In this document: piece after piece, positions 1-64,000 of the stretch
Layout: each line of letters starts with the position of its first letter
How positions within the stretch are numbered: position 1 is the first letter of the stretch
Assembly (NCBI GenBank): GCA_038061755.1
Contig: JBBTYN010000002.1
Coordinates: 15,312-79,311, forward strand
Reading direction: 5' to 3'
Origin: Patescibacteria group bacterium
GTDB lineage: Bacteria; Patescibacteriota; Minisyncoccia; Phycocordibacterales; UBA9973
Length of the DNA stretch: 64,000 bases
Notes under the pieces: model-generated
What the model saw: the letters and a program-made list of their open reading frames with translations, nothing else
What the model was told of the DNA's origin: nothing
Database searches by the model: none
Translations under genes and position numbers: made by a program

Positions 1-824
1 ATGATATTTTAGAAGCAGAATCTGTGCGTGACATAGAATCCTATCATAAAAATGTTTGGAAAGAAGGAGTTAAAAAAACCCCCTCTAACTCCCCCTTATC
101 AGGTGGAGAAAATAAAGAGGGGGTGGATCGTTTGCCATATATCGTTATTATTATAGACGAGCTAGCAGACATAATGAGTACTTATCCTAGAGAACTCGAA
201 GCCGCAATCGTGCGCTTGGCGCAAATGTCTAGAGCAGTAGGCATACATTTAATACTCTCTACGCAACGCCCTGAGGTAAATATCATTACTGGTTTAATTA
301 AAGCAAACATTCCTGCCCGAGTGGCACTTAAAGTATCTTCACAAATAGATTCACGTACAATACTGGACGCTGGAGGAGCAGAGAAACTTTTAGGCGCTGG
401 TGATATGTTGTATTCTTCAGGTGACGCTCAACCAGAAAGACTGCAAAGCGCATTTATTTCCGAAAATGAAGTTAAAAAAGTTGTAAAATATCTAGCTGAT
501 GCATATAGAGATGAGGTCTCTGAAGAAATAACCCTTACTCCGGGGTCTGTATTAAACGATAAAAGTATTTTTGAAAGCTCTCTAGAAGATATAAATTCTA
601 ATGACGATGACGAAATGTATGAAGAAGCTCGTATTTGTGTAATGGAAGCTGGAAAAGCTTCAACTTCTTATCTTCAAAGAAAATTAAAGTTAGGATATGC
701 GCGAGCGGCACGACTAATGGATAAATTGGAAGAACGCGGAGTCATCGGCCCCGGAGATGGCGCAAAACCCAGAGAAGTATTGGAAAAAATAGAACGTACA
801 GAAAATGGAGAAAATATAATTTAA
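1..824 (+). CDS. ftsK: DNA translocase FtsK/SpoIIIE, C-terminal part (open to window start)
   Basis: Frame is open from nt 1. Walker B-like LPYIVIIIDELAD, STQRP motif, C-terminal winged-helix gamma domain (YLQRKLKLGYARAARLMDKLEERGVI). Confidence 0.8.
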   Translation, partial: DILEAESVRDIESYHKNVWKEGVKKTPSNSPLSGGENKEGVDRLPYIVIIIDELADIMSTYPRELEAAIVRLAQMSRAVGIHLILSTQRPEVNIITGLIKANIPARVALKVSSQIDSRTILDAGGAEKLLGAGDMLYSSGDAQPERLQSAFISENEVKKVVKYLADAYRDEVSEEITLTPGSVLNDKSIFESSLEDINSNDDDEMYEEARICVMEAGKASTSYLQRKLKLGYARAARLMDKLEERGVIGPGDGAKPREVLEKIERTENGENII

Positions 825-851
825 AAAAGGCAAGACCTAACATGTTAGGTC

Positions 852-1220
852 TTGCCTTTAATAAAAATGAACCAGAATACTAAAAAAATAATTAAAATAG
901 GAGGCTTCTCTGTTTTTTTTATTTTTATTATTATTTATGCAATTTTTGGGTCTAAAGATTTAATCTTTGGGGTAAAAATTAAAAATGTAAATCTAGTGGA
1001 TGGTGCTACGGTAACAGACAATATAATAAAACTGACTGGTAATGCAAAAAATGCAATAAATTTAACATTAGACGGACGGAAAATTTCAGTAGATGAGCAA
1101 GGCAACTTTAGTGAAATAATTGCGCTTCTTTCAGGATATAATATAATCAATATCAAAGCAGAAGATAAATTTGGCTATGTTGATGAAAAAAATTATAAAA
1201 TAATGTATCTACAAAAATAA
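852..1220 (+). CDS. hypothetical small membrane-anchored protein
   Basis: 122-aa ORF with N-terminal hydrophobic segment (FSVFFIFIIIYAIF). No recognisable motif. Confidence 0.35.
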   Translation: MPLIKMNQNTKKIIKIGGFSVFFIFIIIYAIFGSKDLIFGVKIKNVNLVDGATVTDNIIKLTGNAKNAINLTLDGRKISVDEQGNFSEIIALLSGYNIINIKAEDKFGYVDEKNYKIMYLQK

Positions 1221-1233
1221 TTTTTCTTTTTGA

Positions 1234-1272
1234 AAGGTCCTCGGTTCTCTGGGTCCCTATCCCAGCCAGACC
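1234..1272 (+). promoter_or_regulatory. Conserved 36-38 nt element (copy 1) 40 nt upstream of recA; contains hairpin CTGGG-TCCCTAT-CCCAG
   Basis: AGGTCCTCGGTTCTCTGGGTCCCTATCCCAGCCAGAC matches reverse complement of 34129..34166 exactly. Same orientation relative to downstream gene in both copies. Confidence 0.5.
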
Positions 1273-1311
1273 ATTTCAAAAAGTAAAATTATTTAAGTAG
1301 ATTAAAAAAGT

Positions 1312-2382
1312 ATGATAAAGAAAAAAGAGAAAAAAGAAGACAAGACTGTGGGTGGAGATGCTTCTGTGTTAAATGATACATTAAAAGCCATTCAAACAAA
1401 ATTTGGAGAAGGTTCAATAATGAAATTTGGTAATGCGCCAAAAGTGGACATCAATGTCATACCGACTGGTTCTATTGGACTTGATATGGCGCTCGGTGTT
1501 GGAGGAATACCACGTGGAAGAATTATTGAAATTTTTGGTCCAGAATCTTCAGGTAAAACCACACTATCCCTCCATATCGTCGCTGAAGCGCAAAAAAAAG
1601 GAGGAATTTGCGCCTACATAGATGCTGAACACGCAATGGATCCAGATTATACAAAAAAACTGGGAGTAAATATAAATGACTTGCTGATTTCTCAACCAGA
1701 CAATGGCGAGCAAGCGCTAGAGATCGTAGAGAGTTTGGTGCGAACGGGAAAAATTGATGTCATTGTAGTAGACTCCGTCGCCGCACTTACTCCTAAAGAT
1801 GAAATAGAAGGTGATATGGGAGCATATCATGTCGGCAAGCAAGCACGCTTGATGTCGCAAGCCCTTCGTAAATTAACAGCCATTGTTGCCCGATCAAAGA
1901 CCGTGGTTATTTTTATAAATCAAATCCGAATGCAAATCGGAGTAATGTTTGGCAACCCAGAAACTACTCCAGGAGGAAAAGCGTTAAAATTTTATACTTC
2001 AGTTCGGCTTGATATTCGAAAAATCGCTCAAATAAAAAAGGGAGAAGAAGTTGTGGGTTCACGTACTCGCGTCAAAGTCGTTAAAAATAAAGTAGCCGCG
2101 CCATTCAAGCAAACGGAATTTGATATTATTTATAACGAAGGTATTTCCAAAGAAGGAGAAATAATGGCTTTAGGAGAGAAATTTAAAATTATAGAAAAAA
2201 GCGGAAATTCATATTTTTACTTACCCGCCATAGCTTCAGCGAAGGCAGGTGTGACAGAGAGTTCGGAGAAAGTAAAATTAGGCGTAGGTTACGATGCTAC
2301 TCGTAAATTCTTAAAAGAGGAAAAGAAAATTTCTGAACAAATCTTAAAAGAAATTAAAAAAAAGTTTGCCGAAGAAGCTTAA
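1312..2382 (+). CDS. recA: Recombinase RecA
   Basis: [36 protein letters not shown] Walker A/RecA signature; full-length 356 aa. Confidence 0.93.
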
Positions 2383-2957
2383 ACTCGTTCGACATATTCT
2401 CCCGTTTCGGTATTTATTCGAATTATATCTCCTTCTCCTATAAACATTGGAGCATTCAAGGTTGCGCCATTTTCTAGAGTGATAATTTTATTGCCTCCTT
2501 TTGAGGTGTCTCCTCTAACAGCAGGCGGAGCTTCTTTTACAAAGAATTCCATTTTTATTGGCAAGATGACCTTAATAATCGTTTCTTCGTCGTCATTATC
2601 CCAAATTACAGCAGTCACATTTCCATTTTGTTTTAAAAATTTTCCCACAGTCCCGACCAATGCTTCACTGAGTTTGAATCTATTACTTTTGTCTTGTGGG
2701 TCGCAAAACCAATACTCACCTTTATTTTGATATAAAAATGTAATATCACGCTTTATAATATCTGCCTCATAAGCAGATTTAGAAACATGAAAAGTGGCAG
2801 GGAAAACTTTTCCTGATATTAAACTTCGTAATTTAACCTGATTTTGCGGTTTTCGCTGTTGAGTGCGAGCAACATGAGACTCTACTACTTCACACGGTTC
2901 ATCATCGTGAATGATTATTTTCTTTTCGCGAATTTCACTATATTGAAGCTGAGGCAT
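2379..2957 (-). CDS. efp: Translation elongation factor P
   Basis: 192 aa, EF-P KOW/OB architecture, conserved loop region ...[12 protein letters not shown]..., C-terminal [17 protein letters not shown]. Confidence 0.8.
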
Positions 2958-2961
2958 AACC

Positions 2962-3162
2962 TTATTTAACTACAAATGGGAGCAAGCCCATAAATCTAGC
3001 GTGTTTTATGGCAGAAGTTAAGGCGCGTTGATTTTTAGAAATCACACCGGTACGCTTGTGGCTCATTATTTTACCATTAGGATTTAAAAATTTCTTTAGA
3101 ATTTCAATATCCTTGTAATCTATGTATTTTATATTGTTTGCTGAAAAATAATCTTGTTTCAT
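2962..3162 (-). CDS. rpsR: 30S ribosomal protein S18
   Basis: 66 aa; YIDYKDIEILKKFLNPNGKI...RALTSAIKHARFMGLLPF typical S18. Confidence 0.85.
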   Translation of the reverse strand: MKQDYFSANNIKYIDYKDIEILKKFLNPNGKIMSHKRTGVISKNQRALTSAIKHARFMGLLPFVVK

Positions 3163-3173
3163 ATTGTTTTGTT

Positions 3174-3216
3174 CCCAAAGCCTTGCTTAGGGGAATCCCC
3201 TAAGCAAGGCTTTGGG
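3174..3216 (-). promoter_or_regulatory. Perfect 20-bp stem / 3-nt loop hairpin between ssb and rpsR (no U-tract)
   Basis: CCCAAAGCCTTGCTTAGGGG-AAT-CCCCTAAGCAAGGCTTTGGG; lies 10 nt after ssb stop and 11 nt before rpsR ATG on minus strand. Confidence 0.6.
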
Positions 3217-3226
3217 GTCTAATAAT

Positions 3227-3682
3227 TTAAAACGGAATATCTTCTGGGTTAATATCTTCTTCAGGATATTCTATGGAATCACTTTCGGCTCCTTCACTAG
3301 CTGGAGCTTTAGAGCCGGCGCTAGTCGTTCCGGCTGTACTCCCACTCTGACCTCCTTTAGGACCAAACTGCGTACGATCAGCAACTATTTCCGTACGATA
3401 TTTTTTCTCCCCGCTTGTTTTATCATCCCAACTTCTCGTTTGCATTCTACCTTCAACCAATATAGAACTACCTTTTTTCATATATTGCGCAACTGTTTCT
3501 GCTTGGCGTCCAAAAACTACTATATTATGATAATCAGCGGATTCTTGACGAACGCCATTTTTATCTTTCCAAACACGATTGGTGGCAATAGAAAATGTGC
3601 AAACTTTTATACCTGAAGGGAGAGAGCGAAGTTCTGGGTCGCGTGTAAGATTTCCTATTAAAATTGCTTTATTTAAATACAT
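3227..3682 (-). CDS. ssb: Single-stranded DNA-binding protein
   Basis: OB-fold N-terminus (ILIGNLTRDPELR), Gly/Ser-rich linker, acidic C-terminal tail ending DIPF. Confidence 0.88.
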   Translation of the reverse strand: MYLNKAILIGNLTRDPELRSLPSGIKVCTFSIATNRVWKDKNGVRQESADYHNIVVFGRQAETVAQYMKKGSSILVEGRMQTRSWDDKTSGEKKYRTEIVADRTQFGPKGGQSGSTAGTTSAGSKAPASEGAESDSIEYPEEDINPEDIPF

Positions 3683-3693
3683 ATATTTTTTAA

Positions 3694-4188
3694 TTAAACT
3701 GCTAGCATTGCATCTATTTCTTTATCAATCTCTTCTTTGTTTATAGGAACAGACATTTCATCATTTTTACTCTTTTCTGTCTTTATTTTTCTGTGCGCAA
3801 ACTCTCCACGCACAAATCTTTTTACATTAATAGTATTTTCCTTAACTGTTTTTAATATTAAAAATCGAACAATATTAGGATCAAGATTAAGCTTCTTTTT
3901 TAATTTCAAAATTTTATCAGAATCCATTGTGAATTTAATCCAACCAAAATACGCTGTTTTAAATTTATTACGTATATTAGAGATAACTTTAACCATAGGG
4001 TAAGCAAGTGATAACATTCTTGGCATTTCATCAGAAATAACAATACCATCTAGTGACAAAACAAGCTCTTTTAAATTGCCAAAAGTAGCTGGTACTTCTT
4101 CTTCTAAAAGTGTAGGAACTAAAAGATAAGCAAGTTCATAAACTCTGGAATTCACTTCCTCTGATATTTCATTTTCTACTTCTTGCAT
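3694..4188 (-). CDS. rpsF: 30S ribosomal protein S6 with C-terminal extension
   Basis: Conserved rpsF-ssb-rpsR order; LAYPMVK and AYFGWIKF...IVRFLILKT align with S6 core. Confidence 0.6.
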   Translation of the reverse strand: MQEVENEISEEVNSRVYELAYLLVPTLLEEEVPATFGNLKELVLSLDGIVISDEMPRMLSLAYPMVKVISNIRNKFKTAYFGWIKFTMDSDKILKLKKKLNLDPNIVRFLILKTVKENTINVKRFVRGEFAHRKIKTEKSKNDEMSVPINKEEIDKEIDAMLAV

Positions 4189-4211
4189 TTTTTTATACTA
4201 CCAAAAACTTT

Positions 4212-5048
4212 TTAAAAAGTAAAGACTCTCTTGGCATTTGCAAAAATAGTTTTCGCGACTTCCGCCTCTGGCAAATTTTTAATTTCAGCAATTTTCTTAA
4301 CAATTTCTTTTACATAAACAGGTTCATTGCGCTTGCCACGATATGGCACAGGAGCTACGTATGGGGAATCAGTCTCCGACATAATCATATCAAGTGGTAT
4401 ATTCCTAATAACTTCATCATAATCATGCGTAAAAGTAATGACTCCAGTAAAAGATAGAGTAAAACCAAAATCCAAAAATGCTTTGGCGTCTTCCCAAGTT
4501 CCAGCAAAAAAATGAACATTGCCTTTTACTCCAGTAAATTCTTTTAAGATTTCTAAAACATCTTGATATGCATTCAAGCTAGAATCTTTTGGATTATTTC
4601 TAATATGCAACATAAGTGGCTTTTTAGTTTCTTGCGCTAAAGAAACATGTTCTCTAAAAGTTTTTTTCTGTTTTTCTATTGTATCTGTATTACAATGAAA
4701 ATAATCTAAACCACACTCTCCTATGGCTACTACTTTTGGATCTTTTAAAAGTTCCCTATAAGCATCTTTATCAAATTCTTCAACCCTTGTCATAAAACCT
4801 TCACCACCGATTTCTTTATCATCATGATAAGACTCTTCAAGATGAATCGGATGCAGACCAACAATGGCAAAAACTCCTTCCTTATATTTATTAGCAATTT
4901 CCACTGCTCTTTTTGACGTACTAAACTGACTTCCAACATTTATTATCCAAGTGTTATTATCAAAGGCACGCTTAATAACCTTGTCTCTGTCATCATCAAA
5001 AGCCTTGAAATTCAAATGTGAATGTATGTCTATGTATTTAGGTTGCAT
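4212..5048 (-). CDS. tatD: TatD-family metal-dependent hydrolase (DNase)
   Basis: IDIHSHL N-terminal motif, GECGLDY, TatD fold; start taken at MQPKYIDIHSH. Confidence 0.8.
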   Translation of the reverse strand: MQPKYIDIHSHLNFKAFDDDRDKVIKRAFDNNTWIINVGSQFSTSKRAVEIANKYKEGVFAIVGLHPIHLEESYHDDKEIGGEGFMTRVEEFDKDAYRELLKDPKVVAIGECGLDYFHCNTDTIEKQKKTFREHVSLAQETKKPLMLHIRNNPKDSSLNAYQDVLEILKEFTGVKGNVHFFAGTWEDAKAFLDFGFTLSFTGVITFTHDYDEVIRNIPLDMIMSETDSPYVAPVPYRGKRNEPVYVKEIVKKIAEIKNLPEAEVAKTIFANAKRVFTF

Positions 5049-5050
5049 AA

Positions 5051-6475
5051 TTATTCTTTCCTTAAAAACAATGGTTTTTCTGGTTTTTTGTGTCCATTTA
5101 AACAAGAAAGAATTTTTTCTGATGTGTCAGGCATTACGGGCATTAACATCCACGCAATAAACGCTAATTGTTGGAATAAATTAGAGACAATTTTAATGGC
5201 TTCTTCTGGATTAGTTTTAAAAATTTTATATGGTTCTTTTTCTTGAATTGTCCTATCTAACTCTTGAATTTTAAACCAAATTTTATCCATATATTTTTTT
5301 ATATCAAAAACATCCAATTCTTCAGCATGAGGAAACGAACCAGCCACTACTGTCCGCACCGCATAATTTTCCACCATGGTTAATATCCGTGAAGCTAAAT
5401 TCCCTAATCCATTTGCAAGTCCAGAATTATAAGCTTCTTTAAATCTTTCCATGGTAAACGGACTATCTTCAAAAGAAGAAATCTCTCGCAAAAGAAAATA
5501 ACGCAAAGCATCCGTGCCGTATTCTTTTACAATTTCATCTGGATTAATTACATTCCCAAGGGATTTAGACATTTTTATTCCGCCTTCACCGGTAATAAAA
5601 CCATGATAAATAATGGTATCGGTGGTAGGTAATCCTGCAGACATCAGCATCCCTTGCCACATGACTGATTGAAATTTAACCATATCTTTGCCGGCGGTCT
5701 GGACAGTTTTTCCGTCAACCCAAAATTTTTCAAAAATTCCTTTACTGTCAGGCCACCCTAAGGTGGAAATATAATTTATGAAAGCGCCGAACCAAACATA
5801 CATCACTTGCGTGTCGTCTCCTAGTATCGGGATACCCCAAGAAAAACGTTTCTTGTTGCGAGAAACTGAAAAATCCTCCATGCCGTCTTGCACAAAATCA
5901 ATTGCCTCTTTTCGGCGCCATTCGGGAATTATTACTTGATCTCCAGCCAGATATTCTAAAAGCTGTTTTTTATAATTACTCAATCGGAAAAAATAGTTTT
6001 CTTCTTCAACCATTTCCGGTGTTTTGTTTGGGTGCAGCGAACACTTTCCGTCCATTAGGTCTTTCTCGGTAATAAATTTCTCGCAACCGACGCAATACAG
6101 ACCTCTGTATATTTTTTTATAAATATCTCCTTTGGCATCACAAAGACGCCAAAATTCTTGGGATGCTTTTAAGTGTTGCGAACTAGTAGTTCTAATAAAA
6201 TTATCCAAGGAAAGGTTTAAAACCTCTTTCAACTCCAAAAATTTTTGCGCATAAAAATCAACATATTCCTGCACATTTTTCCCTTCTTTTTGGCTAGCTT
6301 CCCAAATCTTTTGACCATATTCATCAGTGCCAGTGCTAAAAAAAACATCCTTCCCTAAGAGGCGTTGGTATCGAGCCAGAACATCCGACTGTACGAGTTC
6401 AAGGGCAAAACCAATATGTGGGTCTGCGTTTACATAGGGGATCGTTGTCGTAATATAGAAACTTTTTTTACTCAT
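5051..6475 (-). CDS. metG: Methionyl-tRNA synthetase (short form, no C-terminal tRNA-binding domain)
   Basis: PYVNADPHIGFA (HIGH), KMSKSLGNVI, Zn-knuckle CVGCEKF...C. Confidence 0.92.
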   Translation of the reverse strand: MSKKSFYITTTIPYVNADPHIGFALELVQSDVLARYQRLLGKDVFFSTGTDEYGQKIWEASQKEGKNVQEYVDFYAQKFLELKEVLNLSLDNFIRTTSSQHLKASQEFWRLCDAKGDIYKKIYRGLYCVGCEKFITEKDLMDGKCSLHPNKTPEMVEEENYFFRLSNYKKQLLEYLAGDQVIIPEWRRKEAIDFVQDGMEDFSVSRNKKRFSWGIPILGDDTQVMYVWFGAFINYISTLGWPDSKGIFEKFWVDGKTVQTAGKDMVKFQSVMWQGMLMSAGLPTTDTIIYHGFITGEGGIKMSKSLGNVINPDEIVKEYGTDALRYFLLREISSFEDSPFTMERFKEAYNSGLANGLGNLASRILTMVENYAVRTVVAGSFPHAEELDVFDIKKYMDKIWFKIQELDRTIQEKEPYKIFKTNPEEAIKIVSNLFQQLAFIAWMLMPVMPDTSEKILSCLNGHKKPEKPLFLRKE

Positions 6476-7544
6476 TTTTCGTTTTAGCTAAAATTTTATC
6501 TTTTTCAATATCACTTAAAAATTCCATTAAAATCACCGCTAAAGGAATAGCAAGAATCGCTCCCCAAATTCCACCTAATTCAAAACCAACAACAACAGCT
6601 AAAATAATAACAATTGGCGAAAGTCCAACAATTTTCTTTATAATTAGAGGAGTAAAAAGAAACACATCAAATTCATGAACAATAATATAAGCCATAGTTA
6701 CCATAAAGGCGCTACCAAATCCATTGGAAATATAAGAAAAAGCAAAAGTTGGAATAAGAGCAACAAGAATACCATAAGGAACCATTTCAAAGATACCTGT
6801 GATGATAGCTAAAAGTAATGCGTATTCTATGCCCAAAAGAGAAAGTATTAAATAAATAAGAACTCCAACAACAAAACCTAAAAGCATTTGCCCTTTTACC
6901 CAAAGACCTATTTTTCGGCTTGAGCGCGTCCACAAGTCTACTATATAATCATCGTATTTAGCAGGAACAATAATGTAAAGAAAATTCTCTATTCCTCTTT
7001 CTTGTATTGAAAAATAAAAAGAAATAAGAATAATTAATACAAAATTAAAAATACTTCCGAAAGCCACTGAAAGAATTTGTATAAATCCGCCAGAAAGATT
7101 AAGCACGAAAGCTTTCGATACAGATAGAAGCGTAACAAGTGAAAAATTTCCTGAAAGAGATCCAACTATATCTTTAGCGCCAGAAAATGCTTCATTTTGG
7201 AAAAAATTAAAAAAAGAAACATTTGGAATATATGTTGAAAGAAAAGTAGAAAAATTATAAATTTCTGTTATCAAAAGTGGAGCAAAAAGATAAAACATTC
7301 CACCTAAAAAAAGAAGTGCTATAACATAAAAAACAACAATCCCAAAAATTCTATTCTTAATTCCTATTTTTTTAAAATGTGGAACAGCTGAATCAATAAA
7401 AGAAGCGATTACAATTGCCGTTAAAACTACTAAAACTAAATCCATTAAGAAATACAATAAAAATATAAAAATTGGCACCAGAAAAAATTTCACTATGGTG
7501 CTGGTGGATATAGAGATATGATTAAAATCACTTTTTTCTGGCAT
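6468..7544 (-). CDS. AI-2E family (PerM/UPF0118) transporter
   Basis: 358 aa polytopic membrane protein with AI-2E-like topology and conserved C-terminal GLSP...GxxGxxLAIPL region. Confidence 0.55.
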   Translation of the reverse strand: MPEKSDFNHISISTSTIVKFFLVPIFIFLLYFLMDLVLVVLTAIVIASFIDSAVPHFKKIGIKNRIFGIVVFYVIALLFLGGMFYLFAPLLITEIYNFSTFLSTYIPNVSFFNFFQNEAFSGAKDIVGSLSGNFSLVTLLSVSKAFVLNLSGGFIQILSVAFGSIFNFVLIILISFYFSIQERGIENFLYIIVPAKYDDYIVDLWTRSSRKIGLWVKGQMLLGFVVGVLIYLILSLLGIEYALLLAIITGIFEMVPYGILVALIPTFAFSYISNGFGSAFMVTMAYIIVHEFDVFLFTPLIIKKIVGLSPIVIILAVVVGFELGGIWGAILAIPLAVILMEFLSDIEKDKILAKTKNE

Positions 7545-7574
7545 AAAAATATAATAGCATAAAACTGTCTTGAT

Positions 7575-7627
7575 AAAAAATAAAAAGAAAGGGCCGAAGG
7601 AAAAGCGTCGGCTCTTCCTTCGGCCCT
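7575..7627 (-). terminator. Rho-independent terminator after 7626..8078 gene
   Basis: GC-rich hairpin AGGGCCGAAGGAA...TTCCTTCGGCCCT followed on minus strand by TTTCTTTTTATTT. Confidence 0.7.
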
Positions 7628-8078
7628 AAAAGACCTTGATTTTTACTTTCGGCAAATGTGCGAACTGTTCTTTTTTCGCCTTTGCCCGTTTTTTTAGGGT
7701 TACTACATACACTTCATCGAACCCTAATTCAAACGCTTTTAACAGGTCGTCGCCGTTTATCGGGCAAAGCACTGATCCCGCATACAAAATCGGCGAAACG
7801 ACGACAACTCCTTTCCCGACAAATTTGTCTTGGAGTTTTTTCTCTTCATGTTCCAAGACATCCCTCATAATCATCCTCTCCTCCCATGTTTTTGTGACCC
7901 TGCGATTAAGTTCATCGTATTTTACGACATACCCAGCTTTTTCTAGGGCGGCACTGATCTTTGTTCCGCCTCCACAGATTACAACAACATAGTTGTCTTT
8001 TGCTTTTTTAACAACAAAATCAAAGAACTTTTGGCTGTCGGTTATATCGCCGGAGCCTTTGACTAAAATATTTTTCAT
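7626..8078 (-). CDS. small amino-acid-kinase-fold-like protein (PyrH/IPK-like motifs), function unknown
   Basis: ILVKGSGD ... VVVICGGGTKIS pattern resembles the AAK family, but the protein is only 150 aa. Good SD (AAAGGAGGG) upstream. Confidence 0.3.
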   Translation of the reverse strand: MKNILVKGSGDITDSQKFFDFVVKKAKDNYVVVICGGGTKISAALEKAGYVVKYDELNRRVTKTWEERMIMRDVLEHEEKKLQDKFVGKGVVVVSPILYAGSVLCPINGDDLLKAFELGFDEVYVVTLKKRAKAKKEQFAHLPKVKIKVF

Positions 8079-8190
8079 CTAGAACCCTCCTTTTTAGTTG
8101 TAGTTTAGGAACATTTTTTTTAAATCTACTCTTTCCTCCAAGATAGTCAACTATAGAAAATTATTTAAAGTATAAATAATTTTTAAAAAA

Positions 8191-8415
8191 CTATGCAAAT
8201 GCCGGTAAACCAATAAGTTTTTTGCCTATCATAATTTTACCAAAATTTTTCTTGCCAAATCTTTCACTCGCGCCTATGATTTCAAGATAAAGTGGATTGC
8301 CCTTTTTGTCCAAGTCCAAAAAAATCAGAGGGGAAAGTTCCACAGTTTTATTAACTCCTCCTGTTTTAAACTCTATATTTAAAGCATCTGCTTCTTTATC
8401 GTAACTTATTTTCAT
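8191..8415 (-). CDS. DUF2283-family protein (putative antitoxin/immunity partner of DUF4258)
   Basis: MKISYDKEADALNIEF...LIFLDLDKKGNPLYLEIIGAS matches DUF2283 signature. Confidence 0.6.
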   Translation of the reverse strand: MKISYDKEADALNIEFKTGGVNKTVELSPLIFLDLDKKGNPLYLEIIGASERFGKKNFGKIMIGKKLIGLPAFA

Positions 8416-8425
8416 ATTATGTATA

Positions 8426-8662
8426 TTATAACTTATCTATAGTTTTTGCAACCCAATGCATAGTCAAAACTATAATATATTCTTTTTTCCTTTTTATAAT
8501 AACCATTAAATAATTTTTATTAAATTTCCTATATAATTCTTCCCTAAAATTATAAGTTGACCTGACTAAATTAGGATTTTTAATTGTTTCAAGTACAAAC
8601 TGCTTGTTTATTTTTCTCTGTTCAAGTTTTATTGATGCATGTTTAGTAAAAATTATTAACAT
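8426..8662 (-). CDS. DUF4258-family protein (putative toxin, RNase-like)
   Basis: FTKHASIKLEQRKI...ETIKNP matches DUF4258 N-terminal signature; directly precedes DUF2283 gene. Confidence 0.6.
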   Translation of the reverse strand: MLIIFTKHASIKLEQRKINKQFVLETIKNPNLVRSTYNFREELYRKFNKNYLMVIIKRKKEYIIVLTMHWVAKTIDKL

Positions 8663-8663
8663 A

Positions 8664-9941
8664 TCAGAATTTCAATATTTTCAAAAATTTAGCCTTTTCT
8701 GTGTGTTCCTTAAAAGGCCCAATGAGTGCTAGATTGAGCTTGTTGTTTTGAAAAATATCTTTGGCTAAGTATTGGATTTGAACTGCAGTAACTTTGCGAA
8801 TTTCTTTAGCTTTTTCTTCAGCTGAAATTATTTCACGTTTTAAAAGCTCTTGCCCGCCATGAAAATTCGCAATATCGTCGCTTGATTCTAAGGAGAGCTT
8901 CATATTTCCTATCAAACATTCTTTTACTTTATTTAATTCTTCTTCGCTCACTTTAGAATTTTTTAATTTATTACATTCTTCCAAAACGGCCTTAAGCACT
9001 TCTTCTATTCTTTTATTGTCCACCCCGGCAGAAATTTGAAAAAATCCATGGTCGGTATAAGCATCATTATAAGCCCGAACATAATAACCAACGCCCATCT
9101 CCTCGCGAAGCTTTTGAAAAAGTCTAGAGCTCATTCCCCCGCCAAGCACCCCACCAAGCACTGAAAGAACAGCACTTTTTTTATTAAACAAATTTAAACT
9201 TCGCACTCCTAAAACAAAATGCGTCTGATCTGTCTTTTTAAAAGAAACTAGTACTTCCGGTTTTGCTTGCGCCTCTTTTACTTTTGCCTTTTTTATTTTC
9301 TTGCCTCTAGACACTTTTTCAAAAATTTTATTCACTTCATTCATCACCTGTTTCTCTGTCACCGCTCCAGATACAACTAAAACTGTAGCTTCTGGCAAAT
9401 AATGTTCTTTTTTATATTTTACAAAATCATCATTCTTCATTTCTAAAATATTTTTCTTCTCACCAGCAATATTCCATCCCGCCGGCTGATCACCATAAAG
9501 CAATTTCATCATCAAATCTTGCACATGTCTTTGTGGCATATCTTCATACATATTTATTTCTTCTATAATTACACCCTTTTCTCTCTGCATTTCAATCTCT
9601 GGAAAAGTAGAATTAAGATATATATCAGACACAATATCAAAAATCTGACTGAAATGTTTAGCATCAGACTTGGCATAATATCCTGTATATTCTTGCGCCG
9701 TGAAAGCATTGTATTGACTACCAAGAGCGTCTAATTCTTTTGAAATATCAATAGCCTTCGGTCTTTTAATAGTCCCCTTGAAACACATATGCTCTAAAAA
9801 GTGCGAAATCCCATTCACTTTTTTTTCTTCATATTTTGAACCAGCTTCCACGAGCACTAACACCGTCGCCGTCGGATTGTCTTTCATTGGCACCGTAATA
9901 ACTCGCAGACCATTCTTTAAAACTTTTTTAGAGAATTTCAT
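8664..9941 (-). CDS. M16-family zinc peptidase (insulinase-like)
   Basis: Inverted zinc motif HFLEHMCFKGT (HxxEH), 425 aa two-lobed M16 architecture. Confidence 0.8.
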   Translation of the reverse strand: MKFSKKVLKNGLRVITVPMKDNPTATVLVLVEAGSKYEEKKVNGISHFLEHMCFKGTIKRPKAIDISKELDALGSQYNAFTAQEYTGYYAKSDAKHFSQIFDIVSDIYLNSTFPEIEMQREKGVIIEEINMYEDMPQRHVQDLMMKLLYGDQPAGWNIAGEKKNILEMKNDDFVKYKKEHYLPEATVLVVSGAVTEKQVMNEVNKIFEKVSRGKKIKKAKVKEAQAKPEVLVSFKKTDQTHFVLGVRSLNLFNKKSAVLSVLGGVLGGGMSSRLFQKLREEMGVGYYVRAYNDAYTDHGFFQISAGVDNKRIEEVLKAVLEECNKLKNSKVSEEELNKVKECLIGNMKLSLESSDDIANFHGGQELLKREIISAEEKAKEIRKVTAVQIQYLAKDIFQNNKLNLALIGPFKEHTEKAKFLKILKF

Positions 9942-9997
9942 AAAATCTATTCTAGCATAAAAAATTATTTATAAATATCATAAAATATACGGCTATA

Positions 9998-10025
9998 TTG
10001 ACTTTTGTTTAAAATATGATAATCT
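9998..10025 (+). promoter_or_regulatory. Putative sigma70 promoter for tRNA-like gene
   Basis: TTGACT (-35), 16-nt spacer, TG-extended TAATCT (-10), about 24 nt upstream of tRNA-like 5-prime end. Confidence 0.4.
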
Positions 10026-10048
10026 ACTGTTTAGATACAAATTTTTGT

Positions 10049-10121
10049 GCCCCTATAACTCAGATGGGAGAGAACTCCCGACAAGGGAGAGACAGTGGTT
10101 CAAATCCACTTAGGGGGACCA
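10049..10121 (+). tRNA. tRNA-like gene with encoded CCA; atypical (5-nt anticodon loop, G1-G72 mismatch); isotype not assignable
   Basis: GCCCCTA acceptor; D-arm TAACTCAGATGGGAGAGA; T-arm AGTGG-TTCAAAT-CCACT; ends ACCA. Anticodon arm reads CTCCC-GACAA-GGGAG (2 nt short). Confidence 0.45.
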
Positions 10122-10152
10122 AAAACAATCGGGAGAAATCCTATTCACATAT

Positions 10153-10184
10153 AAGCCCTTCTTTACCGAAGGGCTTTTTTATTT
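10153..10184 (+). terminator. Rho-independent terminator downstream of tRNA-like gene
   Basis: AAGCCCTTC-TTTACC-GAAGGGCTT followed by TTTTTTATTT. Confidence 0.65.
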
Positions 10185-10198
10185 AGAGTGTGCTAAAT

Positions 10199-11614
10199 TT
10201 ATATCTTCTCTTTTATATAATTTTTTAAATCTGTCACTTTTACTCTCTCTTGCTTTCCTGTGTCACGGTCGCGGACAGTAACTGTGTCATCTGTCAGCGT
10301 ATCAAAATCAACTACAATACAAAATGGCGTGCCAATTTCATCCTGGCGACGATAACGCTTACCAATATTACCATTGTCATCAAATTCACAAATAATTTCT
10401 TTACGAAGCATTTCAAAAACTTCTCGGGCTTTTGACACAAGCTCTGGCTTGTTTTTTAGAAGCGGAAAAACAGCGCATTTGATTGGAGAAAGTCTTGGAT
10501 CAAGTTTTAGAAATACCCTAGTTTCACTTTCTTTTAATTCTTCTGTATAAGCGTTATCCAAAAACATTAAAAACAATCGAGCCAAGCCAACAGACGTCTC
10601 CATAATGTGTGGAATAAATCTTTCTTTACTTTCTTCATCATAATAATCTAGTGCGACGCCTGAAAATTTTGAATGTTGTGATAAATCCCAATCCCCTCGA
10701 GCATGAATGCCTTCTACTTCTTTAAAACTACCTCCAAAAAAATCAAAAGCATATTCGACATCGTAGGCCTCACTCGCATAGTGCGCTAATTTTTCATGTT
10801 TATACCATCTTATTTTTTCTTTTGGAATACCATATTTTAGATACCAATCCCATCGTGTTTTTTTCCAGTTTTCATACAATTCTTTTGTCTGTGACTTATG
10901 ATGAAAATACTGCATTTCCATTTGTTCAAATTCCCGTGTTCTAAAGATAAATTGACGAGCAGCAACTTCATTTCTAAATGCTTTACCTACTTGCGCTATA
11001 CCAAAAGGCAGCTTGGGGTGCAGAGAATCAAGAGTATTTTTATATTCTAAATAAATACCACCACAGGTTTCTGGTCTTAAATACATAACATTCTCTTCAG
11101 TTAAAACATCTACAGGTGAACCAAGGTTCGACTTAACCATGAGGGAAAAAGATCTTGCCGGGGTAAGATCTGCTGATTTACAATTTGGACAAATAAGCTT
11201 CTTCTCTGCTCTTAACTTATCAAGTTCTTTATTTAAAAAATCAAGAGGCATTTTATCAGCAACAATCCCAAAACTTTCCAAAATATGATCAGCTCGAAAT
11301 CTTGATTTACAATTTTTACAGTCTATTTGTGGATCGTTAAATCCACCGACATGACCGGAAGCCACCCATGTTTGTGAATGCATAAATATTGCGCTGTCCA
11401 AACCATAAACATCATCGCGAAGTTGAACCATCTCTTTAATCCATGCATTTTTTATATTTTCTTTTAAAAGAGTTCCATAATGACCATAGTCATACACGCC
11501 AGCAACCCCACCATATATTTCAGAAGAAGGATATACAAACCCACGCCTTTTACAAAGCGAAACTATTTTCTCCATTAAATTATCTTTATTATCTTTTTTG
11601 TTTTTTTCTTTCAT
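10199..11614 (-). CDS. glyQS: Glycyl-tRNA synthetase (alpha2 type)
   Basis: N-terminal RRGFVYPSSEIYGGVAGVYDYGHYG, class II motifs, C-terminal anticodon-binding domain. Confidence 0.9.
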   Translation of the reverse strand: MKEKNKKDNKDNLMEKIVSLCKRRGFVYPSSEIYGGVAGVYDYGHYGTLLKENIKNAWIKEMVQLRDDVYGLDSAIFMHSQTWVASGHVGGFNDPQIDCKNCKSRFRADHILESFGIVADKMPLDFLNKELDKLRAEKKLICPNCKSADLTPARSFSLMVKSNLGSPVDVLTEENVMYLRPETCGGIYLEYKNTLDSLHPKLPFGIAQVGKAFRNEVAARQFIFRTREFEQMEMQYFHHKSQTKELYENWKKTRWDWYLKYGIPKEKIRWYKHEKLAHYASEAYDVEYAFDFFGGSFKEVEGIHARGDWDLSQHSKFSGVALDYYDEESKERFIPHIMETSVGLARLFLMFLDNAYTEELKESETRVFLKLDPRLSPIKCAVFPLLKNKPELVSKAREVFEMLRKEIICEFDDNGNIGKRYRRQDEIGTPFCIVVDFDTLTDDTVTVRDRDTGKQERVKVTDLKNYIKEKI

Positions 11615-11624
11615 ATAAAATCAA

Positions 11625-13562
11625 TTATTTTACAACAACCCCTCCACCGACAGGAAACGCCACATCATCATTAAGCTTAGTATTAAGACCTATCTTGTTT
11701 ACTGCAACATCTACATTAGCAAAATCATCATGTCCAGTCAAAACTGCGTTATTTATAATTAGTGGAATCGTATCAACTTGAGAAAGTGAAGGCTTTAAAG
11801 AAATTTGAAAAGAAACGTTACGCGCTAGACTTATGATTCCAGAACCCTTTGGTATTCTGTCTACATTCCAAGTTATTTCCCTTGTAGAATCATTATATGT
11901 TAAATCCTCGCCGAGAGGAAAAATTGGCCCAACAAAAGTTGTCCATAAAGGAATGGTAGCTTTTATTTGCGCTTTCGAAATACTATTGGCAGTATTAGAA
12001 ATAGTCCACATAACAGTATAAGTGGTCGTTTGTTCGGCTTTTGGGGGTATCGGACCAGTATTAGTAAAAGATCCAGAATAATAAAGTGCCTTCCCAAAAA
12101 AACCAACATCTGAGATTATGCGAACAATTGCTCCATTTGAATTTTTAAGTTCATTTATAGCGGAACCTTCCACTGCCTGATTGCCAAAAATACTTACATC
12201 TAAGTTGGTTGTTGGGTTATTTAACATTCCACGAGATGCAGAAAATAAAGAAAGCGTGGAAACAGAAAATGAAACAGAACCAGAATCACCTGGGTTCACT
12301 TCTTTTAATTGGCTTTGAGAATTTTTATCCCAAGTAATTATATCGCTGGATGAATCATAAAAACCTTGTGAAACAAGTACGGTATCACGATTAAAAGCAT
12401 TTCCAGAAATTTTTGCACTTATCTTTAAATCACCTATCTTCGTATCTAAATTATTTAAATAACGAATTTCTGCCATTATTGGTGTCTTTGCGTCTACCGT
12501 ATATTCGTTTTGAGATATGCCATGTATAAAAATATTAGCTTCAATAAAAGGTTTTTTAATTAAAACAATATCCTTTATAGAATTAAAAATAACATCAATA
12601 GTAGACTTATCCGTATCAGACTGCGAGCCACTTGAAATATTAAATGTTTTTTCATCTCCATCAAAAACATCAATCATCTTGCCAGTTATAATAATATTAC
12701 GCTCTGCTCCAGGAGCAATATCACCCAAATCCCAAACATTGTTGCCAAAAGAAGGCGCTGGCACAGATTTTTTAAAAGTAAACCCAAATGGATAATCAAC
12801 CTTAACAAGAACTTTAGAAATTGCTTTAGTAGCGTTCAATGTAGCTTTTACGTTTAAGGTAATTTCTTGATTTGGACTTATTGAAATAGGAGCATCTACT
12901 GAAAGATTTATCGGCGTGGAAGTTATATTTACATTAAAAAGTTTTTCTTTTACGAAAATAGCATTAGACCCCGCTACTCGATATTCAAGAGTTACTTTTA
13001 TTGGACGAATACTTCCTTGTTCTCCAAAAAGTATTAATTTTACATTTTCATTACGAGTTGCTCCAGCTGGAATTTCTCCGAGTGAGGTGCGAAAATGTTC
13101 GGTGTTAGAAGACAAATCTACAGCTGAACTTTTAGGATATTCCATAACTAGATCTACTAAATCTAATGTGGAATTATTTCTATTTACAATCCCTACAACA
13201 AATGAAAGCTCTTCACCTCCGGCTGTAAAATTATTTCCAAGAATAGAAATATCAATATTGTTATTAGAAACAGCATTCCCACCAATAAAAAAAACATAAG
13301 TGGCATAACCCAAAGTTAAAACAAAAAAAATTATTGAAAAAATAAAAAATTTCTTAAATCTAGATGTTTTCATAAAAAATTTATCTTCAGCATCAGTATT
13401 AAATTCAACTTTTTCTTTTGTCTTCCAAGAATCCAAGGCTTCATTTTTATATAAATGAGAAAATACGTCTCGGTGCTCTATTTTGGTCTTATAATTCTTA
13501 CTAAAAAGCTTACTTTTTAAATCTTCAAGCCTATTCAACTTATTCATATCATCTAACGACAT
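11625..13562 (-). CDS. hypothetical N-terminally anchored extracellular protein (645 aa)
   Basis: Single TM helix (FFIFSIIFFVLTLGYATYVFF), then long beta-rich Asn/Ser/Thr-rich ectodomain. No catalytic motif recognised. Confidence 0.4.
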   Translation of the reverse strand: MSLDDMNKLNRLEDLKSKLFSKNYKTKIEHRDVFSHLYKNEALDSWKTKEKVEFNTDAEDKFFMKTSRFKKFFIFSIIFFVLTLGYATYVFFIGGNAVSNNNIDISILGNNFTAGGEELSFVVGIVNRNNSTLDLVDLVMEYPKSSAVDLSSNTEHFRTSLGEIPAGATRNENVKLILFGEQGSIRPIKVTLEYRVAGSNAIFVKEKLFNVNITSTPINLSVDAPISISPNQEITLNVKATLNATKAISKVLVKVDYPFGFTFKKSVPAPSFGNNVWDLGDIAPGAERNIIITGKMIDVFDGDEKTFNISSGSQSDTDKSTIDVIFNSIKDIVLIKKPFIEANIFIHGISQNEYTVDAKTPIMAEIRYLNNLDTKIGDLKISAKISGNAFNRDTVLVSQGFYDSSSDIITWDKNSQSQLKEVNPGDSGSVSFSVSTLSLFSASRGMLNNPTTNLDVSIFGNQAVEGSAINELKNSNGAIVRIISDVGFFGKALYYSGSFTNTGPIPPKAEQTTTYTVMWTISNTANSISKAQIKATIPLWTTFVGPIFPLGEDLTYNDSTREITWNVDRIPKGSGIISLARNVSFQISLKPSLSQVDTIPLIINNAVLTGHDDFANVDVAVNKIGLNTKLNDDVAFPVGGGVVVK

Positions 13563-13608
13563 ATACGCAATTGTAGCATCTAAAAGAAAAAATTAGAAGA
13601 AGTGATTT

Positions 13609-14187
13609 CTATAAATGCGTCTCCTTGAGAGCTTTGTTTATTTGATGCAATACTTCAGGTCTTGATTTAGAAATTTCAAACACCAAATTTTCTTCAAATG
13701 GAGATTTGATAAGATTTTGCAATATCTGATTTTCTCCAATGTATCCTAGGTTGTTAAGGATGCGCAAAACAATAATGGCCTCGATATTTCGCAATTCTTT
13801 TGTATTTGCTTTTTCTAAAACAGATAGACCATTTATTAAATCAACAAACAAAGCCTCATTGGGCTCAATGCCGGCAAGCAATCTTTTTAATAAATTAGCA
13901 ATATTGGAAAAAACTTCAAAAGTTCCAGAATTTTTAGAAAGATTTTCCAACATATTTGTTTTTGAGGCGCTAGTCACTCGCCAGAAATTCGCCCCTTGCA
14001 CAAGATCTATTTTTACATAAGCAAAATCCTGTAAAACAAAACGCAACTTGGAAGACATCTTGCGCACGCCTTGTGCTGTGGCATAAATCATTCCTAAGTC
14101 GCGAGTAAAAATAAAATAATATTTCCCGCATTCGCCAGAATTCTTACTTCCTAATATTATTCCCTCTGTGTGATAAATGTGATGCAT
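13609..14187 (-). CDS. recO: DNA repair protein RecO (short form)
   Basis: EGIILGSKNSGECGKYYFIFTRDLGMIYATAQGVRK matches RecO N-terminal OB-fold signature. Confidence 0.6.
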   Translation of the reverse strand: MHHIYHTEGIILGSKNSGECGKYYFIFTRDLGMIYATAQGVRKMSSKLRFVLQDFAYVKIDLVQGANFWRVTSASKTNMLENLSKNSGTFEVFSNIANLLKRLLAGIEPNEALFVDLINGLSVLEKANTKELRNIEAIIVLRILNNLGYIGENQILQNLIKSPFEENLVFEISKSRPEVLHQINKALKETHL

Positions 14188-14190
14188 TAT

Positions 14191-17100
14191 TTATCTTTTC
14201 TCAATTTTTACCTTAAAAACTAACTCATCTATTTTTATCTCTTGCCATGAGTTTATCGAAGGGTCTTGTCCATCATTTTCTTTAAATTCTATTTTGGAAA
14301 CTAGCACTGTCTTTTTCATGTCATTTTCAAATTTTTGAATTAATTTTTTACCTGCATCATTGGTTTCGAAAACAATTGAGATAACATGACTTGGAGTAAG
14401 ACCAATCTTTTTTCTCATATCCTGCAAAGCACGCACAAGCTCGCGATAATCTCCTTCTTGTTTTAAATCTTTTGTAATATCTGTATCGAGACTTACTTTA
14501 TTAATGCCCATTTTTATTTTTAAAATATAAACAATATTTTTGATATTTAATTCATTTTTTATTATCTCAATATATTGGTCAGACAATTTTTCAGCAATAA
14601 TTTCTAGCTTATTTAATGGTTGACGAACTTTAATACCAGCTTTCTGTCGAGCTTCCAAACCAAGGGTTACAACACTTCTAACTGTTTCCATCTTCTCTAA
14701 AACTTTCGGTTCAAAAAACGAAAAAATTTTAAATTTTTTCGTTGGCCAACTCGCCAAATGCACACTCTCTCTGTCATCTTCATTCTTTAATCGTAGCCAA
14801 ATATTTTCTGAAGTAAATGGTGCAAAAGGGGCTAAAAGTTTTGTAAGAGTTTTTAGCACAAAATATAAAGTTTCTTTTGCTTCTTTTTCTCCATTCTTAA
14901 TTCTGTCGCGAGAACGACGCAAATACCACGTAGAAAGATCTCCAATAAAATCTTTTATTGCTCTGACTGGCTCAAGCAACTTATAATCATCCATTTTTTT
15001 TGTGGATTCACTAATTAATTCGTCTAGTCGCGCCAAAATCCATTTATCTAAAATATTTTTAGAATTTGGCTGATTATTTGTCTCTAAATTTTTATCTCTG
15101 TAAAGCTCGTAAAAAATAAGTACATTATAAAGCAAACCAAAAACTTGTTGATGAAGTAAGGCAACAGTTTTTTCATCAAAATTTTTAGATTCTCCTGGCT
15201 GATTGACCGAATACATCCAAAGACGAAGAGTATCAACACCATATTTATCCATTGCTTCCCATGGATCAACAATATTGCCGAGAGATTTAGACATTTTCTT
15301 GCCTACAGCATCCATCAAGTGCCCGAGACAAATTACATTTTTGTATGCCTTATTTCTCCCCATAAGTATTCCAACGGCATGCAAGGTATAAAACCACCCG
15401 CGAGTCTGATCTATCGCTTCTGAAATAAAATCTGCAGGATAATTAATTTTTTTAACTGAAAATGGATAATGATCTTGCGCAAATGGCATACACCCAGAAT
15501 CAAACCAAACGTCCATCACCTCTTTGGTGCGTGTTAATTTTCCGTCGCAACTACAAACAAGATTAATTTCATCAATATAAGGTTTATGTAGATCCATCTG
15601 ACCACCACTATTTCTAGGCAACTGTAAAAAACCACATTGAAAAACTTCTGCATTCTGAATAACTGGATATTTAGTATTTAAATTATTTAATTCTTGCTTT
15701 ATACTTAAAGCTTCATAAGAAGACAACAAAAGACGAATTGGATATTCATGAGATATAATCAAAATATTTTTTCCAGAATATTTTTGCTCTAAATCTTGTA
15801 GAACATAAATCATCCTTTTTCGAACATCTTCATCTGTTTCTTTAGATATTACTACTTCAGACTCTCGTAATCCCTTGTTTATAATAACTTGATCTTTAGT
15901 AAATCCAAAAGTATTAGCTATAATTTCTGCTGTTTGTTTTGTTCTGGTAAAATTTGAAGATATAATAACATCTGGCTTGAATTTTAAGCTTTTTGACATT
16001 AACCTGACTTGTTCTCTACCTTCTTCTGTTAAAGCATCATTATCCTCACCAGGATTAAAACTCTCCACATTTTTTATATTAGCAAGAGAACCTCCATGTC
16101 GCATCACAAAATATTTATTTCCTGACTTTTTTGTTTTATTTTTTAGGTCTTCAATACTTCCAATAACATCAATTTTTTTACAAGACTCACAGATCCAAAC
16201 TGGAAGCGGGGTACCCCAATATCGCTCACGAGAAATTGCCCAATCTTTTATCTCCCTTAACCATTCACCAAAACGTCCGTCACGAATATGCGCCGGTTCC
16301 CATTTTATTCCTTTATTCTCTTCTATCATCTTCGCTTTTATTTTTGAATCGGAAACTTTTATATACCAAGAATCTCGAGCATAATAGATAAGCGCCGTAT
16401 GGCAACGCCAACAATGAGGATATGAGTGTTCATATTTTTCTTTTTTAAATAAAAGTCCCCTATGCGCTAAATCTTTTATCACGTCTACAGCCACATCTTC
16501 ATCTCGTACAAATCTGCCTTCAAACATCCCTGTACCTAATAAAAATTTTCCATCAAGCCCGACAATGTGATGCTTTGGCAAACCAATCTTTGTCCCAAGT
16601 TCAAAATCATCCTGTCCATACATTACTGCTGTATGCACAACTCCCGTGCCGTCTTCAGTCGTCACAAAATCCGCTCCGTAAACCTTAAAAGCTTTTTTTA
16701 ATTTATATTTCTCGCTTTCAGAAATTGTATTTTGAAGATAAGGATAAAGTGGTTCGTATTCTAAACCGATTAAATCTTTACCTTTAATTTCTTTAACTAT
16801 TTTATATTCTCCGTCTATTGCAGAAAGTCTTTCTTTAGCTAAAATTAAAAATTCTTTTTCTATTTTTATTTTTATATAAATAATATCTTTTCCTACAGCC
16901 AAAGCAACATTTCCAGGCAAAGTCCACGGAGTTGTCGTCCAAGCAAGAATATAAGTACTGGTGGAAATGTTACTTTTGCAGGGTGTCTCGCAGGCTGACG
17001 AGCCGAGAGGCAGCGCTGTGTCAGCAGACACAGACAGCGACCCTGCAGAAGTAACATTTCCGCCAGTTACTCGAAACTTCACATACACTGACAAATCTTT

Positions 17101-17718
17101 CACATCTTCATATCCTTGCGCAAGTTCGTGCGAAGATAAAACCGTGCCACAGCGTGGACACCAAGGCACTACTTTATAATCTTTATAAAGTAAATTTTGT
17201 TCATTTATTTTTTTTACAACATTCCAAACAGATTCAATGTAATCATTATGATAAGTGACATATGCATTTTCTTGATCCACCCAATATCCAATCCGATGGG
17301 TAAACTTATTCCAAATATCTAAATATTCCCAGACACTTTCTTTACATTCTTGATTAAATTTCGCTACACCATATTCTTCAATCGCTTTTTTAGAATTAAG
17401 CCCAAGCTTTTTTTCTACCTGCAATTCTACCGGTAATCCATGCGTATCCCATCCACCTTTTCGGCGAACATGAAAACCCTGCATAGTTTTATATCGAGGA
17501 ATTGCATCTTTAAATGCTCGAGCTTCCAAATGATGAATTCCCGGCTTGCCGTTCGCTGTCGGTGGACCTTCATAAAAAACAAACTCCCCTTTAGGTGAAT
17601 CTTTTTCTAGAGATTTTAAAAAAGTTTTATTTTCTTTCCAAAATTCTAAAATCCGCTCTTCGCGAAGAGCTGCATCACTTTTTTTGTTAGAATTTTCTTT
17701 CTGAACTTCCTTGGCCAT
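14191..17718 (-). CDS. ileS: Isoleucyl-tRNA synthetase carrying an inserted histidine-phosphatase-like domain
   Basis: HHLEAR (HIGH), WTTTPWTLPGN, KMSKSLGN. About 165-aa insert with RHG...SHE motifs between the zinc-knuckle region and DLHKPYID. Confidence 0.9.
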   Translation of the reverse strand: MAKEVQKENSNKKSDAALREERILEFWKENKTFLKSLEKDSPKGEFVFYEGPPTANGKPGIHHLEARAFKDAIPRYKTMQGFHVRRKGGWDTHGLPVELQVEKKLGLNSKKAIEEYGVAKFNQECKESVWEYLDIWNKFTHRIGYWVDQENAYVTYHNDYIESVWNVVKKINEQNLLYKDYKVVPWCPRCGTVLSSHELAQGYEDVKDLSVYVKFRVTGGNVTSAGSLSVSADTALPLGSSACETPCKSNISTSTYILAWTTTPWTLPGNVALAVGKDIIYIKIKIEKEFLILAKERLSAIDGEYKIVKEIKGKDLIGLEYEPLYPYLQNTISESEKYKLKKAFKVYGADFVTTEDGTGVVHTAVMYGQDDFELGTKIGLPKHHIVGLDGKFLLGTGMFEGRFVRDEDVAVDVIKDLAHRGLLFKKEKYEHSYPHCWRCHTALIYYARDSWYIKVSDSKIKAKMIEENKGIKWEPAHIRDGRFGEWLREIKDWAISRERYWGTPLPVWICESCKKIDVIGSIEDLKNKTKKSGNKYFVMRHGGSLANIKNVESFNPGEDNDALTEEGREQVRLMSKSLKFKPDVIISSNFTRTKQTAEIIANTFGFTKDQVIINKGLRESEVVISKETDEDVRKRMIYVLQDLEQKYSGKNILIISHEYPIRLLLSSYEALSIKQELNNLNTKYPVIQNAEVFQCGFLQLPRNSGGQMDLHKPYIDEINLVCSCDGKLTRTKEVMDVWFDSGCMPFAQDHYPFSVKKINYPADFISEAIDQTRGWFYTLHAVGILMGRNKAYKNVICLGHLMDAVGKKMSKSLGNIVDPWEAMDKYGVDTLRLWMYSVNQPGESKNFDEKTVALLHQQVFGLLYNVLIFYELYRDKNLETNNQPNSKNILDKWILARLDELISESTKKMDDYKLLEPVRAIKDFIGDLSTWYLRRSRDRIKNGEKEAKETLYFVLKTLTKLLAPFAPFTSENIWLRLKNEDDRESVHLASWPTKKFKIFSFFEPKVLEKMETVRSVVTLGLEARQKAGIKVRQPLNKLEIIAEKLSDQYIEIIKNELNIKNIVYILKIKMGINKVSLDTDITKDLKQEGDYRELVRALQDMRKKIGLTPSHVISIVFETNDAGKKLIQKFENDMKKTVLVSKIEFKENDGQDPSINSWQEIKIDELVFKVKIEKR

Positions 17719-17732
17719 TATTGAATAACTTT

Positions 17733-17777
17733 AACACAAAAACCTAATCGGCTCAATTAGTGGGAATTGAGCCGATT
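17733..17777 (-). promoter_or_regulatory. Terminator-like hairpin in ileS leader (putative attenuator)
   Basis: Perfect 13-bp stem AATCGGCTCAATT/AATTGAGCCGATT followed on minus strand by AGGTTTTTGTGTT, 20 nt before ileS ATG. Confidence 0.5.
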
Positions 17778-17845
17778 GGAATAAATAATAAAAAGTTGAA
17801 AATTAGTATAGAATTGTTTATTATAAAAGTATGGAAGGACAACCA

Positions 17846-18121
17846 ATGAAAATAGAAGAAAAAGAGCTTATAAAAAAAGCAGCAATACAGTTTCCGGATG
17901 GAGAAATTTTAACTGGAAAAGGACACGATGAAATACTTGAACGTGACGAATGTTTAGACAAAATTTTTAGTACTCAATCTCTAGGTAAAAGAAGTGAGGG
18001 ATTCGTGACAAATAAAGGACGATTCGTATCTAGACAAGAAGCTGATGAAATTGCTTTCAAGGCTGGGCAAATTAAAAAACAAAGAGGGTGGCTCCAAAGC
18101 CAAGATTTAAATTTAGAATAA
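17846..18121 (+). CDS. hypothetical small protein
   Basis: SD GGAAGGA 6 nt upstream of ATG; charged, non-repetitive 91-aa product; no motif recognised. Confidence 0.4.
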   Translation: MKIEEKELIKKAAIQFPDGEILTGKGHDEILERDECLDKIFSTQSLGKRSEGFVTNKGRFVSRQEADEIAFKAGQIKKQRGWLQSQDLNLE

Positions 18122-18182
18122 AATTTAGATATAGTTACTCAGAATTATTGTATTATAAGTTGTGGCTGACCCTAATTATTAA

Positions 18183-18587
<405 letters not shown>

Positions 18588-18615
18588 AATTTATTTAAAA
18601 AACATGTTAAAAACC

Positions 18616-21600
18616 TTAATACGACACATCAAGGTTGTCCTCATTAGTTTTTAATGTCACTGCCACAAACCCCTGCTTTTTAGTTGTGGTAATATTCTTC
18701 CCAATTTTTTCTTTAATAATAGTTAAGTCAATAGCTTTTTTATAATTAAATGTATATTTTTCTACATTCTTAATTGTTATTTTTGTATCTAAATCAGTCA
18801 GAACTCCTTTCTTCTCTTGCCAATCATAAACTATATTAGTATTTGGAACGATTGTAATAATACCATTTCTGATTATTTTATTGTAAGAGAATTTAAGTTT
18901 TGTATTATTTTCTCTTAATTTAATAAAAGGAATTATTGTTGTATTTCCAGAATTGTCCGTAAGAGTTACAGATGTTTTTGTAATAATTATTGTTGGATTT
19001 TTATCTATTGCATCTTGCGCAGAGAAAACTACATCTTTGGTATTTATATTAAACGTTACTTGTAATTCTGGAGGATTTATATCATATACTGTTATCCCGT
19101 CTAGTGTAGCTTGTAATGTTTTATCTATTGTTCCATCTCCATTTTGATCAATTTTTAAATCAGTGTTTAATACTTCAGAATCAGGAGTAATATTCATTGT
19201 GGCTATAGTAGAAGATGAGGAGGGAATACCTTGAAATGAAGTTGATTCTGAAATAGAATTACCTTCCTGTTTTTCCACGTCTAGAGAAAAGCTACCCTGT
19301 TGATATCCTTGCATTTTCAGAGTATAAGAAATACCGGTAGGTATTGAAATAAATTGTACATCCCCTATTTTTTCATAATTTACACCCGGAATTTCTTGTT
19401 TAATTTCTTTAGTTATTGGATCCTCGCCTGTGTATCTACCTTGGGTATCCATAATTCCTAATGTAAGTGGTGAATGAAGGGTATAATGGAGACGAGGTTT
19501 GTTAGAAATTAAAGTTGAAGTATCGTTAACTAAAACATTATTCGTATCAATAAAAGTAGAATCTTTAATTTCAGAATTTATAAAATCAAGAAGATCTGAT
19601 ACTTCTAAGATGTCTCGATGAACTCTGTCTGGAATATTTTCTTCATTATATTTATTTAAATCCACCCACCATCTTTCGACATTTGGAGATTGTGACATCC
19701 ATAAAGCGCTTGGTACCACTACAACTCCATCTCCATCAATAACTTTACGAGGTTTATAGGAAAGATATTCATTTCCAGAAAAATCAACATATGCTTTGTA
19801 ATCTAATCCCACGGTTGTTTCTTCTCCCCATCCTGCAACTTGAATCACTTTCGTATTTGGTGACGGCTGCCAATTGTCAAGTATTTGGTGCACAGCTTGT
19901 GCTTGATCATATAAAGTATTATTACCATTATTTGGATGTACAGTATCACTAAAAGATGGTTTAATTCTGCTTTCTTCTGTTCCTAAAATATAATTTTTTA
20001 AATCAACTTCATCTGAAATATTTAATCCGTATATTGATTTTTGTAAATTAAAAAATAATTTATTTTCAAAAGTAATCAAATTTTCTGGAACAAATGGAAC
20101 TTGAGGCATTGTAAAATAACCAGCTGATGGTAAAAGATTATAAACAGAAGACATATTTTCAGAAAGCTGTCTTGATCTATCTGCTCTCATGATAAAGCCA
20201 AAAGGACCAATCTCTGAGCCATGTAATAAATTAATCACCGCGTCAGGTGTACCTACTTGCGGAACTGCAATCAATATAACCTTATCAATTTTATCATAAA
20301 GAGGATTATTAGTATCTTTTAATTTCTGAATTAAAGCTTTCGCGACCAAGCCTCCATTGGAATGAGCAATAATCGTAACCTTTCCAGATTTAGAACTTTT
20401 TTGTAGATCTTCTAACTTTTTAAAAATAAAAGACTCAGAAAAGTTTTGAAACGTATTGTACGAAATATTACCGTTAAAACTAGCTCCATTTGTAATAATA
20501 TCACCAAGAGAAAGTCTCCAATCATATGGAATAAAATCATAATCTGCAATAATTTTTTCATCATTTTTCCACTTTTTTAGATCACTAATAAAAGATTGAT
20601 ACATATTGAAGCTATATACATCGTCAACGATTCCTGTTTCATCTAATTCTCCATTATTTTTTGTATCATCTTTAGTATGGATAGTACTATTGATACTTTT
20701 TCCTTGATTATCTAATGCAAGATCAGCGTGATTTGAATCATTATGAGATACCCACAATTCTTTATCACCAGAACCGTCTTGTTCATATAATCTAGAACCC
20801 ATTATCCCAGGCAGAAAAAGAACATTAGAAAAACAATCCACAGTATATACTGTAACTAAAGGCTTCATCACCACTGTTCCATTTTCACCCGCCAGAACGC
20901 AACCATAGTAACAATATGTGCCAGCTAGAGCATTTGCCGTCCCAGAAAAGTCAAAAGTTTTATAATAAATTGCTATTCTTCCACCTGCCCCTCCGATTAA
21001 TCCATAAGGCCAAGAACTATTTCCACCATTTGCTTGGAAAGCACCAGTGCCACTTATTTTATTTGCATTTACATAAATACTGCCTCCACTAACTCTATCA
21101 TAATTTCCATTTGCTGAAACAATACCATCATTTTTAAAAATATTGTCTACCACCAAACGAATCGCACCACCACCACGACGACTCTCTGTTCCACTCCCAA
21201 AGTCTACAGGCTCTGTATCTGAACCATAAACAGGTTTCGCCATGGCGCCTCCGCCTTTTCCGCCATAACTCGCCCCAGCTTCATAAAATGTATCTGGAGT
21301 TCCAAGACCATTAATATATCCTTTTCCATCAGCAGAAATTGAAGAACCATTTTCAATATTAAGATTTGAAACTTTTAAAGAAAGTATTTTCTCAGGAATT
21401 ACAGTAATATTTGAATTTCCTAAAATGGAAACTAGGTTTGCATTAATAATCTCCCCACCTGAAAGAGTAAGTGTTGAAGTTTTATCAAGAATAATATCTT
21501 TGGCTGTTATATTTGCCCCATCCTCCGATGAAACCTTTGCGCCATTAGAAATATTTATATTATTTAAATTAAACGGGCTATCATTTTTTTGAAAACGCCA

Positions 21601-22431
21601 AGAATTATTCAAATAAAGATCATTAGATGATTCATCAAAAAGACCCACTGTGCCATTTTCACTGCAAGTCATGCTCCAGCCATCATAACTGCCACAGCCT
21701 CCTTTGGCTTCTGCTTTACCAGTAAATGAAGAATTTTCATAATAGAGAGCTACTCGTCCCCCACCACCAGGACTTTTATAATAAGAACCAAACATAAGAC
21801 CCCCGCCATTAGCGCGCAATACTCCACTTCCTACAATTTTTTTAGCAGTCACATAAATACTGCCACCACTGCTTGAAACATTTCCACCAGAAGAGACAAT
21901 GCCATTATTAGTAAAAGTATCAGAAACTACTATACGCATAGCTCCTCCGCCATAACCCACTCCACCACTTCCTAAGTCAGTGGGCTTTGTAGCTGATCCA
22001 TAAGTTTTTGAATATGTAGCAGCACCATTACTAAGTCCGCCATAACTCGCGCCAATACTATCATTAGATGAAGCTCCAGGACCTTGATTAGCGCCATATC
22101 CTTTGTTGTCGGCTGAGATAGACGCGCCGAAATTGATGGTGAGATTAACGGCATTAATTTTTACTCCCTTAAAAGCGCTTGAAGAAAGAGGATCGCCTAA
22201 AAGAATCAGCGTCGCGTTATTGGTTATCGTTAAATTATTAAAAAAATATTCCCCAGCCGGCAAAGAAATGTTTGAACTTAAGACTACTTCAGCTTCGTCC
22301 GCATCGTTAATTCCATTTCCGTTTAAGTCTAGCGGAGAAACAGCAATAGCTTTCGGAACAAAAAATACCCCACAAAACGCAAAATACAAAACAAAAAACG
22401 AAAACAAGAGAATCGATTTTTGTGGACGCAT
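18616..22431 (-). CDS. Giant secreted protein (1271 aa) with Gly-rich beta-repeat N-terminal region and LCAT/PGAP1-like alpha/beta-hydrolase (lipase) domain
   Basis: Signal peptide MRPQKSILLFSFFVLYFAFCGVFFVPKAIA; FLPGIMGSRL ... YDWR ... IIAHSNGGLV (GxSxG) diagnostic of LCAT-like lipase family. Confidence 0.7.
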   Translation of the reverse strand: MRPQKSILLFSFFVLYFAFCGVFFVPKAIAVSPLDLNGNGINDADEAEVVLSSNISLPAGEYFFNNLTITNNATLILLGDPLSSSAFKGVKINAVNLTINFGASISADNKGYGANQGPGASSNDSIGASYGGLSNGAATYSKTYGSATKPTDLGSGGVGYGGGAMRIVVSDTFTNNGIVSSGGNVSSSGGSIYVTAKKIVGSGVLRANGGGLMFGSYYKSPGGGGRVALYYENSSFTGKAEAKGGCGSYDGWSMTCSENGTVGLFDESSNDLYLNNSWRFQKNDSPFNLNNINISNGAKVSSEDGANITAKDIILDKTSTLTLSGGEIINANLVSILGNSNITVIPEKILSLKVSNLNIENGSSISADGKGYINGLGTPDTFYEAGASYGGKGGGAMAKPVYGSDTEPVDFGSGTESRRGGGAIRLVVDNIFKNDGIVSANGNYDRVSGGSIYVNANKISGTGAFQANGGNSSWPYGLIGGAGGRIAIYYKTFDFSGTANALAGTYCYYGCVLAGENGTVVMKPLVTVYTVDCFSNVLFLPGIMGSRLYEQDGSGDKELWVSHNDSNHADLALDNQGKSINSTIHTKDDTKNNGELDETGIVDDVYSFNMYQSFISDLKKWKNDEKIIADYDFIPYDWRLSLGDIITNGASFNGNISYNTFQNFSESFIFKKLEDLQKSSKSGKVTIIAHSNGGLVAKALIQKLKDTNNPLYDKIDKVILIAVPQVGTPDAVINLLHGSEIGPFGFIMRADRSRQLSENMSSVYNLLPSAGYFTMPQVPFVPENLITFENKLFFNLQKSIYGLNISDEVDLKNYILGTEESRIKPSFSDTVHPNNGNNTLYDQAQAVHQILDNWQPSPNTKVIQVAGWGEETTVGLDYKAYVDFSGNEYLSYKPRKVIDGDGVVVVPSALWMSQSPNVERWWVDLNKYNEENIPDRVHRDILEVSDLLDFINSEIKDSTFIDTNNVLVNDTSTLISNKPRLHYTLHSPLTLGIMDTQGRYTGEDPITKEIKQEIPGVNYEKIGDVQFISIPTGISYTLKMQGYQQGSFSLDVEKQEGNSISESTSFQGIPSSSSTIATMNITPDSEVLNTDLKIDQNGDGTIDKTLQATLDGITVYDINPPELQVTFNINTKDVVFSAQDAIDKNPTIIITKTSVTLTDNSGNTTIIPFIKLRENNTKLKFSYNKIIRNGIITIVPNTNIVYDWQEKKGVLTDLDTKITIKNVEKYTFNYKKAIDLTIIKEKIGKNITTTKKQGFVAVTLKTNEDNLDVSY

Positions 22432-22505
22432 ATAATTTAAAATTATTTATATGGTTTTATTATCTCATAGATTTTAAAGAAAAAGTACTTAAATGTGGAT
22501 AACTA

Positions 22506-24131
22506 CTATCTTAATCCAAGTTTTTCAAGTCTAGACGTGATCGCGCCTTTTTTTCTGCCAAATTTTTTTGTCAGGTCGGCTATTGAAATACCAGAACCGA
22601 ATAATTTTCTTAATTCCTCGTCTTGCTCTTTGCTCCATGGGCGATATGCATTTGGATGTTTTTCTCTAATTTCGGCAAAAGGTTTTGGGCGCGCCGAGTA
22701 CGGCGCGCTATCTTTTTTTTCTTCCTCATTTTTCTGATTTTTAATTTTCCCTCCACAAGTAATTACAAAATCATCATGCATTTTTTTGAGATTGGTTACA
22801 GAAAGTTTACCAAAAACTTTTATCGCCTCAATAGATTTATTTTTAAAATCAACATCTTTTTCTAAAATTTCTGGGTGCACTTTAAACGCATGCTCATTAA
22901 TGCCAAGCAGATAAAGACCCGAGAGCCTGCGCACCCGAGAGAGCGCCACATAACCTTGTCCAAATTCAAACACTTGCGACAAATCCATTACTGCCGCATC
23001 CATGCTCATCCCCTGACTCTTATGCACTGTAATAGCCCAAGCCAATCGAAGCGGAACCTGCGTTATTTGTGCGCGAACTTTTCCATTTTCTTCCACCATC
23101 CAATCCGCGGGCGGGATAATTATTTTTCGTTCATTTCTAGTTTTAATAACTGGATACCCGCTAAATTCTTCAAAACCGGTCACCACTCCAAGCGTACCAT
23201 TCACAAATCTTTCTTTTTGATTATTTTTGGTGCACATCACCACCGCGCCGATTTTAAGTTCTAAATTCTCTGGCGACAAGCATCCTTTCTTGAGCGTCTC
23301 CACCACTTTTTCATTTCCGCTCCCAGACATTTTAAATAATTTTACTTCTTCCTTTATTTTCGCAAGCTCAATATTGTTTACCCGATCTACATCCATATTA
23401 TGTGAAAAAAGTTTAGTAATATTTACAATCTCTTCTCCCATATCATCAAGGTCAATCTGCCGAGTATTTATAAATTTTCTATGGATTGGAGAAAAATTAT
23501 TCGCGCGGATGCCAGAGAGCACGGCAAGAAAATCTTTATCATCTTGGCGATGCTGTTCAGTTAAGTAACAAACAAATAAATGCGCCCTCTCCCAAGCCCC
23601 ACTTTCATAAGCAAAAATTCCCACAGGTCCGACCTGTGGAATAAGTGAACTTTGTTTATTTTTATTCTGATTATTTTCTTTGTCCTCTCTTCTAATAATC
23701 GGTGGCAATTGAAAAAAATCACCAACCAAAACAATCTGGATCCCGCCAAATGGTTCATCATTTTGTTTTATTTCCCGACAAACCAGATCCACCATATCAA
23801 GCATATTAGAAGAAAGCATAGAAATCTCATCAATAATCAAAACCCGAGTCCGATTGACACGCTTGCAAATATATTCACTGCTCGCAATTTTATCTAAATC
23901 ATATTTATCTAATTTTGTTCGAATACCGATACCGCTCCAAGAATGAATCGTCATCCCACCGATATGCGTCGCGGCAATACCCGTCGAAGCAGTAATCGCA
24001 GGCTCCACGTCGCAAGTACGCAAATAATTCACAAAATTATTTATCGTGTGTGTTTTCCCTGCCCCCGGTTCGCCCGTCAAAAAAACATTCGCGCCAGTTT
24101 TTAAAATATTTAAAGCTTCACTTTGAGTCAC
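22506..24131 (-). CDS. Pif1/RecD-family ATP-dependent DNA helicase with C-terminal HTH-like tail
   Basis: Walker A GEPGAGKTH, GMTIHSWSGIG, LIIDEISML, Pif1-like motif order. Confidence 0.65.
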   Translation of the reverse strand: MTQSEALNILKTGANVFLTGEPGAGKTHTINNFVNYLRTCDVEPAITASTGIAATHIGGMTIHSWSGIGIRTKLDKYDLDKIASSEYICKRVNRTRVLIIDEISMLSSNMLDMVDLVCREIKQNDEPFGGIQIVLVGDFFQLPPIIRREDKENNQNKNKQSSLIPQVGPVGIFAYESGAWERAHLFVCYLTEQHRQDDKDFLAVLSGIRANNFSPIHRKFINTRQIDLDDMGEEIVNITKLFSHNMDVDRVNNIELAKIKEEVKLFKMSGSGNEKVVETLKKGCLSPENLELKIGAVVMCTKNNQKERFVNGTLGVVTGFEEFSGYPVIKTRNERKIIIPPADWMVEENGKVRAQITQVPLRLAWAITVHKSQGMSMDAAVMDLSQVFEFGQGYVALSRVRRLSGLYLLGINEHAFKVHPEILEKDVDFKNKSIEAIKVFGKLSVTNLKKMHDDFVITCGGKIKNQKNEEEKKDSAPYSARPKPFAEIREKHPNAYRPWSKEQDEELRKLFGSGISIADLTKKFGRKKGAITSRLEKLGLR

Positions 24132-24142
24132 GCCTTATTCTA

Positions 24143-25894
24143 CTACATTTTCTTTGGCGCCACGATGCCGAGAAGATACAACCCATTTTTCATTACAAAA
24201 GAAAACGCATAAGTCAGAGCAATTTTATAAGAAGAAGTTTTGTCTTCTTTATCCACTATCATCGTATTGCCATAAAAACTGTTAAAAGCGCGAGCAACTT
24301 CTATTAAATAATTCGCAATATGATGAGGTTCGTATAGAGATGCGGAACGCAACACAATTTCCGGAAATTTATATAATAATTTTTCCACTTCAAAAATTTC
24401 AGACGAAAAAGCATGCGGGTCTGGCAAAATATTTTCTTTTTGCGCTTTTTCTAAAACTGAATTTGCACGAGCATAAGAATATTGAAGGTATGGTCCTGAA
24501 TCCCCCTCAAAAGAAATTGATTTTTCAAAATCGTAAATAATATCTCCACCAATCCCTTGTTTAAGGATAGAATATTTTAATGCAGAAACACTTACTTCAT
24601 TTGCCACCTTCTCTTCTTTCTCTGGAGAAAAATTTCTGTCTGTCATTTTCTCTAAAATAGCGTCTCGAGCGTCATTTAATAGTGATTCACCAGTTATCAC
24701 GTTCCCTTTTCTAGACCCCATCTTACCAGAAGCGAGGCGCATCATCCCATGCGTAATGTGTCTCATCTTTGCCGCATGTTCCGGATGAATCAAGAAAATA
24801 ACCTTCATCACAACGCGCATATAATCCATTTGCTCATTTGCGGTAACCATAATAGACAAATCCATTTCTGGATAAGTTTTAAATTTTTCTTCTGTCAATC
24901 CAAGCTCTTTGGTTTCATAGGTTGGTAACCCCTGCGAAGTAATGAAAACTCTAGTGTGCAATTTTGGATCGTATTTTTCTGCTTTAAAAACAATAGCGCC
25001 ATCAGATTCTTCGAAAATCTTACCAATATTTCCATTAACAATATCTTGTCCAATATCCGCCATTACGCTTTCCAAAAAATAAAAATCAAACTTTGTGCCA
25101 AGTATTTTATATAAATCTTCAAAAGCCTCCATTGTTACCCTAAAACCCCAATCATATATTTCATTTATTTTTTTGTCTTTTTTGTTATCACTTTTTATAT
25201 AAAGTTTTTTATTTATTTCATCTATTTCTTTTTTTGCTTTTTCATCAATTTCATAAAGCTCTGCTCCACTAGCATAAGCCCGCCCTATATTTGATGCTTG
25301 TAGAGCATTTGATCCTGCCTTGCTTTGCAATTTTTCATTTTCCAAAAGTCCATAAATAGCTTTAGCTACATGCAGACCAAGATCTCCCTGATAATTAGCC
25401 CGAACAACTTCTGCCCCAGAAAATTCAACGAGGCGAGATATTGATTCACCAATAACATTACTCATAAGATGCCCAATATGAAAAGGCTTAAAAGGATTTG
25501 GATCTGTATATTCCACCATTATTTTTTTCCCTTCTAATAAGTTATTTTTCCCAAAACTTTCCGCACTATTTAAAATTTCTTCAACACTATTTGCAAAAAA
25601 TTTTCGAGATAAATAAAAATTAATAAAACCATTGCCAGCAATTTCTACTTTTTCAATATTTTTATCAAGATTTAATCTAATTATTTCAGTAATTATTTTT
25701 TCTGCTAATTCTTTAGGATTTCTCTCAACACCTTTTCCTATAGCTAAGGCCACGTTCGTAGAATAATCTCCATTCTTCAAATCTTCCGGGTGTTCAAGAA
25801 CAATATTATTAACTTCTATGTTGAGATTTTTAAGCGCATCTTTTATTAAATTTTTTATTTCTTGCTCCATCTTATTTTTTTCCAGTGCTTCCAA
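24143..25894 (-). CDS. argS: Arginyl-tRNA synthetase
   Basis: N-terminal Arg_tRNA_synt_N-like region, PFHIGHLMSNVIG (HIGH), class I fold, C-terminal DALR-like domain. Confidence 0.85.
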   Translation of the reverse strand: MEALEKNKMEQEIKNLIKDALKNLNIEVNNIVLEHPEDLKNGDYSTNVALAIGKGVERNPKELAEKIITEIIRLNLDKNIEKVEIAGNGFINFYLSRKFFANSVEEILNSAESFGKNNLLEGKKIMVEYTDPNPFKPFHIGHLMSNVIGESISRLVEFSGAEVVRANYQGDLGLHVAKAIYGLLENEKLQSKAGSNALQASNIGRAYASGAELYEIDEKAKKEIDEINKKLYIKSDNKKDKKINEIYDWGFRVTMEAFEDLYKILGTKFDFYFLESVMADIGQDIVNGNIGKIFEESDGAIVFKAEKYDPKLHTRVFITSQGLPTYETKELGLTEEKFKTYPEMDLSIMVTANEQMDYMRVVMKVIFLIHPEHAAKMRHITHGMMRLASGKMGSRKGNVITGESLLNDARDAILEKMTDRNFSPEKEEKVANEVSVSALKYSILKQGIGGDIIYDFEKSISFEGDSGPYLQYSYARANSVLEKAQKENILPDPHAFSSEIFEVEKLLYKFPEIVLRSASLYEPHHIANYLIEVARAFNSFYGNTMIVDKEDKTSSYKIALTYAFSFVMKNGLYLLGIVAPKKM

Positions 25895-26294
25895 ACTTTC
25901 CTTCCCCGCGAGCCGACTCGCTTAATTTATTGACCTCTTTTAATTTTGCAATAATTACAGGCATAATCACAAGCTGTGAAACTTTATCCCCTTCCTCAAA
26001 AGTATACGGCTTATTGGATAAATTTACCAATAAAGTATTGTATTCACCTCTATATCCCGCATCAAAAACTCCACCCATGTGATTAAAACCTTCTTTTGAA
26101 ATACTAGATTTATCCATAACAATAGCTGTATATCCTTTAGGAAATTCTAGAGCGAATCCATGCCAAAATCTATAATGCTCGCCCGGTTTTACTGTCACCG
26201 TTTCAATAGCATATAAATCCATCCCCACATCTCCAGAATGATGATATTTCGGCAACTTCGCATTTTCTTTTAATTTTTTAACTTTGATTATCAT
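25872..26294 (-). CDS. dut: dUTP diphosphatase
   Basis: SGDVGMDL, GVFDAGYRGE motifs of trimeric dUTPase. Confidence 0.82.
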   Translation of the reverse strand: MIIKVKKLKENAKLPKYHHSGDVGMDLYAIETVTVKPGEHYRFWHGFALEFPKGYTAIVMDKSSISKEGFNHMGGVFDAGYRGEYNTLLVNLSNKPYTFEEGDKVSQLVIMPVIIAKLKEVNKLSESARGEGKFGSTGKK

Positions 26295-26298
26295 TCTT

Positions 26299-27003
26299 TT
26301 ATTTCATAACTTTTTTAATCTTCTCATAAATTTTATTATGAATATTTTCACGAGTATCCATTTCACCATCTTTTACACATTCAATTTTAATCCAACCTTT
26401 CTGCGTCTTCGCTAGCCAAAGGGCACTCTTGCGAGAATTCTCTAAGAATTTAACGTCTTTTTCATGCACATCCTGCTTCTTGCCTAAATATTTTCTCTTG
26501 CCGTTTTTATTGCCGTTGCCATTTCTTTCTTTAATTAATTGCAAAACAATATCTGTCGGCACACTTAAATAAAATACAGCATCTGGCTTTGGAATTTTAA
26601 AAACTTCATATTCCATTTCAGCGAGCCATTTCAAAAAGCTTTCTCTTTTCTTTGTATCAGCAATTTTACCACCCTGATGAATCTGGTTAGCGCTGGCATA
26701 TCTATCAGCAATAACAATATTTCCATCTTTCAGCCAATTTTCAATTTTCTTACTTGATTCAAAGCGATCTGCCGCATAAAGAACAGACGCAATTTTCGGA
26801 TGTACTTTCACAAAATTATAATACTGCTCAGACAAACAATGCCCAATGAATTTACCAAAGAAATTTTTATAGTATTCTGGAAAATCCAAAAGTTTCACCG
26901 TATAACCTTCTTTTACCAATCGTACACGCAAGAGCTTAACCTGTGTAGCCTTCCCACTTCCATCTGTACCATCTATAACTATGAGTTTGCCCTTTTTTGC
27001 CAT
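26299..27003 (-). CDS. tmk: Thymidylate kinase-like nucleoside monophosphate kinase
   Basis: IVIDGTDGSGKATQ P-loop and ADRY lid-region pattern. Confidence 0.7.
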   Translation of the reverse strand: MAKKGKLIVIDGTDGSGKATQVKLLRVRLVKEGYTVKLLDFPEYYKNFFGKFIGHCLSEQYYNFVKVHPKIASVLYAADRFESSKKIENWLKDGNIVIADRYASANQIHQGGKIADTKKRESFLKWLAEMEYEVFKIPKPDAVFYLSVPTDIVLQLIKERNGNGNKNGKRKYLGKKQDVHEKDVKFLENSRKSALWLAKTQKGWIKIECVKDGEMDTRENIHNKIYEKIKKVMK

Positions 27004-27007
27004 TTTT

Positions 27008-27709
27008 TTATTTAGCCTCTCTTAAAGACTCCATTTCAAATGAATTTATCAAAATGTCATCATCCACATTTACTAAATAAGCCAAAGCTTTAGCTGGTTT
27101 TTCAACCGGCATGGCCATATTAAAATTATTTTTATGATCCCCTGCTTTTTCAAAAAGATCAGTATGAATAAAACCAGGATAAAATCCCACAACACTGATG
27201 TTAAAAGGAGCAAGTTCTATTTGTAAACATTTAGTAAAGCCAGTTACCGCCCATTTTGAAGCATTGTAAACAGAACGTTCAGATCTTGCATTAAGACCAG
27301 CCCTTGAACTAATATTTATAATTCTTCCGTATTTTTGTTTTTTTAATTGTGGAACCAATGCATTCGCAACTAAAAAAGTTCCAAGTGTATTTACCAAAAG
27401 AGCATTTTTTATTTCTTTCGGACTATTTTCCTCAATTGGGCCCTTAATCCAAACTCCAGCACAATTTATTAAACAATCAATTTTTTTATATTTTTTAATA
27501 ACTTGCGAAAATGAATTTTTTATTTGCTCAGCGTCTGTAACGTCACAAATAATACCATCGCACTTTAATTCTTTAGCAGTTTTCTCTACTTCTTTAATAT
27601 TTTTACCTAAAATTACAACATAATTTTGGGAAGATAAAATTTTAGCTGTGGCTTTTCCTAACCCACCGTTTCCGCCTGTTATTACAATTACTTTTTTGTT
27701 TGACTTCAT
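27008..27709 (-). CDS. Short-chain dehydrogenase/reductase (SDR) family oxidoreductase
   Basis: VIVITGGNGGLGKA Rossmann motif; YNASK catalytic motif. Confidence 0.75.
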   Translation of the reverse strand: MKSNKKVIVITGGNGGLGKATAKILSSQNYVVILGKNIKEVEKTAKELKCDGIICDVTDAEQIKNSFSQVIKKYKKIDCLINCAGVWIKGPIEENSPKEIKNALLVNTLGTFLVANALVPQLKKQKYGRIINISSRAGLNARSERSVYNASKWAVTGFTKCLQIELAPFNISVVGFYPGFIHTDLFEKAGDHKNNFNMAMPVEKPAKALAYLVNVDDDILINSFEMESLREAK

Positions 27710-27712
27710 ATT

Positions 27713-28903
27713 TTATTTCTTCCCCTTTAAAACTTTATCAATTTTTCTGGCAATCATAATCATATCTTTCTCTTTTCTACCACGAGTTGTTTCGGCTGGA
27801 GTGCCGATACGAATACCAGAAGGATCAAATGGTGAACGAGTTTCACCCGGAATAGTATTTTTATTGCAAATAATTCCAGCTTTTTCAAGTTTGGCTTCAG
27901 CTTCTTTTCCAGAAATACCTTTTCCATCCATCCAAGTATCCACTAAAATAAGATGCGATTCTGTTCCTCCAGAAACAATTCTCCAACCTAAACGAGTAAG
28001 CTCGAGAGCCAATACTTTTGCATTCTTGATCACTTGTTTTGCATATTTTTTAAATGCTGGTGAATCGTCTTCTTTGAGGGCGACGGCAATTCCGGCAATC
28101 TGCCCCATATGCGGACCTCCCTGCAAACCTGGAAAAATCGCTTTATCAATTAAAACTGAAATATCTTTATCGTCTAATTTTTTATCTTTTCTGGAAAAAA
28201 TAATTGCGCCTCTGGGACCACGGAGAGTTTTATGGGTAGTTGTAGTAACTATGTCTGCATATTTAAAAGGTGTCGGATAAGCTTCGCCCGCTACCAATCC
28301 AGCAAAATGAGACATGTCCACCATTAAATACGCTCCACAAGCATCAGCCGCTTCACGACACTTTTTAAAATCAACAATTCTAGGATACGCTGTAAAACCA
28401 ACAATTATTAACTTCGGCTTTTCTCTAATGGCATCTTCTTTCATTTTTTCATAATCAATGAGTTCAGTTTTTAAATCTATACCAATAGGCACTTGCTCCC
28501 ACATCTTGCCAGTAATAGAAACTTTCTGACCATGAGTCAAATGTCCGCCAGAAGAAAGAGGTAATCCCATCACCTTGCCACCTTTTGGCACAAGAGCAAG
28601 ATATACAGCTAAATTTGCCGGTGATCCTGAAAGTGGCTGAACATTTACATGCCATAAATCTTTTTTTAATTTGAAAAGTTTTAAAGCTCTATCTTGGCAA
28701 AGAGTCTCGAGCTCATCTATATATCTCTGCCCTCCATAATATCGAGCATAGGGATATCCTTCTGCATATTTATTGTCAAAAATAGAACCAAGCGCTGTCA
28801 AAACATCTTTAGAAACATAGTTTTCTGAGGGAATAAGATTAATCACACTTTTTTGTCTCTTTGTTTCATTTTCAATAAGACTCTCAATTTTTTTATCTCT
28901 CAT
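27713..28903 (-). CDS. glyA: Serine hydroxymethyltransferase
   Basis: LIPSENY, PLP-lysine region TTTTHKTLRGPRG. Confidence 0.92.
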   Translation of the reverse strand: MRDKKIESLIENETKRQKSVINLIPSENYVSKDVLTALGSIFDNKYAEGYPYARYYGGQRYIDELETLCQDRALKLFKLKKDLWHVNVQPLSGSPANLAVYLALVPKGGKVMGLPLSSGGHLTHGQKVSITGKMWEQVPIGIDLKTELIDYEKMKEDAIREKPKLIIVGFTAYPRIVDFKKCREAADACGAYLMVDMSHFAGLVAGEAYPTPFKYADIVTTTTHKTLRGPRGAIIFSRKDKKLDDKDISVLIDKAIFPGLQGGPHMGQIAGIAVALKEDDSPAFKKYAKQVIKNAKVLALELTRLGWRIVSGGTESHLILVDTWMDGKGISGKEAEAKLEKAGIICNKNTIPGETRSPFDPSGIRIGTPAETTRGRKEKDMIMIARKIDKVLKGKK

Positions 28904-28941
28904 AAACCAAATTGTAACACTATTATTTTATTTTTACAAAA

Positions 28942-29811
28942 CTACTTTTGAAATGAAAAAATCTCATTCTGACCGTCAGATTTCATAACTATCGTACCCA
29001 ATAAATCAGTGCGAAAAATATTTGCTCCAAATTTAGCTAGAGTATCCAGAGTTTCTTGATGTGGATGACCATAATTATTATTTTTACCATCAGAAATAGA
29101 TGCGTATTGAGGAGAAACAGCTTTCACAAAACTTGTAGATGAAGAAGTCCGAGAGCCATGATGCCCGACTTTTAAAATAGTGCTTTTTAATTGAATTTCA
29201 GAATTTTCTCCAAGAATTATTTGTTCTGTTTTTGCGCCAGCATCACCGGTAAGTATTACAGAGGTATCACCAAAAGATAAACGCGCCACGACCGAACCAT
29301 CATTAGTTGCCCACTCTGAAACATCTCTATCAGGAAATAAAATATTAATCACTGCTCCTCCTCCTATGTCTAATCTCATTCCTCTTTTGGCTAAAATATC
29401 TGGAATATTTTGTTTTTTCATTTCTTCTCTAAGACTTTGATAAGTTTTAGAATCTGTCAAAGTGCCAGACTCAAGAACAACCCCTACTTTATAATTTTTT
29501 AAAATATCTAAAAGCCCTCCAATATGGTCTACATCCGGATTAGTAATAACTATTGCATCAATACTCTTATCAAATGGAGACATCACTCTTTGTAATGGAC
29601 CCAAAACTTTACGCGGTGGTCCACCATCAAACATTACTTGCGTCCCAGTCGGAGATTCTATAAAAAGTCCGTCACCTTGACCAACATCTAGCATTGCAAA
29701 AGTAAGTCCCCTGTGAGAATTTTCCCAATCTATTTTTACTAAAAAAGCATTTATGAATAAAAGAAATATAACAAAAATTAACAGGCTATATTTCTTGCAA
29801 TTTTTCAACAT
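28942..29811 (-). CDS. ComEC/Rec2-related metallo-beta-lactamase-fold protein (stand-alone, N-terminally anchored)
   Basis: N-terminal TM; MLDVGQGDG ... DHIGG ... GHHGS MBL motifs typical of ComEC C-terminal domain. Confidence 0.6.
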   Translation of the reverse strand: MLKNCKKYSLLIFVIFLLFINAFLVKIDWENSHRGLTFAMLDVGQGDGLFIESPTGTQVMFDGGPPRKVLGPLQRVMSPFDKSIDAIVITNPDVDHIGGLLDILKNYKVGVVLESGTLTDSKTYQSLREEMKKQNIPDILAKRGMRLDIGGGAVINILFPDRDVSEWATNDGSVVARLSFGDTSVILTGDAGAKTEQIILGENSEIQLKSTILKVGHHGSRTSSSTSFVKAVSPQYASISDGKNNNYGHPHQETLDTLAKFGANIFRTDLLGTIVMKSDGQNEIFSFQK

Positions 29812-29825
29812 GATATAATACTAGC

Positions 29826-30380
29826 ATGAAAAAATTTGAAGAAATAAAATTTAATATAGGAGAATTAAAAGGAATTTCTACTAAAAATATTGAAGAACAT
29901 CTGAAACTTTATGCGGGTTATGTGAAAAATACTAACCTAATAATTGAAAAAGCGGAATTACAAACAAGGTTTGGTTTTGAATTTAATGGTATGCGAAACC
30001 ATGAATATTATTTCAAATCTCTAGAAGGCGGAGCAAAAAAGTTACCGGCAAACTCACAACTTAAAATAGCCATAGAAAAAGACGCACCATATTTTGATTT
30101 ATGGCTTAATAGTTTTAAAATTCTCGCCATGACTCGTGGTGTCGGCTGGGCAGTCTTAAATTATGACAAGCAAACTAAACAATTAATTCATACGTGGATA
30201 GATGAACATCATTTAGGACAACTAAATGGACTTAACTGGATTCTGGGTATTGATATGTGGGAACATGCTTTCGTTGCTGATTACCAACCAAGCGGTAAAA
30301 AACAATATGTGGAAGATTTTTTTGCAAATCTCAATTGGGAAGTGATAGAAGAAAATTTTAAAAACTCATTGAAGTCATAA
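29826..30380 (+). CDS. sod: Fe/Mn superoxide dismutase-family protein (divergent N-terminus)
   Basis: NHEYYF, GVGWAVL, DMWEHAFVADYQ, NWEVIEENF match SOD C-terminal domain. N-terminal HHxKHH region reduced to a single His. Confidence 0.55.
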   Translation: MKKFEEIKFNIGELKGISTKNIEEHLKLYAGYVKNTNLIIEKAELQTRFGFEFNGMRNHEYYFKSLEGGAKKLPANSQLKIAIEKDAPYFDLWLNSFKILAMTRGVGWAVLNYDKQTKQLIHTWIDEHHLGQLNGLNWILGIDMWEHAFVADYQPSGKKQYVEDFFANLNWEVIEENFKNSLKS

Positions 30381-31836
30381 AAAAACTTTTTATATTTCTA
30401 CCGAAAAGTCTATAAATAAAATAGGCGTAAATAATTAGTGTTAAAAAAAGTGGAAAATCAGGAAAAGTAAAAGCAGCAAATGGCAGATTAGAGAAAAAAC
30501 TTATCACCCCAAGTTCATAGTGTAAAAATAAATATGAAAGATAGCCCACAGGCACAGCTAATACATAATAAATAAGTCCAAGGAAACCAGTAATAAACCC
30601 AAGCATCATTGTAAAAGGAATAAAAGGTAAAATTAAAATATTTGCCGGCAGAGCCACAAGCGAAAAATTTCCCATTTTATAAAGAATAAATGGAAAAACA
30701 AAAATATAAGCAGCACAAGTTACTGATACTATGTCTCGTAATTCAAAAATTTTAGGCACCCACAAAAAATATTTTTCAATTCTTGGCGCGAGAAAAATCA
30801 CCGCAACTGTCGCAAGAAATGAAAGTTGAAAAGAAACATCAAAAACGAGAAGAAAAGGATTAAGGATTATCATAAATACACCAGCCAACAATAACGCTCG
30901 CGCAACATCATAATCTCTTCCTGTTGCCCGAGCTACGAGAGCAAGTATCGCCATTATTCCCGCTCGAATAGCAGTTGAACTCCCACCAGTCATTATGATA
31001 AATAAAAATATTGCTAAAATTCCCATTCCAATACCGAAATTTTTAGGAAGAAAGCCAAACAATTTCATAATCCATTCAGCGACAATCGTCACGTTATATC
31101 CAGAAAGAGCAACGATGTGTATCGTACCGGTGTTTATAAAACTTTGCCGTAAATCTTGACTAAAAGAAGATTTTTCACCCAAAATAAGACCGCTCATAAA
31201 TAAATTCTCAGGGGCATTAATGGCAAAATTTATTTTTTCTAAAAATTTATTTTTAACAGAAAATAGCATGCTTTGAATTAGATTACCATTCCCATGCGAA
31301 ACAATTTCAATTTTTGGATAAATCATTACATATAAAATTCCATCTTTGCGCAAATAGTTTACATAGTCAAAAACTTTACCTTGATCAGTAATAAAATTTT
31401 CTGACTTTTTTAAAATTCCCGTAAAATTGATCTCATCTCCGTATTTATAATCTGTATCTAAACCAGTAGATAAAAGAATTTCCATTTTGGTGGAAGTCTG
31501 TATTTCTACTGTTAATTGCTGACTATTTTCTTTAATACTAGGCTCATCTGTGATTTCTCCCGAAAAAATAACTTTTTGCCCCACTTGCGATTCGAAGAAA
31601 GCTGGATTTGGCACATCAACCATCTGAAATCTAAAAATCCCAAAAGAAAAAGCCAAAATAAAAATTGAAGCCAAAATTCCCCAGTTATTTTTTGAAATTA
31701 AAGTAAAAAATAAAAATAATGCACCGGCAATCACGCTAAACAAAACAACTAAATATAAATCTACCAAGACAAAAGAGCGCAAAAGCACTCCCATCAAAAA
31801 ACCAAAACAAATTATAAAAAAAACTCTATCACGCAT
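30358..31836 (-). CDS. comEC: ComEC/Rec2 competence protein, membrane channel portion (DUF4131 + Competence domain)
   Basis: FMSGLILGEKSSF...GTIHIVALSGYNVTIV Competence-domain motif; 10+ TM helices. Confidence 0.7.
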   Translation of the reverse strand: MRDRVFFIICFGFLMGVLLRSFVLVDLYLVVLFSVIAGALFLFFTLISKNNWGILASIFILAFSFGIFRFQMVDVPNPAFFESQVGQKVIFSGEITDEPSIKENSQQLTVEIQTSTKMEILLSTGLDTDYKYGDEINFTGILKKSENFITDQGKVFDYVNYLRKDGILYVMIYPKIEIVSHGNGNLIQSMLFSVKNKFLEKINFAINAPENLFMSGLILGEKSSFSQDLRQSFINTGTIHIVALSGYNVTIVAEWIMKLFGFLPKNFGIGMGILAIFLFIIMTGGSSTAIRAGIMAILALVARATGRDYDVARALLLAGVFMIILNPFLLVFDVSFQLSFLATVAVIFLAPRIEKYFLWVPKIFELRDIVSVTCAAYIFVFPFILYKMGNFSLVALPANILILPFIPFTMMLGFITGFLGLIYYVLAVPVGYLSYLFLHYELGVISFFSNLPFAAFTFPDFPLFLTLIIYAYFIYRLFGRNIKSFFMTSMSF

Positions 31837-31845
31837 TTAAAATAA

Positions 31846-32337
31846 TTATTTTTTCAATTTCACTGGAACACCCTCTGTAAAACTCGTCGCTATTTCGTCC
31901 GCTCTTTCATTATATTTGTCTCCATTGTGTCCTTTCACATAAGTCCATTTTATTTTAAAATCTTGCGTAAGTTTATACAATTCTTCCCAAAGTTTGCGGT
32001 TCAAAATAGGTTTATTACCGGCATTGCGCCAATTATTTTTCTGCCAATTAAAAATCCACTCCGTAATTCCTAAAATCACATACTTAGAATCAGAAACAAT
32101 TTCCATGCTGTCAAAGGGCATCTTTGACATATTTGACATATTTAATTTTAGATATTTTAACGCCTCTATCGGCGCTGTTAATTCCATTTGATTATTTGTC
32201 GCATATCCTACCCCTCCACCAATTTCAAAAATCTTATCCATTATCATAAAAATAGCTCCCCATCCAGCCTTACCTGGATTTCCTTTCGCCGCCCCATCTG
32301 TATAAATTTTCATATATGTTTTTCTTGCATTTTTCAT
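31846..32337 (-). CDS. rnhA: Ribonuclease HI
   Basis: IYTDGAAKGNPGKAGWGAI, TNNQMEL, DSKYV, C-terminal HNGDKYNERADE. Confidence 0.82.
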   Translation of the reverse strand: MKNARKTYMKIYTDGAAKGNPGKAGWGAIFMIMDKIFEIGGGVGYATNNQMELTAPIEALKYLKLNMSNMSKMPFDSMEIVSDSKYVILGITEWIFNWQKNNWRNAGNKPILNRKLWEELYKLTQDFKIKWTYVKGHNGDKYNERADEIATSFTEGVPVKLKK

Positions 32338-32342
32338 AATTT

Positions 32343-34073
32343 TTATAATATATTTTCTATTCTTAATCTTAGCTCTTCTCTACCTTTAAATCTAGATAAA
32401 TCAAAAGTAGCCAAAAGATTAACCATTTTCTTTTCTGTGATAGATACATCAAAAGAATCAAAATCAGAAAAAAATGAAATAGCTGTAGCCTTACCAGATA
32501 AATCAGAAAAAATAATTTCTAAATGTTCCTCAGATCCATTTTTGCCAAATTTTTTTATTTTTTCTATCTTAACGTCAGGAAAGAAGAAAATAGGCTTCAA
32601 ATTACCTAAACCAAAAGGTGCGAGCTTTTCTATCTCCTTCCAATTTTTCATATTTACAATACTCAAATTAGATTTGATATCATAATTTGCAACATCTTCT
32701 TTTTTATCTCTTTTTACTTTGTGAAAAGAAAGAGACAGCGCTTCTTCCAAAAAATGAATTTTATCATCATGCACAGTAAATCCTCCTGCAAATTCATGCC
32801 CGCCAAAATCTACAAATGATTCACTATTTTCACTCATCAGCTCCACGACAGAAATTGATCCATCGCTACGACAAGAACCCTTGATACAATCATTTTCATC
32901 TTTTGCCCACACAAAAACAGATTTTTTATATTTATCTGATATTTTTCCTGCCACCAATCCCAAAACTCCGACCTTCCATTCTGGATTACCTATCACAATC
33001 ACATCTTTCATATCTCCCCCTTCTAATTTCTTATCTATGTGTTTATTCACGTCACGCATAATACCTTTCACAATATTTTTTCTTTCATCATTTATTTTTG
33101 ATAAATGATTTACCAATATGCCTGCTTCTACCTCATCTCTCGTAGAAAGAAGTTCATAAGCCCGCATGGGGTCATCCATTCGCGAAGCAGCATTTAATCT
33201 AGGCGTTACCATAAAACAAATATCATCAACTGATAAATATTTTTGCTCAATCTTTATTTTTGCCAAAAGTTTTTGCAAGCCTGGACGAGGAGACTTCTTT
33301 AACACCTTCATCCCAAAATACGCAATAGATCTATTCTCACCAGAAAGCGGAACCATATCAGAAAGTGTTGCTAAGCCAGCCATATCCAGCATCCATTTTT
33401 CACTACCGTTCTTAATACCAAAATATTCGCCATATTTACAGATAAATCCTTGCATAAATTTAAAAACAACACCTGCCCCACAAAGCATTTTTTCTGGGTA
33501 TGATTCCACGGAATCATACGGCGTACCGTCAATTGAAACGCCGCCTGTTTTTGGATTCAAAATTGCATAAGCGCGAGGTAAATCAAAAGAGACAAGCCCA
33601 CCTTCGCTAAAGCTCTGACGAGGCACGTGATGATCAATTATTATCACATCTATACCATCCACTTCTGCTTGCGCCACTTCTGCAAATGCTGTGATTCCTA
33701 AATCAACAGTAATTAAAAGTTTAACATTAGACTTTGCAAATTGTTTAATCGCATCCATATTTAAACCATAACCCTCAGAATTCCTTTGAGGAATATATAC
33801 TTCAAAATTTTTATAATTTATCAATTTAAATAAATCAGTCAAAATAACTGCTCCCGGTATGCCATCACAATCATAGTCAGCATAAATGATTATTTTTTCT
33901 TTATTCTCTATCGCTTCATATAGCCTAACGCAAGCTTTATCCATATCCCGCATCAAAAAAGGATCATGAAAATCTCGCTCATAATCTGGATTGAGAAAAA
34001 TTTCCGCTTGTTCTATATCAACAATACCTCTTTTTTCTAAAAGTGTTCGCAGTAATTCTCCATATCTTTGCAT
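32343..34073 (-). CDS. recJ: Single-stranded-DNA-specific exonuclease RecJ
   Basis: DHH motifs (IIYADYDCDGIPGA, DHH region), DHHA1 domain. Start set at MQRYGELL because the upstream part of the ORF-track ORF is the non-coding conserved element. Confidence 0.85.
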   Translation of the reverse strand: MQRYGELLRTLLEKRGIVDIEQAEIFLNPDYERDFHDPFLMRDMDKACVRLYEAIENKEKIIIYADYDCDGIPGAVILTDLFKLINYKNFEVYIPQRNSEGYGLNMDAIKQFAKSNVKLLITVDLGITAFAEVAQAEVDGIDVIIIDHHVPRQSFSEGGLVSFDLPRAYAILNPKTGGVSIDGTPYDSVESYPEKMLCGAGVVFKFMQGFICKYGEYFGIKNGSEKWMLDMAGLATLSDMVPLSGENRSIAYFGMKVLKKSPRPGLQKLLAKIKIEQKYLSVDDICFMVTPRLNAASRMDDPMRAYELLSTRDEVEAGILVNHLSKINDERKNIVKGIMRDVNKHIDKKLEGGDMKDVIVIGNPEWKVGVLGLVAGKISDKYKKSVFVWAKDENDCIKGSCRSDGSISVVELMSENSESFVDFGGHEFAGGFTVHDDKIHFLEEALSLSFHKVKRDKKEDVANYDIKSNLSIVNMKNWKEIEKLAPFGLGNLKPIFFFPDVKIEKIKKFGKNGSEEHLEIIFSDLSGKATAISFFSDFDSFDVSITEKKMVNLLATFDLSRFKGREELRLRIENIL

Positions 34074-34128
34074 AACTGAAATTTTAACATATAATATAGA
34101 AAGTTTCGCAAAATAAAGTTTTGGAATA

Positions 34129-34166
34129 GTCTGGCTGGGATAGGGACCCAGAGAACCGAGGACCTG
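34129..34166 (-). promoter_or_regulatory. Conserved 36-38 nt element (copy 2) 55 nt upstream of recJ, same orientation as copy 1
   Basis: Reverse complement equals 1234..1271; intergenic between recJ (-) and HIT gene (+). Confidence 0.5.
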
Positions 34167-34182
34167 AGAAAACTTTGATTTT

Positions 34183-34587
34183 GTGAAACTTTCTATGGAA
34201 AACTGTATTTTTTGCAAAATAATAAAAGAAGAAATTCCTTGCATAAAAATTTATGAAAACAAAAACTTTTTATCCTTTTTAGATATACAGCCAGTGTCCG
34301 ATGGACATCTTTTATTGATTCCCAAAAAACACATTGTTTGGATGCAAAACGCTAACGATGAAACAATCTCAGAAATTTTTAAATTATCTAAAAAATTAAT
34401 GCTTGCTATTAAAAAAGGAATCGCGTGTGACTATGTCCAATTATCCATCGTCGGCAAAGATGTTCCACATTTTCATATTCACCTAATTCCAAGATATTTT
34501 AAAGATAGTCTGCCGATGTTCCCAACAAAAAAATACAAAGATAAAGAATCAAATGAAGCTGCCAAAAAAATTATCGGAGCATTTTGA
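34183..34587 (+). CDS. HIT-family (histidine triad) nucleotide hydrolase
   Basis: CIFCKI N-terminus, HFHIHLIP histidine triad. Confidence 0.82.
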   Translation: MKLSMENCIFCKIIKEEIPCIKIYENKNFLSFLDIQPVSDGHLLLIPKKHIVWMQNANDETISEIFKLSKKLMLAIKKGIACDYVQLSIVGKDVPHFHIHLIPRYFKDSLPMFPTKKYKDKESNEAAKKIIGAF

Positions 34588-35608
34588 TTCCCGGCAAGGT
34601 TCCATCTACCAAAAAATCAAGCATAGCACCACCGCCAGTAGACACAAAAGAAAATTTATTTTCCATATTCATTTTATTTATTAAAGATACAGTATCTCCT
34701 CCACCAATAATACTTTCAGCTTTGGATTTCGCGACTAATTTTAATATTTTTTTAGTAGCTCCTGCTCCGCCATCTTCATATTTACCAAGCGGACCATTCC
34801 AAAGTATAAGTTTTGATTTTTTGATTAGAGCTGCCAAATTTTTTACTGTTTTTTCTCCTATATCTAAGATAGCGTCATTTTTCATTACAAAATCCGTAGG
34901 TAAAATTAATTTCCCACCACGGCGGGCAGGCTTATTTTTTAATAATTCTGCAATCTCATAATTTTTATTACTAACTAAAGACTCCCCAATCTCGTAACCT
35001 TTTGCTTTCAAAAAATCATGGGCCAAGGCTCCACCGATAAACACATAATCCGCTAATTTTAAATATTTTTTTATAAGAGGCATTTTAGTAGAAAATTTAT
35101 CCCCGCCTAAAATAAATAAAAATGGGTGTTTGGGTTTTTTGAAAGCATGAGATAAATTTTCTAATTCTTTCTTAAACTCCAAACCAGTAAAACTCGGTAA
35201 ATATTTAGGCAATCCTACTATTGATGCATGTTCTCTATGAGAAACTGAAAAAGCATCATTTACATAAATATCTCCTAAGATTGCTAACTTTTTAGCGAAA
35301 GCTCCATCATTTTTTATTTCACCAGGAAATTTTCTGATATTATCAAAAAAGATAACTCTGTTTTCAGCTATTTTTGAAATTGAAAAAAAACATCTTATCA
35401 CGGGCCCAAGGTTTGCTTTACCATCTTTACCAAGATGGGTAATTAAAATTATTTTCGCCCCTTTTTTAAGTAAAAACTTAATAGTTGGTAAAGCTTTTTT
35501 TATGCGAAAATCATCTTCCACTTTTCCATTTTTAATAGGCACATTAAAATCTACTCGCAAAAGCACCGTCTTTCCTTTTAAATTTTTTATTATTTTAATG
35601 CTTCGCAT
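34571..35608 (-). CDS. pgk: Phosphoglycerate kinase (compact)
   Basis: LLRVDFNVP, ILITHLGKDG, C-terminal GGGAMLDFL. Confidence 0.85.
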   Translation of the reverse strand: MRSIKIIKNLKGKTVLLRVDFNVPIKNGKVEDDFRIKKALPTIKFLLKKGAKIILITHLGKDGKANLGPVIRCFFSISKIAENRVIFFDNIRKFPGEIKNDGAFAKKLAILGDIYVNDAFSVSHREHASIVGLPKYLPSFTGLEFKKELENLSHAFKKPKHPFLFILGGDKFSTKMPLIKKYLKLADYVFIGGALAHDFLKAKGYEIGESLVSNKNYEIAELLKNKPARRGGKLILPTDFVMKNDAILDIGEKTVKNLAALIKKSKLILWNGPLGKYEDGGAGATKKILKLVAKSKAESIIGGGDTVSLINKMNMENKFSFVSTGGGAMLDFLVDGTLPGIKMLR

Positions 35609-36354
35609 ATTTTTACAATTTCTACAAACTTTTTTACATTCAAACTAGCGCGGCCAGGGAGCAATCCGTCCACTCCTCCATTTTTCAAAAAATCTTCCGC
35701 GCTTTTTTCATTAACAGAACCACCATAAATAATCCTCGTGCTGGATGCATCCGAACCAAATTTATCAGAAAGAATTTTACGAATAAAAATAGTCATTTCT
35801 CTAGAATCAGCCGAAGTCGCATCTTTACGATTTACTGTACTAGAAAGCGCCCAGACTGGTTCATAAGCAATGATAATTTTTGAAATTGAATTCTTGGAGA
35901 CTCCCGCTAAACATTCTTCTATTTGTGTTTTAACTAAATTAAAATAACTATGACCCTCGTCACGAACACTTTCCCCCACGCACAGTATTGGCACAAGAAG
36001 AGCTGAAAGTGATGCTTTTATTTTTTTATTTATATCATTATTATTTTCCCCAAGAGCGCGTCTTTCAGAATGGCCCAATATCACGTATCTAACACCAATA
36101 CTAGAAAGCATAAAAGAAGATATTTCCCCAGTAAAAGCACCCACATCACCACCGAAAGCATCCTGCGCGCCAAGTTTTATTTTGCTAGTTCTAATTTTTT
36201 TTAATCTTTCTAAATAAATAAATGGAGAACAAATTACAACTTCGGTTTTCTTAACTCTAGAAACCTCTTTTGCCACACCAGAAAACAACTTTTCCGCTTC
36301 TTTTAAAGTAAGCGGATTCATTTTCCAGTTGCCGATGACAATCTTTTTAGACAT
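35590..36354 (-). CDS. tpiA: Triosephosphate isomerase
   Basis: GNWKMN, AYEPVWA, IIYGGSV. Confidence 0.87.
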   Translation of the reverse strand: MSKKIVIGNWKMNPLTLKEAEKLFSGVAKEVSRVKKTEVVICSPFIYLERLKKIRTSKIKLGAQDAFGGDVGAFTGEISSFMLSSIGVRYVILGHSERRALGENNNDINKKIKASLSALLVPILCVGESVRDEGHSYFNLVKTQIEECLAGVSKNSISKIIIAYEPVWALSSTVNRKDATSADSREMTIFIRKILSDKFGSDASSTRIIYGGSVNEKSAEDFLKNGGVDGLLPGRASLNVKKFVEIVKICEALK

Positions 36355-36375
36355 GACAAAATTATAGCATTAAAA

Positions 36376-37695
36376 TTATCTAATTTCTTTCCATCTTTTT
36401 ATTTTCCATTTACCCCCGGGACCTGTTGTAAAAAGGGGTTGAGACAAGCCTATCGCATAGCTAACCTTAGCTTCATTCTGCATCGTTAGTCCATAGCCTG
36501 TGACCTCTCTAAGCGTCACATTATTTTGAAGTTGAATTTGTCCATGCGGAGCATAAAGCAATAGATTACCTGTGGCGGCATTTTGTACCTTAATAGCCAA
36601 ATTATTTCCTCCAGATTCAGCACTATTATTTCTAGACACAAGCATCACATAAGAATCAGTATTATCAGTGGATCCGAAATAATTTGAATTGTTTTGAAGA
36701 TAAATAAATCCTTTTGTGTCTCTATTCAATGGGTCATCTGCTATAATGACAACACTTTTGTTTCCTACGCTGTCATCAACTTTAATTGTAGCGCCTCCTT
36801 GCACCATAAGCTGTCCTTTTATCCAAATTGCTCCTGTTAAATTAAGAACCGCGTTATTTCCATCTACAAGCACATCACAATTTATCTTGGTGGGACCAAG
36901 CGTTACGCTAGTGGTAATATTATAAGGGCATGGAGACGAAATTGTATCTCCTGCGATAGCATCATTTTCCCATTGATCAAGTAAGTCATCTGAAATAGGC
37001 ATAATCCCATAAGGTTGATCTGCGCTGTTCGGATATTTAGTCCCTGTTACAGTAGTATCATTATCAATGTTTTGATAATAAGCATTTTGGTCAACCTTTG
37101 AATTAGTAATACTATTGGCATACATATTTACACTAGAGTGTATATTATCAATACTGCCAGAACTCCCTGCGGAAACAGCGCTGCCAGTCACAAAATTATG
37201 ATTTTTATCATCCCCGTCAATTGGTCCGTCTGAATAAATATTGCCAAAAACTCCGGAGTTATTTTTCATACGTACACCTCCAGGACCTATCTGCACAGCA
37301 AAACTAAAATTAAAACCATTAGTAGTAGTAATATCTTTTAGAACAGTCCGAAAATGACTGTTTACACTGGCTATTGAAGTAATTTCTTTTTCGTTGGCTC
37401 CGGTAACAGCAACGGTTGAGTTTGCGCTACTATTGTTAAGAGTTAGAGTTTTCGGAAAATTAATGGTGATATTATTTTTAATTCTAAAATATGCATCTTC
37501 ACTTCCCGATTCCGCTAAAAAATACGATTTTTTTGAATTTAAATTCATATTAGCATTTCTAAATTCCCGCACCGTTGGACTTACGAGTCCAGTGATTATT
37601 GCTAAAGAAATAAAAAGAAAAAATAAGACAGATATCAACATTGCCGCACCAGACTGATTATTAATTTTTCTTCTTGTTTGCTTTTTTATTTTCAT
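36376..37695 (-). CDS. PilX-like minor pilin / pilus-associated protein
   Basis: N-terminus QSGAAMLISVLFFLFISLAIITGLV resembles PilX; co-directional with pilin genes. Confidence 0.4.
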   Translation of the reverse strand: MKIKKQTRRKINNQSGAAMLISVLFFLFISLAIITGLVSPTVREFRNANMNLNSKKSYFLAESGSEDAYFRIKNNITINFPKTLTLNNSSANSTVAVTGANEKEITSIASVNSHFRTVLKDITTTNGFNFSFAVQIGPGGVRMKNNSGVFGNIYSDGPIDGDDKNHNFVTGSAVSAGSSGSIDNIHSSVNMYANSITNSKVDQNAYYQNIDNDTTVTGTKYPNSADQPYGIMPISDDLLDQWENDAIAGDTISSPCPYNITTSVTLGPTKINCDVLVDGNNAVLNLTGAIWIKGQLMVQGGATIKVDDSVGNKSVVIIADDPLNRDTKGFIYLQNNSNYFGSTDNTDSYVMLVSRNNSAESGGNNLAIKVQNAATGNLLLYAPHGQIQLQNNVTLREVTGYGLTMQNEAKVSYAIGLSQPLFTTGPGGKWKIKRWKEIR

Positions 37696-37703
37696 AATTT
37701 TAA

Positions 37704-37735
37704 ATTCGTAATTCGTAATTCGTAATTCGTAATTG
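37704..37735. repeat. Heptanucleotide tandem repeat (ATTCGTA)x4.5 immediately upstream of PilX-like gene start
   Basis: Four full ATTCGTA units plus partial; lies -9 to -40 relative to ATG at 37695 on minus strand. Confidence 0.9.
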
Positions 37736-37738
37736 ATT

Positions 37739-38299
37739 TTAATAACTGCCTCTTAAAACCACTGTGTCATAAAAATCTTGAATATTGCCTGATGGATCAT
37801 TAATGGATCTTAGAGTTAAAACTATTTTGACAGCTTTTCCTTTATTTGTATTTATTTGAGTAAAAGTAAGAGCCATAATATTAATGTTCGGGGTATTCAA
37901 GTTTCCTGTAAGCGTTCCATTTTCAAGAAGTTCAATATTGGAATCGGAAAGCAGGAACTCTACTGTTTTCGCCACTCCAGCATCATCTGTAGTTGCAAGA
38001 TTTAAATCGCTAGTACTAATTAAATTTATGCCATTTGCTTGCCTGATTTCTCGCGACATTCTTTCTATTATATTTCCACTTTGTACTAACTCAGCCTGTA
38101 TAGTAGTTTCTTTAAAAGATCTAGCCATTGTAATCATGGCATTAATCACCACTGAAGAAAGAACAGAAAAAAAAGCAATATAAAAAAGAAGTTCTAAAAC
38201 AGCATAGCCATGTTCATAAGACAGTGCTTTAGGCTCTGTCCAGACAGAACCTAAAGCACTGTCTAGTATTATTTTTTTATTTTTTTTTATCTTTATCAT
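37739..38299 (-). CDS. Type IV pilin-like protein with long leader
   Basis: G-YAVLELLFYIAFFSVL hydrophobic N-terminal pilin-like segment after 30-aa leader. Confidence 0.45.
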   Translation of the reverse strand: MIKIKKNKKIILDSALGSVWTEPKALSYEHGYAVLELLFYIAFFSVLSSVVINAMITMARSFKETTIQAELVQSGNIIERMSREIRQANGINLISTSDLNLATTDDAGVAKTVEFLLSDSNIELLENGTLTGNLNTPNINIMALTFTQINTNKGKAVKIVLTLRSINDPSGNIQDFYDTVVLRGSY

Positions 38300-38793
38300 G
38301 AAAAAATATCTATTATGTAAAATTGCAAGGTTTTAGTGATGGTCACTCCACCTTCTAGCCAGAAGACTGTTACTGTCACCAATTTTGCTTTAGGATCATC
38401 TGTGCCACTGCTCGCAATATCTTGAGTGTCATTATCGCGATTCACACCGGCGATAGTCACCCTGCGAGTAAAAATTCCCACAGTATTAGCTGTTTGAGAC
38501 AATGTCCAAGTACCGCCAGAAAATGTCGGATAATAATTTGTACTGACGGCTAAACTGGAAATATTGCTCCACGCATTATCTCGAAGTATCCGTACCGCTT
38601 CTGCTCCTTCTTCTAATAAAAATGTTGCCTGCGTTGTATGAAAAGCTTGACGAGAAACATAAATAGATTTTTGAGCAACGGCCGTCGCCGCTAGGATTGA
38701 AACAGTAATAATTGAAATAGCCACCAATATTTCGACCACCATAAACCCCGGATTTTTAATGATTTTTTTCATATTAGTCTGAACTAGCAACAC
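38296..38793 (-). CDS. Type IV prepilin / pseudopilin
   Basis: KNPG-FMVVEILVAISIIT prepilin peptidase site and N-methyl motif. Confidence 0.6.
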   Translation of the reverse strand: MLLVQTNMKKIIKNPGFMVVEILVAISIITVSILAATAVAQKSIYVSRQAFHTTQATFLLEEGAEAVRILRDNAWSNISSLAVSTNYYPTFSGGTWTLSQTANTVGIFTRRVTIAGVNRDNDTQDIASSGTDDPKAKLVTVTVFWLEGGVTITKTLQFYIIDIFS

Positions 38794-39241
38794 CTGTGGC
38801 AGAAATTGTAATAATTTTGGAATAGTTTATGGTGGAAATAGTCACAGTAGCAGTAGCACTTGGACTTCCTGAAAGACGATTGAAGAAAATTTCTCCTGAT
38901 GATCCACTCACAATACCAATAGTAACATTCGTAATACTTGCAGGAGTTACAATATCTATTATTTCATTGCCAACCGTGTCTGGTATAAAGCCTGTCCCTT
39001 TAAAAATTATAACTTTATCAGATTGGAAATGTACTCCGTAGGAAGACGAATTAAGTGATGAAAGCGTTTCTCCACGCGCTTTGTCTATGGATGACAATAT
39101 ATCAACAACTCCGCTTTTAAGCACTTGCATCTCTCTTGATTTTGAAAATTGTGGGATAACAACTGAAAAAATAACACCCAGCACAGCAACTACAATTAAT
39201 AATTCCAAAAAAGTTATCCCTCGTTTGTAATTTTTTTTCAT
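38774..39241 (-). CDS. Type IV prepilin (probable major pilin)
   Basis: KRG-ITFLELLIVVAVLGVI canonical class III signal. Confidence 0.7.
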   Translation of the reverse strand: MKKNYKRGITFLELLIVVAVLGVIFSVVIPQFSKSREMQVLKSGVVDILSSIDKARGETLSSLNSSSYGVHFQSDKVIIFKGTGFIPDTVGNEIIDIVTPASITNVTIGIVSGSSGEIFFNRLSGSPSATATVTISTINYSKIITISATGVASSD

Positions 39242-39255
39242 AAAATTAATTCATC

Positions 39256-40473
39256 TTAATTTATGCTACCCAAAATAGAATAAAGGGGCGAAATCATTGA
39301 GATAGCAAAAAATCCGACTCCAGCCCCAATAACAATCATCAGCAGTGGCTCAATAATAGTAGAAAGATTTTTAGTTTTATTTTCAACTTCCTCTTCGTAG
39401 AATAAAGCAATTTCAAGCAACATATCAGACAGTTTTCCTGTTTCTTCTCCGACCTCAATCATCTCTGACATCATTACAGGATACAAATCAAGATGAGTCT
39501 CAAATGCTTTGGAAAATGGCTCCCCTTTTTCTATCGCCAATTTTGCTTCATTTAAAACTTTTTTATAATAAATATTTTGTACCACATCTTCGGTTATTTC
39601 TATAGTTCGAGTTAAAGAAACACCAGAAATTAAAAGTGACGAAATGGTGCGTGCTGTGCGAGCAGTATTAAGTTCTATTGTTAAATTATTAACAACAGGA
39701 ATTTTTAAAATAACAAAATCAATATAGGGGGCCATAAATTTAGCGCGAAAAAGTGAAAAGATTCCAAAGGCTGCACAAAAGATGATTACAAAAGTTAGTA
39801 TTAAATTATTAGAGAAAAAATTACCAAAGAAAATAAGAATCTGAGTGGAAAAAGGCAAAGTCACGCCGAGCTCTTTGAATGTGCCTGCCAAAGTTGGCAC
39901 CACGAAAGCAAACATCAAAATGCCAATAATAACCATTGCCGACATAATTACCCCAGGGTAAATGAGCGCGCTCTTTATTTTCTTATTCAATGAATTAGAC
40001 TTTTCTAAATTTAGCCCGATGTCAGAGAGCGCTCCTGCAAGATTCCCAGACTCTTCTCCTGCGCGAATCATTGAAATAAAAAGTTTTGAAAAAACATCAG
40101 GAAATTTTGAAAGAGCAGTTGAAAAAGTTTCCCCGGAATTTATATCATTTGCTATAGAAGTTAAAATTTTACCGAGTTTAGGATTCTTTGTTTGTTTTTT
40201 TAAAACTGATAAGGCCCTAGAAAGTGAGAGTCCCGCTTTTATCATCCCGCTCAAATTTTTAGTCAAAATAATCTGTTCTCCAACCTTCACTTTTTCAAAA
40301 ATACTGGATAACGTTAAAAATTTATCAGTAAAATATTTATTTTTTTCTGAAATTGATAATGGAATAATGCCACGAGAACGCAACTCTCGAGCAAGAGCAT
40401 AGCGATCAGTAGCATCTAAAATGTTTTCTAAAATTTCACCTGTTTTTGATTTTGCGCTGTATATAAAAAGCAT
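39256..40473 (-). CDS. pilC: Type IV pilus assembly platform protein PilC (GspF family)
   Basis: Duplicated GspF domains, 3 TM segments, 405 aa. Confidence 0.85.
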   Translation of the reverse strand: MLFIYSAKSKTGEILENILDATDRYALARELRSRGIIPLSISEKNKYFTDKFLTLSSIFEKVKVGEQIILTKNLSGMIKAGLSLSRALSVLKKQTKNPKLGKILTSIANDINSGETFSTALSKFPDVFSKLFISMIRAGEESGNLAGALSDIGLNLEKSNSLNKKIKSALIYPGVIMSAMVIIGILMFAFVVPTLAGTFKELGVTLPFSTQILIFFGNFFSNNLILTFVIIFCAAFGIFSLFRAKFMAPYIDFVILKIPVVNNLTIELNTARTARTISSLLISGVSLTRTIEITEDVVQNIYYKKVLNEAKLAIEKGEPFSKAFETHLDLYPVMMSEMIEVGEETGKLSDMLLEIALFYEEEVENKTKNLSTIIEPLLMIVIGAGVGFFAISMISPLYSILGSIN

Positions 40474-40491
40474 AAAAAATTTAAAAAAAAA

Positions 40492-42249
40492 TTATTCCGA
40501 AACAACTCGGAATACTTCTTCTAAAGTGGTAACACCCAAGACTGCTTGAAAAACTCCATCTTCAATCATTGTCATCATCCCCTCAGCTTTAGCTTGCGCC
40601 TCCATATCATCTTGAGAACTTCCTTTAATAATCATTTCTTTAATAGTAGCTGTAACTTTTAACACTTCATGCATCCCAATACGACTTGAATATCCATCTT
40701 CAAATTCAGCGCTCTTTACTGCTTTATAAAAAGGAATTTTGTCCCAAGTATCTTTTGGGCCTATAACATTTTCAATTTTTAAAAAATCTAATACTCTATC
40801 TAAATCAACGATCTTTTCAAGATTTTTTACCTCGACAGAAGATAAGAAATATTTTTCCTTATTTGAGGTAAGCCTACGCACTAATCTTTGAGCAATAATT
40901 GTCTTCACTGTTGCTGTTATCAAGAAAGGTTCAACTCCCATATCTATAAGTCTTGGTATTGCTCCAGAGGCTGAGTTGGTGTGAATTGTAGAAAGAACTA
41001 AATGTCCAGTTAGAGAAGCATTTATTGCTAGTTCGGCTGTTTCTCCATCACGAATTTCTCCCACCATTACAATATCCGGATCTTGACGCAATAATGAACG
41101 AAGCCCATTGGCAAAAGTTAAACCAATCTCTGGTTTTACTTGTGTTTGATTAACTCTTGGCATTTGATATTCGATAGGGTCTTCCACTGTTGAAATATTC
41201 ACTTCTGGCCTATTTAAAATATCAAGCATCGTGTAGAGTGTAGTCGTCTTCCCGCTTCCTGTTGGGCCAGTGGCGAGCACCATGCCAGTTTTTTGTTTTA
41301 ATGAATTATGTATCCGTTCCAGTCCTTCACCATGAAAACCAAGCGTTTCTAAAGAAAAGCCATTAGTATTTTCTTTTAAGATTCTAATAACTGTCTTTTC
41401 TCCAAAAAAAGTCGGCAAAGTAGAAACACGAAAAGAAATTTTTTCTCCATTTTGTTCTATTTTAAATCTGCCGTCTTGAGGCAATCTTTTTTCATCCAGT
41501 TTTAAATTAGATAAAACTTTAATACGCGCCGTTATCCCAGAGCCGGCATTTTTTTCCAAGACCATCGCATCATGCAAAATTCCATCTATTCTATAACGCA
41601 CGGTAAGTTCTTTTTCCCCAGGCTCAATATGAATATCAGATGCATTTTGCAAAATTGCGTGAAAAATCAAAGAGTCTACTATTTTTACAACTGGAAGATC
41701 TTCCGCTATTTCTTTTAATTCTGCATCGGATTTTTCACCTTCTTCTCCAAAAGGAGCATTTATTGTAGCACTTTCTTTTTGTATAATATCCTGAAACTCT
41801 GATTTCAAACTTTGTCGATACTGAACCAAAACAGACCTAATAGAAATTGTGTCAGTCAGTCGAGGTAAAATTTTTAAACCAGAACGTTTTTTTATAAAAT
41901 CAATTACAGGCAAGTCATCAACATCAAGCATCGCTACTTCTAAACTATTCCCATTCTTCCCGCTTTTTTTGTAAGCGACAATATTGTAATTGCGCGCAAT
42001 CGGCTCAGGAATAATAGAAAGTACAGAAAAATCTATTTTTTGATTATTTAAATCAATGAACGGTATACCCAAAACAGAAGCTTCCATTCGCTTCAAATCT
42101 GTTTCAGATATTTTCCCATCGGAAAGTAAAATATCGCCAATTTTTTGTTTTTTAGTTTCAGCTTTTTTAAAAGCCTCTTCAAGGTCTGCCTTAGACACAA
42201 GCCCTTCATCTAAAATAACTTTTTTTAACTGTTCTTCATTGATTTGCAT
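40492..42249 (-). CDS. pilB: Type IV pilus assembly ATPase PilB (GspE family)
   Basis: GspE_N domain, Walker A ATGPTGSGKTTTLY, Asp box, His box. Confidence 0.9.
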   Translation of the reverse strand: MQINEEQLKKVILDEGLVSKADLEEAFKKAETKKQKIGDILLSDGKISETDLKRMEASVLGIPFIDLNNQKIDFSVLSIIPEPIARNYNIVAYKKSGKNGNSLEVAMLDVDDLPVIDFIKKRSGLKILPRLTDTISIRSVLVQYRQSLKSEFQDIIQKESATINAPFGEEGEKSDAELKEIAEDLPVVKIVDSLIFHAILQNASDIHIEPGEKELTVRYRIDGILHDAMVLEKNAGSGITARIKVLSNLKLDEKRLPQDGRFKIEQNGEKISFRVSTLPTFFGEKTVIRILKENTNGFSLETLGFHGEGLERIHNSLKQKTGMVLATGPTGSGKTTTLYTMLDILNRPEVNISTVEDPIEYQMPRVNQTQVKPEIGLTFANGLRSLLRQDPDIVMVGEIRDGETAELAINASLTGHLVLSTIHTNSASGAIPRLIDMGVEPFLITATVKTIIAQRLVRRLTSNKEKYFLSSVEVKNLEKIVDLDRVLDFLKIENVIGPKDTWDKIPFYKAVKSAEFEDGYSSRIGMHEVLKVTATIKEMIIKGSSQDDMEAQAKAEGMMTMIEDGVFQAVLGVTTLEEVFRVVSE

Positions 42250-42264
42250 TACAAATATAGTATA

Positions 42265-42298
42265 GCAAAAAAATCTCCCAAATGGGAGATTTTTTTGC
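42265..42298. terminator. Perfect palindromic bidirectional terminator-like hairpin
   Basis: GCAAAAAAATCTCCCA-AAT-GGGAGATTTTTTTGC, flanked by A/T tracts on both sides. Confidence 0.6.
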
Positions 42299-42315
42299 TA
42301 ATAATTAAAATTAAA

Positions 42316-43488
42316 TTAATTCTCTATATACCCCGGACTTTTCTTTTGTGAACAAGAGTTACTTCCACAAGTCCATGTCCATTTAGAAGGACTACTTATT
42401 GGATTTGTGCCAATAATAGTGCCATCACCACATGTATAGTGGTTACTAAAACAAGTAGTACCACTAGAAAGTGTACATGATGTATTTGATCCACCATTAG
42501 AACCAAGACAATCCCAGGCAGAAGAACCATTACCATTCGCTGGGGTACCTGAACTACAAGTATTGTAAACTAACGGAGAAGAACAGATACCATTAATAAG
42601 TGCCGGTGCACACTTTATTCCATCCCAAATAGTTCCAGTATCGCAACTCGCAGTGGCTAAGGCAGTGGCAAGTTGTTTTGCATTATTATAAAGAAAGAAT
42701 GCTCTACTTTTATGGGTACTCTCAATTATATATGGAATAACAACACCTGTTTTGGTACCTACATCATAAGTACCGGTAGTTGGGGGCTTAATAGGGTTTG
42801 AAGTTGAAGAAACAATAGGAAAGTTAGCTGAAGTAGCTCCGCTATTATTGGTACTACTAGTTACAGACGACCCAAGAACAATTTCAGGATTTATTACACT
42901 CCAAGAAAGAGTTGTGGTACAACTGTTATTTCCTACTGTTATTATACAATTAGAAGCAGTTAGAGTACTGGACATTGCGGGGGCGACAACAACACCATTA
43001 AAATTGATCCAGCCCACGACTTCACTTCCCCAAGCGTAACCCGAAAAAGCAGTACCCGATAAAGTTACACCATAACTAGTGCCTGTAAGGGAAATCCAAC
43101 CATCCCAACCACTACTGCCATCTCCTCCAGACAGAGCTTTTGCCCAACCAGTCAAGCTACTACCAGCCACTTTGGCATTATCAGCAGTAGTTCCACCTCC
43201 AGTTGGAAAACCAGAAAGTTCTCCAAACTTTACCCAACCAATATTTGATGACCAAGCATAACCAGTAAGATAACCAGTTGTTAAATTTTTAGTTACGCCA
43301 TAACTTGAAGTCGCGCAATTATTACCAGGATTCGTACAATTAAAACTTATCCAGCCAATATTAGATGACCAAGCATAACCAGACATATTGTCCGTAGAAC
43401 TTGCTGAAACTATAATAGGTGAAAGACAAAAAACAAATACTAGAACAAAAATAATTTTCAAGAAAGATTTTAAGAAAGAAATTTTCAT
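42316..43488 (-). CDS. Secreted repeat protein with GYAWSSNIGW(I/V)xF repeats and Cys-rich C-terminus (possible pilus-associated adhesin)
   Basis: Signal peptide; three copies of GYAWSSNIGWISF-like motif; last gene of pilB-led gene string. Confidence 0.4.
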   Translation of the reverse strand: MKISFLKSFLKIIFVLVFVFCLSPIIVSASSTDNMSGYAWSSNIGWISFNCTNPGNNCATSSYGVTKNLTTGYLTGYAWSSNIGWVKFGELSGFPTGGGTTADNAKVAGSSLTGWAKALSGGDGSSGWDGWISLTGTSYGVTLSGTAFSGYAWGSEVVGWINFNGVVVAPAMSSTLTASNCIITVGNNSCTTTLSWSVINPEIVLGSSVTSSTNNSGATSANFPIVSSTSNPIKPPTTGTYDVGTKTGVVIPYIIESTHKSRAFFLYNNAKQLATALATASCDTGTIWDGIKCAPALINGICSSPLVYNTCSSGTPANGNGSSAWDCLGSNGGSNTSCTLSSGTTCFSNHYTCGDGTIIGTNPISSPSKWTWTCGSNSCSQKKSPGYIEN

Positions 43489-43555
43489 TATTTTAATATT
43501 ATACCATTAAGATTACTAAAAAGGGTATAAAATTGAAATCTATACTGTGGATAAC

Positions 43556-43610
43556 GATACTAGCTGATACTAGCTAGATACTAGCTAGGACAGTCCTCGC
43601 TAGTGGTGTC
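43556..43610. repeat. REP-like palindromic element cluster A (tandem GATACTAGCT x3 plus palindrome CTAGCTAGGACAGTCCTCGCTAG)
   Basis: Read directly; homologous to 44283..44315 and 45337..45391. Confidence 0.8.
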
Positions 43611-44271
43611 AAATAAGATAACTTTCCACAAAATTATTAAAAGATTTAGTGTCTCTAAAATAATCAGGAAAGACTTTTTTATTCAAAATATTGCCCTCTA
43701 GCCTATCGACACCAATATAATCTTGATAACTAGAGTACCTATAAGATTTTAGAAAATCTTTCTTTTCACCAAGTGATTCTTTAATTTTCTTTTCCCAACC
43801 GGGGAATTTTATATCAAGTGAATTAAAATGAATATATGCAAAAAGTTTTCGCATATAAATGTCGTCAGACTTTACACATTTTGATTTAAATGGTCCGCCA
43901 AACAAAGCACCTTGTCTTTGATATTTAATATTAAAAAACATTGAATATCCTGTCCCTAATTTTCTCATAAACTTTGTTATCCCTCCATCCACTTCTTGGC
44001 GTATCATTAAATGAAAATGATTAGTCATCAAACACCATGCGCCTATAAATACTAATGGTTTTCCTTTTTCAATCACCATTATTTCTTCATAACTTTTATG
44101 TAGAATGTTTGTTAAATTGTTGAGCTTTATCACATCTTCATTATTTGCAACATATAAAAGCATTATGAATCTTTCATAATCTTTCTGTAATTTAAAAATA
44201 TTTCTTTTATCAATTCCTCTATTCCAAAGGTGGTAGTATTCACCAGTGACAAAAGGATCTTTTCGCAACAT
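43609..44271 (-). mobile_element. IS200/IS605-family Y1 (HuH) transposase, REP-associated tyrosine transposase (RAYT)-like
   Basis: EYYHLWNRGIDKRNIF, HuH motif LMTNHFHLMI, YQRQGALFGGPFKSKCV...YIHFN; flanked by REP-like palindromes on both sides. Confidence 0.7.
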
Positions 44272-44282
44272 CTATTTAATAT

Positions 44283-44315
44283 AACACACTAGCTAGGACA
44301 GTCCTAGCTAGTGTT
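44283..44315. repeat. REP-like perfect palindrome B
   Basis: AACACACTAGCTAGGAC-A-GTCCTAGCTAGTGTT, 12 nt upstream of the transposase start. Confidence 0.85.
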
Positions 44316-44344
44316 AAAAAAACAGTCCGAAATATTTCGGACTG
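44316..44344 (-). terminator. Rho-independent terminator of 44395..45156 gene
   Basis: Perfect palindrome CAGTCCGAAATATTTCGGACTG followed by T7 on minus strand. Confidence 0.7.
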
Positions 44345-44394
44345 CCCAATGATAGTTTTAACAAAATCATCAGAAATGAAAATTTTTGGAGATA

Positions 44395-45156
44395 TTAACG
44401 GGACCAAATCGGCATCAGATTTTCGTCAATATAAATGCTGAATACCAGCCCGGGCATACCTTGTTTAAAGGTGGAAAAACTTACATCCCAGGTCGCTTTT
44501 GACTCAAACGATCTAGCCAGGTCAAAAATCGCGGAAATATTAATTAACTCCTTCACATACTTGTTTCCGCTTAATTTTATTCCCCCGATATCCCCCGCGG
44601 CGTAATAATAATGAATTTTGTTGTTATTTTTAACGACCCAGGGGTACACAACTTTGTAGAATGTATTGAACAAATAGATCTCGGGGGAATTTACCACTTT
44701 GGCAAATTCATCCTGCATTTGAAACCCCGCGCCATTTATTTCAACCTCTTTTTTGAGGCTCCCTTGTATCTGCCAACTTTCGGACATGGTCCGATAATTA
44801 ATCGACGCGCTAACGCCGTTTTTTCCCGCTTCCTGCAAATGACCCAATGGGTGTATTAACGCCGCCGATACGAATCCAACAGAAGCAAGGCGGACAGCTT
44901 TTTCCCCAAGTCCGGCATCGTAAAAATTTATTAAGCCGGTCTCACTGGAATAATCCACATTATTTCTAATTTTCCCCGTTTCATTAGGGTTTTTGAAAAA
45001 CTTCACGTCCGCAATCCAGATTTTTTCGGAACTCGCAACGTTTTCCGTCTGACCCTTCCTATATGAAAGGGCGAGTATTAAATTTTCTTCCGCCGAAGCC
45101 ACGGAAACCGTTGCCAACAACATTGCCGCAACCAAAATCCCGATTATCTTTTTCAT
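44395..45156 (-). CDS. hypothetical secreted protein (elevated GC)
   Basis: Signal peptide MKKIIGILVAAMLLATVSVASA; GC visibly higher than genome background. Confidence 0.4.
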   Translation of the reverse strand: MKKIIGILVAAMLLATVSVASAEENLILALSYRKGQTENVASSEKIWIADVKFFKNPNETGKIRNNVDYSSETGLINFYDAGLGEKAVRLASVGFVSAALIHPLGHLQEAGKNGVSASINYRTMSESWQIQGSLKKEVEINGAGFQMQDEFAKVVNSPEIYLFNTFYKVVYPWVVKNNNKIHYYYAAGDIGGIKLSGNKYVKELINISAIFDLARSFESKATWDVSFSTFKQGMPGLVFSIYIDENLMPIWSR

Positions 45157-45336
45157 CCCGCACCTCCAAAAAATTTTAGATTATTTTATTGTAAAAGGAC
45201 AAAAAACATCCTTTATTGATTGTTTAATGTATTATACTACTTTTCTATTTTAAAGTCAACTACTTAGAAATGTAGGGTAATTTCTGCGTAATTTGTAAAA
45301 AATTATTTATTTTCCAATTTTTCAATGCGAGATTTT

Positions 45337-45391
45337 ACACACTAGCAAGGACAGTCCTAGCTAGCCTTTAGCTAGGATTGTTCTTGCTAGT
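45337..45391. repeat. REP-like element doublet C (two inverted copies)
   Basis: ACACACTAGCAAGGACAGTCCTAGCTAG and TAGCTAGGATTGTTCTTGCTAGT (inverted relative to the first). Confidence 0.75.
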
Positions 45392-45404
45392 ACTTGCCAA
45401 CATC

Positions 45405-46121
45405 TTACGGAAGCATTAATTTTCCTAGTAGGAGGTTGTTGCAAGTAACTTGACCGCCGCCGCAAACAGCATTACATTGATAATATTGACTAGGAAACCT
45501 GCAGTAAACGGTTATACAAGTAGCTGCCTCGGTGAGGGTCCCACCTGCGGGACACCCGTATGTTTGTCTATATATTGGGAAGCCAGTCTTTGATATGACG
45601 TTGCCGCCAACATCTAGATCACCTGAAACATTTACATTGCCACTTTGGTCTATAGCCATTGTTTTTACTCTAGCACTGTTAAGAAATTGTAAAGTGCCAG
45701 AATTAGTCTGTAATGAGTAACTCTGTGTTCCCGGTGATTGCAAAGTAAGCGCTGGACCAGGCCCGAAACCAACCTGGCCCCCGAAACCAGCCTTGCTCTT
45801 GCTCAAAGGTCTTAATAAAGAAACATCTCCCATAACAGATAATTTTGAAGCTGGACCTGTCGTCCCGATGCCAACATTGCCGTTTTTAACTATAAGACCA
45901 TTAGGAGCAGGAAGGTGCGTTGCATCTCCTGTATTGAGTACTAATCCCCCAGCTTTTGACTGACCTGAAAAGGTTACATTCAGTGGCGTATCGGTATTAT
46001 TACCAGGTGGAGGTGCTGTAGGACCAACATATTGACTATATGCAGAAACAAAACTAACTCCAGCTACTAATATTAATGCTAGAATGATAGATTTTATATT
46101 TTGTATTATTTTTGTTTTCAT
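45405..46121 (-). CDS. Secreted protein with tail-fibre-like motif (GNVGIGTTGPASKLSV) and Cys-rich C-terminus
   Basis: Signal peptide; motif GNVGIGTT.P..KL.V typical of phage tail-fibre-like beta-helix proteins; elevated GC. Confidence 0.4.
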   Translation of the reverse strand: MKTKIIQNIKSIILALILVAGVSFVSAYSQYVGPTAPPPGNNTDTPLNVTFSGQSKAGGLVLNTGDATHLPAPNGLIVKNGNVGIGTTGPASKLSVMGDVSLLRPLSKSKAGFGGQVGFGPGPALTLQSPGTQSYSLQTNSGTLQFLNSARVKTMAIDQSGNVNVSGDLDVGGNVISKTGFPIYRQTYGCPAGGTLTEAATCITVYCRFPSQYYQCNAVCGGGQVTCNNLLLGKLMLP

Positions 46122-46138
46122 ATTATTTTAATTTATTA

Positions 46139-46372
46139 TTAATAATTTGTTTTAGTTGGAGCGGTGGTGGAATCAATAAGTTGCTTTAATTCTTTGGTAT
46201 TCACTGGATTTGAGGTAGTGGCTGGAGCAGTGGTGGAATCAATGAGAGCTTGCATTTGTTGAGCTTCAGTAAGAGTTGGAGGAGATTTTGGTTTGAATAA
46301 AAAATAAAAAATAAATAAACCTAAAACGATAATAATCAGAACAGATACTGCTATCTTTTGATTTTTAGTCAT
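46139..46372 (-). CDS. small membrane-anchored protein with internal ALIDSTTAP repeats
   Basis: 77 aa, N-terminal TM, duplicated QxLIDSTTAPxxT segment. Confidence 0.3.
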   Translation of the reverse strand: MTKNQKIAVSVLIIIVLGLFIFYFLFKPKSPPTLTEAQQMQALIDSTTAPATTSNPVNTKELKQLIDSTTAPTKTNY

Positions 46373-46415
46373 AATTATTTATAAGTATAAAACAAAATAA
46401 AGATAAAGGGAACTT

Positions 46416-46438
46416 GGGGTGTGGATAACCCCCACACC
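46416..46438. repeat. Direct-repeat/hairpin motif GGTGTGG..ATAACCCC (left flank of GIY-YIG gene)
   Basis: GGGGTGTGGATAACCCCCACACC; related copy at 46737..46760 in same orientation. Confidence 0.6.
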
Positions 46439-46445
46439 TTTTATT

Positions 46446-46709
46446 TTATTTAAGACTTTCGGAGATTCTTCTTTTTAGTTGTCCTAACGCTTTTCCATCT
46501 TTCTTTAGATTATATTCTCTCGTTCTGGCGTCATGCTCATTAGCGCAAGCTTCATAATAACGAATTTCAAATGGTCTCCTTGCTTTAGTTGAACGATTAA
46601 GTCCATTGTTGTGTTCCGAAAGTCTTCGCTTCAGATCATTAGTTGAACCAATATATAATTTTTCATCTTTTAGACTTTTTAAAATATACACATAGTACAT
46701 AATAACCAT
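46446..46709 (-). CDS. Small GIY-YIG nuclease-family protein (YhbQ/Slx1-like)
   Basis: YYVYILKSLKDEKLYIGSTNDLKRRLSEHN GIY-YIG motif, conserved Arg, Glu, Asn. Confidence 0.7.
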   Translation of the reverse strand: MVIMYYVYILKSLKDEKLYIGSTNDLKRRLSEHNNGLNRSTKARRPFEIRYYEACANEHDARTREYNLKKDGKALGQLKRRISESLK

Positions 46710-46736
46710 TATATGATCTGAAGTTATAAAATGAAA

Positions 46737-46760
46737 GGTGTGGGGGATAACCCCAACAGC
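46737..46760. repeat. Direct-repeat motif GGTGTGGGGGATAACCCC (right flank of GIY-YIG gene)
   Basis: Read in sequence; shares GGTGTGG and GATAACCCC with 46416..46438. Confidence 0.6.
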
Positions 46761-46918
46761 TTCATTGACAAAAACTATATTTTCTGTTAGAATCTGTTAA
46801 GAATAATATTGTACAAGAACTGACAAAAATAGGACTGAATGTCCTTTGACATAAGAATAAAAAAATAGATTGGCTCATTTCGAGCAAAAAAAACGATACA
46901 TACTAAAAGGAGGATGTC

Positions 46919-48232
46919 ATGAAAAAGATACTTGCAACAGCAGTACTAATGATGTTTGTATTAGTAGGATGCGATGGCAGAGAAACGACATCGGCACCGA
47001 CACCGACAGATCCAACGCCACAGGCAACATTGGTTTCTATCAGCGTTACTCCGAGCAACCCGACCATAATGGTCGGGGCGACACAACAGTTCATTGCTAT
47101 CGGGGCATATTCCGACAGCACGACACAAAATCTGACGGTCTCCGCAACTTGGAGCTCGCCGGACACAGGCAAGGCGACAATTTCGTCAGGCGGACTGGCC
47201 ACAGCAGTAACTACCGGATTGGTAACAATTACGGCGACGTCAGGCAGTGTTTCGGGAACAGCTACATTGACGGTAGTAACCGTAACGTCACCGCCAGCTC
47301 CATATACAGCTCCGTCTGGTTGGTCACTTAGTCAAGTAACAACAGACGGAGCCAGTATTATTACTACGGGATCAAATGTATCCGGCGCAACCGCAATAGC
47401 TTTCAATAGCGATGGAACGATCAAGTGGCAAAAAAGTGAGCCTGGGACTTACGGAAAGTCCAAGGCAACTGGTGACTACACTTATGTTACCAGAACATAC
47501 CAAACCGGAATTGACTACAATTCCAGCACATCTATCGAGAAGATCAATAACTTGACAGGCGAAATAGTATCTACTGTTGTTGTGGGCACACAAACAGACC
47601 CCAATGGAGCAGCAGCTTCTTATTTAGGCTCGTTTGCAACCAGCACCAACGCAGTGTACGTCGCAGGAAGCGACGGCAATGGTTCGACAATCAAAATCTC
47701 CAAACTTGATTTGTCGTTAACCAACAAGACCTTTTTGTTGGGATACAAAAGTAGCGACTTAAGGGACATGGGAACAGTTGAAAGAAGCACGTCGTTCGGA
47801 AATTATTTTTATAGTATAAGCTCAGGCAGTATTGATGCTTATACATTAGACGGCGTGTATTTCGGGTACACCCTTGCTCTTCCTGGAGCAGAGTTCGTCA
47901 ACACCCTCCACAAAGGCAATGTGCAGTATGTATCAGGCTTACAAGCCGGAACAGCCTACGTCTGGGTTTATAAAGACGGAGACCTGCAAAACAGCTTCCC
48001 CTTGGGCACAGGATCTGCCGAAGGAATGGATTTCGGTCCTGATGGCGAAATGTATGTAGCCATCAGTGGAGGAGTCGGTCCAGTCAGGATTGATCACACC
48101 ACCGGCACCATAGCCTGGACCGGCACTACTGCCGGGCACTCAGTTGCTTACCTGAATGGCAAAATCTACGTCGCCACAGGAGGCAACAAAATTGAGGTAT
48201 TTGACGCCATAACAGGAGGTAAAATTAATTGA
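46919..48232 (+). CDS. Lipoprotein with Big_2 (bacterial Ig-like) domain and beta-propeller-like C-terminal region; about 50% GC, likely horizontally acquired
   Basis: Lipobox LVGC; ATLVSISVTPSNPTIMVGATQQFIAIGAYSD...TITATSGSVSGTATLTV Big_2 signature; strong SD AAAGGAGG; GC far above flanking DNA. Confidence 0.6.
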   Translation: MKKILATAVLMMFVLVGCDGRETTSAPTPTDPTPQATLVSISVTPSNPTIMVGATQQFIAIGAYSDSTTQNLTVSATWSSPDTGKATISSGGLATAVTTGLVTITATSGSVSGTATLTVVTVTSPPAPYTAPSGWSLSQVTTDGASIITTGSNVSGATAIAFNSDGTIKWQKSEPGTYGKSKATGDYTYVTRTYQTGIDYNSSTSIEKINNLTGEIVSTVVVGTQTDPNGAAASYLGSFATSTNAVYVAGSDGNGSTIKISKLDLSLTNKTFLLGYKSSDLRDMGTVERSTSFGNYFYSISSGSIDAYTLDGVYFGYTLALPGAEFVNTLHKGNVQYVSGLQAGTAYVWVYKDGDLQNSFPLGTGSAEGMDFGPDGEMYVAISGGVGPVRIDHTTGTIAWTGTTAGHSVAYLNGKIYVATGGNKIEVFDAITGGKIN

Positions 48233-48248
48233 TAGAATCATCAAGCTC

Positions 48249-48293
48249 ATAGCCCATCTTCAACAAAGTTGAAGATGGGCTATCTTTATTTTA
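48249..48293 (+). terminator. Rho-independent terminator
   Basis: Perfect 16-bp stem ATAGCCCATCTTCAAC-AAA-GTTGAAGATGGGCTAT then CTTTATTTT. Confidence 0.8.
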
Positions 48294-48315
48294 ATTTAAG
48301 GCACAAAAGACCTTT

Positions 48316-48930
48316 TTACGCTAAAAATTCTTTAACTTTTTCTTGAAAGAAAACTTGCATGTTTGTTTTTGATTGTTGTTTCTGAAGCCAGATAATCGCT
48401 TCATCGTCTAAATCCTCTGGTGATGTTAACTGCTCGCAAAACAATCTATCATTAAAAGTGTCATTATATTTTTCTTTTGCATCTAAAATTAGTGTTTCTA
48501 AGGTTGCATGTTTTTCAAAAAGAATAAAATATAAATCAACATAATCCTTAAAAGATCGCCTACGTCCAATGGTATAGGCTTTCATAGAAGCAATATCTAA
48601 AACAGAAGCTAGCGGTACAATGTTTGTATCAATAGTTTTATATTTCAAAATGAATGGATAATGCAAAAAAGTCATCTTAACATTTTCCACCATCAAAGTA
48701 AGTTCATTTTTTGTATTTACTAAAACAGAAACGGAATTGAATTTTTCTTCAATTTTTACAACTAAAGTTTTCTTAATAGGGTCGGGTGAAAAAAAATCTA
48801 AATCAACAGAAATACGATGCCCTATTTGTAAAGCTAGAGCTGTGCCTCCAGCTAAATAAAAATTATCACGCAAAAAACCACACATATCCCAAACCTTTTT
48901 TGTTTCTTGATTTAATGATTCGTAATGCAT
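48316..48930 (-). CDS. AbiEii/AbiGii-family nucleotidyltransferase (type IV toxin-antitoxin toxin-like)
   Basis: FYLAGGTALALQIGHRISVDLDFF N-terminal NTase motif characteristic of DUF1814/AbiEii. Confidence 0.6.
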   Translation of the reverse strand: MHYESLNQETKKVWDMCGFLRDNFYLAGGTALALQIGHRISVDLDFFSPDPIKKTLVVKIEEKFNSVSVLVNTKNELTLMVENVKMTFLHYPFILKYKTIDTNIVPLASVLDIASMKAYTIGRRRSFKDYVDLYFILFEKHATLETLILDAKEKYNDTFNDRLFCEQLTSPEDLDDEAIIWLQKQQSKTNMQVFFQEKVKEFLA

Positions 48931-48941
48931 ATTTTTTTAAC

Positions 48942-49211
48942 TTAAACAAACATCATACGCGCTAATTTTATGGCAGAAGGTCTGACAGCTGAAACAGAAA
49001 TATTATTGAGAACTTTTTTGACTTCCGGAATACCATAAAAGAATTTTATCCAACGCCAATGCTCAAAATTGCCATATAAAATGGTATTTGTAATAATTGT
49101 ATTTTTCATCTTTATGGGATCACATTTTTCAAAATCATATGACCATAATATAGACTTAAAATTATTAGGTATTTTATTCATATATACATTATAACATAAT
49201 TTAGATTGCAT
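48942..49211 (-). CDS. hypothetical small protein, possible cognate partner of AbiEii-like gene
   Basis: 89-aa ORF 11 nt upstream of and co-directional with NTase gene; no motif recognised. Confidence 0.3.
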   Translation of the reverse strand: MQSKLCYNVYMNKIPNNFKSILWSYDFEKCDPIKMKNTIITNTILYGNFEHWRWIKFFYGIPEVKKVLNNISVSAVRPSAIKLARMMFV

Positions 49212-49245
49212 TTAAATAGCACTTATGATATTGTTTTCATGTATG

Positions 49246-49271
49246 AGTCCTGTAGCAACAGGGCTTTTTTT
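49246..49271 (+). promoter_or_regulatory. Terminator-like hairpin in nusA leader (putative attenuator), followed by GC-rich structured segment 49290..49375
   Basis: AGTCCTGT-AGCA-ACAGGGCT + T7; then CCGCGTCCTAAAGGACTTACGCGG and CACGACGTG hairpins before nusA ATG at 49378. Confidence 0.5.
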
Positions 49272-49377
49272 AATAAAACTTAATAAAAATTGCGTCGCGT
49301 TTTGGCCGCGTCCTAAAGGACTTACGCGGCATGATTCCGCAGAATCAACAATTACACGACGTGATTTCGCAAAATCA

Positions 49378-50514
49378 ATGTTAGATATAAAAACATTCAA
49401 ATCAGCTTTAGAACAATTGGAAGAAGAACGAAAAATTCCAAAAGCAAAAATACTAGAAGCAATAGAGCAAGCGATGGCCGCGGCTTATAAAAAAGATTAC
49501 GGAAAAAAAGGACAAATTGTTCGAGCCAAGTTTGATATGGAGACTGGAAAAACAGATTTCTTCCAAATAAAAATCGTGGTAGATGAAAGTATTGCTATAA
49601 TAGATGCAGATGATGAGTCAATTACAGGTGATGACGAACGTGTGCATTTTAATTCCGAGCATCACATCCTTCTCGAAGACGCAAAAAAAATAAAAAAGGG
49701 GGTAGAACTTAATGATGAAATTATTTTCCCATTAGAACAAAAAGATGATTATGGACGCATTGCCGCGCAGACCGCCAAGCAAGTCATCATCCAAAAAATT
49801 CGTGAAGCAGAACGCACTTCTATCATAGACGAATACGGCACTAAAGAAGGAGAAGTTATTTCTGGCATAGTTCAAAAAGTAGAACGAGGAAATGTTTATG
49901 TTGATTTCAATAGAGCGACAGGAATATTGCCTACTGAAGAACAAATTCCAGGAGAATACTGGACCCGAGGACAAAGAATCCGAGCTTACCTTTATAGTGT
50001 GGAAGACACGCATCGAGGTATAAACTTGCGTCTTTCTCGGACTCATCCTAAATTTGTAGAAAAACTTTTTGCCATAGAAGCGCCAGAAATAGAAAATGGC
50101 GTAGTGGAAATAAAATCTATCGCTCGTGAAGCAGGCGCCCGTTCAAAAATCGCGGTTTATTCAAACGATGAACACATCGACCCAGTAGGTTCTTGTGTTG
50201 GACAAAAAGGAACTCGAGTAAACACTATTACCACAGAACTTTCTGGAGAAAAAATTGACATAATTCCTTGGTCCGAAAATCCTACCCAATTTGTTTCTAA
50301 TTCTCTTTCCCCAGCAAAAGTTATTTCAATTGTTATAGACGAAAAAGAACACAAGGCAATTGTAGAAGTGGCAAATGACCAGCTATCCCTCGCTATCGGC
50401 AAAGGTGGACAAAATGTGCGCCTTGCAGCCAAACTCACTGGATGGAGAATAGATATTAAGGGTGATGAAAAAATTGTTGAAAGTGAAGTTAAAAAAAGTG
50501 AAGTTGTAGAGTAA
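49378..50514 (+). CDS. nusA: Transcription termination/antitermination factor NusA
   Basis: N-terminal domain, S1 and two KH domains (GSCVGQKGTRVNTI, LAIGKGGQNVRLA). Start set at MLDIKTF; the ORF-track upstream extension is the leader. Confidence 0.85.
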   Translation: MLDIKTFKSALEQLEEERKIPKAKILEAIEQAMAAAYKKDYGKKGQIVRAKFDMETGKTDFFQIKIVVDESIAIIDADDESITGDDERVHFNSEHHILLEDAKKIKKGVELNDEIIFPLEQKDDYGRIAAQTAKQVIIQKIREAERTSIIDEYGTKEGEVISGIVQKVERGNVYVDFNRATGILPTEEQIPGEYWTRGQRIRAYLYSVEDTHRGINLRLSRTHPKFVEKLFAIEAPEIENGVVEIKSIAREAGARSKIAVYSNDEHIDPVGSCVGQKGTRVNTITTELSGEKIDIIPWSENPTQFVSNSLSPAKVISIVIDEKEHKAIVEVANDQLSLAIGKGGQNVRLAAKLTGWRIDIKGDEKIVESEVKKSEVVE

Positions 50515-50540
50515 AATTTATTATTAGTTAAAAATCAAAT

Positions 50541-52565
50541 ATGAATCAATTTTTATTGTTTGCAATCATTAGTTCATTTGTGGCTATTGTTTACGGTTTG
50601 TTTCTAGCTAAATCAATATTAAAAAAGAGTCCCGGGAATACCCGTATGCAAGAAATTGCTAAAGCGATTCAAGAAGGGGCTAGCGCTTATTTAAATAAAC
50701 AATATAAAACAATCAGTATTATTGCTGTAATACTTTTCTTTATTATTGGCTTTGTACCAAAACTCGGATGGACTATGGCTTTTGGATTTTTAGTTGGAGC
50801 TGTTTTTTCTGCTTTGGCAGGATATATAGGTATGAATGTGTCAGTCAGAGCGAATGTCAGAACAACAGAAGCTGCCAGAAGTGGAATAAATGAAGCCCTT
50901 TCTCTCGCTTTCAAAGGCGGCACAGTGACTGGACTTTTAGTAGTTGGACTTGCCTTGCTTGGAGTGACTGCTTTTTATGCAATTACAAAAGATGTTACTG
51001 CGCTTATCGGACTTGGTTTCGGCGCTTCACTTATTTCAATTTTTGCAAGATTGGGCGGAGGAATTTTTACCAAAGCAGCTGATGTCGGAGCAGACCTCGT
51101 CGGTAAACTTGAAGCAGGAATTCCAGAAGATGATCCAAGAAATCCAGGAGTTATCGCAGATAATGTAGGAGACAATGTCGGAGATTGCGCTGGTATGGCC
51201 GCTGATTTATTTGAAACTTATGCTGTTACCTCAGTTGCGACGATGCTTTTAGGCTCGCTTCTTTTTGTCGGATTTGAAAATGCAATTTTATATCCGCTCG
51301 TAATTGGTGGAATGGCAATATTTGCATCTATCATCGGTACTTGGTTTGTACGCTTAGGCAAGAGTGAAGGTAAGAATCAAAACATTATGGGCGCTCTATA
51401 TAAAGGCCTTATCGCCTCCGGTGTTATTGCTGCTGCCCTATTTTACCCTGTTACAAAATTACTCATGGCAGGAAATGGCAAATATGAAGTAATGGATTTA
51501 TTTATTTGCTCTCTTGTTGGTCTTTTTGTTACTGGAGCGCTTGTTGTCATCACAGAATATTTTACTTCTACAAAATACTATCCTGTAAAATCTATTGCCG
51601 AAGCATCAATTTCTGGTCATGGCACAAATGTTATTCAAGGTTTGGCTATCTCAATGAAATCTACTGCTCTTCCTTTAATTACAATAGTTTTAGGAATTTT
51701 AATTAGTTACAGCTATGGTGGACTTTATGGAATCGCAGTGGCTGCAATGTCTATGCTTTCAATGACAGGAATTATTGTGGCCATAGATGCCTATGGTCCT
51801 ATCACAGACAATGCGGGAGGTATCGCAGAAATGGCAGAACTTCCAGAATCAGTTCGCAATGTAACTGATCCATTAGATGCCGTAGGAAATACAACAAAAG
51901 CTGTCACAAAAGGTTATGCTATCGGTTCTGCAGGTTTAGCCGCTCTTGTTCTTTTTGCCTCTTATACAGAAGAAATTGTAAAAGCTGGAAAAAGTATCAG
52001 TTTTGATTTGAGTAATCCATATGTAATTATTGGACTCTTTTTAGGAGGACTTCTTCCTTATTATTTTGGTGCGCTTTGTATGGAAGCAGTAGGAAAAACT
52101 GCTGGAAAAGTGGTAGAAGAAATTCGCAGACAATTTAGAGAAATAAAAGGAATTATGGAAGGCACTGCAAAACCAGACTACGCAAAAGCTGTTTCAATTA
52201 TTACTGGCGCTGCTATCAAGCAAATGATCTTGCCTGCCCTCATACCAGTTCTTGCGCCAATTTTAGTGATTATTCTTTTTGGAAAAGAAAAAGGTTTTGT
52301 GGTTTTAGGAGGTCTTCTTGTTGGCTCTATCATTACAGGACTTTTCGTCGCAATTTCAATGACCTCAGGTGGAGGCGCATGGGACAATGCAAAGAAACAT
52401 ATAGAACAAGGCAACCACGGAGGAAAAGGTAGCGATGCTCACAAAGCTGCCGTTACTGGTGACACCGTCGGAGATCCTTATAAAGATACAGCCGGTCCTG
52501 CTATCAACCCTATGATAAAAATCTTAAATATAGTTGCATTGCTTTTAGTTATTTTATTAATCTAG
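50541..52565 (+). CDS. hppA: Membrane-bound H+/Na+-translocating pyrophosphatase
   Basis: [27 protein letters not shown], 15-16 TM helices. Confidence 0.92.
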
Positions 52566-52694
52566 TTGTAACATTTCTATCTTTACAACGTCATAATTAG
52601 TGTATAATAGACAGGTGTCGAACTTATCTATTATTACTAATTTTACTAATTGTTAATTAATTTGCCCTGCGATAATGTGGGCATAAAAAAATTT

Positions 52695-53561
52695 ATGAAA
52701 AAATATTTGACGTTATTCGTGATTTTCTTGATGGTGTTTGTATTAAGCAATAAAATAGCACGAGCAGAAAATGATATCGATGACTCGTCTAATGACATCA
52801 AAATTGAATCATCTGATGACGAAAACGAAGACAATGATTCTTTGTCTGGCAAAAATAAGGATAAAGACGATGACAACGACGACGACAGTATTAAAGACTC
52901 TTTAGATCAAGACGATGACAACGACGGCATCCTTGATTCAAAAGATTTGAAACCTCTCGACAATGACAACGACGGTGTTAGTGATAAAAAAGATCGAGAC
53001 ACTCAAATTAAAAGAGAAGCTTTGAAGAAAGAATTTGAAGCTAGAAGAGAAGAAATCAAGAAACAAATTAAAGCTATCCGAGAAGAAGCCAAAACTAAAA
53101 TGGAAGCTTTGAGAGAAAGCATCAAGAGCGAAAAAGATGGAGTAAAAGCAAAGATTAAAGACTTGAGAATAAACGGAAGAGAAAAGGCTTTGGTGAGATT
53201 TGACGGAGCTGTAGAGCGAATAAGTAGCTTGAAGGATAAAGTTAACGCTCAAATAGTGAAGCTCGAAGCCAAAGGTGTAAGTGTAGTAGATGCTAAGGCT
53301 TTTGTAGCGACAGCCGAGACAAAATTAGAGAGTGCTAAGACAAAAATTGCAGAAATAAATACTATTCTTGCCGCTTCTGTTGATCAGCTTTCTCTTGAGA
53401 ACAAGACTAAGCTTAGAACATTGGCGCAAGAGACACAGACTTTACTGGTAGAATCTCATCAATCTTTGAAAGATGCGGTTAAATCTTTAAAGGATGAAAT
53501 AAAAACAATGCTTGAAGATTTGAAAAATGCTACAGAAACAGGAAATGAAAGTGCTCAATAA
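52695..53561 (+). CDS. Secreted acidic protein with Asp-rich calcium-binding-like repeats and Lys/Glu-rich coiled-coil
   Basis: Signal peptide MKKYLTLFVIFLMVFVLSNKIARA; DDDNDDD, DQDDDNDGILD, DNDNDGVSD (DxDxDG-type). Confidence 0.4.
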   Translation: MKKYLTLFVIFLMVFVLSNKIARAENDIDDSSNDIKIESSDDENEDNDSLSGKNKDKDDDNDDDSIKDSLDQDDDNDGILDSKDLKPLDNDNDGVSDKKDRDTQIKREALKKEFEARREEIKKQIKAIREEAKTKMEALRESIKSEKDGVKAKIKDLRINGREKALVRFDGAVERISSLKDKVNAQIVKLEAKGVSVVDAKAFVATAETKLESAKTKIAEINTILAASVDQLSLENKTKLRTLAQETQTLLVESHQSLKDAVKSLKDEIKTMLEDLKNATETGNESAQ

Positions 53562-53588
53562 AATTATAAGCTAAATCATAAAAACAAT

Positions 53589-53810
53589 ATGGAACCAGAA
53601 AAAAAATCAAATGGAGCGTTTATAGGATTAGCGATAATAATTATTATCCTTGTTATTGGTGGCATATATGTTTGGCAATCTAAGGTAGACACGGGTGCAT
53701 TAAACAACAGCGCCCTTACTGCCGAAGAAGCAAAAAGTCTAGATACCCTAGACCAAGACTTAAATACTTTGGATACCAATGTTGGCGTCGATGTAAATAC
53801 TCTACAATAA
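53589..53810 (+). CDS. small single-TM protein
   Basis: 73 aa; TM LAIIIIILVIGGIYVW; terminator downstream. Confidence 0.3.
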   Translation: MEPEKKSNGAFIGLAIIIIILVIGGIYVWQSKVDTGALNNSALTAEEAKSLDTLDQDLNTLDTNVGVDVNTLQ

Positions 53811-53834
53811 AGATTCTCATCTTTAATAAGTCTC

Positions 53835-53872
53835 AAAAGCCCTGTCACCTAAAAAGTGGCGGGGTTTTTTGA
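53835..53872 (+). terminator. Rho-independent terminator
   Basis: GCCCTGTCACC-TAAAAA-GTGGCGGGG then TTTTTT. Confidence 0.6.
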
Positions 53873-53904
53873 CAAAAAAGTAAAATAAATATAAACTAAA
53901 AATT

Positions 53905-54960
53905 ATGAAAATAACAGTTAAAAAACTACCTAGAAGTGAAATAGAAATTGAAGGTGAATTGGAAGCAGATATTTTTGAGTCTTATTTTGCAAAGGCTTTA
54001 AAAAAGCTTGGTGAAAATATAAAATTAGATGGATTTAGGAAAGGAAAAGTACCAGAAAATGTAATGCTATCAAACATCCCAGAAATTACTATCTTGGAAG
54101 AAATGGCAGAGATGGCGCTAGGAGAATATTATCCAAAAATTTTAAAAGATGAAAAAATAGATGCAATTGGTCGCCCAGAAATTTCTATTATTAAATTGGC
54201 GCGTAAAAATCCATTAGGTTTTAAAATCAAAACTGCCGTCTTGCCAGAAATAAAACTTCCCGACTATAAAAACATCTCTAAAAAAATAGTAGGAGATATT
54301 ACTGATGCTGAGAAAAATGTTATTGTCTCTAATGAAGATTTGGAAAATACAATAATGGACATTCGCAAATCTCGCGCGCCCAAGGTACACATGGCGGAGC
54401 ATAAACACAAAGAAGGCAAAGAACATGTTCATCCAGAGCCGGAGCTTCCCGAGCTCAATAATGCCTTCGTTCAAGCGTTAGGTCCCTTTAAAGATGTAGA
54501 AGATTTCAAAAATAAGCTTAAAGAAAATATAAAACTAGAAAAAGAAAATCAACAGAAAGAAAAAACGAGATTAAAAATTGTTGAGGAAATAGTAGAAAAT
54601 AGTAAAATGGATTTGCCAGAGATTTTAATTAAAGTTGAATTGGATAAAATTTTATATCGCATGGAATCCGATATCACTCAAATGGGATTAAAGTTTGAAG
54701 ATTATTTGAAACATCTGAATAAAACAAAAGAAGATTTGAAAAAAGAATTTAGAATTGATGCAGAGAAAAAAGCCAAACTCGCTCTGATTTTAAATGAAAT
54801 AGCAAAAGCAGAAAAAATAGAGGCCGACCCAGAACAAGTAGCAAACGAAGTAGCCGCAATTTTGGAACATTACAAAGACGCAGATCCAGAACGCGCCCAA
54901 ATGCACGCCGAAAACGTTCTAACTAACGAAAAAATTTTTCAGTTTCTAGAGAGCCAGTAG
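53905..54960 (+). CDS. tig: Trigger factor (short, His-rich insertion, apparently no PPIase domain)
   Basis: N-terminal ribosome-binding domain with GFRKGKVP signature; C-terminal arm domain. Confidence 0.7.
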   Translation: MKITVKKLPRSEIEIEGELEADIFESYFAKALKKLGENIKLDGFRKGKVPENVMLSNIPEITILEEMAEMALGEYYPKILKDEKIDAIGRPEISIIKLARKNPLGFKIKTAVLPEIKLPDYKNISKKIVGDITDAEKNVIVSNEDLENTIMDIRKSRAPKVHMAEHKHKEGKEHVHPEPELPELNNAFVQALGPFKDVEDFKNKLKENIKLEKENQQKEKTRLKIVEEIVENSKMDLPEILIKVELDKILYRMESDITQMGLKFEDYLKHLNKTKEDLKKEFRIDAEKKAKLALILNEIAKAEKIEADPEQVANEVAAILEHYKDADPERAQMHAENVLTNEKIFQFLESQ

Positions 54961-54963
54961 ATT

Positions 54964-54984
54964 TTCCTCCCCTGATAAGGGGAG
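54964..54984 (+). terminator. Terminator-like hairpin after tig
   Basis: CCTCCCC-TGATAA-GGGGAGG perfect 7-bp stem. Confidence 0.5.
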
Positions 54985-55056
54985 GTTAGGAGGGGTTGTG
55001 TTTTAAAATGAAATAGAAAGAGCAACCCTCAATCTATCTTCAGAATAGAAGAAGTT

Positions 55057-55124
55057 AAAAAAAAGCAAGGTTGATTATTCACACTTACGAAGATATTTTA
55101 CAAGATCAACTTGCTTCATAAAAA
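55057..55124 (-). terminator. Terminator after hicB-like gene
   Basis: Stem GCAAGTTGAT...ATCAACCTTGC followed by T8 on minus strand. Confidence 0.45.
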
Positions 55125-55125
55125 A

Positions 55126-55353
55126 TTAAGCAAAAACAGCTAAACTTTCTCGTGTGATAAGAGATCTGCCTTCGGATTTTCTTGATAAAAGACGATTAGT
55201 TTCAAGTATAAGCAAAAGTGCTTCTTTTAGATTAGCTTTTGTTTCAGATAATGTTTTGCCTTGAGTATTTACACCAGGAATTTCCTCAATCCATCCAGAA
55301 TACCATTTGCCAGACTTTTTATAAACTGCAGTGAATTTTCGTGATTGCTTCAT
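55126..55353 (-). CDS. HicB-like (UPF0150) antitoxin-family protein, no adjacent HicA recognised
   Basis: KFTAVYKKSGKWYSGWIEEIPGVNTQGKTLSETKANLKEALLLILE matches HicB N-terminal domain. Confidence 0.5.
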   Translation of the reverse strand: MKQSRKFTAVYKKSGKWYSGWIEEIPGVNTQGKTLSETKANLKEALLLILETNRLLSRKSEGRSLITRESLAVFA

Positions 55354-55405
55354 AAGTCTAATATATCAAAACCTAAAACAAATATCAAGAAAATTGTATT
55401 TATTT

Positions 55406-56320
55406 TTACAACCCTAGAGCATAACAAAGAAGCGCCATGCGGACATATAGGCCATTTTGAGCTTGGCGGAAATAAACTGCGCGAGAGTCAGCATCAATTT
55501 CCAAATCAATTTCATTTACTTTTGGAAGCGGATGCATAATAATCGCATCTTTTTTCATATTTTTTAAATATTCTTTCTTGAGAATAAATAAATCTTTTAC
55601 TTTGTTATAAACTTTCGCATTACTAAAACGCTCTTTTTGCACCCGAGTCATATAAAGCACATCAAGTAGAGATAATTTTTCTTCCAAACTTCGCAGTTCT
55701 TCAAAAACTACACCATCATCCTTTAATTCTTTAATATATTCTCTAGGTAATTCTAATTCTTTAGGTGAAATAAAATAAAACTTATTCCTATTATATTGTC
55801 GCAAGAATGGAACTAAAGATTTAAGTGTCCTGCTATTTAACAAATCCCCGCCAAAACCAATATTCAAATTTGTAAGTCGTCCATGCTCCTTTTTTATTGT
55901 ATAAAGATCCAGAAATCCTTGTGTCGGATGCTGGTTTGTCCCATCCCCCGCATTAATAAGCGGTACCGTAGCCACTTTCGCAGCTTTGTCTAAAGTAAAA
56001 GCTTTCGGATGACGGATGACCACCAAATCAACATATGAACAAAGAATTTTTGTAGTATCCTCAATTGTTTCTCCTTTATGAGTGGAAGAATTTTCTGTCG
56101 CATTTTCTGCAGAAACAATTTTCGCTCCCAGCTTAAGCGCTGCCACTTCAAAAGACAACCGAGTTCTAGTTGAAGGCTCAAAAAAAATACAAGCAATAAT
56201 TTTGTCTTTTAGAATTTGCTTAACTTTCTTTTTCTTGCAATCCTCCTCCATGGTGGATGCTCGAGCTAAAATTTTCTCAATTTCAATTTTTTTAAACTGG
56301 TTAGCTGAAATTATATTCAT
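55406..56320 (-). CDS. pyrB: Aspartate carbamoyltransferase catalytic subunit
   Basis: STRTRLSFE, HPTQ, HPLP. Confidence 0.88.
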   Translation of the reverse strand: MNIISANQFKKIEIEKILARASTMEEDCKKKKVKQILKDKIIACIFFEPSTRTRLSFEVAALKLGAKIVSAENATENSSTHKGETIEDTTKILCSYVDLVVIRHPKAFTLDKAAKVATVPLINAGDGTNQHPTQGFLDLYTIKKEHGRLTNLNIGFGGDLLNSRTLKSLVPFLRQYNRNKFYFISPKELELPREYIKELKDDGVVFEELRSLEEKLSLLDVLYMTRVQKERFSNAKVYNKVKDLFILKKEYLKNMKKDAIIMHPLPKVNEIDLEIDADSRAVYFRQAQNGLYVRMALLCYALGL

Positions 56321-56327
56321 GGATTTT

Positions 56328-59300
56328 TTAATTATTTAAATATTCTTTATAAGACTTAATTTCTAGGTCTTCCACATTATAATGCGCCAGGGCTTTAATA
56401 AAAGCTCTCGCTAATTGTAAATCTGTAAATAGTGGTATTTGATTATCTACTGTTGCCCTGCGAATACGAAAACCATCTGTCATCACATGCCCTTCATTAT
56501 TTTTTTTATTTGAAAGTGGGGCTTCAGACTTACTTAAAATTACCACAAAAGACACTTTTTTACCTTCAATAATATTTAAAATATTTGGTGTATGCTCAAA
56601 TGCTTTGCGAACTAATTCGCATGGAACACCATGTTTTTTAAAAAATTCAGCCGTTGTGTCTGTCGCAAAAATTGTATAACCTAAGGAAATTAAGATATTC
56701 CCTGTTTCTAAAAATTTCGCTTTATTTAATTCTCCACCAAGAGAAAGCATAACGTTTTTATTTTTAAAATCAAAATTATTAGTACTCAAGATTGACTTCA
56801 AGAGCGCGTCGTCATAATCCTTGCCGAAACAAGCGGCTTCTCCGGTGGAAGACATTTCTACCCGCAAGATCGGATCAACACCAAGCAGTCTAGAAAAAGA
56901 AAATTGTGGCGACTTTACAACCACACTTTTGGGATACACAAAATTATGTATCTTTGCTTTTCCAAAAAAACTATCCACCGCAATTTCAGGAAAATTGGCA
57001 TCCATGGCTTTAGATAAAAGTGGAAAGGTACGACTAGCCCGCACATTAACTTCTATAACAAATGGTATATTGTCTTTTACTAAAAATTGAATATTAAATG
57101 GTCCAGTAATTGAGAGTTCGCGCGCTATTTTTTTAGAAATTTCTTTTAATTGAAATTCAGTTGAAGCATAGACCCTTTGCGTTGGATAGACAATGGTTGC
57201 GTCTCCTGAATGCACTCCAGCATTTTCCACATGTTCAGAAATTCCATAAATCATAAGTTTTCCTTTTTGAGCTACTCCATCAAATTCAAGCTCTTTGGCA
57301 TTTTCTATATATTTGGAAATAGTTACAGGATATTCTGGTGAAAGTATCGCTGCTTTACTTATAAAATTATGTAATTGCTCTTTGTTGTAACAAACCCGCA
57401 TCGCCGCCCCAGAGAGCACATAAGAAGGACGAACCAAAACAGGAAAACCATAATTTTCTGCAAATTTTTCTGCTTCCTTTTTTGAAATAAAACTTTGCCA
57501 TTTGGGTTGTAAGATTCCAAGCTTATCAAGTAAAGCCGAAAAAGTATTACGATCTTCAGCTCGATCAATATCTTCCGCTTTCGTTCCTAAAATAGGAAAA
57601 TTAGAAAGGGAAAGTTTTTTCACTAGATTGTTTGGTCTTTGTCCTCCCACAGAAACTATAAACCCACCAGCTTCTTCAAACTCAAAAATGTCCGCTACTG
57701 TTTCAAAAGATAAATTTTCAAAATAAAGACGATCTGACATATCATAATCAGTTGAAACAGTTTCAGGATTGCAATTTATAATAATTGATTGTTTTTTATA
57801 TTTCTTCAACGCCAGCGCCGCATATACAGAAGACCAGTCAAACTCAACAGAAGAACCAATATGGTATGGACCACCACCTAAAACAACTATTGCATTTTGC
57901 CCAAGTGGGGACACGTCGTTATGATTCCCACGGTAGGTTAAATATAAATAATTAGTTTTGGCTGGAAACTCCCCAGCTAAAGTATCAATAGTGAAAAAAG
58001 AAGGCAAGATCCTAAAATTTTTGCGTAACTTACGAATTTCTAATTCTGTTTTTCCACATAGATTTCCAATTTTCTTATCTGAAAGACCAGTTTGTTTTAA
58101 ATTTAAAATCGTTTCTTTGTTTAGAACTTTACTTTTTGCAAAAATTTTCTGCGTATTTACAATATTTTGAATTCTAAATAAAAACCACAAATCAATACCA
58201 GTTATTTTATGAATTTCTTCAACACTCACCCCCTTTTTAATACTTTCCGCAATTGCAAAAATTCTTCTTGGGGTCGGAATATTTAAAAATGTTTCTAATT
58301 CTTTTTTATTATTAAAACCATTATCAGTGATACTTTCAAAATCACCAGAATACATTCGCACCGCTTTCTCTAAAGCTTCTTCGAAACTTCTTCCAATAGC
58401 CATTACCTCCCCCACCGACTTCATCGTGCTTCCTATATGCGGAGCAACACCAACAAATTTTGTTAAGTCCCAGCGTGGCATCTTTACCACTATATAATCA
58501 AGAGCCGGCTCAAAAAAACATTGAGTTACTTTTGTAATTTTATTTTCTATTTCAAGCAAACTTGCTCCGAGGGCCAACTTGGCCGCAACATAAGCAAGCG
58601 GATAGCCAGTTGCCTTCGAAGCAAGAGCGCTGGAACGAGACAAGCGCGCATTCACTTCAATCACGAAATAATCAAGTTCACCATTTTTAGGATGCGGATT
58701 AAGAGCATATTGTACGTTACACTCACCGACTATCTTCAAGCTCTGAACAATTTTTATACTTGCTTCTCTTAGGCGATGATACTCTTCATTATTTAATGTT
58801 TGGCTCGGAGCAACAACAATAGAATCTCCTGTGTGAATACCAAGCGGGTCCAAATTTTCCATATTACACACTGTTACAATATTCCCAAACTGATCACGCA
58901 CCACTTCATATTCAATCTCCTTAAAATGATGCAAATATTTTTCAATTAAAACTTGTGGGGATACTGCGAATACGCCTATAACAATTTTTTCTAGCTCTTC
59001 CATATTATGGGCCACACCAGATTTTTGCCCACCCAAGGCAAAGGCAGCTCGAATCATAAGTGGAAAGCCAATTTTTTTTGCCACATCTTTTGCTTCTTTT
59101 AATTTTGTGGCACATCCTGAAGTAGGGACAGGAATATTAATACTTTTTAAATGTTTGGCAAACTTTTCTCTATCCTCAGTTAAAATAATTGATGAAACGG
59201 GGCTACCGAGAACTTTTACATTATATTTTTTTAATATACCTTTTTTCTTAAGTTCCAATCCGCAGTTTAAAGCTGTCTGCCCACCAAAAGACAACATAAT

Positions 59301-59561
59301 TCCATCAGGTAATTCTTTCTTTATAACTTTTTCTACAAAAAAATCATTTACCGGTAAAAAATAAACCTCATCTGCTAATGTTTTAGAAGTTTGGAACGTA
59401 GCAATATTTGGATTCACTAAAATAACTTTAATCTTATCTTCTTTTAGAGCCTTAATTGCTTGACTGCCAGAATAATCAAATTCTCCTGCTTCGCCTATTT
59501 TCAGCGCGCCACTTCCAAGCACTAATACTTTTTTTATTAATTTTACTTTGTTATTTTTCAT
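56328..59561 (-). CDS. carB: Carbamoyl-phosphate synthase large subunit
   Basis: Duplicated ATP-grasp halves, oligomerisation and MGS-like domains, 1077 aa. Confidence 0.95.
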   Translation of the reverse strand: MKNNKVKLIKKVLVLGSGALKIGEAGEFDYSGSQAIKALKEDKIKVILVNPNIATFQTSKTLADEVYFLPVNDFFVEKVIKKELPDGIMLSFGGQTALNCGLELKKKGILKKYNVKVLGSPVSSIILTEDREKFAKHLKSINIPVPTSGCATKLKEAKDVAKKIGFPLMIRAAFALGGQKSGVAHNMEELEKIVIGVFAVSPQVLIEKYLHHFKEIEYEVVRDQFGNIVTVCNMENLDPLGIHTGDSIVVAPSQTLNNEEYHRLREASIKIVQSLKIVGECNVQYALNPHPKNGELDYFVIEVNARLSRSSALASKATGYPLAYVAAKLALGASLLEIENKITKVTQCFFEPALDYIVVKMPRWDLTKFVGVAPHIGSTMKSVGEVMAIGRSFEEALEKAVRMYSGDFESITDNGFNNKKELETFLNIPTPRRIFAIAESIKKGVSVEEIHKITGIDLWFLFRIQNIVNTQKIFAKSKVLNKETILNLKQTGLSDKKIGNLCGKTELEIRKLRKNFRILPSFFTIDTLAGEFPAKTNYLYLTYRGNHNDVSPLGQNAIVVLGGGPYHIGSSVEFDWSSVYAALALKKYKKQSIIINCNPETVSTDYDMSDRLYFENLSFETVADIFEFEEAGGFIVSVGGQRPNNLVKKLSLSNFPILGTKAEDIDRAEDRNTFSALLDKLGILQPKWQSFISKKEAEKFAENYGFPVLVRPSYVLSGAAMRVCYNKEQLHNFISKAAILSPEYPVTISKYIENAKELEFDGVAQKGKLMIYGISEHVENAGVHSGDATIVYPTQRVYASTEFQLKEISKKIARELSITGPFNIQFLVKDNIPFVIEVNVRASRTFPLLSKAMDANFPEIAVDSFFGKAKIHNFVYPKSVVVKSPQFSFSRLLGVDPILRVEMSSTGEAACFGKDYDDALLKSILSTNNFDFKNKNVMLSLGGELNKAKFLETGNILISLGYTIFATDTTAEFFKKHGVPCELVRKAFEHTPNILNIIEGKKVSFVVILSKSEAPLSNKKNNEGHVMTDGFRIRRATVDNQIPLFTDLQLARAFIKALAHYNVEDLEIKSYKEYLNN

Positions 59562-60633
59562 GATTTTTTATTTTTGATTTTATAAGTCCAGCTCTTTCTA
59601 GAAAAAAATCAAATATCCAATCAGTATCAAGTGGTCCTGGAGAACTCTCTGGATGAAACTGCACAGACATAAATGGCAGACTCTCGTGAATAATCCCTTC
59701 ATTAGTATTGTCATTAGCATTATAAAACCATTCCTTAAAACCTTTGGGTATTTTTTTAACTGCAAAACCATGATTTTGTGTTGTTAAATAACATTTATTA
59801 GTACCTTTTTCTACTACAGGTTGATTCTGACTTCGATGACCAAATTTCATCTTGTGCGTAGTACCACCTAGAGCCAATGTTAAAATTTGATTACCTAAAC
59901 AAATACCTAATGTAGGAATTTTTTGAGTAACAATCTTTTTTACATTATTAATTGTATTTTCAACTTTTGTCGGGTCTCCAGGGCCGTTGGAAATAACCAC
60001 TGCGGAAAATAGAAAATCAAGTTTTGTGACATCTGTATCCCAAGGAACTACTACAACTTTAAATCCACGAGCTATTAATCTGCGAACTATGTTGTATTTT
60101 ACCCCGCAATCTATCACCACAATAGTTTTTTTACCAATACTATATTCTAAAATCTTTTTTGTGGAAACTTCAGAAACTAAATTCCTTAAATTAGGATCTT
60201 CAAAATGCACATCTTTATCATTAAAGATTATTTTACCTAAACTAACTCCTTCGTCTCTTAATTTTTGTGTCAACGCTCTTGTATCTTTAATTTCAAGCAA
60301 TGGAATTCCCTCCTTTTTAAACCATTCACTTAGCGTCATTTCCATAGCGTAATGTGATGGTGTATTTATATAATTGCAAACTATCAATCCAGAAACTTGA
60401 ATTTTTTGCGATTCCCAAAACTCTTTTTTAGGAACACCATAATTTCCAATTATAGGATATGTTAAAACCAGAATCTGCCCCTTAAACGAAGGGTCAGTTA
60501 ATGCCTCCAGATATCCCACCATTCCTGTAGCAAAAACTACTTCTCCAGCTACAGATTTCTCCGCACCAAAGCTTTTTCCCGTAAATTCGACACCATCTTT
60601 TAATATTAACTTTGCGGATTTTCTATTTACCAT
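59551..60633 (-). CDS. carA: Carbamoyl-phosphate synthase small subunit (glutamine amidotransferase)
   Basis: GICLGNQIL catalytic Cys, His-Glu at C-terminus. Confidence 0.9.
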   Translation of the reverse strand: MVNRKSAKLILKDGVEFTGKSFGAEKSVAGEVVFATGMVGYLEALTDPSFKGQILVLTYPIIGNYGVPKKEFWESQKIQVSGLIVCNYINTPSHYAMEMTLSEWFKKEGIPLLEIKDTRALTQKLRDEGVSLGKIIFNDKDVHFEDPNLRNLVSEVSTKKILEYSIGKKTIVVIDCGVKYNIVRRLIARGFKVVVVPWDTDVTKLDFLFSAVVISNGPGDPTKVENTINNVKKIVTQKIPTLGICLGNQILTLALGGTTHKMKFGHRSQNQPVVEKGTNKCYLTTQNHGFAVKKIPKGFKEWFYNANDNTNEGIIHESLPFMSVQFHPESSPGPLDTDWIFDFFLERAGLIKSKIKNHEK

Positions 60634-61840
60634 ATGGAACTCCTTTAATTATTGTTCTAACAACACTCCCGGGGAAAGTAATTCCTTCAAACGGTGACCA
60701 ACCACATTTTGTTTTTAGTTTATCTTTTGTAATCGTGATTGGTTTATTTAAATCGAGAATTGTCAGTGACCCTACATAACCTTTTTCTATTTTTCCATAC
60801 TTATCTAAAATAAAATTATTTATAAAATTCGCAGAATTATAACTACAAACTCTTTCAACTTCTTCTGTAAAATTATGTTCTCGTATCAACCAAGTAATAA
60901 ATGGACCATAAGTGTCCAAATGAGTAAGACCAGAAATTCCTTTTTCTTTTTCCTCTATAGTATGAGGAGCATGATCGGTCGCCAGATAATCTATGTCACC
61001 ATTTTTTAATAATTTAATTAAACTCAAACGATTTTCTTTTGTTTGACGTATTGGTGGATTTACTTGAAAATTTTTTCTATTTTCAGGAAGCATCGTTTCA
61101 TCAAAATACAAATGATGTGGCGTGACTTCTACTGTTACATTTATTCCACGTTTTTTTGCATCTATTATTTTATTTATTCCTTCAATTGTAGAACAATGAC
61201 AAATTTTCCCCACCAGATTATATTTTTCAATAAGTTTTAAAGCAAAATCTACGGCAGAAATCTCGGCTTCAGGTGGACGTTTTGCTTCATGTGTATTTTT
61301 ATTTGCATTTTCTTCCAAAATTTTTGGGTCTTCACAATGAAAACTTACATATTGATTCTCATATTTTTCTAATACTTTTTCCAACTCTTCATTTGAAGTA
61401 AAAAATAAATCTCCTACTGATGGACCCATAAAAACTTTATAAGGAACTTTTTTAAAAAGAGGTTTTGCATTAGGACCAATACCAGCATAGAGTACTATTG
61501 TGATAGGAGACTTTTTTGTTAAATTATTTTTTGTTTCAAAACTATCATCATCTACGGGTGGTACCGGATTGTTTGGCATCTCTCCGATAGCCACCACTCC
61601 GCCATTTATAGCAGCCTCTCCCGCAGTAATAAAATCTTCTTTATAATCTTGCTTATGGCTCGCATCTTCTCGTGCGTGTACGTGCAAATCTATGAATCCA
61701 GAAAAAATTATTTCATCTTTCAAAACTAAATCAGCTATGCCTGAGGGCTCTGCAACATTTACAATTAATCCAGTATTAGTATCTATTTCTATACATTTTT
61801 TTTCTCCAGTATTTGCAATAATTCCTTCGACACTAAACAT
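60623..61840 (-). CDS. pyrC: Dihydroorotase
   Basis: DLHVHARE, ATDHAPH, amidohydrolase fold. Confidence 0.8.
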   Translation of the reverse strand: MFSVEGIIANTGEKKCIEIDTNTGLIVNVAEPSGIADLVLKDEIIFSGFIDLHVHAREDASHKQDYKEDFITAGEAAINGGVVAIGEMPNNPVPPVDDDSFETKNNLTKKSPITIVLYAGIGPNAKPLFKKVPYKVFMGPSVGDLFFTSNEELEKVLEKYENQYVSFHCEDPKILEENANKNTHEAKRPPEAEISAVDFALKLIEKYNLVGKICHCSTIEGINKIIDAKKRGINVTVEVTPHHLYFDETMLPENRKNFQVNPPIRQTKENRLSLIKLLKNGDIDYLATDHAPHTIEEKEKGISGLTHLDTYGPFITWLIREHNFTEEVERVCSYNSANFINNFILDKYGKIEKGYVGSLTILDLNKPITITKDKLKTKCGWSPFEGITFPGSVVRTIIKGVPYGK

Positions 61841-61849
61841 AAATTTTGG

Positions 61850-61875
61850 ATAAAAAAATAACCCCGATAGGGGCT
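61850..61875 (-). terminator. Rho-independent terminator after pyrF
   Basis: CCCCTATCGGGG hairpin followed by TTATTTTTTT on minus strand. Confidence 0.6.
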
Positions 61876-61966
61876 TTTATAATAGAAATAAAGATATTAT
61901 AGATGTTTGTTAGAAAAATATTTGATTTGTTTTCCAATTGATACATTAAAGAAGATAATAGCATTT

Positions 61967-62776
61967 TTAAGAACATAAGCAAGCCCTGTATTTTCTAATT
62001 TCATCTCGAAGTTTTTGCGCTTCAATTTTTGGATTATCAGAAAAAATTATTCCTCTAGAGGAATTTATTATAAGTCCCAAACCTTTGCTATTTAATCCAA
62101 CTTTTAATGTTTCTTTTAAATCTCCTCCTTGAGCGCCTACCCCAGGAACCAAAAAAGTCATATCCCCTACAATAGAACGAATTTTTTTCATCTCCTTTGG
62201 ATAAGTCGCCCCTACAACAAGCATACAATTTTTATTTTTATTCCAATTTTTTGAAACTTTTTCTGCCACAATCTGCCAAAGTGTTTTGCCTTTAACCTCT
62301 AAATCTTGAAAATCTTTTGATCCGGGATTTGAAGTGCGACAAAGTAAAATCACTCCTTTATCTTTTCTATCTAAAATCGGTTGCACCGCTTCATGTCCTA
62401 AATATGGATACACAGTGAAAGCATCAAAGCCAAGCCAATCAAATATAGAAGTAATGTAACCATTGTTTGTATTTCCTATGTCCCCTCTCTTTGCGTCTAG
62501 TATAGTAAAAATATCTGGATGATTTTTAATCAAATAATCCATCGTCATCTTTAATTCTCGTATTCCTTTATCACCCCGAGCTTCATAAAATGCGCTATTT
62601 GGTTTAAAGGCAACCGCATATTCGTGCGTCTCTTTAATAATCCATTTATTAAATTCAAATTGTGGAAATTTCTTTTTTAAAAATCTTTTTGGAATTTTTG
62701 CAAAATCTGCATCCAATCCAATGCATAAAAGTGAATTTATCTTTTTAGCTCTTTTGTTGTATTTATCTATGATCAT
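61967..62776 (-). CDS. pyrF: Orotidine 5-phosphate decarboxylase (type 2)
   Basis: LCIGLDAD, ILDAKRGDIGNT. Confidence 0.78.
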   Translation of the reverse strand: MIIDKYNKRAKKINSLLCIGLDADFAKIPKRFLKKKFPQFEFNKWIIKETHEYAVAFKPNSAFYEARGDKGIRELKMTMDYLIKNHPDIFTILDAKRGDIGNTNNGYITSIFDWLGFDAFTVYPYLGHEAVQPILDRKDKGVILLCRTSNPGSKDFQDLEVKGKTLWQIVAEKVSKNWNKNKNCMLVVGATYPKEMKKIRSIVGDMTFLVPGVGAQGGDLKETLKVGLNSKGLGLIINSSRGIIFSDNPKIEAQKLRDEIRKYRACLCS

Positions 62777-62786
62777 TATTTATTCT

Positions 62787-63410
62787 TTATTTGTTTTTGG
62801 ATTCTAAAAATTTTTTACCATGACCAACTTTAATATTTATAGGAATTCCTTCTTTGCAAAATGGACATACGCTCGCTTCATATGTAGCAACATAAAGGCT
62901 AGAAAGAAAAGAAAAAGGCACATCTAATATTTTAGAACTTAAATCTTTATTTTTATTAACCATTGCACAAGTATCTATAATATTACCACCAGCATCCTTT
63001 ACAGCCTTAGCTGTTTTGAGCAATGAACCACCAGTGGTTACTATATCTTCGACAATCAAAACTCTTTTACCTTTGACATAATTCTCATACCCACGAGTAA
63101 AAATTTGCCCCCCATCTGGTGACTTTTCTGTATACACTGCTAAAACTTCCCTACTATATATTTCACTCAAATGATATGCTATCCACTGAGAAAGTATTAT
63201 TCCTCCCAATGCTGGACCAACGACAATTTCAATATTTTTATCTTTATATTTTTCTGCAAAAATTTTACCTACTTCTGATGTTTCTTTTGTGTGTGGATAC
63301 AAAAAATCTTTATTTATATAAGTATCAATATGAAGTCCTGAAGTACCAACAAAATGACTATCTGAAAGCACTGCCCCGACTTTCTTTAAAATTTCTATTA
63401 CATAACTCAT
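62787..63410 (-). CDS. pyrE: Orotate phosphoribosyltransferase
   Basis: PRPP-binding VLIVEDIVTTGGSL. Confidence 0.8.
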   Translation of the reverse strand: MSYVIEILKKVGAVLSDSHFVGTSGLHIDTYINKDFLYPHTKETSEVGKIFAEKYKDKNIEIVVGPALGGIILSQWIAYHLSEIYSREVLAVYTEKSPDGGQIFTRGYENYVKGKRVLIVEDIVTTGGSLLKTAKAVKDAGGNIIDTCAMVNKNKDLSSKILDVPFSFLSSLYVATYEASVCPFCKEGIPINIKVGHGKKFLESKNK

Positions 63411-63414
63411 AAAC

Positions 63415-64000
63415 TTATCTTAACCTTTCTTTTATCTCTTGTGCAAGATATGGGTTCCATATTGCTCCTGTAGCTGACATCACAATATCTGCACCAGCAT
63501 TTCGGTATTCAAAAAAATCATCAGGCGTAGTCACCCCGCCAACACCTACAATGGTAAATTTGTAACCAAATTCTTCTCGTAATTTTTTTAATCTTTTAAC
63601 CATATCTAATCCTGCCCATTTTATTGCATGACCGCAAAGACCACTTATTAATCTGCCTTCACCAAGAAGAGCTTGTTTACCATTTTCATCTAATACTTTA
63701 GCCGGCATAGTATTGATAGCAGAAATACCTTCCACGATATTTCCAATCTTTTGTATTAAATTTTTTAATACTTCTTCGTCTTCAAAATAGGCAATTTTAA
63801 TAATTAAAGGAATTTCTCCAATAACTTCTTTTATCGCCTTAGCTACTTTCACGCTTCGCTCTATGTCATAACAAAGCAAATTATTTGTGCCTTCATTTGG
63901 ACAACTTAAATTCACTTCCATCACTTTCACCCCAACATCTTTAAGCAATTTAGCGGTAATGCGATAATCATTTATATATTCTTCCACATTCTGTCCTTTC
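63415..64000 (-). CDS. pyrD: Dihydroorotate dehydrogenase, C-terminal part (N-terminus beyond window end)
   Basis: NLSCPN motif, TIM-barrel DHOD C-terminal region; ORF open to window end. Confidence 0.7.
   Translation of the reverse strand, partial: KGQNVEEYINDYRITAKLLKDVGVKVMEVNLSCPNEGTNNLLCYDIERSVKVAKAIKEVIGEIPLIIKIAYFEDEEVLKNLIQKIGNIVEGISAINTMPAKVLDENGKQALLGEGRLISGLCGHAIKWAGLDMVKRLKKLREEFGYKFTIVGVGGVTTPDDFFEYRNAGADIVMSATGAIWNPYLAQEIKERLR

What the first reader, a model, noticed from the sequence alone, without database searches (positions are those of the whole stretch)
34129..34166. Copy 2 of the recA/recJ element; it also corrects the recJ start
The reverse complement equals 1234..1271. 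It sits in the divergent intergenic region between recJ (-) and a HIT-family gene (+). The ORF-track recJ ORF runs through it (QVLGSLGPYPSQT). That stretch is also non-coding upstream of recA, so recJ most likely starts at MQRYGELL (nt 34073).
Basis: partly seen in the sequence, partly recalled or inferred. Interest (0 to 1): 0.55.

Follow-up and report, generated by a model that had tools for sequence, protein, structure and literature searches.

The report
Dispersed hairpin insertion element, not regulator
The repeat upstream of recA and recJ is one copy of a small GC-rich hairpin element that is scattered through the genomes of these tiny groundwater bacteria, often sitting in-frame inside essential genes, so it is a selfish-DNA-like insertion and not a shared DNA-repair switch; the corrected recJ start is right.

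Summary
A 36-nt GC-rich sequence is identical at 1236-1271(+) and 34129-34164(-), with none expected by chance. The recJ start correction also holds: about 110 of 120 homologues begin MQ(K/R)YGELL, so recJ is 32343-34073(-).

The "recA/recJ element" reading does not hold. The same core, AGGTCCTCGGTTCTC[Y]GGGTCCCTATCCC[R]GCCAGAC, occurs at 23 or more distinct sites in Nomurabacteria-like Patescibacteria. It lies in-frame inside cca, ksgA, mnmA, tsaD, smc, uvrD (two sites), uvrC (two sites), a glycerate-kinase-like gene and a class-V aminotransferase gene. It also lies in many intergenic spacers.

Each copy is the tip of a long hairpin. A conserved 55-nt unit (T5, core, A5) is flanked by locus-specific complementary arms with 15-36 predicted pairs. 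Sites are polymorphic: empty, filled in either orientation, tip deleted or replaced, or occupied by other GC-rich tip families. At orthologous ksgA sites the core is 95-97% identical, the arms about 60% and third codon positions about 45%.

The best reading is a palindromic insertion element like those of Rickettsia, in a new variant and apparently undescribed in this phylum. How it moves, and why the tip is so conserved, remain unresolved.

The parts
34129..34165 (-). 37-nt GC-rich core (copy 2), AGGTCCTCGGTTCTCTGGGTCCCTATCCCAGCCAGAC read on the minus strand
   Evidence: Exact match. It is the same core as in 78 copies from 71 metagenome loci.
34119..34173 (-). 55-nt conserved unit: T-run, core and the CATTCAAAAA-like tail
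   Evidence: Position-specific conservation of the flanks. nhmmer hit at 34174-34118, E 3e-18.
34096..34196 (.). Whole 101-nt palindrome (the hairpin with locus-specific AT-rich arms). It fills most of the recJ-HIT spacer and abuts the HIT start codon.
   Evidence: Folds. The 25-bp stem was also picked up as a miRNA-precursor-like hairpin in Rfam. The whole unit is inverted in L002 and L007 and absent in L006.
32343..34073 (-). recJ coding sequence with the corrected start (576 aa)
   Evidence: N-termini of 120 homologues. Pfam DHH, DHHA1 and RecJ_OB.
34081..34089 (-). Putative extended -10 box (TGTTAAAAT) of recJ, 7 nt from the ATG, which suggests a leaderless mRNA. This is inferred.
   Evidence: Read from the sequence. 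It is conserved as '..YAKI..M' in over-extended homologue ORFs and in L001, L002, L004 and L006.
34195..34587 (+). HIT-family gene, probably starting at ATG 34195 (130 aa) and not GTG 34183
   Evidence: Pfam HIT. The gene is 130 aa in L001, L002, L004 and L006.
1235..1271 (+). 37-nt core (copy 1), 40 nt upstream of the recA ATG
1207..1302 (.). Whole 96-nt palindrome of copy 1, with its own arms. It overlaps the stop codon of the upstream gene (852-1220).
   Evidence: Folds (z = -3.1). The orthologous site in L054, L065 and L074 holds the core in the opposite orientation with different arms.
1312..2382 (+). recA
   Evidence: Pfam RecA, E 1e-136.

Best explanation
The sequence is one copy of a low-copy, dispersed, palindromic insertion element family of Nomurabacteria-like Patescibacteria. 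It is comparable to the Rickettsia palindromic elements.

Shown:
- The conserved part is a 55-nt GC-rich module: T5(C)TC, a 37-nt core with a 4-bp and a 5-bp stem, then CATTC-A5. It forms the apex of a long hairpin.
- The AT-rich arms differ in sequence from locus to locus but are complementary within each locus.
- Copies sit in intergenic spacers and, with frame kept and no stop codons, inside surface loops of housekeeping proteins, where they appear to be translated as junk loop peptides.
- Sites gain, lose, invert and exchange tips over evolutionary time.

The two copies in this window are intergenic insertions. One lies between a small gene and recA. The other lies between the divergent, probably leaderless, recJ and HIT genes. 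Their shared position near DNA-repair genes is coincidental. The recJ-side copy merely opens a spurious 57-codon N-terminal extension.

Inferred: propagation acts on hairpin DNA, either by insertion or copying of the tip into the apex of palindromes, or by transposition of whole hairpins whose arms later drift. Arm pairing would be kept by arm-to-arm templated correction. The tip would be kept by purifying selection for recognition by an unidentified trans-acting factor, or by recent spread.
For: - Spread: 78 copies in 71 metagenome loci plus relatives, with a near-invariant core. Exact or near-exact copies also occur in species representatives fetched through KsgA, that is, independently of the core.
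- In-frame copies: they lie in cca, ksgA, mnmA, tsaD, smc, uvrD (two sites), uvrC (two sites), a DUF4147/MOFRL kinase gene and an Aminotran_5 gene. Conserved motifs stay in the same frame on both sides, and Pfam confirms the gene identities.
- Intergenic copies: after dnaK, pnp, cca and map; and between atpE/atpF, prfB/ftsE, ftsE/ftsX, rnhA/comEC, ftsK/small gene, and a PPase gene/nusA.
- Hairpin: all 62 distinct copies fold with 15-36 arm pairs. Complementarity score of arms from the same locus is 12.6 against 5.3 for arms from different loci, and 48 of 65 copies exceed the 99th percentile of the different-locus scores. The covariation score is 0.368 against 0.148 in shuffles, reached by 0 of 500 shuffles, and the chosen register is the best one.
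- Tip stem: the pair covaries as C-G 37, U-A 26, U-G 1, other 1.
- Insertion polymorphism: this genome's own cca is empty where L030 carries +24 aa. The L006 recJ spacer is empty.
- The ksgA site is empty, filled forward, filled reverse, decayed, or occupied by four other insert families.
- Tip turnover: homologous arms carry unrelated tips in L001 and L004. Other variants have the apex deleted or replaced.
- A younger family (fam3) has identical 92-nt copies, arms included, in ksgA and uvrD of this genome. So whole hairpins can be the mobile unit.
- An AlphaFold model of KsgA with the insert has mean pLDDT 81, with the insert (residues 103-120) below 50, between two well-modelled strands.
Against: - No transposase, terminal inverted repeats beyond T5/A5, or target-site duplications were identified for this family.
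- No two non-orthologous loci share arms, so recent transposition of whole hairpins is not documented for this family.
- The core is far more conserved at orthologous ksgA sites (0.95-0.97) than the arms (0.6) or third codon positions (0.42-0.48). Plain selfish decay does not predict this. It points to a sequence-specific function, or to recent tip spread.
- The 100% identity in the metagenome set is partly ascertainment, because the scan required an exact 21-mer.
- Translation of the inserts is inferred only from preserved frames.
Confidence: 0.75

Rival explanations
1. The conserved tip is a host-level functional site, made of DNA or single-stranded nucleic acid and bound by a conserved protein. 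Examples would be a site for chromosome organisation, replication or repair. It would have been spread by insertion and is now kept by purifying selection at each locus.
For: At orthologous ksgA sites the core is 0.95-0.97 identical and the near flanks 0.90, against 0.42-0.48 at third codon positions. The same core is found in MAGs from several different studies and sampling sites. The tip stem shows a compensatory switch between C-G and U-A in several loci. Arm pairing is maintained.
Against: Sites are freely empty, decayed, inverted, or occupied by unrelated tip families in close relatives. There are only a few intact copies per several hundred kb. No candidate binding protein is known. Placement inside protein loops looks opportunistic.
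Confidence: 0.15
2. The element is a cis-regulatory element, either an operator or a 5'-UTR RNA motif, shared by recA and recJ. In that case it would be a DNA-damage regulon signal.
For: Both copies in the window lie 40-55 nt upstream of DNA-repair genes, in the same orientation relative to the gene. uvrC and uvrD also carry copies in relatives.
Against: The uvrC and uvrD copies are inside the coding sequence. Most other hosts are unrelated (cca, ksgA, mnmA, tsaD, smc, atp, ftsE and others). Orientation relative to recJ flips in L002 and L007, and relative to recA in L054, L065 and L074. L006 lacks the element. The probable recJ -10 box lies downstream of the element, close to the ATG, so the element would not be in the recJ mRNA. 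Rfam gives no family.
Confidence: 0.03
3. The element is an intervening sequence that is removed or skipped, such as a hairpin intron, a DNA excision element or a translational bypass. In that case the inserts would never appear in proteins.
For: A stable hairpin brings the two flanks together. GC-rich mobile inserts that are bypassed are known in yeast mitochondria (from my own knowledge, not checked here).
Against: All 14 or more independent genic insertions keep the reading frame and lack stop codons, across many orthologues with different arms. Only hydrophilic frames are used, and the one frame containing a stop is never used. Removal would impose no such constraint.
Confidence: 0.05

Closest known systems
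Rickettsia palindromic elements (RPEs; Ogata et al. 2000 and 2002, as summarised in PMC10969869)
   Same: Both are dispersed short palindromic repeats that form hairpins. Both insert in-frame into many unrelated housekeeping genes as well as intergenic DNA. Both are tolerated as extra surface peptides, occur as several families per genome, and live in small AT-rich genomes.
   Different: In RPEs the whole element of about 100-150 bp is conserved and encodes one conserved peptide. Here only a 55-nt tip is conserved and the arms are locus-specific. Copies are used in four reading frames and both orientations. The same sites are re-used by different tip families, and tips are nested or replaceable. 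There is no sequence relationship, and the phylum (Patescibacteria) is different.
REP / REPIN-RAYT systems and BIMEs
   Same: Both are GC-richer hairpin repeats in which single-stranded hairpin recognition by a HUH tyrosine transposase is the paradigm. Both persist over long periods. A weak RAYT-like gene exists in the window (43609-44271).
   Different: REPs are extragenic, start with GTAG or CGTC, and their arms are the conserved part. The RAYT-like gene here is flanked by a different palindrome (CTAGCTAGGACAGTCCTAGCTAG), not by this core.
MITEs
   Same: Both are short, non-coding, non-autonomous-looking dispersed insertions that show presence/absence polymorphism.
   Different: No defined terminal inverted repeats beyond T5/A5 were found, no clear target-site duplication, and no parent insertion sequence.
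PARCELs (palindromic amphipathic repeat coding elements; PMC2996958)
   Same: Both are palindromic repeats that are translated within genes.
   Different: PARCELs are tandem and amphipathic and lie in surface proteins. The present elements are single insertions in enzymes.
Small hairpin-loop 'flip-flop' inversions of chloroplast non-coding DNA, and cyanobacterial small dispersed repeats (Elhai 2008). Both are recalled from memory; the papers are not held.
   Same: The apex flanked by inverted repeats is inverted between close relatives. Very small repeats are nested in hairpin contexts.
   Different: The taxa are different, and no homology was tested.

Membership tests
RPE-like protein-coding palindromic elements | Dispersed repeat present at many unlinked loci | tested here: met
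   23 or more distinct sites.
RPE-like protein-coding palindromic elements | Palindromic, with a predicted stable hairpin | tested here: met
RPE-like protein-coding palindromic elements | In-frame insertion into unrelated conserved ORFs, compatible with the protein fold | tested here: met
   In the KsgA model the insert is a low-confidence loop.
RPE-like protein-coding palindromic elements | Whole element, arms included, conserved between copies and encoding one conserved peptide | tested here: not met
   The arms are locus-specific. Four frames and both orientations are used. The feature is met only by the separate fam3 family.
MITE | Terminal inverted repeats shared by all copies | tested here: inconclusive
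   Only T5/A5 is shared.
MITE | Target-site duplication | tested here: inconclusive
   None is evident at the filled versus empty cca site. A 9-nt direct repeat, TTTCGGAAA, flanks the fam3 copy in uvrD, but the target is itself quasi-palindromic.
MITE | Related autonomous element in the genome | not tested
   No whole genome was available.
REP/REPIN-RAYT | Extragenic location, a conserved GTAG or CGTC 5' end, and conserved arms flanking the RAYT gene | tested here: not met
   Many copies are intragenic. There is no such tetranucleotide. The RAYT-like gene is flanked by another palindrome.
SOS-type operator / DNA-damage regulon motif | Fixed position and orientation in promoters of repair genes, conserved across relatives | tested here: not met
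Curated structured RNA family (Rfam) | Match to a covariance model | tested here: not met
   Searches gave only sub-threshold, generic long-hairpin hits.
Intron / bypass element | Length and content free of reading-frame constraint | tested here: not met
   All genic copies are in-frame and free of stop codons.

The most novel reading that the evidence does not exclude
The GC-rich tips are independent, sequence-constrained modules that are copied into, or exchanged at, the apex of pre-existing DNA hairpins. This would be 'tip homing' and nesting, a mode of mobility without terminal repeats or target duplications. Alternatively, or in addition, they are recognised by a conserved trans-acting factor, so that a 55-nt insert is held more constant than the essential genes that host it. 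Either reading would make these hairpins a new kind of genetic element, or a functional punctuation mark, in Patescibacteria genomes.
Probability: 0.25. Interest if true: 0.8.

Novelty: new variant of a known kind. Interest (0 to 1): 0.55.

Why it matters
Three consequences are practical:
- Gene callers extend or mis-start ORFs through these elements. The 633-aa RecJ is deposited that way.
- Window-scale motif hunting will mistake the elements for regulons.
- Protein alignments of Patescibacteria housekeeping genes are peppered with junk loops derived from them.

There are also biological points. In-frame palindromic insertions had been regarded as a peculiarity of Rickettsia. Finding several such families in free-living or episymbiotic ultra-small bacteria suggests a general route by which reduced AT-rich genomes acquire new protein loops.

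These elements have a sharply conserved tip on drifting arms, re-use the same sites, and replace or nest their tips. That gives a tractable system for asking how hairpin DNA is recognised, copied and maintained.

Tried and rejected
- Rfam: the gathering-threshold scan of the window and permissive scans of the recJ spacer and of L001 gave only tRNA and chance miRNA-like hairpin hits.
- Intrinsic terminator: rejected, because the T-run lies 5' and the A-run 3' of the stem, and one copy sits between divergent genes.
- Hammerhead-like CUGANGA...GAAA in the L001 insert: no stem II, and no Rfam hit.
- Solo CRISPR repeat, tRNA arm or dif-like site: considered from the sequence only. Nothing supports them.
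- Genome-collection scan with a heavily degenerate pattern: it returned 0. This was a false negative, because exact cores are present in that collection.
- Viral contigs, phage and plasmid collections: no match.
- Arms as inverted duplications of the target: the empty cca allele of this genome holds neither arm, so this origin is not supported at that site.
- Strict orientation bias relative to genes: rejected once reverse in-frame copies were found.
- Wobble test for an mRNA-level hairpin: in sense-oriented genic copies, A.C mismatches outnumber G.T by 47 to 18. So nothing indicates that the sense RNA fold is what is selected. The test is weak, because the copies are not independent.
- RAYT-like gene as the mobiliser: it is only a lead. 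It has a weak family hit, is flanked by a different palindrome, and has one homologue, in L006.
- Elhai 2008 could not be read.

Full report
**Observation.** The 36-nt sequence GGTCCTCGGTTCTCTGGGTCCCTATCCCAGCCAGAC occurs exactly at 1236-1271(+) and 34129-34164(-). No match appeared in any of 100 shuffles. Similarity extends to 54 nt at 91%. The window has 34% G+C, so the element is a sharp GC spike. Copy 1 ends 40 nt before the recA ATG at 1312. Copy 2 lies in the 121-nt spacer between recJ(-) and a HIT gene(+).

**recJ start.** The 633-aa ORF reads through the element. However, homologues cover only about 91% of that ORF, and about 110 of the 120 best begin MQ(K/R)YGELL. A 77%-identical relative, L006, has no element and only 39 nt between the two start codons. 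recJ is therefore 32343-34073(-), 576 aa.
- A conserved TGnTAAAAT lies 7 nt upstream of the ATG in all relatives. This suggests a leaderless transcript, which is an inference, and it would place the element upstream of the transcript and outside it.
- HIT most likely starts at ATG 34195, giving 130 aa as in relatives.

**Anatomy.** Each window copy is the apex of a long palindrome: 1207-1302, and 34096-34196. The AT-rich arms of the two copies are unrelated in sequence. The core itself folds as a 4-bp stem (GGTC/GACC), an internal loop, then 2 + 5 bp closed by the loop UCCCUAU.

**Relatives at the recJ site.**
- In L004 the core has CCGGG...CCCGG in place of CTGGG...CCCAG, a compensatory change.
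- In L002 and L007 the whole hairpin, including an arm asymmetry, is inverted relative to recJ.
- In L001 homologous arms (23 of 28 nt identical on the left arm) carry an unrelated 68-nt GC-rich tip.

**Distribution.** A metagenome scan with a 21-nt core pattern returned 71 loci. Together with the window and the relatives fetched earlier, that makes 78 copies.
- The 16 core positions not forced by the pattern are about 99% identical.
- The tip-stem pair is C-G in 40 copies, T-A in 28 and mixed in 2.
- Conservation extends to TTTTT(C)TC on the 5' side and CAT(T/G)C(A)AAAA on the 3' side, then stops.

Many copies lie inside long ORFs, with conserved motifs in frame on both sides (Pfam confirmation):
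- CCA-adding enzyme (HDIGKP...[insert]...YTFYGHE)
- KsgA (ILEFDV[insert]YKIIANIPYNIT)
- MnmA
- TsaD
- SMC
- UvrD, two sites
- UvrC, two sites
- a DUF4147/MOFRL kinase
- a class-V aminotransferase

Forward copies are read as SGPRFSGSLS(R/Q)PDH or (Q/E)VLGS(P/L)GPYP(G/S)QTI. Reverse copies are read as NGLAGIGTQRTEDL or SGRDRDPENRGPE. The hydrophobic forward frame and the one reverse frame containing a stop codon are not used.

Intergenic copies lie after dnaK, pnp, cca and map, and between atpE/atpF, prfB/ftsE, ftsE/ftsX, rnhA/comEC, ftsK/small gene and a PPase gene/nusA. The recA-upstream site is also filled in reverse orientation with other arms in L054, L065 and L074. This is not a DNA-repair regulon.

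**Hairpin statistics.**
- All 62 distinct copies fold with 15-36 predicted arm pairs.
- Arms match their own partner far better than the arms of other loci: score 12.6 against 5.3, with 48 of 65 above the 99th percentile.
- Arms resemble each other only between orthologous loci.
- On a 65-sequence ungapped alignment, the named structure gives 73.5% paired cells against 59.9% in shuffles. It gives 562 double-sided changes against 302 ± 14, and a covariation score of 0.368 against 0.148, reached by 0 of 500 shuffles. The chosen register is the best of the slid versions.

**Insertion polymorphism and turnover.**
- This genome's own cca (conspecific contig L079) is empty where L030 has 24 extra residues. 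The empty allele contains neither arm.
- 120 KsgA homologues and 58 species representatives were surveyed. At this one loop site the state is one of:
  - empty (9-16 residues);
  - a tiny GCTAGG-CAAGA-CCTAGC-type hairpin;
  - this element forward or reverse;
  - a version with the apex deleted or replaced;
  - arms without a tip;
  - one of four other GC-rich families.
- This genome's KsgA carries 'family 3'. An identical 92-nt copy of that family, arms included, sits in its uvrD. Whole hairpins can therefore be the mobile unit.
- An AlphaFold model of an insert-bearing KsgA is confident overall (mean pLDDT 81), but below 50 across the insert, between two core strands. This fits a tolerated surface loop.

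**What stays unexplained.** At orthologous ksgA sites, mean pairwise identity is 0.95-0.97 for the core, 0.90 for the near flanks and about 0.6 for the arms. It is 0.42-0.48 for third codon positions of the adjacent conserved coding sequence. The same holds for the four copies that were not chosen by core sequence. So the tip is either under purifying selection or much younger than its arms.
- Purifying selection would mean recognition by some factor.
- Young tips would mean tips spreading into old hairpins. This is supported by shared arms with different tips, tip-less arms and nested variants.
- Arm complementarity could be kept by selection, or by arm-to-arm templated correction, which is established for quasi-palindromes (from my own knowledge).
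- In sense-oriented genic copies A.C mismatches outnumber G.T by 47 to 18. There is therefore no sign that the mRNA-sense fold is the selected entity. This is weak evidence.

**Comparison with known systems.** The closest analogue is the Rickettsia palindromic element (PMC10969869 summarises Ogata 2000 and 2002).
- Shared features: dispersal, hairpin formation, in-frame insertion, several families per genome.
- Differences: the conserved tip with variable arms, use of several frames and both orientations, site re-use and nesting.
- REP/RAYT features are not met, and MITE features are inconclusive.
- Literature searches found no description of such elements in Patescibacteria. The search is limited to the held library.

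**Verdict.** The shared-regulator implication is wrong. The underlying phenomenon is a new variant of a known kind of selfish palindromic insertion, with an unresolved and interesting conservation pattern.

Noticed in passing
window 16957-17067 (inside the ileS ORF 14191-17718, minus strand): A 111-nt near-perfect palindrome (predicted dG -76.7 kcal/mol) has a GC-rich tip containing GGCTGACGAGCC. It lies in-frame in isoleucyl-tRNA synthetase, giving the peptide GNVTSAGSLSVSADTALPLGSSACETPCKSNIST. The same 'family 4' occurs in uvrD and ksgA of relatives.
   Followed up: partly
window 72-113 (in the ftsK ORF 24-824) and 54961-55002 (just after the ORF 53905-54960, read as trigger factor from its sequence, no family search): This is another GC-rich repeat, CCCCCTCTAACTCCCCCTTATCAGGTGGAG, here called 'family 5'. 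It is translated as PSNSPLSGGE in FtsK. The related insert PLLISPLAGGE occupies the KsgA loop in other genomes.
   Followed up: partly
window 43609-44271 (minus strand), with palindromes at 43571-43603, 44279-44311 and 45332-45378: A 220-aa HUH-type protein (NHFHLMI) has a weak, sub-threshold NCBIfam match to REP-associated tyrosine transposase. It is flanked by CTAGCTAGGACAGTCCTAGCTAG palindromes. Similar mini-hairpins, (GC)TAGG-CAAGA-CCTA(GC), sit in the KsgA loop of L095, L120 and L125. It is a possible hairpin-DNA enzyme of this genome.
   Followed up: partly
L079 7455-7550 and about 10230-10325 (a conspecific contig): Two identical 92-nt 'family 3' hairpin elements lie in-frame in uvrD and ksgA of the same genome. 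The uvrD copy is flanked by a 9-nt direct repeat, TTTCGGAAA.
   Followed up: partly
window 34081-34089 and 34183-34197: recJ, and probably HIT, have -10-like boxes only about 4-7 nt from their ATGs and no Shine-Dalgarno sequence. This suggests leaderless mRNAs. HIT probably starts at ATG 34195, not GTG 34183.
   Followed up: partly
L056 (uvrC) and L068 (uvrD): UvrC of L056 carries one intact core and a second, internally deleted copy (EVLGSLPKDLPDHSKK). UvrD of L068 carries the 'family 2' insert (TLGRSDGNGQRKFSAENFR) twice, plus the core.
   Followed up: no
window 14191-17718 (ileS): The IleRS ORF (1175 aa) appears to hold a histidine-phosphatase (His_Phos_1) domain inserted in the synthetase, as in the L002 relative.
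   Followed up: no
tool behaviour: The genome-contig scan with a pattern rich in IUPAC codes returned 0 matches, although matching sequences are in that collection (for example L102, L108, L110, L130).
   Followed up: yes

Follow-up and report, generated by a model that had tools for sequence, protein, structure and literature searches.

Does a lone HuH/Y1 transposase-like gene enclosed by hairpin-forming palindromes, in a Parcubacteria-group (Patescibacteria) genome from Hainich groundwater, form a partnership of the REP/RAYT kind? REP/RAYT systems are the standard example of a transposase that has been domesticated and coexists with many short repeats. To our knowledge, nearly all characterised examples come from Proteobacteria, Cyanobacteria and Bacteroidetes, and Patescibacteria genomes, of about 1 Mb, probably leave very little room for non-essential DNA. 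We analysed a 64-kb stretch of this genome (the window) together with its relatives, and we give a probability of about 0.7 to the reading that this Parcubacteria-group locus represents a REPtron/TIRtron-like unit. The unit is atypical in its perfectly symmetric palindrome, the absence of a GT[AG]G foot, its low copy number and its subclass-2.1-like motifs. The features on which this reading rests are the following.

43556..43586, no strand: partial copies (10-11 nt, GATACTAGCT) of the outer arm with its flank, three in tandem and abutting the downstream palindrome
43580..43605, no strand: downstream palindrome copy ACTAGCTAGGACAGTCCTCGCTAGTG, with one stem mismatch, beginning 3 nt past the stop codon of the RAYT-like gene
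43609..44271, minus strand: HuH/Y1 gene (class-2 TnpA_Y1, RAYT-like) of 220 aa, identified from the open reading frame, Pfam, motifs, structural model and fold search
44278..44283, minus strand: -10-like TATATT box, 6 nt before the ATG, read from the sequence and a 16-locus upstream alignment
44286..44314, no strand: perfect 14+1+14 dyad of 29 nt, its centre 29 nt before the RAYT ATG (44271) and its end 14 nt from that ATG
44315..44344, minus strand: intrinsic-terminator-like hairpin CAGTCCGAAATATTTCGGACTG followed by a T-run, which ends the upstream 253-aa gene and lies outside the palindrome family
45341..45391, no strand: doublet whose first copy (45341-45365) is good and whose second (45367-45391) is degenerate, from pattern and inverted-repeat searches

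The preliminary description had read the 220-aa open reading frame as a Y1/HuH protein, and motifs, domain detection and fold all bear this out. The protein carries YYHLWNRG, NHFHLM, YQRQG and YIHFN; its HuH is N84-H85-F86-H87, Y146 in YIHFNS is the putative catalytic tyrosine, and an SS tail motif, YRYSSYQDY, occupies residues 177-185. The Pfam model Y1_Tnp (PF01797) aligned with residues 58-148 at 25.4 bits against a cutoff of 23, a marginal pass that is backed by the fold match, whereas the E. coli RayT equivalog of NCBIfam (NF047646, REP_Tyr_transpos) scored 26 bits against a curated cutoff of 80; the profile check proposed earlier thus succeeded for Y1_Tnp and failed for RayT. The NCBIfam IS200/IS605 models gave no match, and Pfam detected no C-terminal HTH or Bac_DnaA_C-like domain at E values up to 1. 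An AlphaFold (AF2) model built from a diverse alignment reached a pLDDT of 95.6 (an alignment of 32 close homologues gave only 50); it places Y146 in helix 137-149. In Foldseek, the top PDB match of this model was 4ER8_A (E 4.7e-6, TM-score normalised to the target 0.66), the E. coli TnpAREP bound to a REP hairpin (Messing 2012), followed by 2XM3, 2XMA, 2A6M and 2VJU, which are TnpA of ISDra2 and IS608. The identity with 4ER8 is only ~12%; searching the PDB with the single sequence returned nothing relevant, a 32-sequence profile gave chance matches only, and a 133-sequence profile gave weak matches (E ~0.05) to ISDra2 TnpA and 4ER8.

Conservation follows the presumed active site. NHFH, Y146, H148, N150 and the SS motif are invariant in 32/32 homologues, and the HuH and Y146 are at least 90% conserved in the 133-homologue set. 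The consensus motifs of the wider family are NH[FY]H, Y[IV]HLNP and [WY]SS[YF]; the class-2 signature Y-x-x-x-N-P appears in the family as YIHLNP and in the 220-aa protein as YIHFNS, with N kept and P replaced by S. These results support assignment of the protein as a class-2 Y1/HuH enzyme of the RAYT type, a kind of single-strand DNA endonuclease, with a catalysis that would follow the E. coli and IS608 paradigms. The gene occurs once in ~82 kb of the source genome and at one locus per sampled genome (sampled as 8-kb blocks); L109 holds tandem copies. No tnpB is found among its neighbours, and the neighbouring genes (253, 238, 390 and 77 aa) belong to no Pfam family.

Around this gene, three loci of a single palindrome family had been claimed. 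When the window was searched for CTAGCTAGGACAGTCCTAGCTAG, with up to three mismatches allowed, matches were returned at 43581, 44289 and 45342 only, where dinucleotide shuffles lead one to expect 0.00. The triple repeat at the 3' end of the gene was recovered as described, with GATACTAGCT at positions 43556, 43566 and 43577. The upstream palindrome is a perfect dyad, as had been stated, but its dimensions needed correction: it spans 29 nt rather than 33 bp and ends 14 nt, not 12 nt, from the ATG. The inverted doublet about 1 kb further on was likewise present, with 23-nt arms (45341-45363 and 45369-45391) that are 91% complementary and can fold as a single 23-bp-armed hairpin, its second copy being degenerate; the 238-aa gene stops 14 nt before it, and the 253-aa gene has a promoter-like site downstream of it. 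Each of the three loci, taken as single-stranded DNA, folds much better than shuffled sequences (z from -2.7 to -7.3, about -7 for the perfect dyad). As a candidate for a known RNA family, the palindrome was rejected, with only a sub-threshold chance match in Rfam (ATPC, 20.9 against 45 bits).

The three loci fall within 1.9 kb, and no further copy is present in the rest of the window and ~18 kb of adjoining contig (~82 kb in total), nor does the window's RAYT-like gene contain an internal one. Ten contigs of the Hainich population are identical at all three sites and so uninformative on polymorphism. Given the invariant contigs and the lack of distant copies in ~82 kb, there is no sign of current activity in the source genome, where dispersal of the palindrome is therefore unproven.

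Among relatives, the palindrome forms an extragenic repeat family of low copy number that is conserved in many species of Parcubacteria. The 21-nt core, TAGC(A/T)AGGAC-N-GTCCT(T/A)GCTA, was found in at least 79 GTDB species genomes, in more than 118 blocks of which only 19 contain the gene, so that the preliminary expectation of copies beyond the three sites held for the relatives and not for the sampled part of the source genome. Of the two outcomes named beforehand as refuting, a protein that does not align with HuH/Y1 transposases and a palindrome confined to the three sites, neither overturned the preliminary reading. None of the 118 fetched blocks exceeds 84% identity to the window, and thus none comes from the source genome itself. 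Among the matches listed, most copies are distant from any RAYT gene, and 126/152 (~83%) are fully intergenic against ~17% of non-coding DNA, an enrichment that the earlier description had proposed to look for. Sampled blocks hold 1-8 copies per genome, with a maximum of at least 8, spread over 6 contigs. TAG is preceded by a variable base (C 48%, A 19%, G 17%, T 16%), and ~17% of copies read GTAG...CTAC. Each palindrome unit is symmetric in itself, and its dyad extends past the core by covariation: at offset +1, complementarity is seen in 110/151 copies (44 expected) and involves each of the four pair types. A dimeric protein that binds double-stranded DNA would be equally well served by such a perfect 10-N-10 dyad. 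The sequences flanking the copies carry genome-specific signatures. Carriage by phages or viruses was considered and rejected, since viral contigs yielded 0 matches to the palindrome and 0 relatives of the protein.

The association between gene and palindrome recurs well beyond the window. In ~15 species, a homologous gene has one copy centred ~40 nt (or 29) before its ATG and a second 14-64 nt past its stop codon. The post-stop position is occupied in ~14 species besides the source, with arms of up to ~20 bp whose sequence varies between species and whose stems are often lengthened by covariation. Repeats cluster beside the gene, and arm duplications like GATACTAGCT also accompany RAYT-proximal palindromes in other genomes. 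In distant homologues (34-66% identity) the palindrome changes together with the protein: these loci have different palindromes of their own on both sides (the L147 hairpin is CCTGCAAGGTCTTGCCTTGCAGG), and a word of at least 12 nt is common to both flanks in 36/60 distant loci against 1/82 displaced controls. The gene is bracketed by its cognate hairpin-forming palindrome. A palindrome copy also occurs inside the gene in distant homologues. Beyond the two gene flanks, their palindromes are rarely seen within +/-3 kb, so much of the wider family may consist of a gene with two ends rather than of dispersed repeats. The suggestion that this is a possibly undescribed REP family with its cognate transposase agrees with this co-variation of palindrome and protein and with the searchable literature, in which we found no description of the palindrome/RAYT system of Parcubacteria; it is apparently an undescribed repeat system for this group.

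The upstream copy also touches on how the gene may be expressed. The TATATT box suggests a leaderless-type promoter of the RAYT-like gene, although a consensus promoter scan called no promoter at its start. Orthologues in the 16-locus alignment have TATAAT at the equivalent place, with the palindrome arm TTGCTA as a -35-like element at 17-nt spacing, and in the window the perfect dyad covers both the spacer and the -35 region of the presumed promoter. The idea that solo copies act as operators or portable promoters was rejected: outside RAYT loci, -10 boxes are not enriched 15-19 nt from the arm, and the copies occur in all four spacer types in background proportions.

In the mechanism that we propose, the protein would recognise the palindrome as a hairpin on single-stranded DNA and would cut and rejoin the DNA at the hairpin foot, with H85 and H87 holding a metal ion and Y146 acting as nucleophile. 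Such cleavage and rejoining may maintain the copies and occasionally spread them in trans. All three steps, binding, cleavage and mobilisation, are inferences by analogy with the E. coli and IS608 paradigms. The upstream copy would overlap the gene's own promoter, its outer arm TTGCTA serving as the putative -35 in most species, and because of this overlap, expression would probably be self-limiting whenever the protein binds there or a cruciform extrudes. Past the stop codon, the long hairpin probably serves in addition to terminate or stabilise the transcript.

A different account of the same arrangement would take palindrome, gene and palindrome (~735 bp, 43580-44314) as an autonomous IS200-like insertion sequence, with the palindromes as subterminal left- and right-end hairpins and the solo copies as excision scars or decayed copies. 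One argument for it is L043, the closest GTDB relative among the matches listed, where nucleotide similarity (78%) runs exactly from palindrome to palindrome (43580-44312) between unrelated flanks. Gene neighbourhoods also differ for most homologues, in L109 truncated copies abut the next copy exactly at its palindrome and promoter, distant homologues usually have two flanking copies only, and the fold matches IS608 and ISDra2 TnpA as well. Yet the protein has the class-2 Y-x-x-x-N instead of the Y-x-x-x-Q of IS200 transposases, neither a match to the NCBIfam IS200/IS605 profiles nor a nearby tnpB was found, and a single gene locus per sampled genome faces several solo palindromes on other contigs. 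These solo copies are intact and perfect, with genome-specific flanks, and do not look like decayed ends. Nor are there near-identical copies between species, the best non-self matches being 77-79% identical, and synteny is partly kept at 62-65% protein identity (pilB-pilC downstream in L110, a homologue of the 238-aa protein upstream in L018), which suggests vertical inheritance. We consider an insertion sequence of this kind unlikely.

Still less favoured is an account in which the palindrome is a host cis-element (a double-strand operator for a dimeric regulator, a bidirectional terminator or an RNA-stability hairpin), the dispersed copies regulate genes, and the Y1 protein has been domesticated into a DNA binder and has lost the ability to move DNA. 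The perfect 10-N-10 dyad, the strong hairpins, the overlap of the upstream copy with the -35 of a conserved promoter and the unusual conservation of the core between species speak for this account, as do the distances of copies from gene ends, with a median of 50 nt at 3' ends and a longer one, 93 nt, at 5' ends. A regulon does not fit convergent, divergent and tandem spacers at background proportions, the distance from solo copies to -10 boxes follows no preference, and most copies lack a T-tract behind them. Clusters, partial arm duplications and genome-specific flanks point instead to copying events, and the invariant catalytic HuH and tyrosine argue for retained chemistry, which leaves this account quite improbable. 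That the three palindromes arose by chance or local duplication, functionally unlinked to the gene, could draw on their number and closeness within 82 kb; it is refuted by the shuffles, by the recurrence of the arrangement in ~15 species and by the flank test (36/60 against 1/82), and its probability is negligible.

Returning to the REPtron/TIRtron-like unit, a broader reading joins these strands, and we hold it only tentatively, at slightly less than even odds: the Parcubacteria group would have an ancient, largely vertical RAYT-palindrome partnership, a self-limiting REPtron and a new structural type of REP. Under this reading, one 21-bp core would have been kept over dozens of species and several candidate phyla, the hairpin would double as the -35 of the enzyme's leaderless promoter, and each enzyme of the wider family, which may comprise thousands of 50%-identity clusters with motifs like those of the supposedly REP-less subclass 2.1, would be paired with its own cognate hairpin. 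If true, this would be the first REP-type system described in ultra-small, streamlined genomes. Confirmation of the unit would extend the RAYT-repeat partnership to Patescibacteria, give subclass-2.1-like Y1 proteins cognate hairpins, and indicate that a REP core can stay nearly unchanged over many species, in contrast to the species-specific REPs known so far. The palindromes that each clade has of its own would then provide many natural enzyme/hairpin pairs for studying how HuH proteins read hairpin DNA, the conserved promoter within a hairpin would suggest a simple autoregulatory circuit, and the 21-mer would serve as a practical marker for Parcubacteria genomes and at the same time be a point where their assemblies may break.

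Compared with known systems, the unit shares with IS200/IS605 TnpA the HuH/Y1 fold and a compact layout with a hairpin near each end. It differs from that group (subclass 1.1), marked by Y-x-x-x-Q, several near-identical copies and often a tnpB partner, in its Y-x-x-x-N motif, single copy in the sampled sequence, lack of tnpB among the neighbours, partly conserved synteny and solo hairpins that outnumber the genes. The predominant unit of REPINs, reportedly defined by Bertels and Rainey in 2011, is said to be two inverted REPs at a fixed spacer. Doublets are not the main form here: the window has one, and adjacent pairs (up to 300 nt apart) number only 36 among 216 copies, at a variable spacing of 15 to 283 nt, so the REPIN-type doublets that the preliminary description had proposed to look for did not emerge as the predominant unit.

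The E. coli-type REPtron, RAYT/TnpAREP with REP/BIME (Nunvar 2010; Ton-Hoang 2012; Messing 2012; Quentin 2018 subclass 2.2, PMC6006769), resembles our unit in its single HuH/Y1 gene with hairpin repeats on both sides that are also dispersed intergenically, in the top fold match to 4ER8, in the co-variation of protein and repeat, and in the clustering of repeats at the gene. The differences are substantial: canonical REPs have a 5' GT[AG]G guide tetranucleotide and an imperfect hairpin, whereas the foot here is N-TAG and the hairpin a symmetric 10-N-10 without bulges; copies number 1-8 in sampled blocks per genome instead of hundreds; one core is kept over at least 79 species; and the protein, with 26 against 80 bits on the equivalog, 220 aa, an SS tail and ~12% identity to 4ER8, departs from E. 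coli RayT. The REP/BIME plus RAYT architecture originally proposed thus stands as a gene-linked extragenic repeat and not as a canonical REP, given the missing GT[AG]G foot, the few doublets and the low copy number. The 'double-foot' REPs of subclass 2.4 (PMC6006769) also have a symmetric hairpin with a foot on both sides (here N-TAG...CTA-N) and an intragenic palindrome copy, here seen in distant homologues; in our case the first foot base is variable, the window gene has no internal copy, and the subclass motifs NH[IFV]H, WQ and YIxNNP are not those of the 220-aa protein.

The host phylum Patescibacteria lies outside the surveys of PMC3733652, PMC6006769 and PMC5581495, and the protein shares motifs with TIRYT, subclass 2.1 or Bertels Group 1, namely NH[YF]H, F-x replacing W-x before G-x-F-K-S, Y[IV]HLNP, an SS tail and ~220-240 aa. 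Placement in subclass 2.1 is by comparison with the published motif table (PMC6006769) alone: NHFH, LFGG (F kept, Q replaced by G), YSSY, the family's YIHLNP and 220-238 aa stand beside published FQ/WE motifs and ~238 aa. Unlike TIRYT of the TIRtron (Di Nocera 2013, PMC3733652), our protein has no C-terminal Bac_DnaA_C or HTH domain detected by Pfam, and the GGGGWSAS of TIRs is absent, the flanking repeat here being TAGCAAGGAC-N-GTCCTTGCTA. No REP-like sequences were reported for subclass 2.1 (Quentin 2018, PMC6006769), in contrast to the clear cognate hairpin found here. As in Group 1 and the TIRtron, the gene has inverted or self-complementary repeats on either side, in families of low copy number only, Group 1 flanking 16-mers having ~12 occurrences (Bertels 2017, PMC5581495). 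By its motifs, the 220-aa protein resembles Quentin's subclass 2.1/TIRYT rather than E. coli RayT.

The gene between the palindromes encodes a HuH/Y1 protein, as the preliminary description had proposed: the blocks it named occur in the reading frame as GEYYHLWNRG, MTNHFHLM, KYQRQG and AYIHFNS, and the product scores 25.4 bits against the Pfam Y1_Tnp profile (cutoff 23). The NCBIfam RayT equivalog model gave only 26 bits, its cutoff being 80. The frame was taken from the ORF listing and from direct reading of the sequence:

43609..44271, minus strand: 220-aa ORF, the RAYT gene

The AlphaFold model of this protein, built on a 133-sequence alignment (pLDDT 95.6, pTM 0.92), has as its top PDB match 4ER8, the E. 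coli TnpAREP with bound REP hairpin (E 4.7e-6). Hainich groundwater metagenomes include 18 contigs coding for exactly this protein, and its homologues carry the annotations Nomurabacteria, Paceibacterota, Colwellbacteria or "Patescibacteria group", all within the Patescibacteria/Parcubacteria group. Close homologues number 869, the best 120 of which share 66-79% identity over 220-243 aa; clustering at 50% yields 12,589 clusters at E<=1e-3, 3,145 at E<=1e-10 and 221 at E<=1e-30. Residues N84-H85-F86-H87, Y146, H148, N150 and S180-S181 are invariant in an alignment of 32 homologues, while 128 full-length representatives of the wider family carry NH[FY]H, Y[IV]HLNP and [WY]SS[YF]. The published motifs of subclass 2.1 are NH[YF]H, FQ, Y[IV]HLNP and an SS tail in about 238 aa (Quentin 2018, PMC6006769), and on motifs only we assign the family to class 2 (Y-x-x-x-N-P), closest to subclass 2.1.

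The palindromes themselves proved largely as described. Three loci surround the gene: the 23-nt core CTAGCTAGGACAGTCCTAGCTAG (at most 3 mismatches) matches the window, with its GC of 32-40%, only at 43581, 44289 and 45342. The inverted doublet 1 kb further on is completed by a degenerate fourth copy at 45369-45391, and the threefold repeat at the RAYT 3' end is present as GATACTAGCT x3 within 43556-43586. The supposed 33-bp perfect palindrome before RAYT is shorter, its perfect dyad being 14+1+14 nt at 44286-44314. Folded as single-stranded DNA, the loci gave z-scores of -2.7 to -7.3. One further hairpin lies close by:

44315-44344: hairpin and T-run, intrinsic-terminator-like end of the upstream 253-aa gene, separate from the palindromes

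Ten contigs of the same population are identical at the palindrome sites, and about 82 kb (the window and some 18 kb of adjoining contig) held no copy beyond the three loci. Next to RAYT-proximal palindromes, many genomes repeat the outer arm with its flank in short tandem units of 8-13 nt (window 43556-43586; L018, a related block, 4652-4724; upstream regions of L033, L087, L125 and L128); slippage may have left these traces, or cleavage followed by rejoining at the foot of the hairpin. Logan contig ERR3858116_133214 begins inside the 45341-45391 doublet, an assembly break expected of repeated or hairpin-forming sequence.

An exact-pattern scan with TAGCNAGGACNGTCCTNGCTA, covering one genome per GTDB species, matched at least 118 blocks, the chance expectation for 18 specified bases being about one match per 35 Gb. 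The blocks, from at least 79 assemblies, are almost all Patescibacteria MAGs, and a mismatch-tolerant search of 0.92 Mb returned 216 copies versus 2 in the shuffle. The matches listed give TAGC(A 81%/T)AGGAC-N-GTCCT(T 82%/A)GCTA as their consensus; the central position is free to vary, and the flanks are poorly conserved. Dyad symmetry nevertheless extends past this core by covariation: the first flanking pair is complementary in 110 of 151 copies versus 44 expected and uses all four pair types, the excess reaching offsets 4-6; inside the core, the variable pair reads A-T in 120 copies and T-A in 11. With ORFs called crudely (83% coding), the matches listed contain 152 copies, of which 126 are fully intergenic and 14 more overlap an ORF only at its end, the TAG of the motif serving as stop codon. 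The median distance of these listed copies is 50 nt to 3' ends and 93 nt to 5' ends, and their distribution over tandem, convergent and divergent spacers matches that of spacers overall. Copies within one genome share flank signatures (GCTAcac five times in CAYPQU01; tttTAGC...GCTAatta three times in JBAYUN01), the richest genome among the matches listed having at least 8 copies across 6 contigs. Canonical palindromes on two short contigs binned outside Patescibacteria (L035, JBAZWF010000006.1, "Pacearchaeota archaeon", 2956 bp; L015, JBBQPX010000476.1, "Chitinophagales", 1655 bp) probably reflect mis-binning. Neither palindrome nor RAYT protein was found in the viral contigs searched.

Where gene and palindrome occur together, their arrangement is conserved. 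In about 15 species a palindrome is centred 40 nt before the RAYT ATG (29 nt in the window and in L043, its closest GTDB relative) and a second follows the stop at a distance of 14-64 nt, frequently accompanied by further copies; the post-stop copy is often a far longer hairpin whose additional stem pairs vary between species. The aligned upstream order is palindrome arm TTGCTA, 17 nt, (TGA)TATAAT, 6-8 nt and ATG, which by its sequence would be a sigma-70-type promoter with the -35 inside the palindrome and a predicted transcript that is nearly leaderless. In the window the spacing is 11 bp shorter, with a -10-like box TATATT at 44283-44278, so that the palindrome covers both -35 and spacer. 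A far more divergent class-2 Y1 gene of Nomurabacteria (L019, MFUV01000013.1, 4030-4898; 29% identity; YHVINRAN, NHFH, GHLYQGRYKS, YVERNP, WKFSS) is likewise preceded by a canonical palindrome and a TATACT box, and a single hairpin type may serve two protein lineages within that genome.

Protein and palindrome also vary together. More distant homologues adjoining canonical palindromes, on blocks L056 and L078, have variant palindromes at the same promoter-proximal position (CAGCAAGG...CCTTGCTG and GCACAGGCAAGG...CCTTGCCTGTGC), and quite different ones, such as CCTGCAAGGTCTTGCCTTGCAGG, GTGCGAAGGGTGGCCCTTCGCAC and TGGCGTCATTCAATGACGCCA, flank 7 representatives (34-51% identity) and 80 metagenome loci (34-66% identity). 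Of 60 loci with both flanks, 36 have an identical word of 12 nt or more in both the upstream and downstream 150 nt, versus 1 of 82 displaced controls. The palindromes of distant homologues seldom recur away from the gene within +/-3 kb, and several lie inside it (L178 3270, L186 3184, L188 3185/3214, L198 3175, L204 2963), about 180-270 nt from the RAYT start, recalling subclass 2.4, for which in-frame REP insertions are reported.

Evidence on inheritance points both ways. Block L110 has the order RAYT, palindrome, pilB, pilC (62% identity for RAYT, 78% for PilB), and in L018 (RAYT 65%) the palindrome cluster and RAYT come directly after a homologue of the window's 238-aa protein; such partly conserved gene order argues for vertical descent. 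Against it count the similarity of L043 to the window, which spans exactly palindrome to palindrome, and the neighbourhoods of most RAYT homologues, which differ from one another. Two genes with signal-peptide-like N-termini and no Pfam match (253 aa, 44395-45156; 390 aa, 42316-43488) lie between the palindromes and the syntenic neighbours known from L018 and L110, and the partial synteny suggests that they are later, lineage-specific insertions next to the palindromes. Another Nomurabacteria contig (MaH-04nov19-107, CALRET010000001.1, 5560-7200) holds three nested or tandem RAYT units, the first cut after about 42 codons and the second after about 184, each break directly abutting the next unit's palindrome, TATAAT box and ATG; units 2 and 3, only 77% identical, are two diverged alleles head to tail, and the arrangement suggests that the palindrome boundary was a site of recombination or insertion. 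A stand-alone GIY-YIG nuclease gene (46446-46709, 87 aa) has homologues no more than a few kb from palindromes in L036, L043, L048, L052 and L075, which may be coincidence since such genes occur in several matched blocks. Elsewhere, an AbiEii-family toxin gene (204 aa) and an adjacent DUF6922 gene (89 aa) at 48316-49211 are likely a toxin-antitoxin pair, and about 8-10 kb past the window end (L217, 1-1616) an S-adenosylmethionine synthetase gene is split by an intein with a LAGLIDADG domain.

We read the locus, with a probability of roughly 0.7, as a REPtron/TIRtron-like system in which a RAYT-type HuH endonuclease is paired with a cognate hairpin that the lineage also carries as an extragenic repeat family of low copy number. 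An autonomous IS200-like element seems unlikely: no IS200 model matched in the NCBIfam search, and only 19 of the 118 blocks among the matches listed contain a RAYT homologue. In its favour, the leading PDB matches of the protein model include the transposases of ISDra2 and IS608. Rather less probable again is a palindrome with a regulatory role only, bound by a domesticated protein; the promoter overlap speaks for it, and against it the solo copies show no preference for a RAYT-like spacing to -10 boxes. Chance, with no match to CTAGCTAGGACAGTCCTAGCTAG in 100 dinucleotide shuffles, deserves almost no weight. For the REPtron/TIRtron-like system, every mechanistic step is drawn from E. coli TnpAREP and IS608 as paradigms and from the locus anatomy: RAYT would recognise the hairpin on single-stranded DNA, Y146 and the HuH-bound metal would cleave it, hairpin copies could be mobilised in trans, RAYT may autoregulate through the palindrome-promoter overlap, and the downstream hairpin would terminate the transcript.

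Patescibacteria lie outside the host groups of earlier REP/RAYT surveys, and we found no mention of RAYT or REP in them, or of the palindrome sequence, in the searchable literature. The window architecture agrees with REPtrons (Quentin 2018, PMC6006769) and TIRtrons (Di Nocera 2013, PMC3733652), and the low copy number in the blocks sampled is in line with Bertels' Group 1 (PMC5581495). The system is set apart by the absence of a GT[AG]G foot, a repeat that is a perfect symmetric dyad, a core conserved in at least 79 species and a -35 embedded in the hairpin.

Follow-up and report, generated by a model that had tools for sequence, protein, structure and literature searches.

The GC-rich genes between pilB and nusA in the 64-kb stretch of DNA analysed here (the window) probably belong to a variable surface-gene region, in which independent insertions sit among native genes, and not to one island. 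The genome, from groundwater at Hainich, would be that of a Paceibacteria/Nomurabacteria-like member of the Patescibacteria, and the region of ~7 kb (42.3-49.2 kb) appears to have grown between nusA and a divergent type IV pilus operon (pilB). A native 390-aa gene, gene B and a 77-aa ORF would be interleaved there with independently inserted DNA (Table 1).

Table 1. Features of the pilB-nusA region, in window coordinates.
Feature	Position	Strand	Details
390-aa secreted repeat protein, beside pilB	42316..43488	-	GC3 0.215; native left border of variable region
REP-type palindrome flanking RAYT gene	43567..43605		CTAGCTAGGACAGTCCTCGCTAG; 0 expected by chance
RAYT (IS200/Y1-type REP-associated tyrosine transposase-like gene)	43609..44271	-	Pfam Y1_Tnp E 1.6e-5
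REP palindrome between RAYT gene and gene A	44287..44312		
Terminator-like hairpin 3' of gene A	44316..44344	-	CAGTCCGAAAT/ATTTCGGACTG then T-run; read by eye; loopless
Gene A, 253-aa secreted protein	44395..45156	-	Foreign codon usage; GC3 0.488
Gene A's own sigma-70-type promoter	45231..45259	-	TTGACT, 17 nt, TATAAT; 11/12 matches
REP doublet between genes B and A	45340..45391		
Gene B, 238-aa secreted protein with GNVGIGTTGPASKLSV motif	45405..46121	-	Native; GC3 0.285
77-aa membrane-anchored ORF	46139..46372	-	Native; GC 32.9%
Left copy of 30-nt inverted repeat around GIY-YIG gene	46416..46449		Hairpin with TGTGGATAA
Stand-alone GIY-YIG nuclease gene	46446..46709	-	Pfam GIY-YIG E 2.3e-19; window-specific insertion
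Right copy of inverted repeat around GIY-YIG gene	46726..46755		87% complementary
Slot-gene promoter	46765..46793	+	TTGACA, 17 nt, TAGAAT, upstream TG; 11/12 matches
Conserved 5'UTR hairpin	46831..46845	+	AGGAC-TGAAT-GTCCT
Gene C, 437-aa lipoprotein, Big_2 plus ~310-aa all-beta domain	46919..48232	+	Foreign codon usage; current slot occupant
Intrinsic terminator of gene C	48249..48283	+	Perfect 16-bp stem, then T-run
AbiEii toxin gene (48316-48930) and DUF6922 gene (48942-49211)	48316..49211	-	Window-specific insertion
nusA leader, conserved right border	49200..49377	+	Promoter-like TTGCAT...TGATAT, hairpin GAGTCCTGT..ACAGGGC, T-run

Composition of genes A, B and C

An earlier note had read positions 44395-48232 as a foreign, GC-rich island of three secreted-protein genes, recently acquired and possibly derived from a high-GC partner. 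The observation was confirmed in part, and its interpretation is partly supported. All three ORFs are present at the positions given and have raised GC (A 42.7%, B 42.1%, C 48.2%), but the window as a whole has 34.5% GC rather than the ~30% taken as background (700-nt windows: mean 34.5%, SD 3.7%, with a peak of 49.7% at 47001). The setting was described correctly, with REPs, a Y1/RAYT-like transposase gene, a GIY-YIG gene, a Big_2 domain (Pfam E 1.3e-12), pilus genes and nusA, and gene C does have a strong Shine-Dalgarno sequence (AGGAGG). Direct reading of the translations reveals N-terminal signal sequences in A, B and C, and an L-V-G-C lipobox in C.

Foreign composition holds for A and C, but not for B. 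GC3 reaches 0.488 in A (z +4.6) and 0.461 in C (z +4.1), compared with 0.245 +/- 0.053 in the other ORFs of the window, and the elevation spans nearly the full length of both genes. Synonymous-codon likelihood z-scores are -4.55 for A, -4.65 for C and -1.78 for B, and the corresponding correlations of RSCU with the window are 0.14, 0.20 and 0.55. The 4-mer profile of gene C correlates with that of the window at r = 0.19, compared with 0.93 +/- 0.04 for other windows. Gene B is native, with normal GC3 (z +0.75) and RSCU values that correlate with those of relatives (r = 0.54-0.64). Its high GC resides at codon position 2 (GC2 0.485, z +2.6), because the protein is rich in Gly, Pro, Ala and Thr. 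Only A, C and an ORF at 7626-8078 are outliers in both GC3 and codon likelihood. This last ORF lies outside the flagged stretch and is as strong a codon-likelihood outlier as A and C (z -4.44).

Translational selection is an unlikely cause of the high GC3, since values of only 0.20-0.32 are found in aminoacyl-tRNA synthetase genes, nusA and the genes for trigger factor and H+-pyrophosphatase.

A gene slot upstream of nusA

The conserved promoter and 5'UTR hairpin, followed by a coding sequence and then by the nusA leader, constitute a fixed slot of which gene C is the present occupant. In the nearest relative (L128; NusA 93.5% amino acid identity, PPase 89% DNA identity), the order is the 390-aa gene, REP-like sequence only, a B orthologue, an orthologue of the 77-aa ORF, a TGTGGATAA box, the -10 region and hairpin of the slot, a gene for a 542-aa secreted protein (GC3 0.462), the nusA leader and nusA (GC3 0.276). 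Both sides of the L128 hairpin stem have changed with retention of pairing. Another relative, L023, carries a 51%-identical homologue of C (52.8% GC, with flanks of 28-32%) between the same TTGACAAAAACyATATTTTCTGkTAGAAT promoter and hairpin and the same nusA leader; for both L023 and L024, the recovered flanks comprise intergenic sequence only. The GC3 richness of the slot gene in the window, in L128 and possibly in L023 would be explained equally well by a gene-intrinsic cause and by repeated import.

The RAYT gene, gene A, the GIY-YIG gene and the toxin-antitoxin pair are absent from the L128 region. L023 and L128 both lack the GIY-YIG gene at the homologous position, where each has a single copy of the TGTGGATAA inverted-repeat element, and neither has the AbiEii/DUF6922 pair between slot gene and nusA leader. 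This pair (Pfam E 3.4e-13 and 1.5e-12, respectively; 27-30% GC) and the GIY-YIG gene are probably further selfish insertions. In the more distant relatives L042 and L041 the pilB-nusA gap measures just 0.2-0.9 kb, which would be the ancestral state.

A pattern search with the hairpin of the nusA leader returned 87 metagenome stretches, and NusA is encoded in 75 of the 80 examined. Among these 80 loci, RAYT genes recur in 8, AbiEii in 6 and GIY-YIG in 4. ORFs whose GC3 exceeds that of nusA by >0.15 make up 10% of the 150 upstream of nusA but 3.3% of the 212 downstream (Fisher OR 3.25, p = 0.013). Other GC3-rich secreted-protein genes also fill the slot across ~100 clade members, and within the subset compared no two occupants are homologous. 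Examples are a protein with a T9SS Por_Secre_tail (L167, E 8e-11), a Soli_cterm protein (L032, E 1.5e-43; L139 has a similar tail by eye), a lipoprotein with a CarboxypepD_reg-like domain (L025) and further lipoproteins with HExxH..DIMS motifs recognized by eye. The slot coding sequence has been exchanged among relatives for very divergent or unrelated secreted-protein genes, most likely by recombination through the conserved flanks or by capture of foreign DNA.

The C-terminal domain of gene C defines a family of four members, C and three homologues, among 5.8 billion protein clusters. The L128 occupant matches the profile of this domain at E 0.18, the same level as shuffled sequences, and aligns pairwise with C at E 3.6e-4 to 0.46, such that clear relatedness is confined to a Cys-rich module shared with protein P0005. 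With a pLDDT of 45, a structure model of C could not be used. The protein would be a surface-anchored lipoprotein with a Big_2 and a beta-propeller-like domain, and its likely role is to mediate adhesion or contact, be it with other cells or with phage.

Gene A, gene B and the REP/RAYT cluster

Gene A is probably single-gene cargo of an inserted REP-RAYT-REP-A-REP-REP block that separates the 390-aa gene from B. REP palindromes are located at 43581, 44289 and 45342, with a degenerate copy at 45369; by chance, none would be expected. The RAYT gene itself has native GC3 (0.226); it exceeds the Pfam Y1_Tnp cut-off (25.4 bits compared with 23), but falls below that of NCBIfam REP_Tyr_transpos (26 bits compared with 80). 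Both neighbours of the block are resident genes. Homologues of the 390-aa protein adjoin pilB in many relatives, and the N-terminal part of its gene shares 82% DNA identity with L128. The B orthologue of L128 (275 aa, GC3 0.236) occupies the same place, and the counterpart of the 77-aa ORF there has 88 aa.

The protein encoded by A consists of a signal peptide, a ~65-aa spacer and a ~150-aa phage-family domain with invariant H101 and H105. Close homologues are few, namely two from a word-index search and the cluster P0124/P0227 from a profile search that yielded 102 relatives, mostly ~155-aa proteins. One relative (P0125) is encoded on an IMG/VR viral contig downstream of an SU10-type adaptor gene and upstream of an M15 peptidase gene, and another (P0149) has the same relative position on a contig with terminase, portal and adaptor genes. 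As these two relatives show, the core domain of A belongs to a family with members in podophage structural modules. A structure model of A (pLDDT 79) matched no known fold.

Homologues of A in L020 and L021 follow genes for tail-fibre-like proteins with the NVGIGT motif; the L021 protein has four copies of this motif and a Pfam Peptidase_S74 domain, and that of L020 has an S74-like tail by eye. These two homologues exceed their neighbours in GC3 (0.35 compared with 0.24 in L020, 0.44 compared with 0.31 in L021), for which a gene-intrinsic cause would serve equally well. The podophage setting of the A family, and the position of its L020 and L021 members behind genes for tail-fibre-like proteins, suggest a possible joint role for A and B, as a surface fibre of phage origin plus an accessory protein.

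Origins of the GC-rich genes

It is conceivable, although unlikely, that A and C are fast-evolving long-term residents whose high GC is a property of the genes themselves, maintained in place by selection on mRNA or codons or, at a recombination hotspot, by GC-biased gene conversion. In the two AT-rich genomes with a usable background, the slot gene has high GC3 (0.461 compared with 0.26 in the window, 0.462 compared with 0.276 in L128), and the GC contrast in L023 and the GC3 of the A homologues in L020 and L021 agree with this. Slot genes exceed their own background even in mid-GC relatives (L164, 0.76 compared with 0.40; L184, 0.75 compared with 0.50; L032, 0.63 compared with ~0.47). However, the toxin-antitoxin and GIY-YIG genes of mid-GC relatives deviate downwards in GC3, and B and the 390-aa gene are not GC3-rich despite residing in the same hotspot. 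Gene A is missing at the L128 site, and an A homologue fits the composition of its 42.5% GC fragment, L105. Furthermore, replacement in the slot certainly occurs, because the occupants compared are non-homologous and some bear hallmarks of other phyla (T9SS sorting tail, Soli_cterm).

A single, recent arrival of one contiguous island carrying all three genes from a high-GC partner or host is very unlikely. Three GC peaks do fall within 4 kb beside a transposase gene, REPs and a GIY-YIG gene, A and C are strong codon-usage outliers, and Patescibacteria are known to receive transferred genes (PMC12455944). However, GC changes stepwise at the ends of the three ORFs, and the peaks are separated by sequence at background GC (45157-45404, 30.2%; the 77-aa ORF, 46139-46372, 32.9%; the GIY-YIG gene, 46446-46709, 32.2%; 46710-46918, 31.1%). 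Two of the genes in this stretch, B and the 77-aa ORF, are native and have syntenic counterparts in L128. The promoter and position that C shares with its L023 homologue make recent acquisition of this gene doubtful. Syntenic orthologues in relatives were found for B, within a small subclade for C, and not for A; neither A nor C was found upstream of nusA in ~100 related genomes or contigs, and both are very patchy in distribution.

Within the preferred reading of a variable region with independent insertions, A and C appear to be separate acquisitions from different sources, because their codon usage is uncorrelated (RSCU r = 0.06). With GC3 at 0.46-0.49, their sources would have had a GC content of about 43-50%, mid rather than high. 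Among the loci sampled, the best codon matches are mid-GC Patescibacteria-like fragments (L105, L047, L037), whereas RSCU correlations with high-GC Proteobacteria are ~0 or below. No donor of A or C was found, the nearest proteins being 50-61% identical and encoded on short contigs (1.4-3.9 kb for word-index homologues, 6.8 kb for L105). Gios et al. 2025 (PMC12455944) document genomic islands and gene transfer in groundwater Patescibacteria, mostly within the phylum.

An artefact (chimeric assembly, binning error or amino-acid composition alone) is most improbable: although the GC excess of B is compositional and C is rich in Thr, Ala, Gly, Ser and Pro (GC2 0.532), A and C stand out at synonymous positions too, with GC3 raised along almost all of both genes, and the same layout and junctions recur at 99.5-100% identity in 17-18 contigs from several independent samples and two assembly sources, all contigs with A or C deriving from one population.

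Relation to known systems

The REP/RAYT cluster resembles known systems in that a Y1-transposase-like gene lies between inverted 23-26-nt palindromes with a REP doublet nearby. It differs in having only four REP copies in 64 kb, all in this cluster, and in its score below the NCBIfam RAYT cut-off. Carriage of a foreign gene between REPs is not a described RAYT activity, and the position of A may be coincidence. Gene B shares its motif with NVGIGT/Peptidase_S74 tail-fibre proteins, including those beside the L020 and L021 homologues of A, and weakly matches PHROG tail fibres (E 7e-4). However, B is short, carries a signal peptide, is Cys-rich at its C-terminus and lacks an S74 domain; unlike phage tail-fibre genes, it is chromosomal, native in composition and outside any prophage.

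The islands and single-gene transfers of PMC12455944 involve the same phylum and habitat type, atypical composition and nearby mobile-element and defence genes, and a within-phylum donor would be plausible here too. That study is a survey by prediction tools, and the parts consulted do not describe this pilB-nusA slot or the A and C families.

Replacement flexible genomic islands encode exposed structures and are exchanged by homologous recombination (Lopez-Perez, Martin-Cuadrado and Rodriguez-Valera 2014, PMC4033161). The slot is like them in its constant chromosomal position across related genomes, in its conserved flanks (here 75-89% DNA identity) and in its divergent or different contents that encode exposed or secreted proteins. 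In contrast to those islands, with their glycosylation or O-antigen clusters of several genes, the slot exchanges one gene behind a conserved promoter. The genomes compared here differ at species to genus level (NusA 84-94% identity) instead of being strains within one species, and the occupants are compositionally foreign, some with hallmarks of other phyla. Those islands were diagnosed by border SNP peaks, whereas the likeness here is drawn from position, flanks and contents. The pilB-nusA region would therefore represent a known, ordinary kind of horizontal gene transfer, a flexible island of the replacement type.

Composition of the GC-rich genes

An earlier note described genes A, B and C, which lie between pilB and nusA, as one foreign and recently acquired GC-rich island, possibly obtained from a high-GC partner. 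The three open reading frames (ORFs) are indeed enriched in GC, with 42.7% for A, 42.1% for B and 48.2% for C compared with 34.5% for the window (700-nt windows average 34.5%, SD 3.7%), and the top 700-nt window in the 64 kb reaches 49.7% GC at position 47001. The GC steps around A, B and C occur at the ORF ends, and the spacers and two small genes interleaved with them have a GC content of 30-33%.

Codon usage was used to examine the origin of these differences. GC3 values are 0.488 for A (z +4.6) and 0.461 for C (z +4.1) versus 0.245 +/- 0.053 in 52 other ORFs, and GC3 is elevated over almost the full length of both genes. For B, GC3 is 0.285 (z +0.75) and the GC excess resides at codon position 2 (z +2.6). 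The synonymous-codon likelihood z-scores of A and C are -4.55 and -4.65, and that of B is -1.78. RSCU correlations with the window genes are 0.14 for A, 0.20 for C and 0.55 for B; A and C correlate with each other at only 0.06. In its 4-mer profile, C correlates with the window at 0.19, compared with 0.93 +/- 0.04 for equally sized windows, and the deviation of A is mild (z -2.4). The deviation of B (z -5.3) is attributed to its amino-acid composition because its codon usage is native. Foreign composition, as proposed for all three genes, is therefore retained for A and C on the basis of GC3 and codon likelihood, but not for the spacers or for B, which is a native gene whose GC content derives from amino-acid composition.

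Translational selection was considered for the high GC3 and rejected in general terms: GC3 values in the genes for aminoacyl-tRNA synthetases, NusA, trigger factor and pyrophosphatase are 0.20-0.32, and therefore high expression does not generally raise GC3 here.

Several other loci in the window are unusual in composition or domain content. A third codon-usage outlier of a strength similar to A and C is located at 7626-8078 on the minus strand (GC3 0.45, likelihood z -4.44). The sole match of its 150-aa product is a faint one to amino-acid kinases (argB), and the gene is bordered on one side by a 585-nt AT-rich intergenic region. The lowest-GC stretch (23.6%) is found at 18001-19000, where a 134-aa ORF (18183-18587, minus strand; 18.8% GC, GC1 0.18) has no family match. 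The 390-aa secreted protein carries a repeated GYAWSSNIGW motif and combines a very high GC2 (0.58) with a native GC3 (0.215), making it a second case of amino-acid composition driving GC; its relatives adjoin pilB in many related genomes. At 14191-17718 (minus strand), a 1175-aa class I tRNA synthetase (IleRS-like) contains a His_Phos_1 domain inserted at residues 537-620 (E 7.7e-20).

Layout of the pilB-nusA interval and its relatives

REP elements, a transposase and a GIY-YIG gene had been noticed near the GC-rich genes, and all were found, the transposase being similar to Y1/RAYT (REP-associated tyrosine transposase) genes. The A and C proteins match those of a 'Patescibacteria group bacterium' MAG exactly. 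The 17-18 contigs carrying A or C, from Hainich groundwater (H41 well, 0.1 µm fraction) and Logan assemblies, share a single gene order and 99.5-100% identity with the window, and this agreement in order and sequence rules out an assembly chimera. They represent one population (at least 99.5% identity), and hence there is no presence/absence polymorphism among them. An oriC had been considered on account of the TGTGGATAA boxes and a GC-skew switch, and was rejected: only 3 boxes are present in 64 kb (0.57 expected), and GC skew tracks gene orientation.

Features of the pilB-nusA interval in window coordinates
Feature	Position	Strand	Remarks
pilB		-	after the 390-aa secreted protein gene
390-aa secreted protein gene	42316-43488	-	after further REP
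Y1/RAYT-like gene		-	after A and REP; followed by further REP
REP arms around RAYT gene	43580-43605 / 44287-44312		inverted palindromes, 92% complementary
Terminator hairpin of A	44344-44316	-
Gene A	44395-45156	-
Promoter of A	45259-45231	-	predicted, near-consensus
REP doublet	45340-45391		after B
Gene B	45405-46121	-	after 77-aa ORF
77-aa ORF		-	between GIY-YIG gene and B
GIY-YIG gene	46446-46709	-	stand-alone; within 30-nt inverted repeat holding TGTGGATAA
Slot promoter	46765-46793	+	predicted, near-consensus
Small hairpin	46831-46845	+	followed by AGGAGG, then C
Gene C	46919-48232	+
Terminator of C	48249-48283	+	perfect 16-bp stem
AbiEii and DUF6922 genes	48316-49211	-	between C terminator and nusA leader
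nusA leader	49200-49377		precedes nusA

The interval was compared with 34 species-representative nusA loci and with 80 metagenome loci examined out of 87 stretches, the latter having been retrieved from metagenome contigs by their match to the conserved hairpin of the nusA leader. The closest NusA proteins among GTDB species representatives are 74-86% identical and belong to genomes labelled Candidatus Nomurabacteria or Paceibacterota, with fragment GC contents of 34 to 53%. In more distant relatives (L042 and L041), pilB and nusA are 0.2-0.9 kb apart, and in closer relatives they are separated by 4-9 kb with variable genes between them.

The nusA leader itself is clade-wide, being present at 49200-49377, in the related contigs L023, L025, L032 and L037, and in loci L111-L190. 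Its promoter-like TTGCAT...TGATAT lies no more than ~10 nt ahead of the hairpin GAGTCCTGT..ACAGGGC, after which comes a T-run, and some genomes carry a second GC-rich hairpin thereafter. This leader has no Rfam match. NusA autoregulation via a terminator is known in Bacillus, and the leader hairpin may serve as an attenuator ahead of nusA.

The nearest relative, L128 (NusA 93.5% identical at the amino-acid level, PPase 89% at the DNA level), shares alignable sequence with the window in trigger factor, PPase, nusA and the leader, as far as position 49200, and the alignment resumes in the 77-aa ORF, in the 390-aa gene and in B, there over its N-terminal portion. In L128 the gap between the 390-aa gene and B measures only about 60-100 nt and holds a REP-like sequence, but neither RAYT nor A. 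From the 77-aa ORF to the leader, L128 carries one TGTGGATAA box, a similar -10 region, a hairpin whose stem is changed on both sides with pairing kept, and then a gene for a 542-aa secreted protein. With a GC3 of 0.462, this gene exceeds both nusA (0.276) and the B orthologue (0.236). This layout identifies B and the 77-aa ORF as native, syntenic genes, and it sets the window lineage apart by its REP-RAYT-REP-A-REP-REP block (43489-45404), its GIY-YIG gene and its AbiEii/DUF6922 pair. Presence among relatives is patchy for A, which is absent from L128, and for C: neither A nor C's C-terminal domain is encoded in any of the 34 species-representative or the 80 metagenome nusA loci.

Gene C occupies the slot, defined here as the gene place between the conserved promoter and hairpin and the nusA leader. 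Its description as a Big_2 lipoprotein of about 50% GC with a strong Shine-Dalgarno sequence was borne out: the Big_2 domain spans residues 40-119 (E 1.3e-12, 48 bits; Pfam cut-off 22.8), the signal peptide ends in a lipobox with Cys, MKKILATAVLMMFVLVGC (translation read directly rather than by a predictor), and AGGAGG precedes the gene. A profile search of 5.8 billion clusters with the C-terminal domain yielded three matching proteins besides C, and none was found in JGI metagenome contigs, IMG/VR or the phage collection, nor by a PDB profile search. A model of C from a 4-sequence alignment is all-beta but unusable (pLDDT 45). The only hints of a propeller in the C-terminal domain are a faint precomputed PQQ_2 match on the protein P0006 and a sub-threshold Lactonase-propeller match on the L128 occupant.

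A homologue of C in L023 (51% identical, 52.8% GC) has the same promoter, hairpin and Shine-Dalgarno sequence as C and lies directly before the nusA leader; neither the GIY-YIG gene nor the toxin-antitoxin pair is present there. Apart from L023, the 29-nt slot-promoter motif turned up only in the population of the window. Another contig, L024, ends in the -35 part of the nusA leader that it shares with the window. The third homologue, P0005, has a C-terminal domain with 61% identity and is encoded beside a serine recombinase on a contig of 47% GC. P0005 shares a Cys-rich module with the L128 occupant (BLASTP E 3e-17 overall). Clear homology between C and this occupant had been suggested by that BLASTP match and by an HMM that included L128 itself and was circular. 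It was dropped, as a C-terminal profile from which L128 was left out scores the occupant at E 0.18, no better than shuffled sequences, and pairwise E-values are 3.6e-4 to 0.46; the claim is therefore limited to the shared Cys-rich module and marginal C-terminal similarity. The L128 occupant is accordingly regarded as a different secreted protein with at most one module in common with the C family, in the same slot and orientation.

Gene A and neighbouring mobile elements

Two close homologues of A (50-54% identity) were found by word-index search, and a further one (P0124/P0227, about 47% identity) by profile search and cluster look-up. In contigs L020 and L021, A homologues follow proteins with repeated NVGIGT motifs, matching the B-then-A order of the window. 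The preceding protein has a Peptidase_S74 domain by Pfam in L021 and an S74-like tail, recognized by eye, in L020; B shares the motif with both. B itself matches PHROG tail-fibre families weakly (E 7e-4 to 5e-3) and has no Pfam match and no S74 domain. In contig L105 (fragment 42.5% GC), the A homologue has a GC3 of 0.469 amid neighbours at 0.44-0.51, and therefore mid-GC lineages carry A as a compositionally native gene. Dense short repeats GTCATTCTGACGTACTCGGAAGAATC and GCTCAGGATGACAAAC surround this homologue in the intergenic regions L105:4808-5634 and 6403-6795.

When 1.84 billion representative proteins were searched by profile, 102 relatives of A emerged, most of about 155 aa, without a signal peptide and matching residues 86-236; H101 and H105 of A are invariant. 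Two relatives were located, both in podophage-like structural modules at the same place after a SU10-type adaptor, and one of the two contigs, recovered with a 7-sequence alignment, is a viral genome from IMG/VR. A itself has no match in the phage record collection. The phage proteins at L106:10001-10522 and L109:10001-10648 form a family of about 155-215 aa with invariant H..x3..H, GAGFExQD and SGNKY, at a fixed position in structural modules of podophages with a SU10-type adaptor, and this family has no Pfam or PHROG counterpart and no fold match. The AlphaFold model of A is confident at residues 80-252 (mean pLDDT 79) and has no match in PDB or BFVD. An M50/site-2-protease-like metalloprotease was considered for A, with hints that are all sub-threshold (Pfam M50 on the protein P0199, E 0.019; Foldseek to 3b4r, E 0.9, and RseP, E 0.95), and was rejected, as A has HPLGH without Glu instead of HExxH.

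The Y1/RAYT-like gene scores above the Pfam Y1_Tnp cut-off (25.4 bits; cut-off 23) and below that of NCBIfam REP_Tyr_transpos (26 bits; cut-off 80). All REP copies of the 64-kb window lie in the RAYT/A cluster. The 30-nt inverted repeat around the GIY-YIG gene (46416-46755) is a duplicate of the TGTGGATAA hairpin that is single-copy in L023 and L128, and gene and repeat together resemble a mobile element that inserts at a defined target. The AbiEii gene (E 3.4e-13) has a DUF6922 gene, not a recognised AbiEi, 11 nt upstream; AbiE type IV toxin-antitoxin systems pair AbiEii with an adjacent AbiEi antitoxin. This pair has 27-30% GC and is missing at the corresponding spot in L023 and L128; AbiEii homologues occur in the slot of 6 of 80 related loci.

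Proposed gene exchange upstream of nusA

In other relatives, the slot holds unrelated genes, often GC3-rich, for secreted proteins or lipoproteins, and no mutual BLASTP similarity was detected among the subset of occupants compared. In L025, GC3 is 0.555 for a CarboxypepD_reg-like lipoprotein and 0.477 for a 265-aa secreted protein, at a background of 0.21-0.28. The latter (L025:8986-9783, plus strand) has no family match and ends in ...KFSTRF, which by eye resembles the terminal Phe of outer-membrane beta-barrels, an odd feature for a monoderm. The slot protein of L032 (3790-5904) carries Soli_cterm (TIGR03437, Solibacter-type C-terminal domain; E 1.5e-43), a 704-aa ORF of L139 has a tail that reads similarly by eye only, and a 282-aa ORF of L167, 0.4-1.2 kb upstream of nusA, carries a T9SS Por_Secre_tail (E 8e-11). 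T9SS sorting and TIGR03437 domains are typical of other phyla and occur here in Patescibacteria slots. L164, L136, L184 and L132 encode lipoproteins with HExxH..DIMS motifs (by eye; Pfam Matrixin is sub-threshold in one). ORFs with GC3 more than 0.15 above that of nusA make up 10% of 150 upstream ORFs (within 6 kb) versus 3.3% of 212 downstream ORFs (Fisher OR 3.25, p = 0.013).

Replacement-type flexible genomic islands, in which different genes of similar surface function share a position with conserved flanks, have been described (PMC4033161). The window, L128 and L023 share such flanks, with the 77-aa ORF, TGTGGATAA box, promoter and hairpin on the left and the nusA leader on the right, and these enclose C, its 51%-identical homologue and the 542-aa protein. 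A replacement-type flexible region is the most economical reading of the interval. A classical integrative genomic island is expected to have an integrase or recombinase and a tRNA/tmRNA target; this region has no integrase, only a Y1/RAYT-like and a GIY-YIG gene, and the tRNA scan found no tRNA within 64 kb. Atypical composition, another property of such islands, is confined to A and C, and patchy presence among relatives applies to A and to C's C-terminal domain. Nothing relevant came from Rfam and tRNA scans of this region.

On this reading, C is the allele that now fills the slot of an exchangeable surface-protein gene and is expressed from resident signals, and A is an independent, phage-related single-gene insertion associated with the REP/RAYT cluster. 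Composition, synteny, presence/absence and domain content are shown here, and the mode of exchange, the donors and the protein functions are inferences. A and C probably come from organisms or elements of about 43-50% GC. Clade members of 43-53% GC with NusA 83-86% identical exist, and such mid-GC members could exchange alleles via the conserved flanks.

At every locus with a measurable background, the gene in the slot is rich in GC3, and GC3 also tends to be higher in A homologues than in the genes around them. Both patterns are explained by repeated import from sources of higher GC. A local GC-biased process or selection would also explain them and is the less likely alternative. A more far-reaching and rather unlikely proposal is that the slot is a clade-wide landing pad for secreted-protein genes or, alternatively, the seat of a local recombination-linked GC-biased process, in which case the consistently raised GC3 of its occupants would not reflect the composition of donors. 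A landing pad would capture genes from unrelated, mostly diderm neighbours or hosts behind the resident promoter and express them, and the T9SS-tail protein, Soli_cterm proteins and metzincin-like lipoproteins would be examples. If so, the symbiont would gain a rapidly exchangeable surface or contact repertoire.

Read as a replacement-type flexible region, the result is an instance of known phenomena, including horizontal transfer in Patescibacteria, a phylum in which genomic islands and predominantly intra-phylum transfers are already documented (PMC12455944). For annotation, the truly foreign genes A and C are now told apart from native B; GC alone is misleading in AT-rich genomes, and GC3 combined with synteny settles the question. 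The slot is easily fished from metagenomes via the conserved nusA-leader motif. The pilB to nusA interval is a reproducible hotspot of surface-protein gene turnover in this groundwater Patescibacteria family, and such loci are natural places to search for host-attachment or phage-evasion determinants in uncultured episymbionts.
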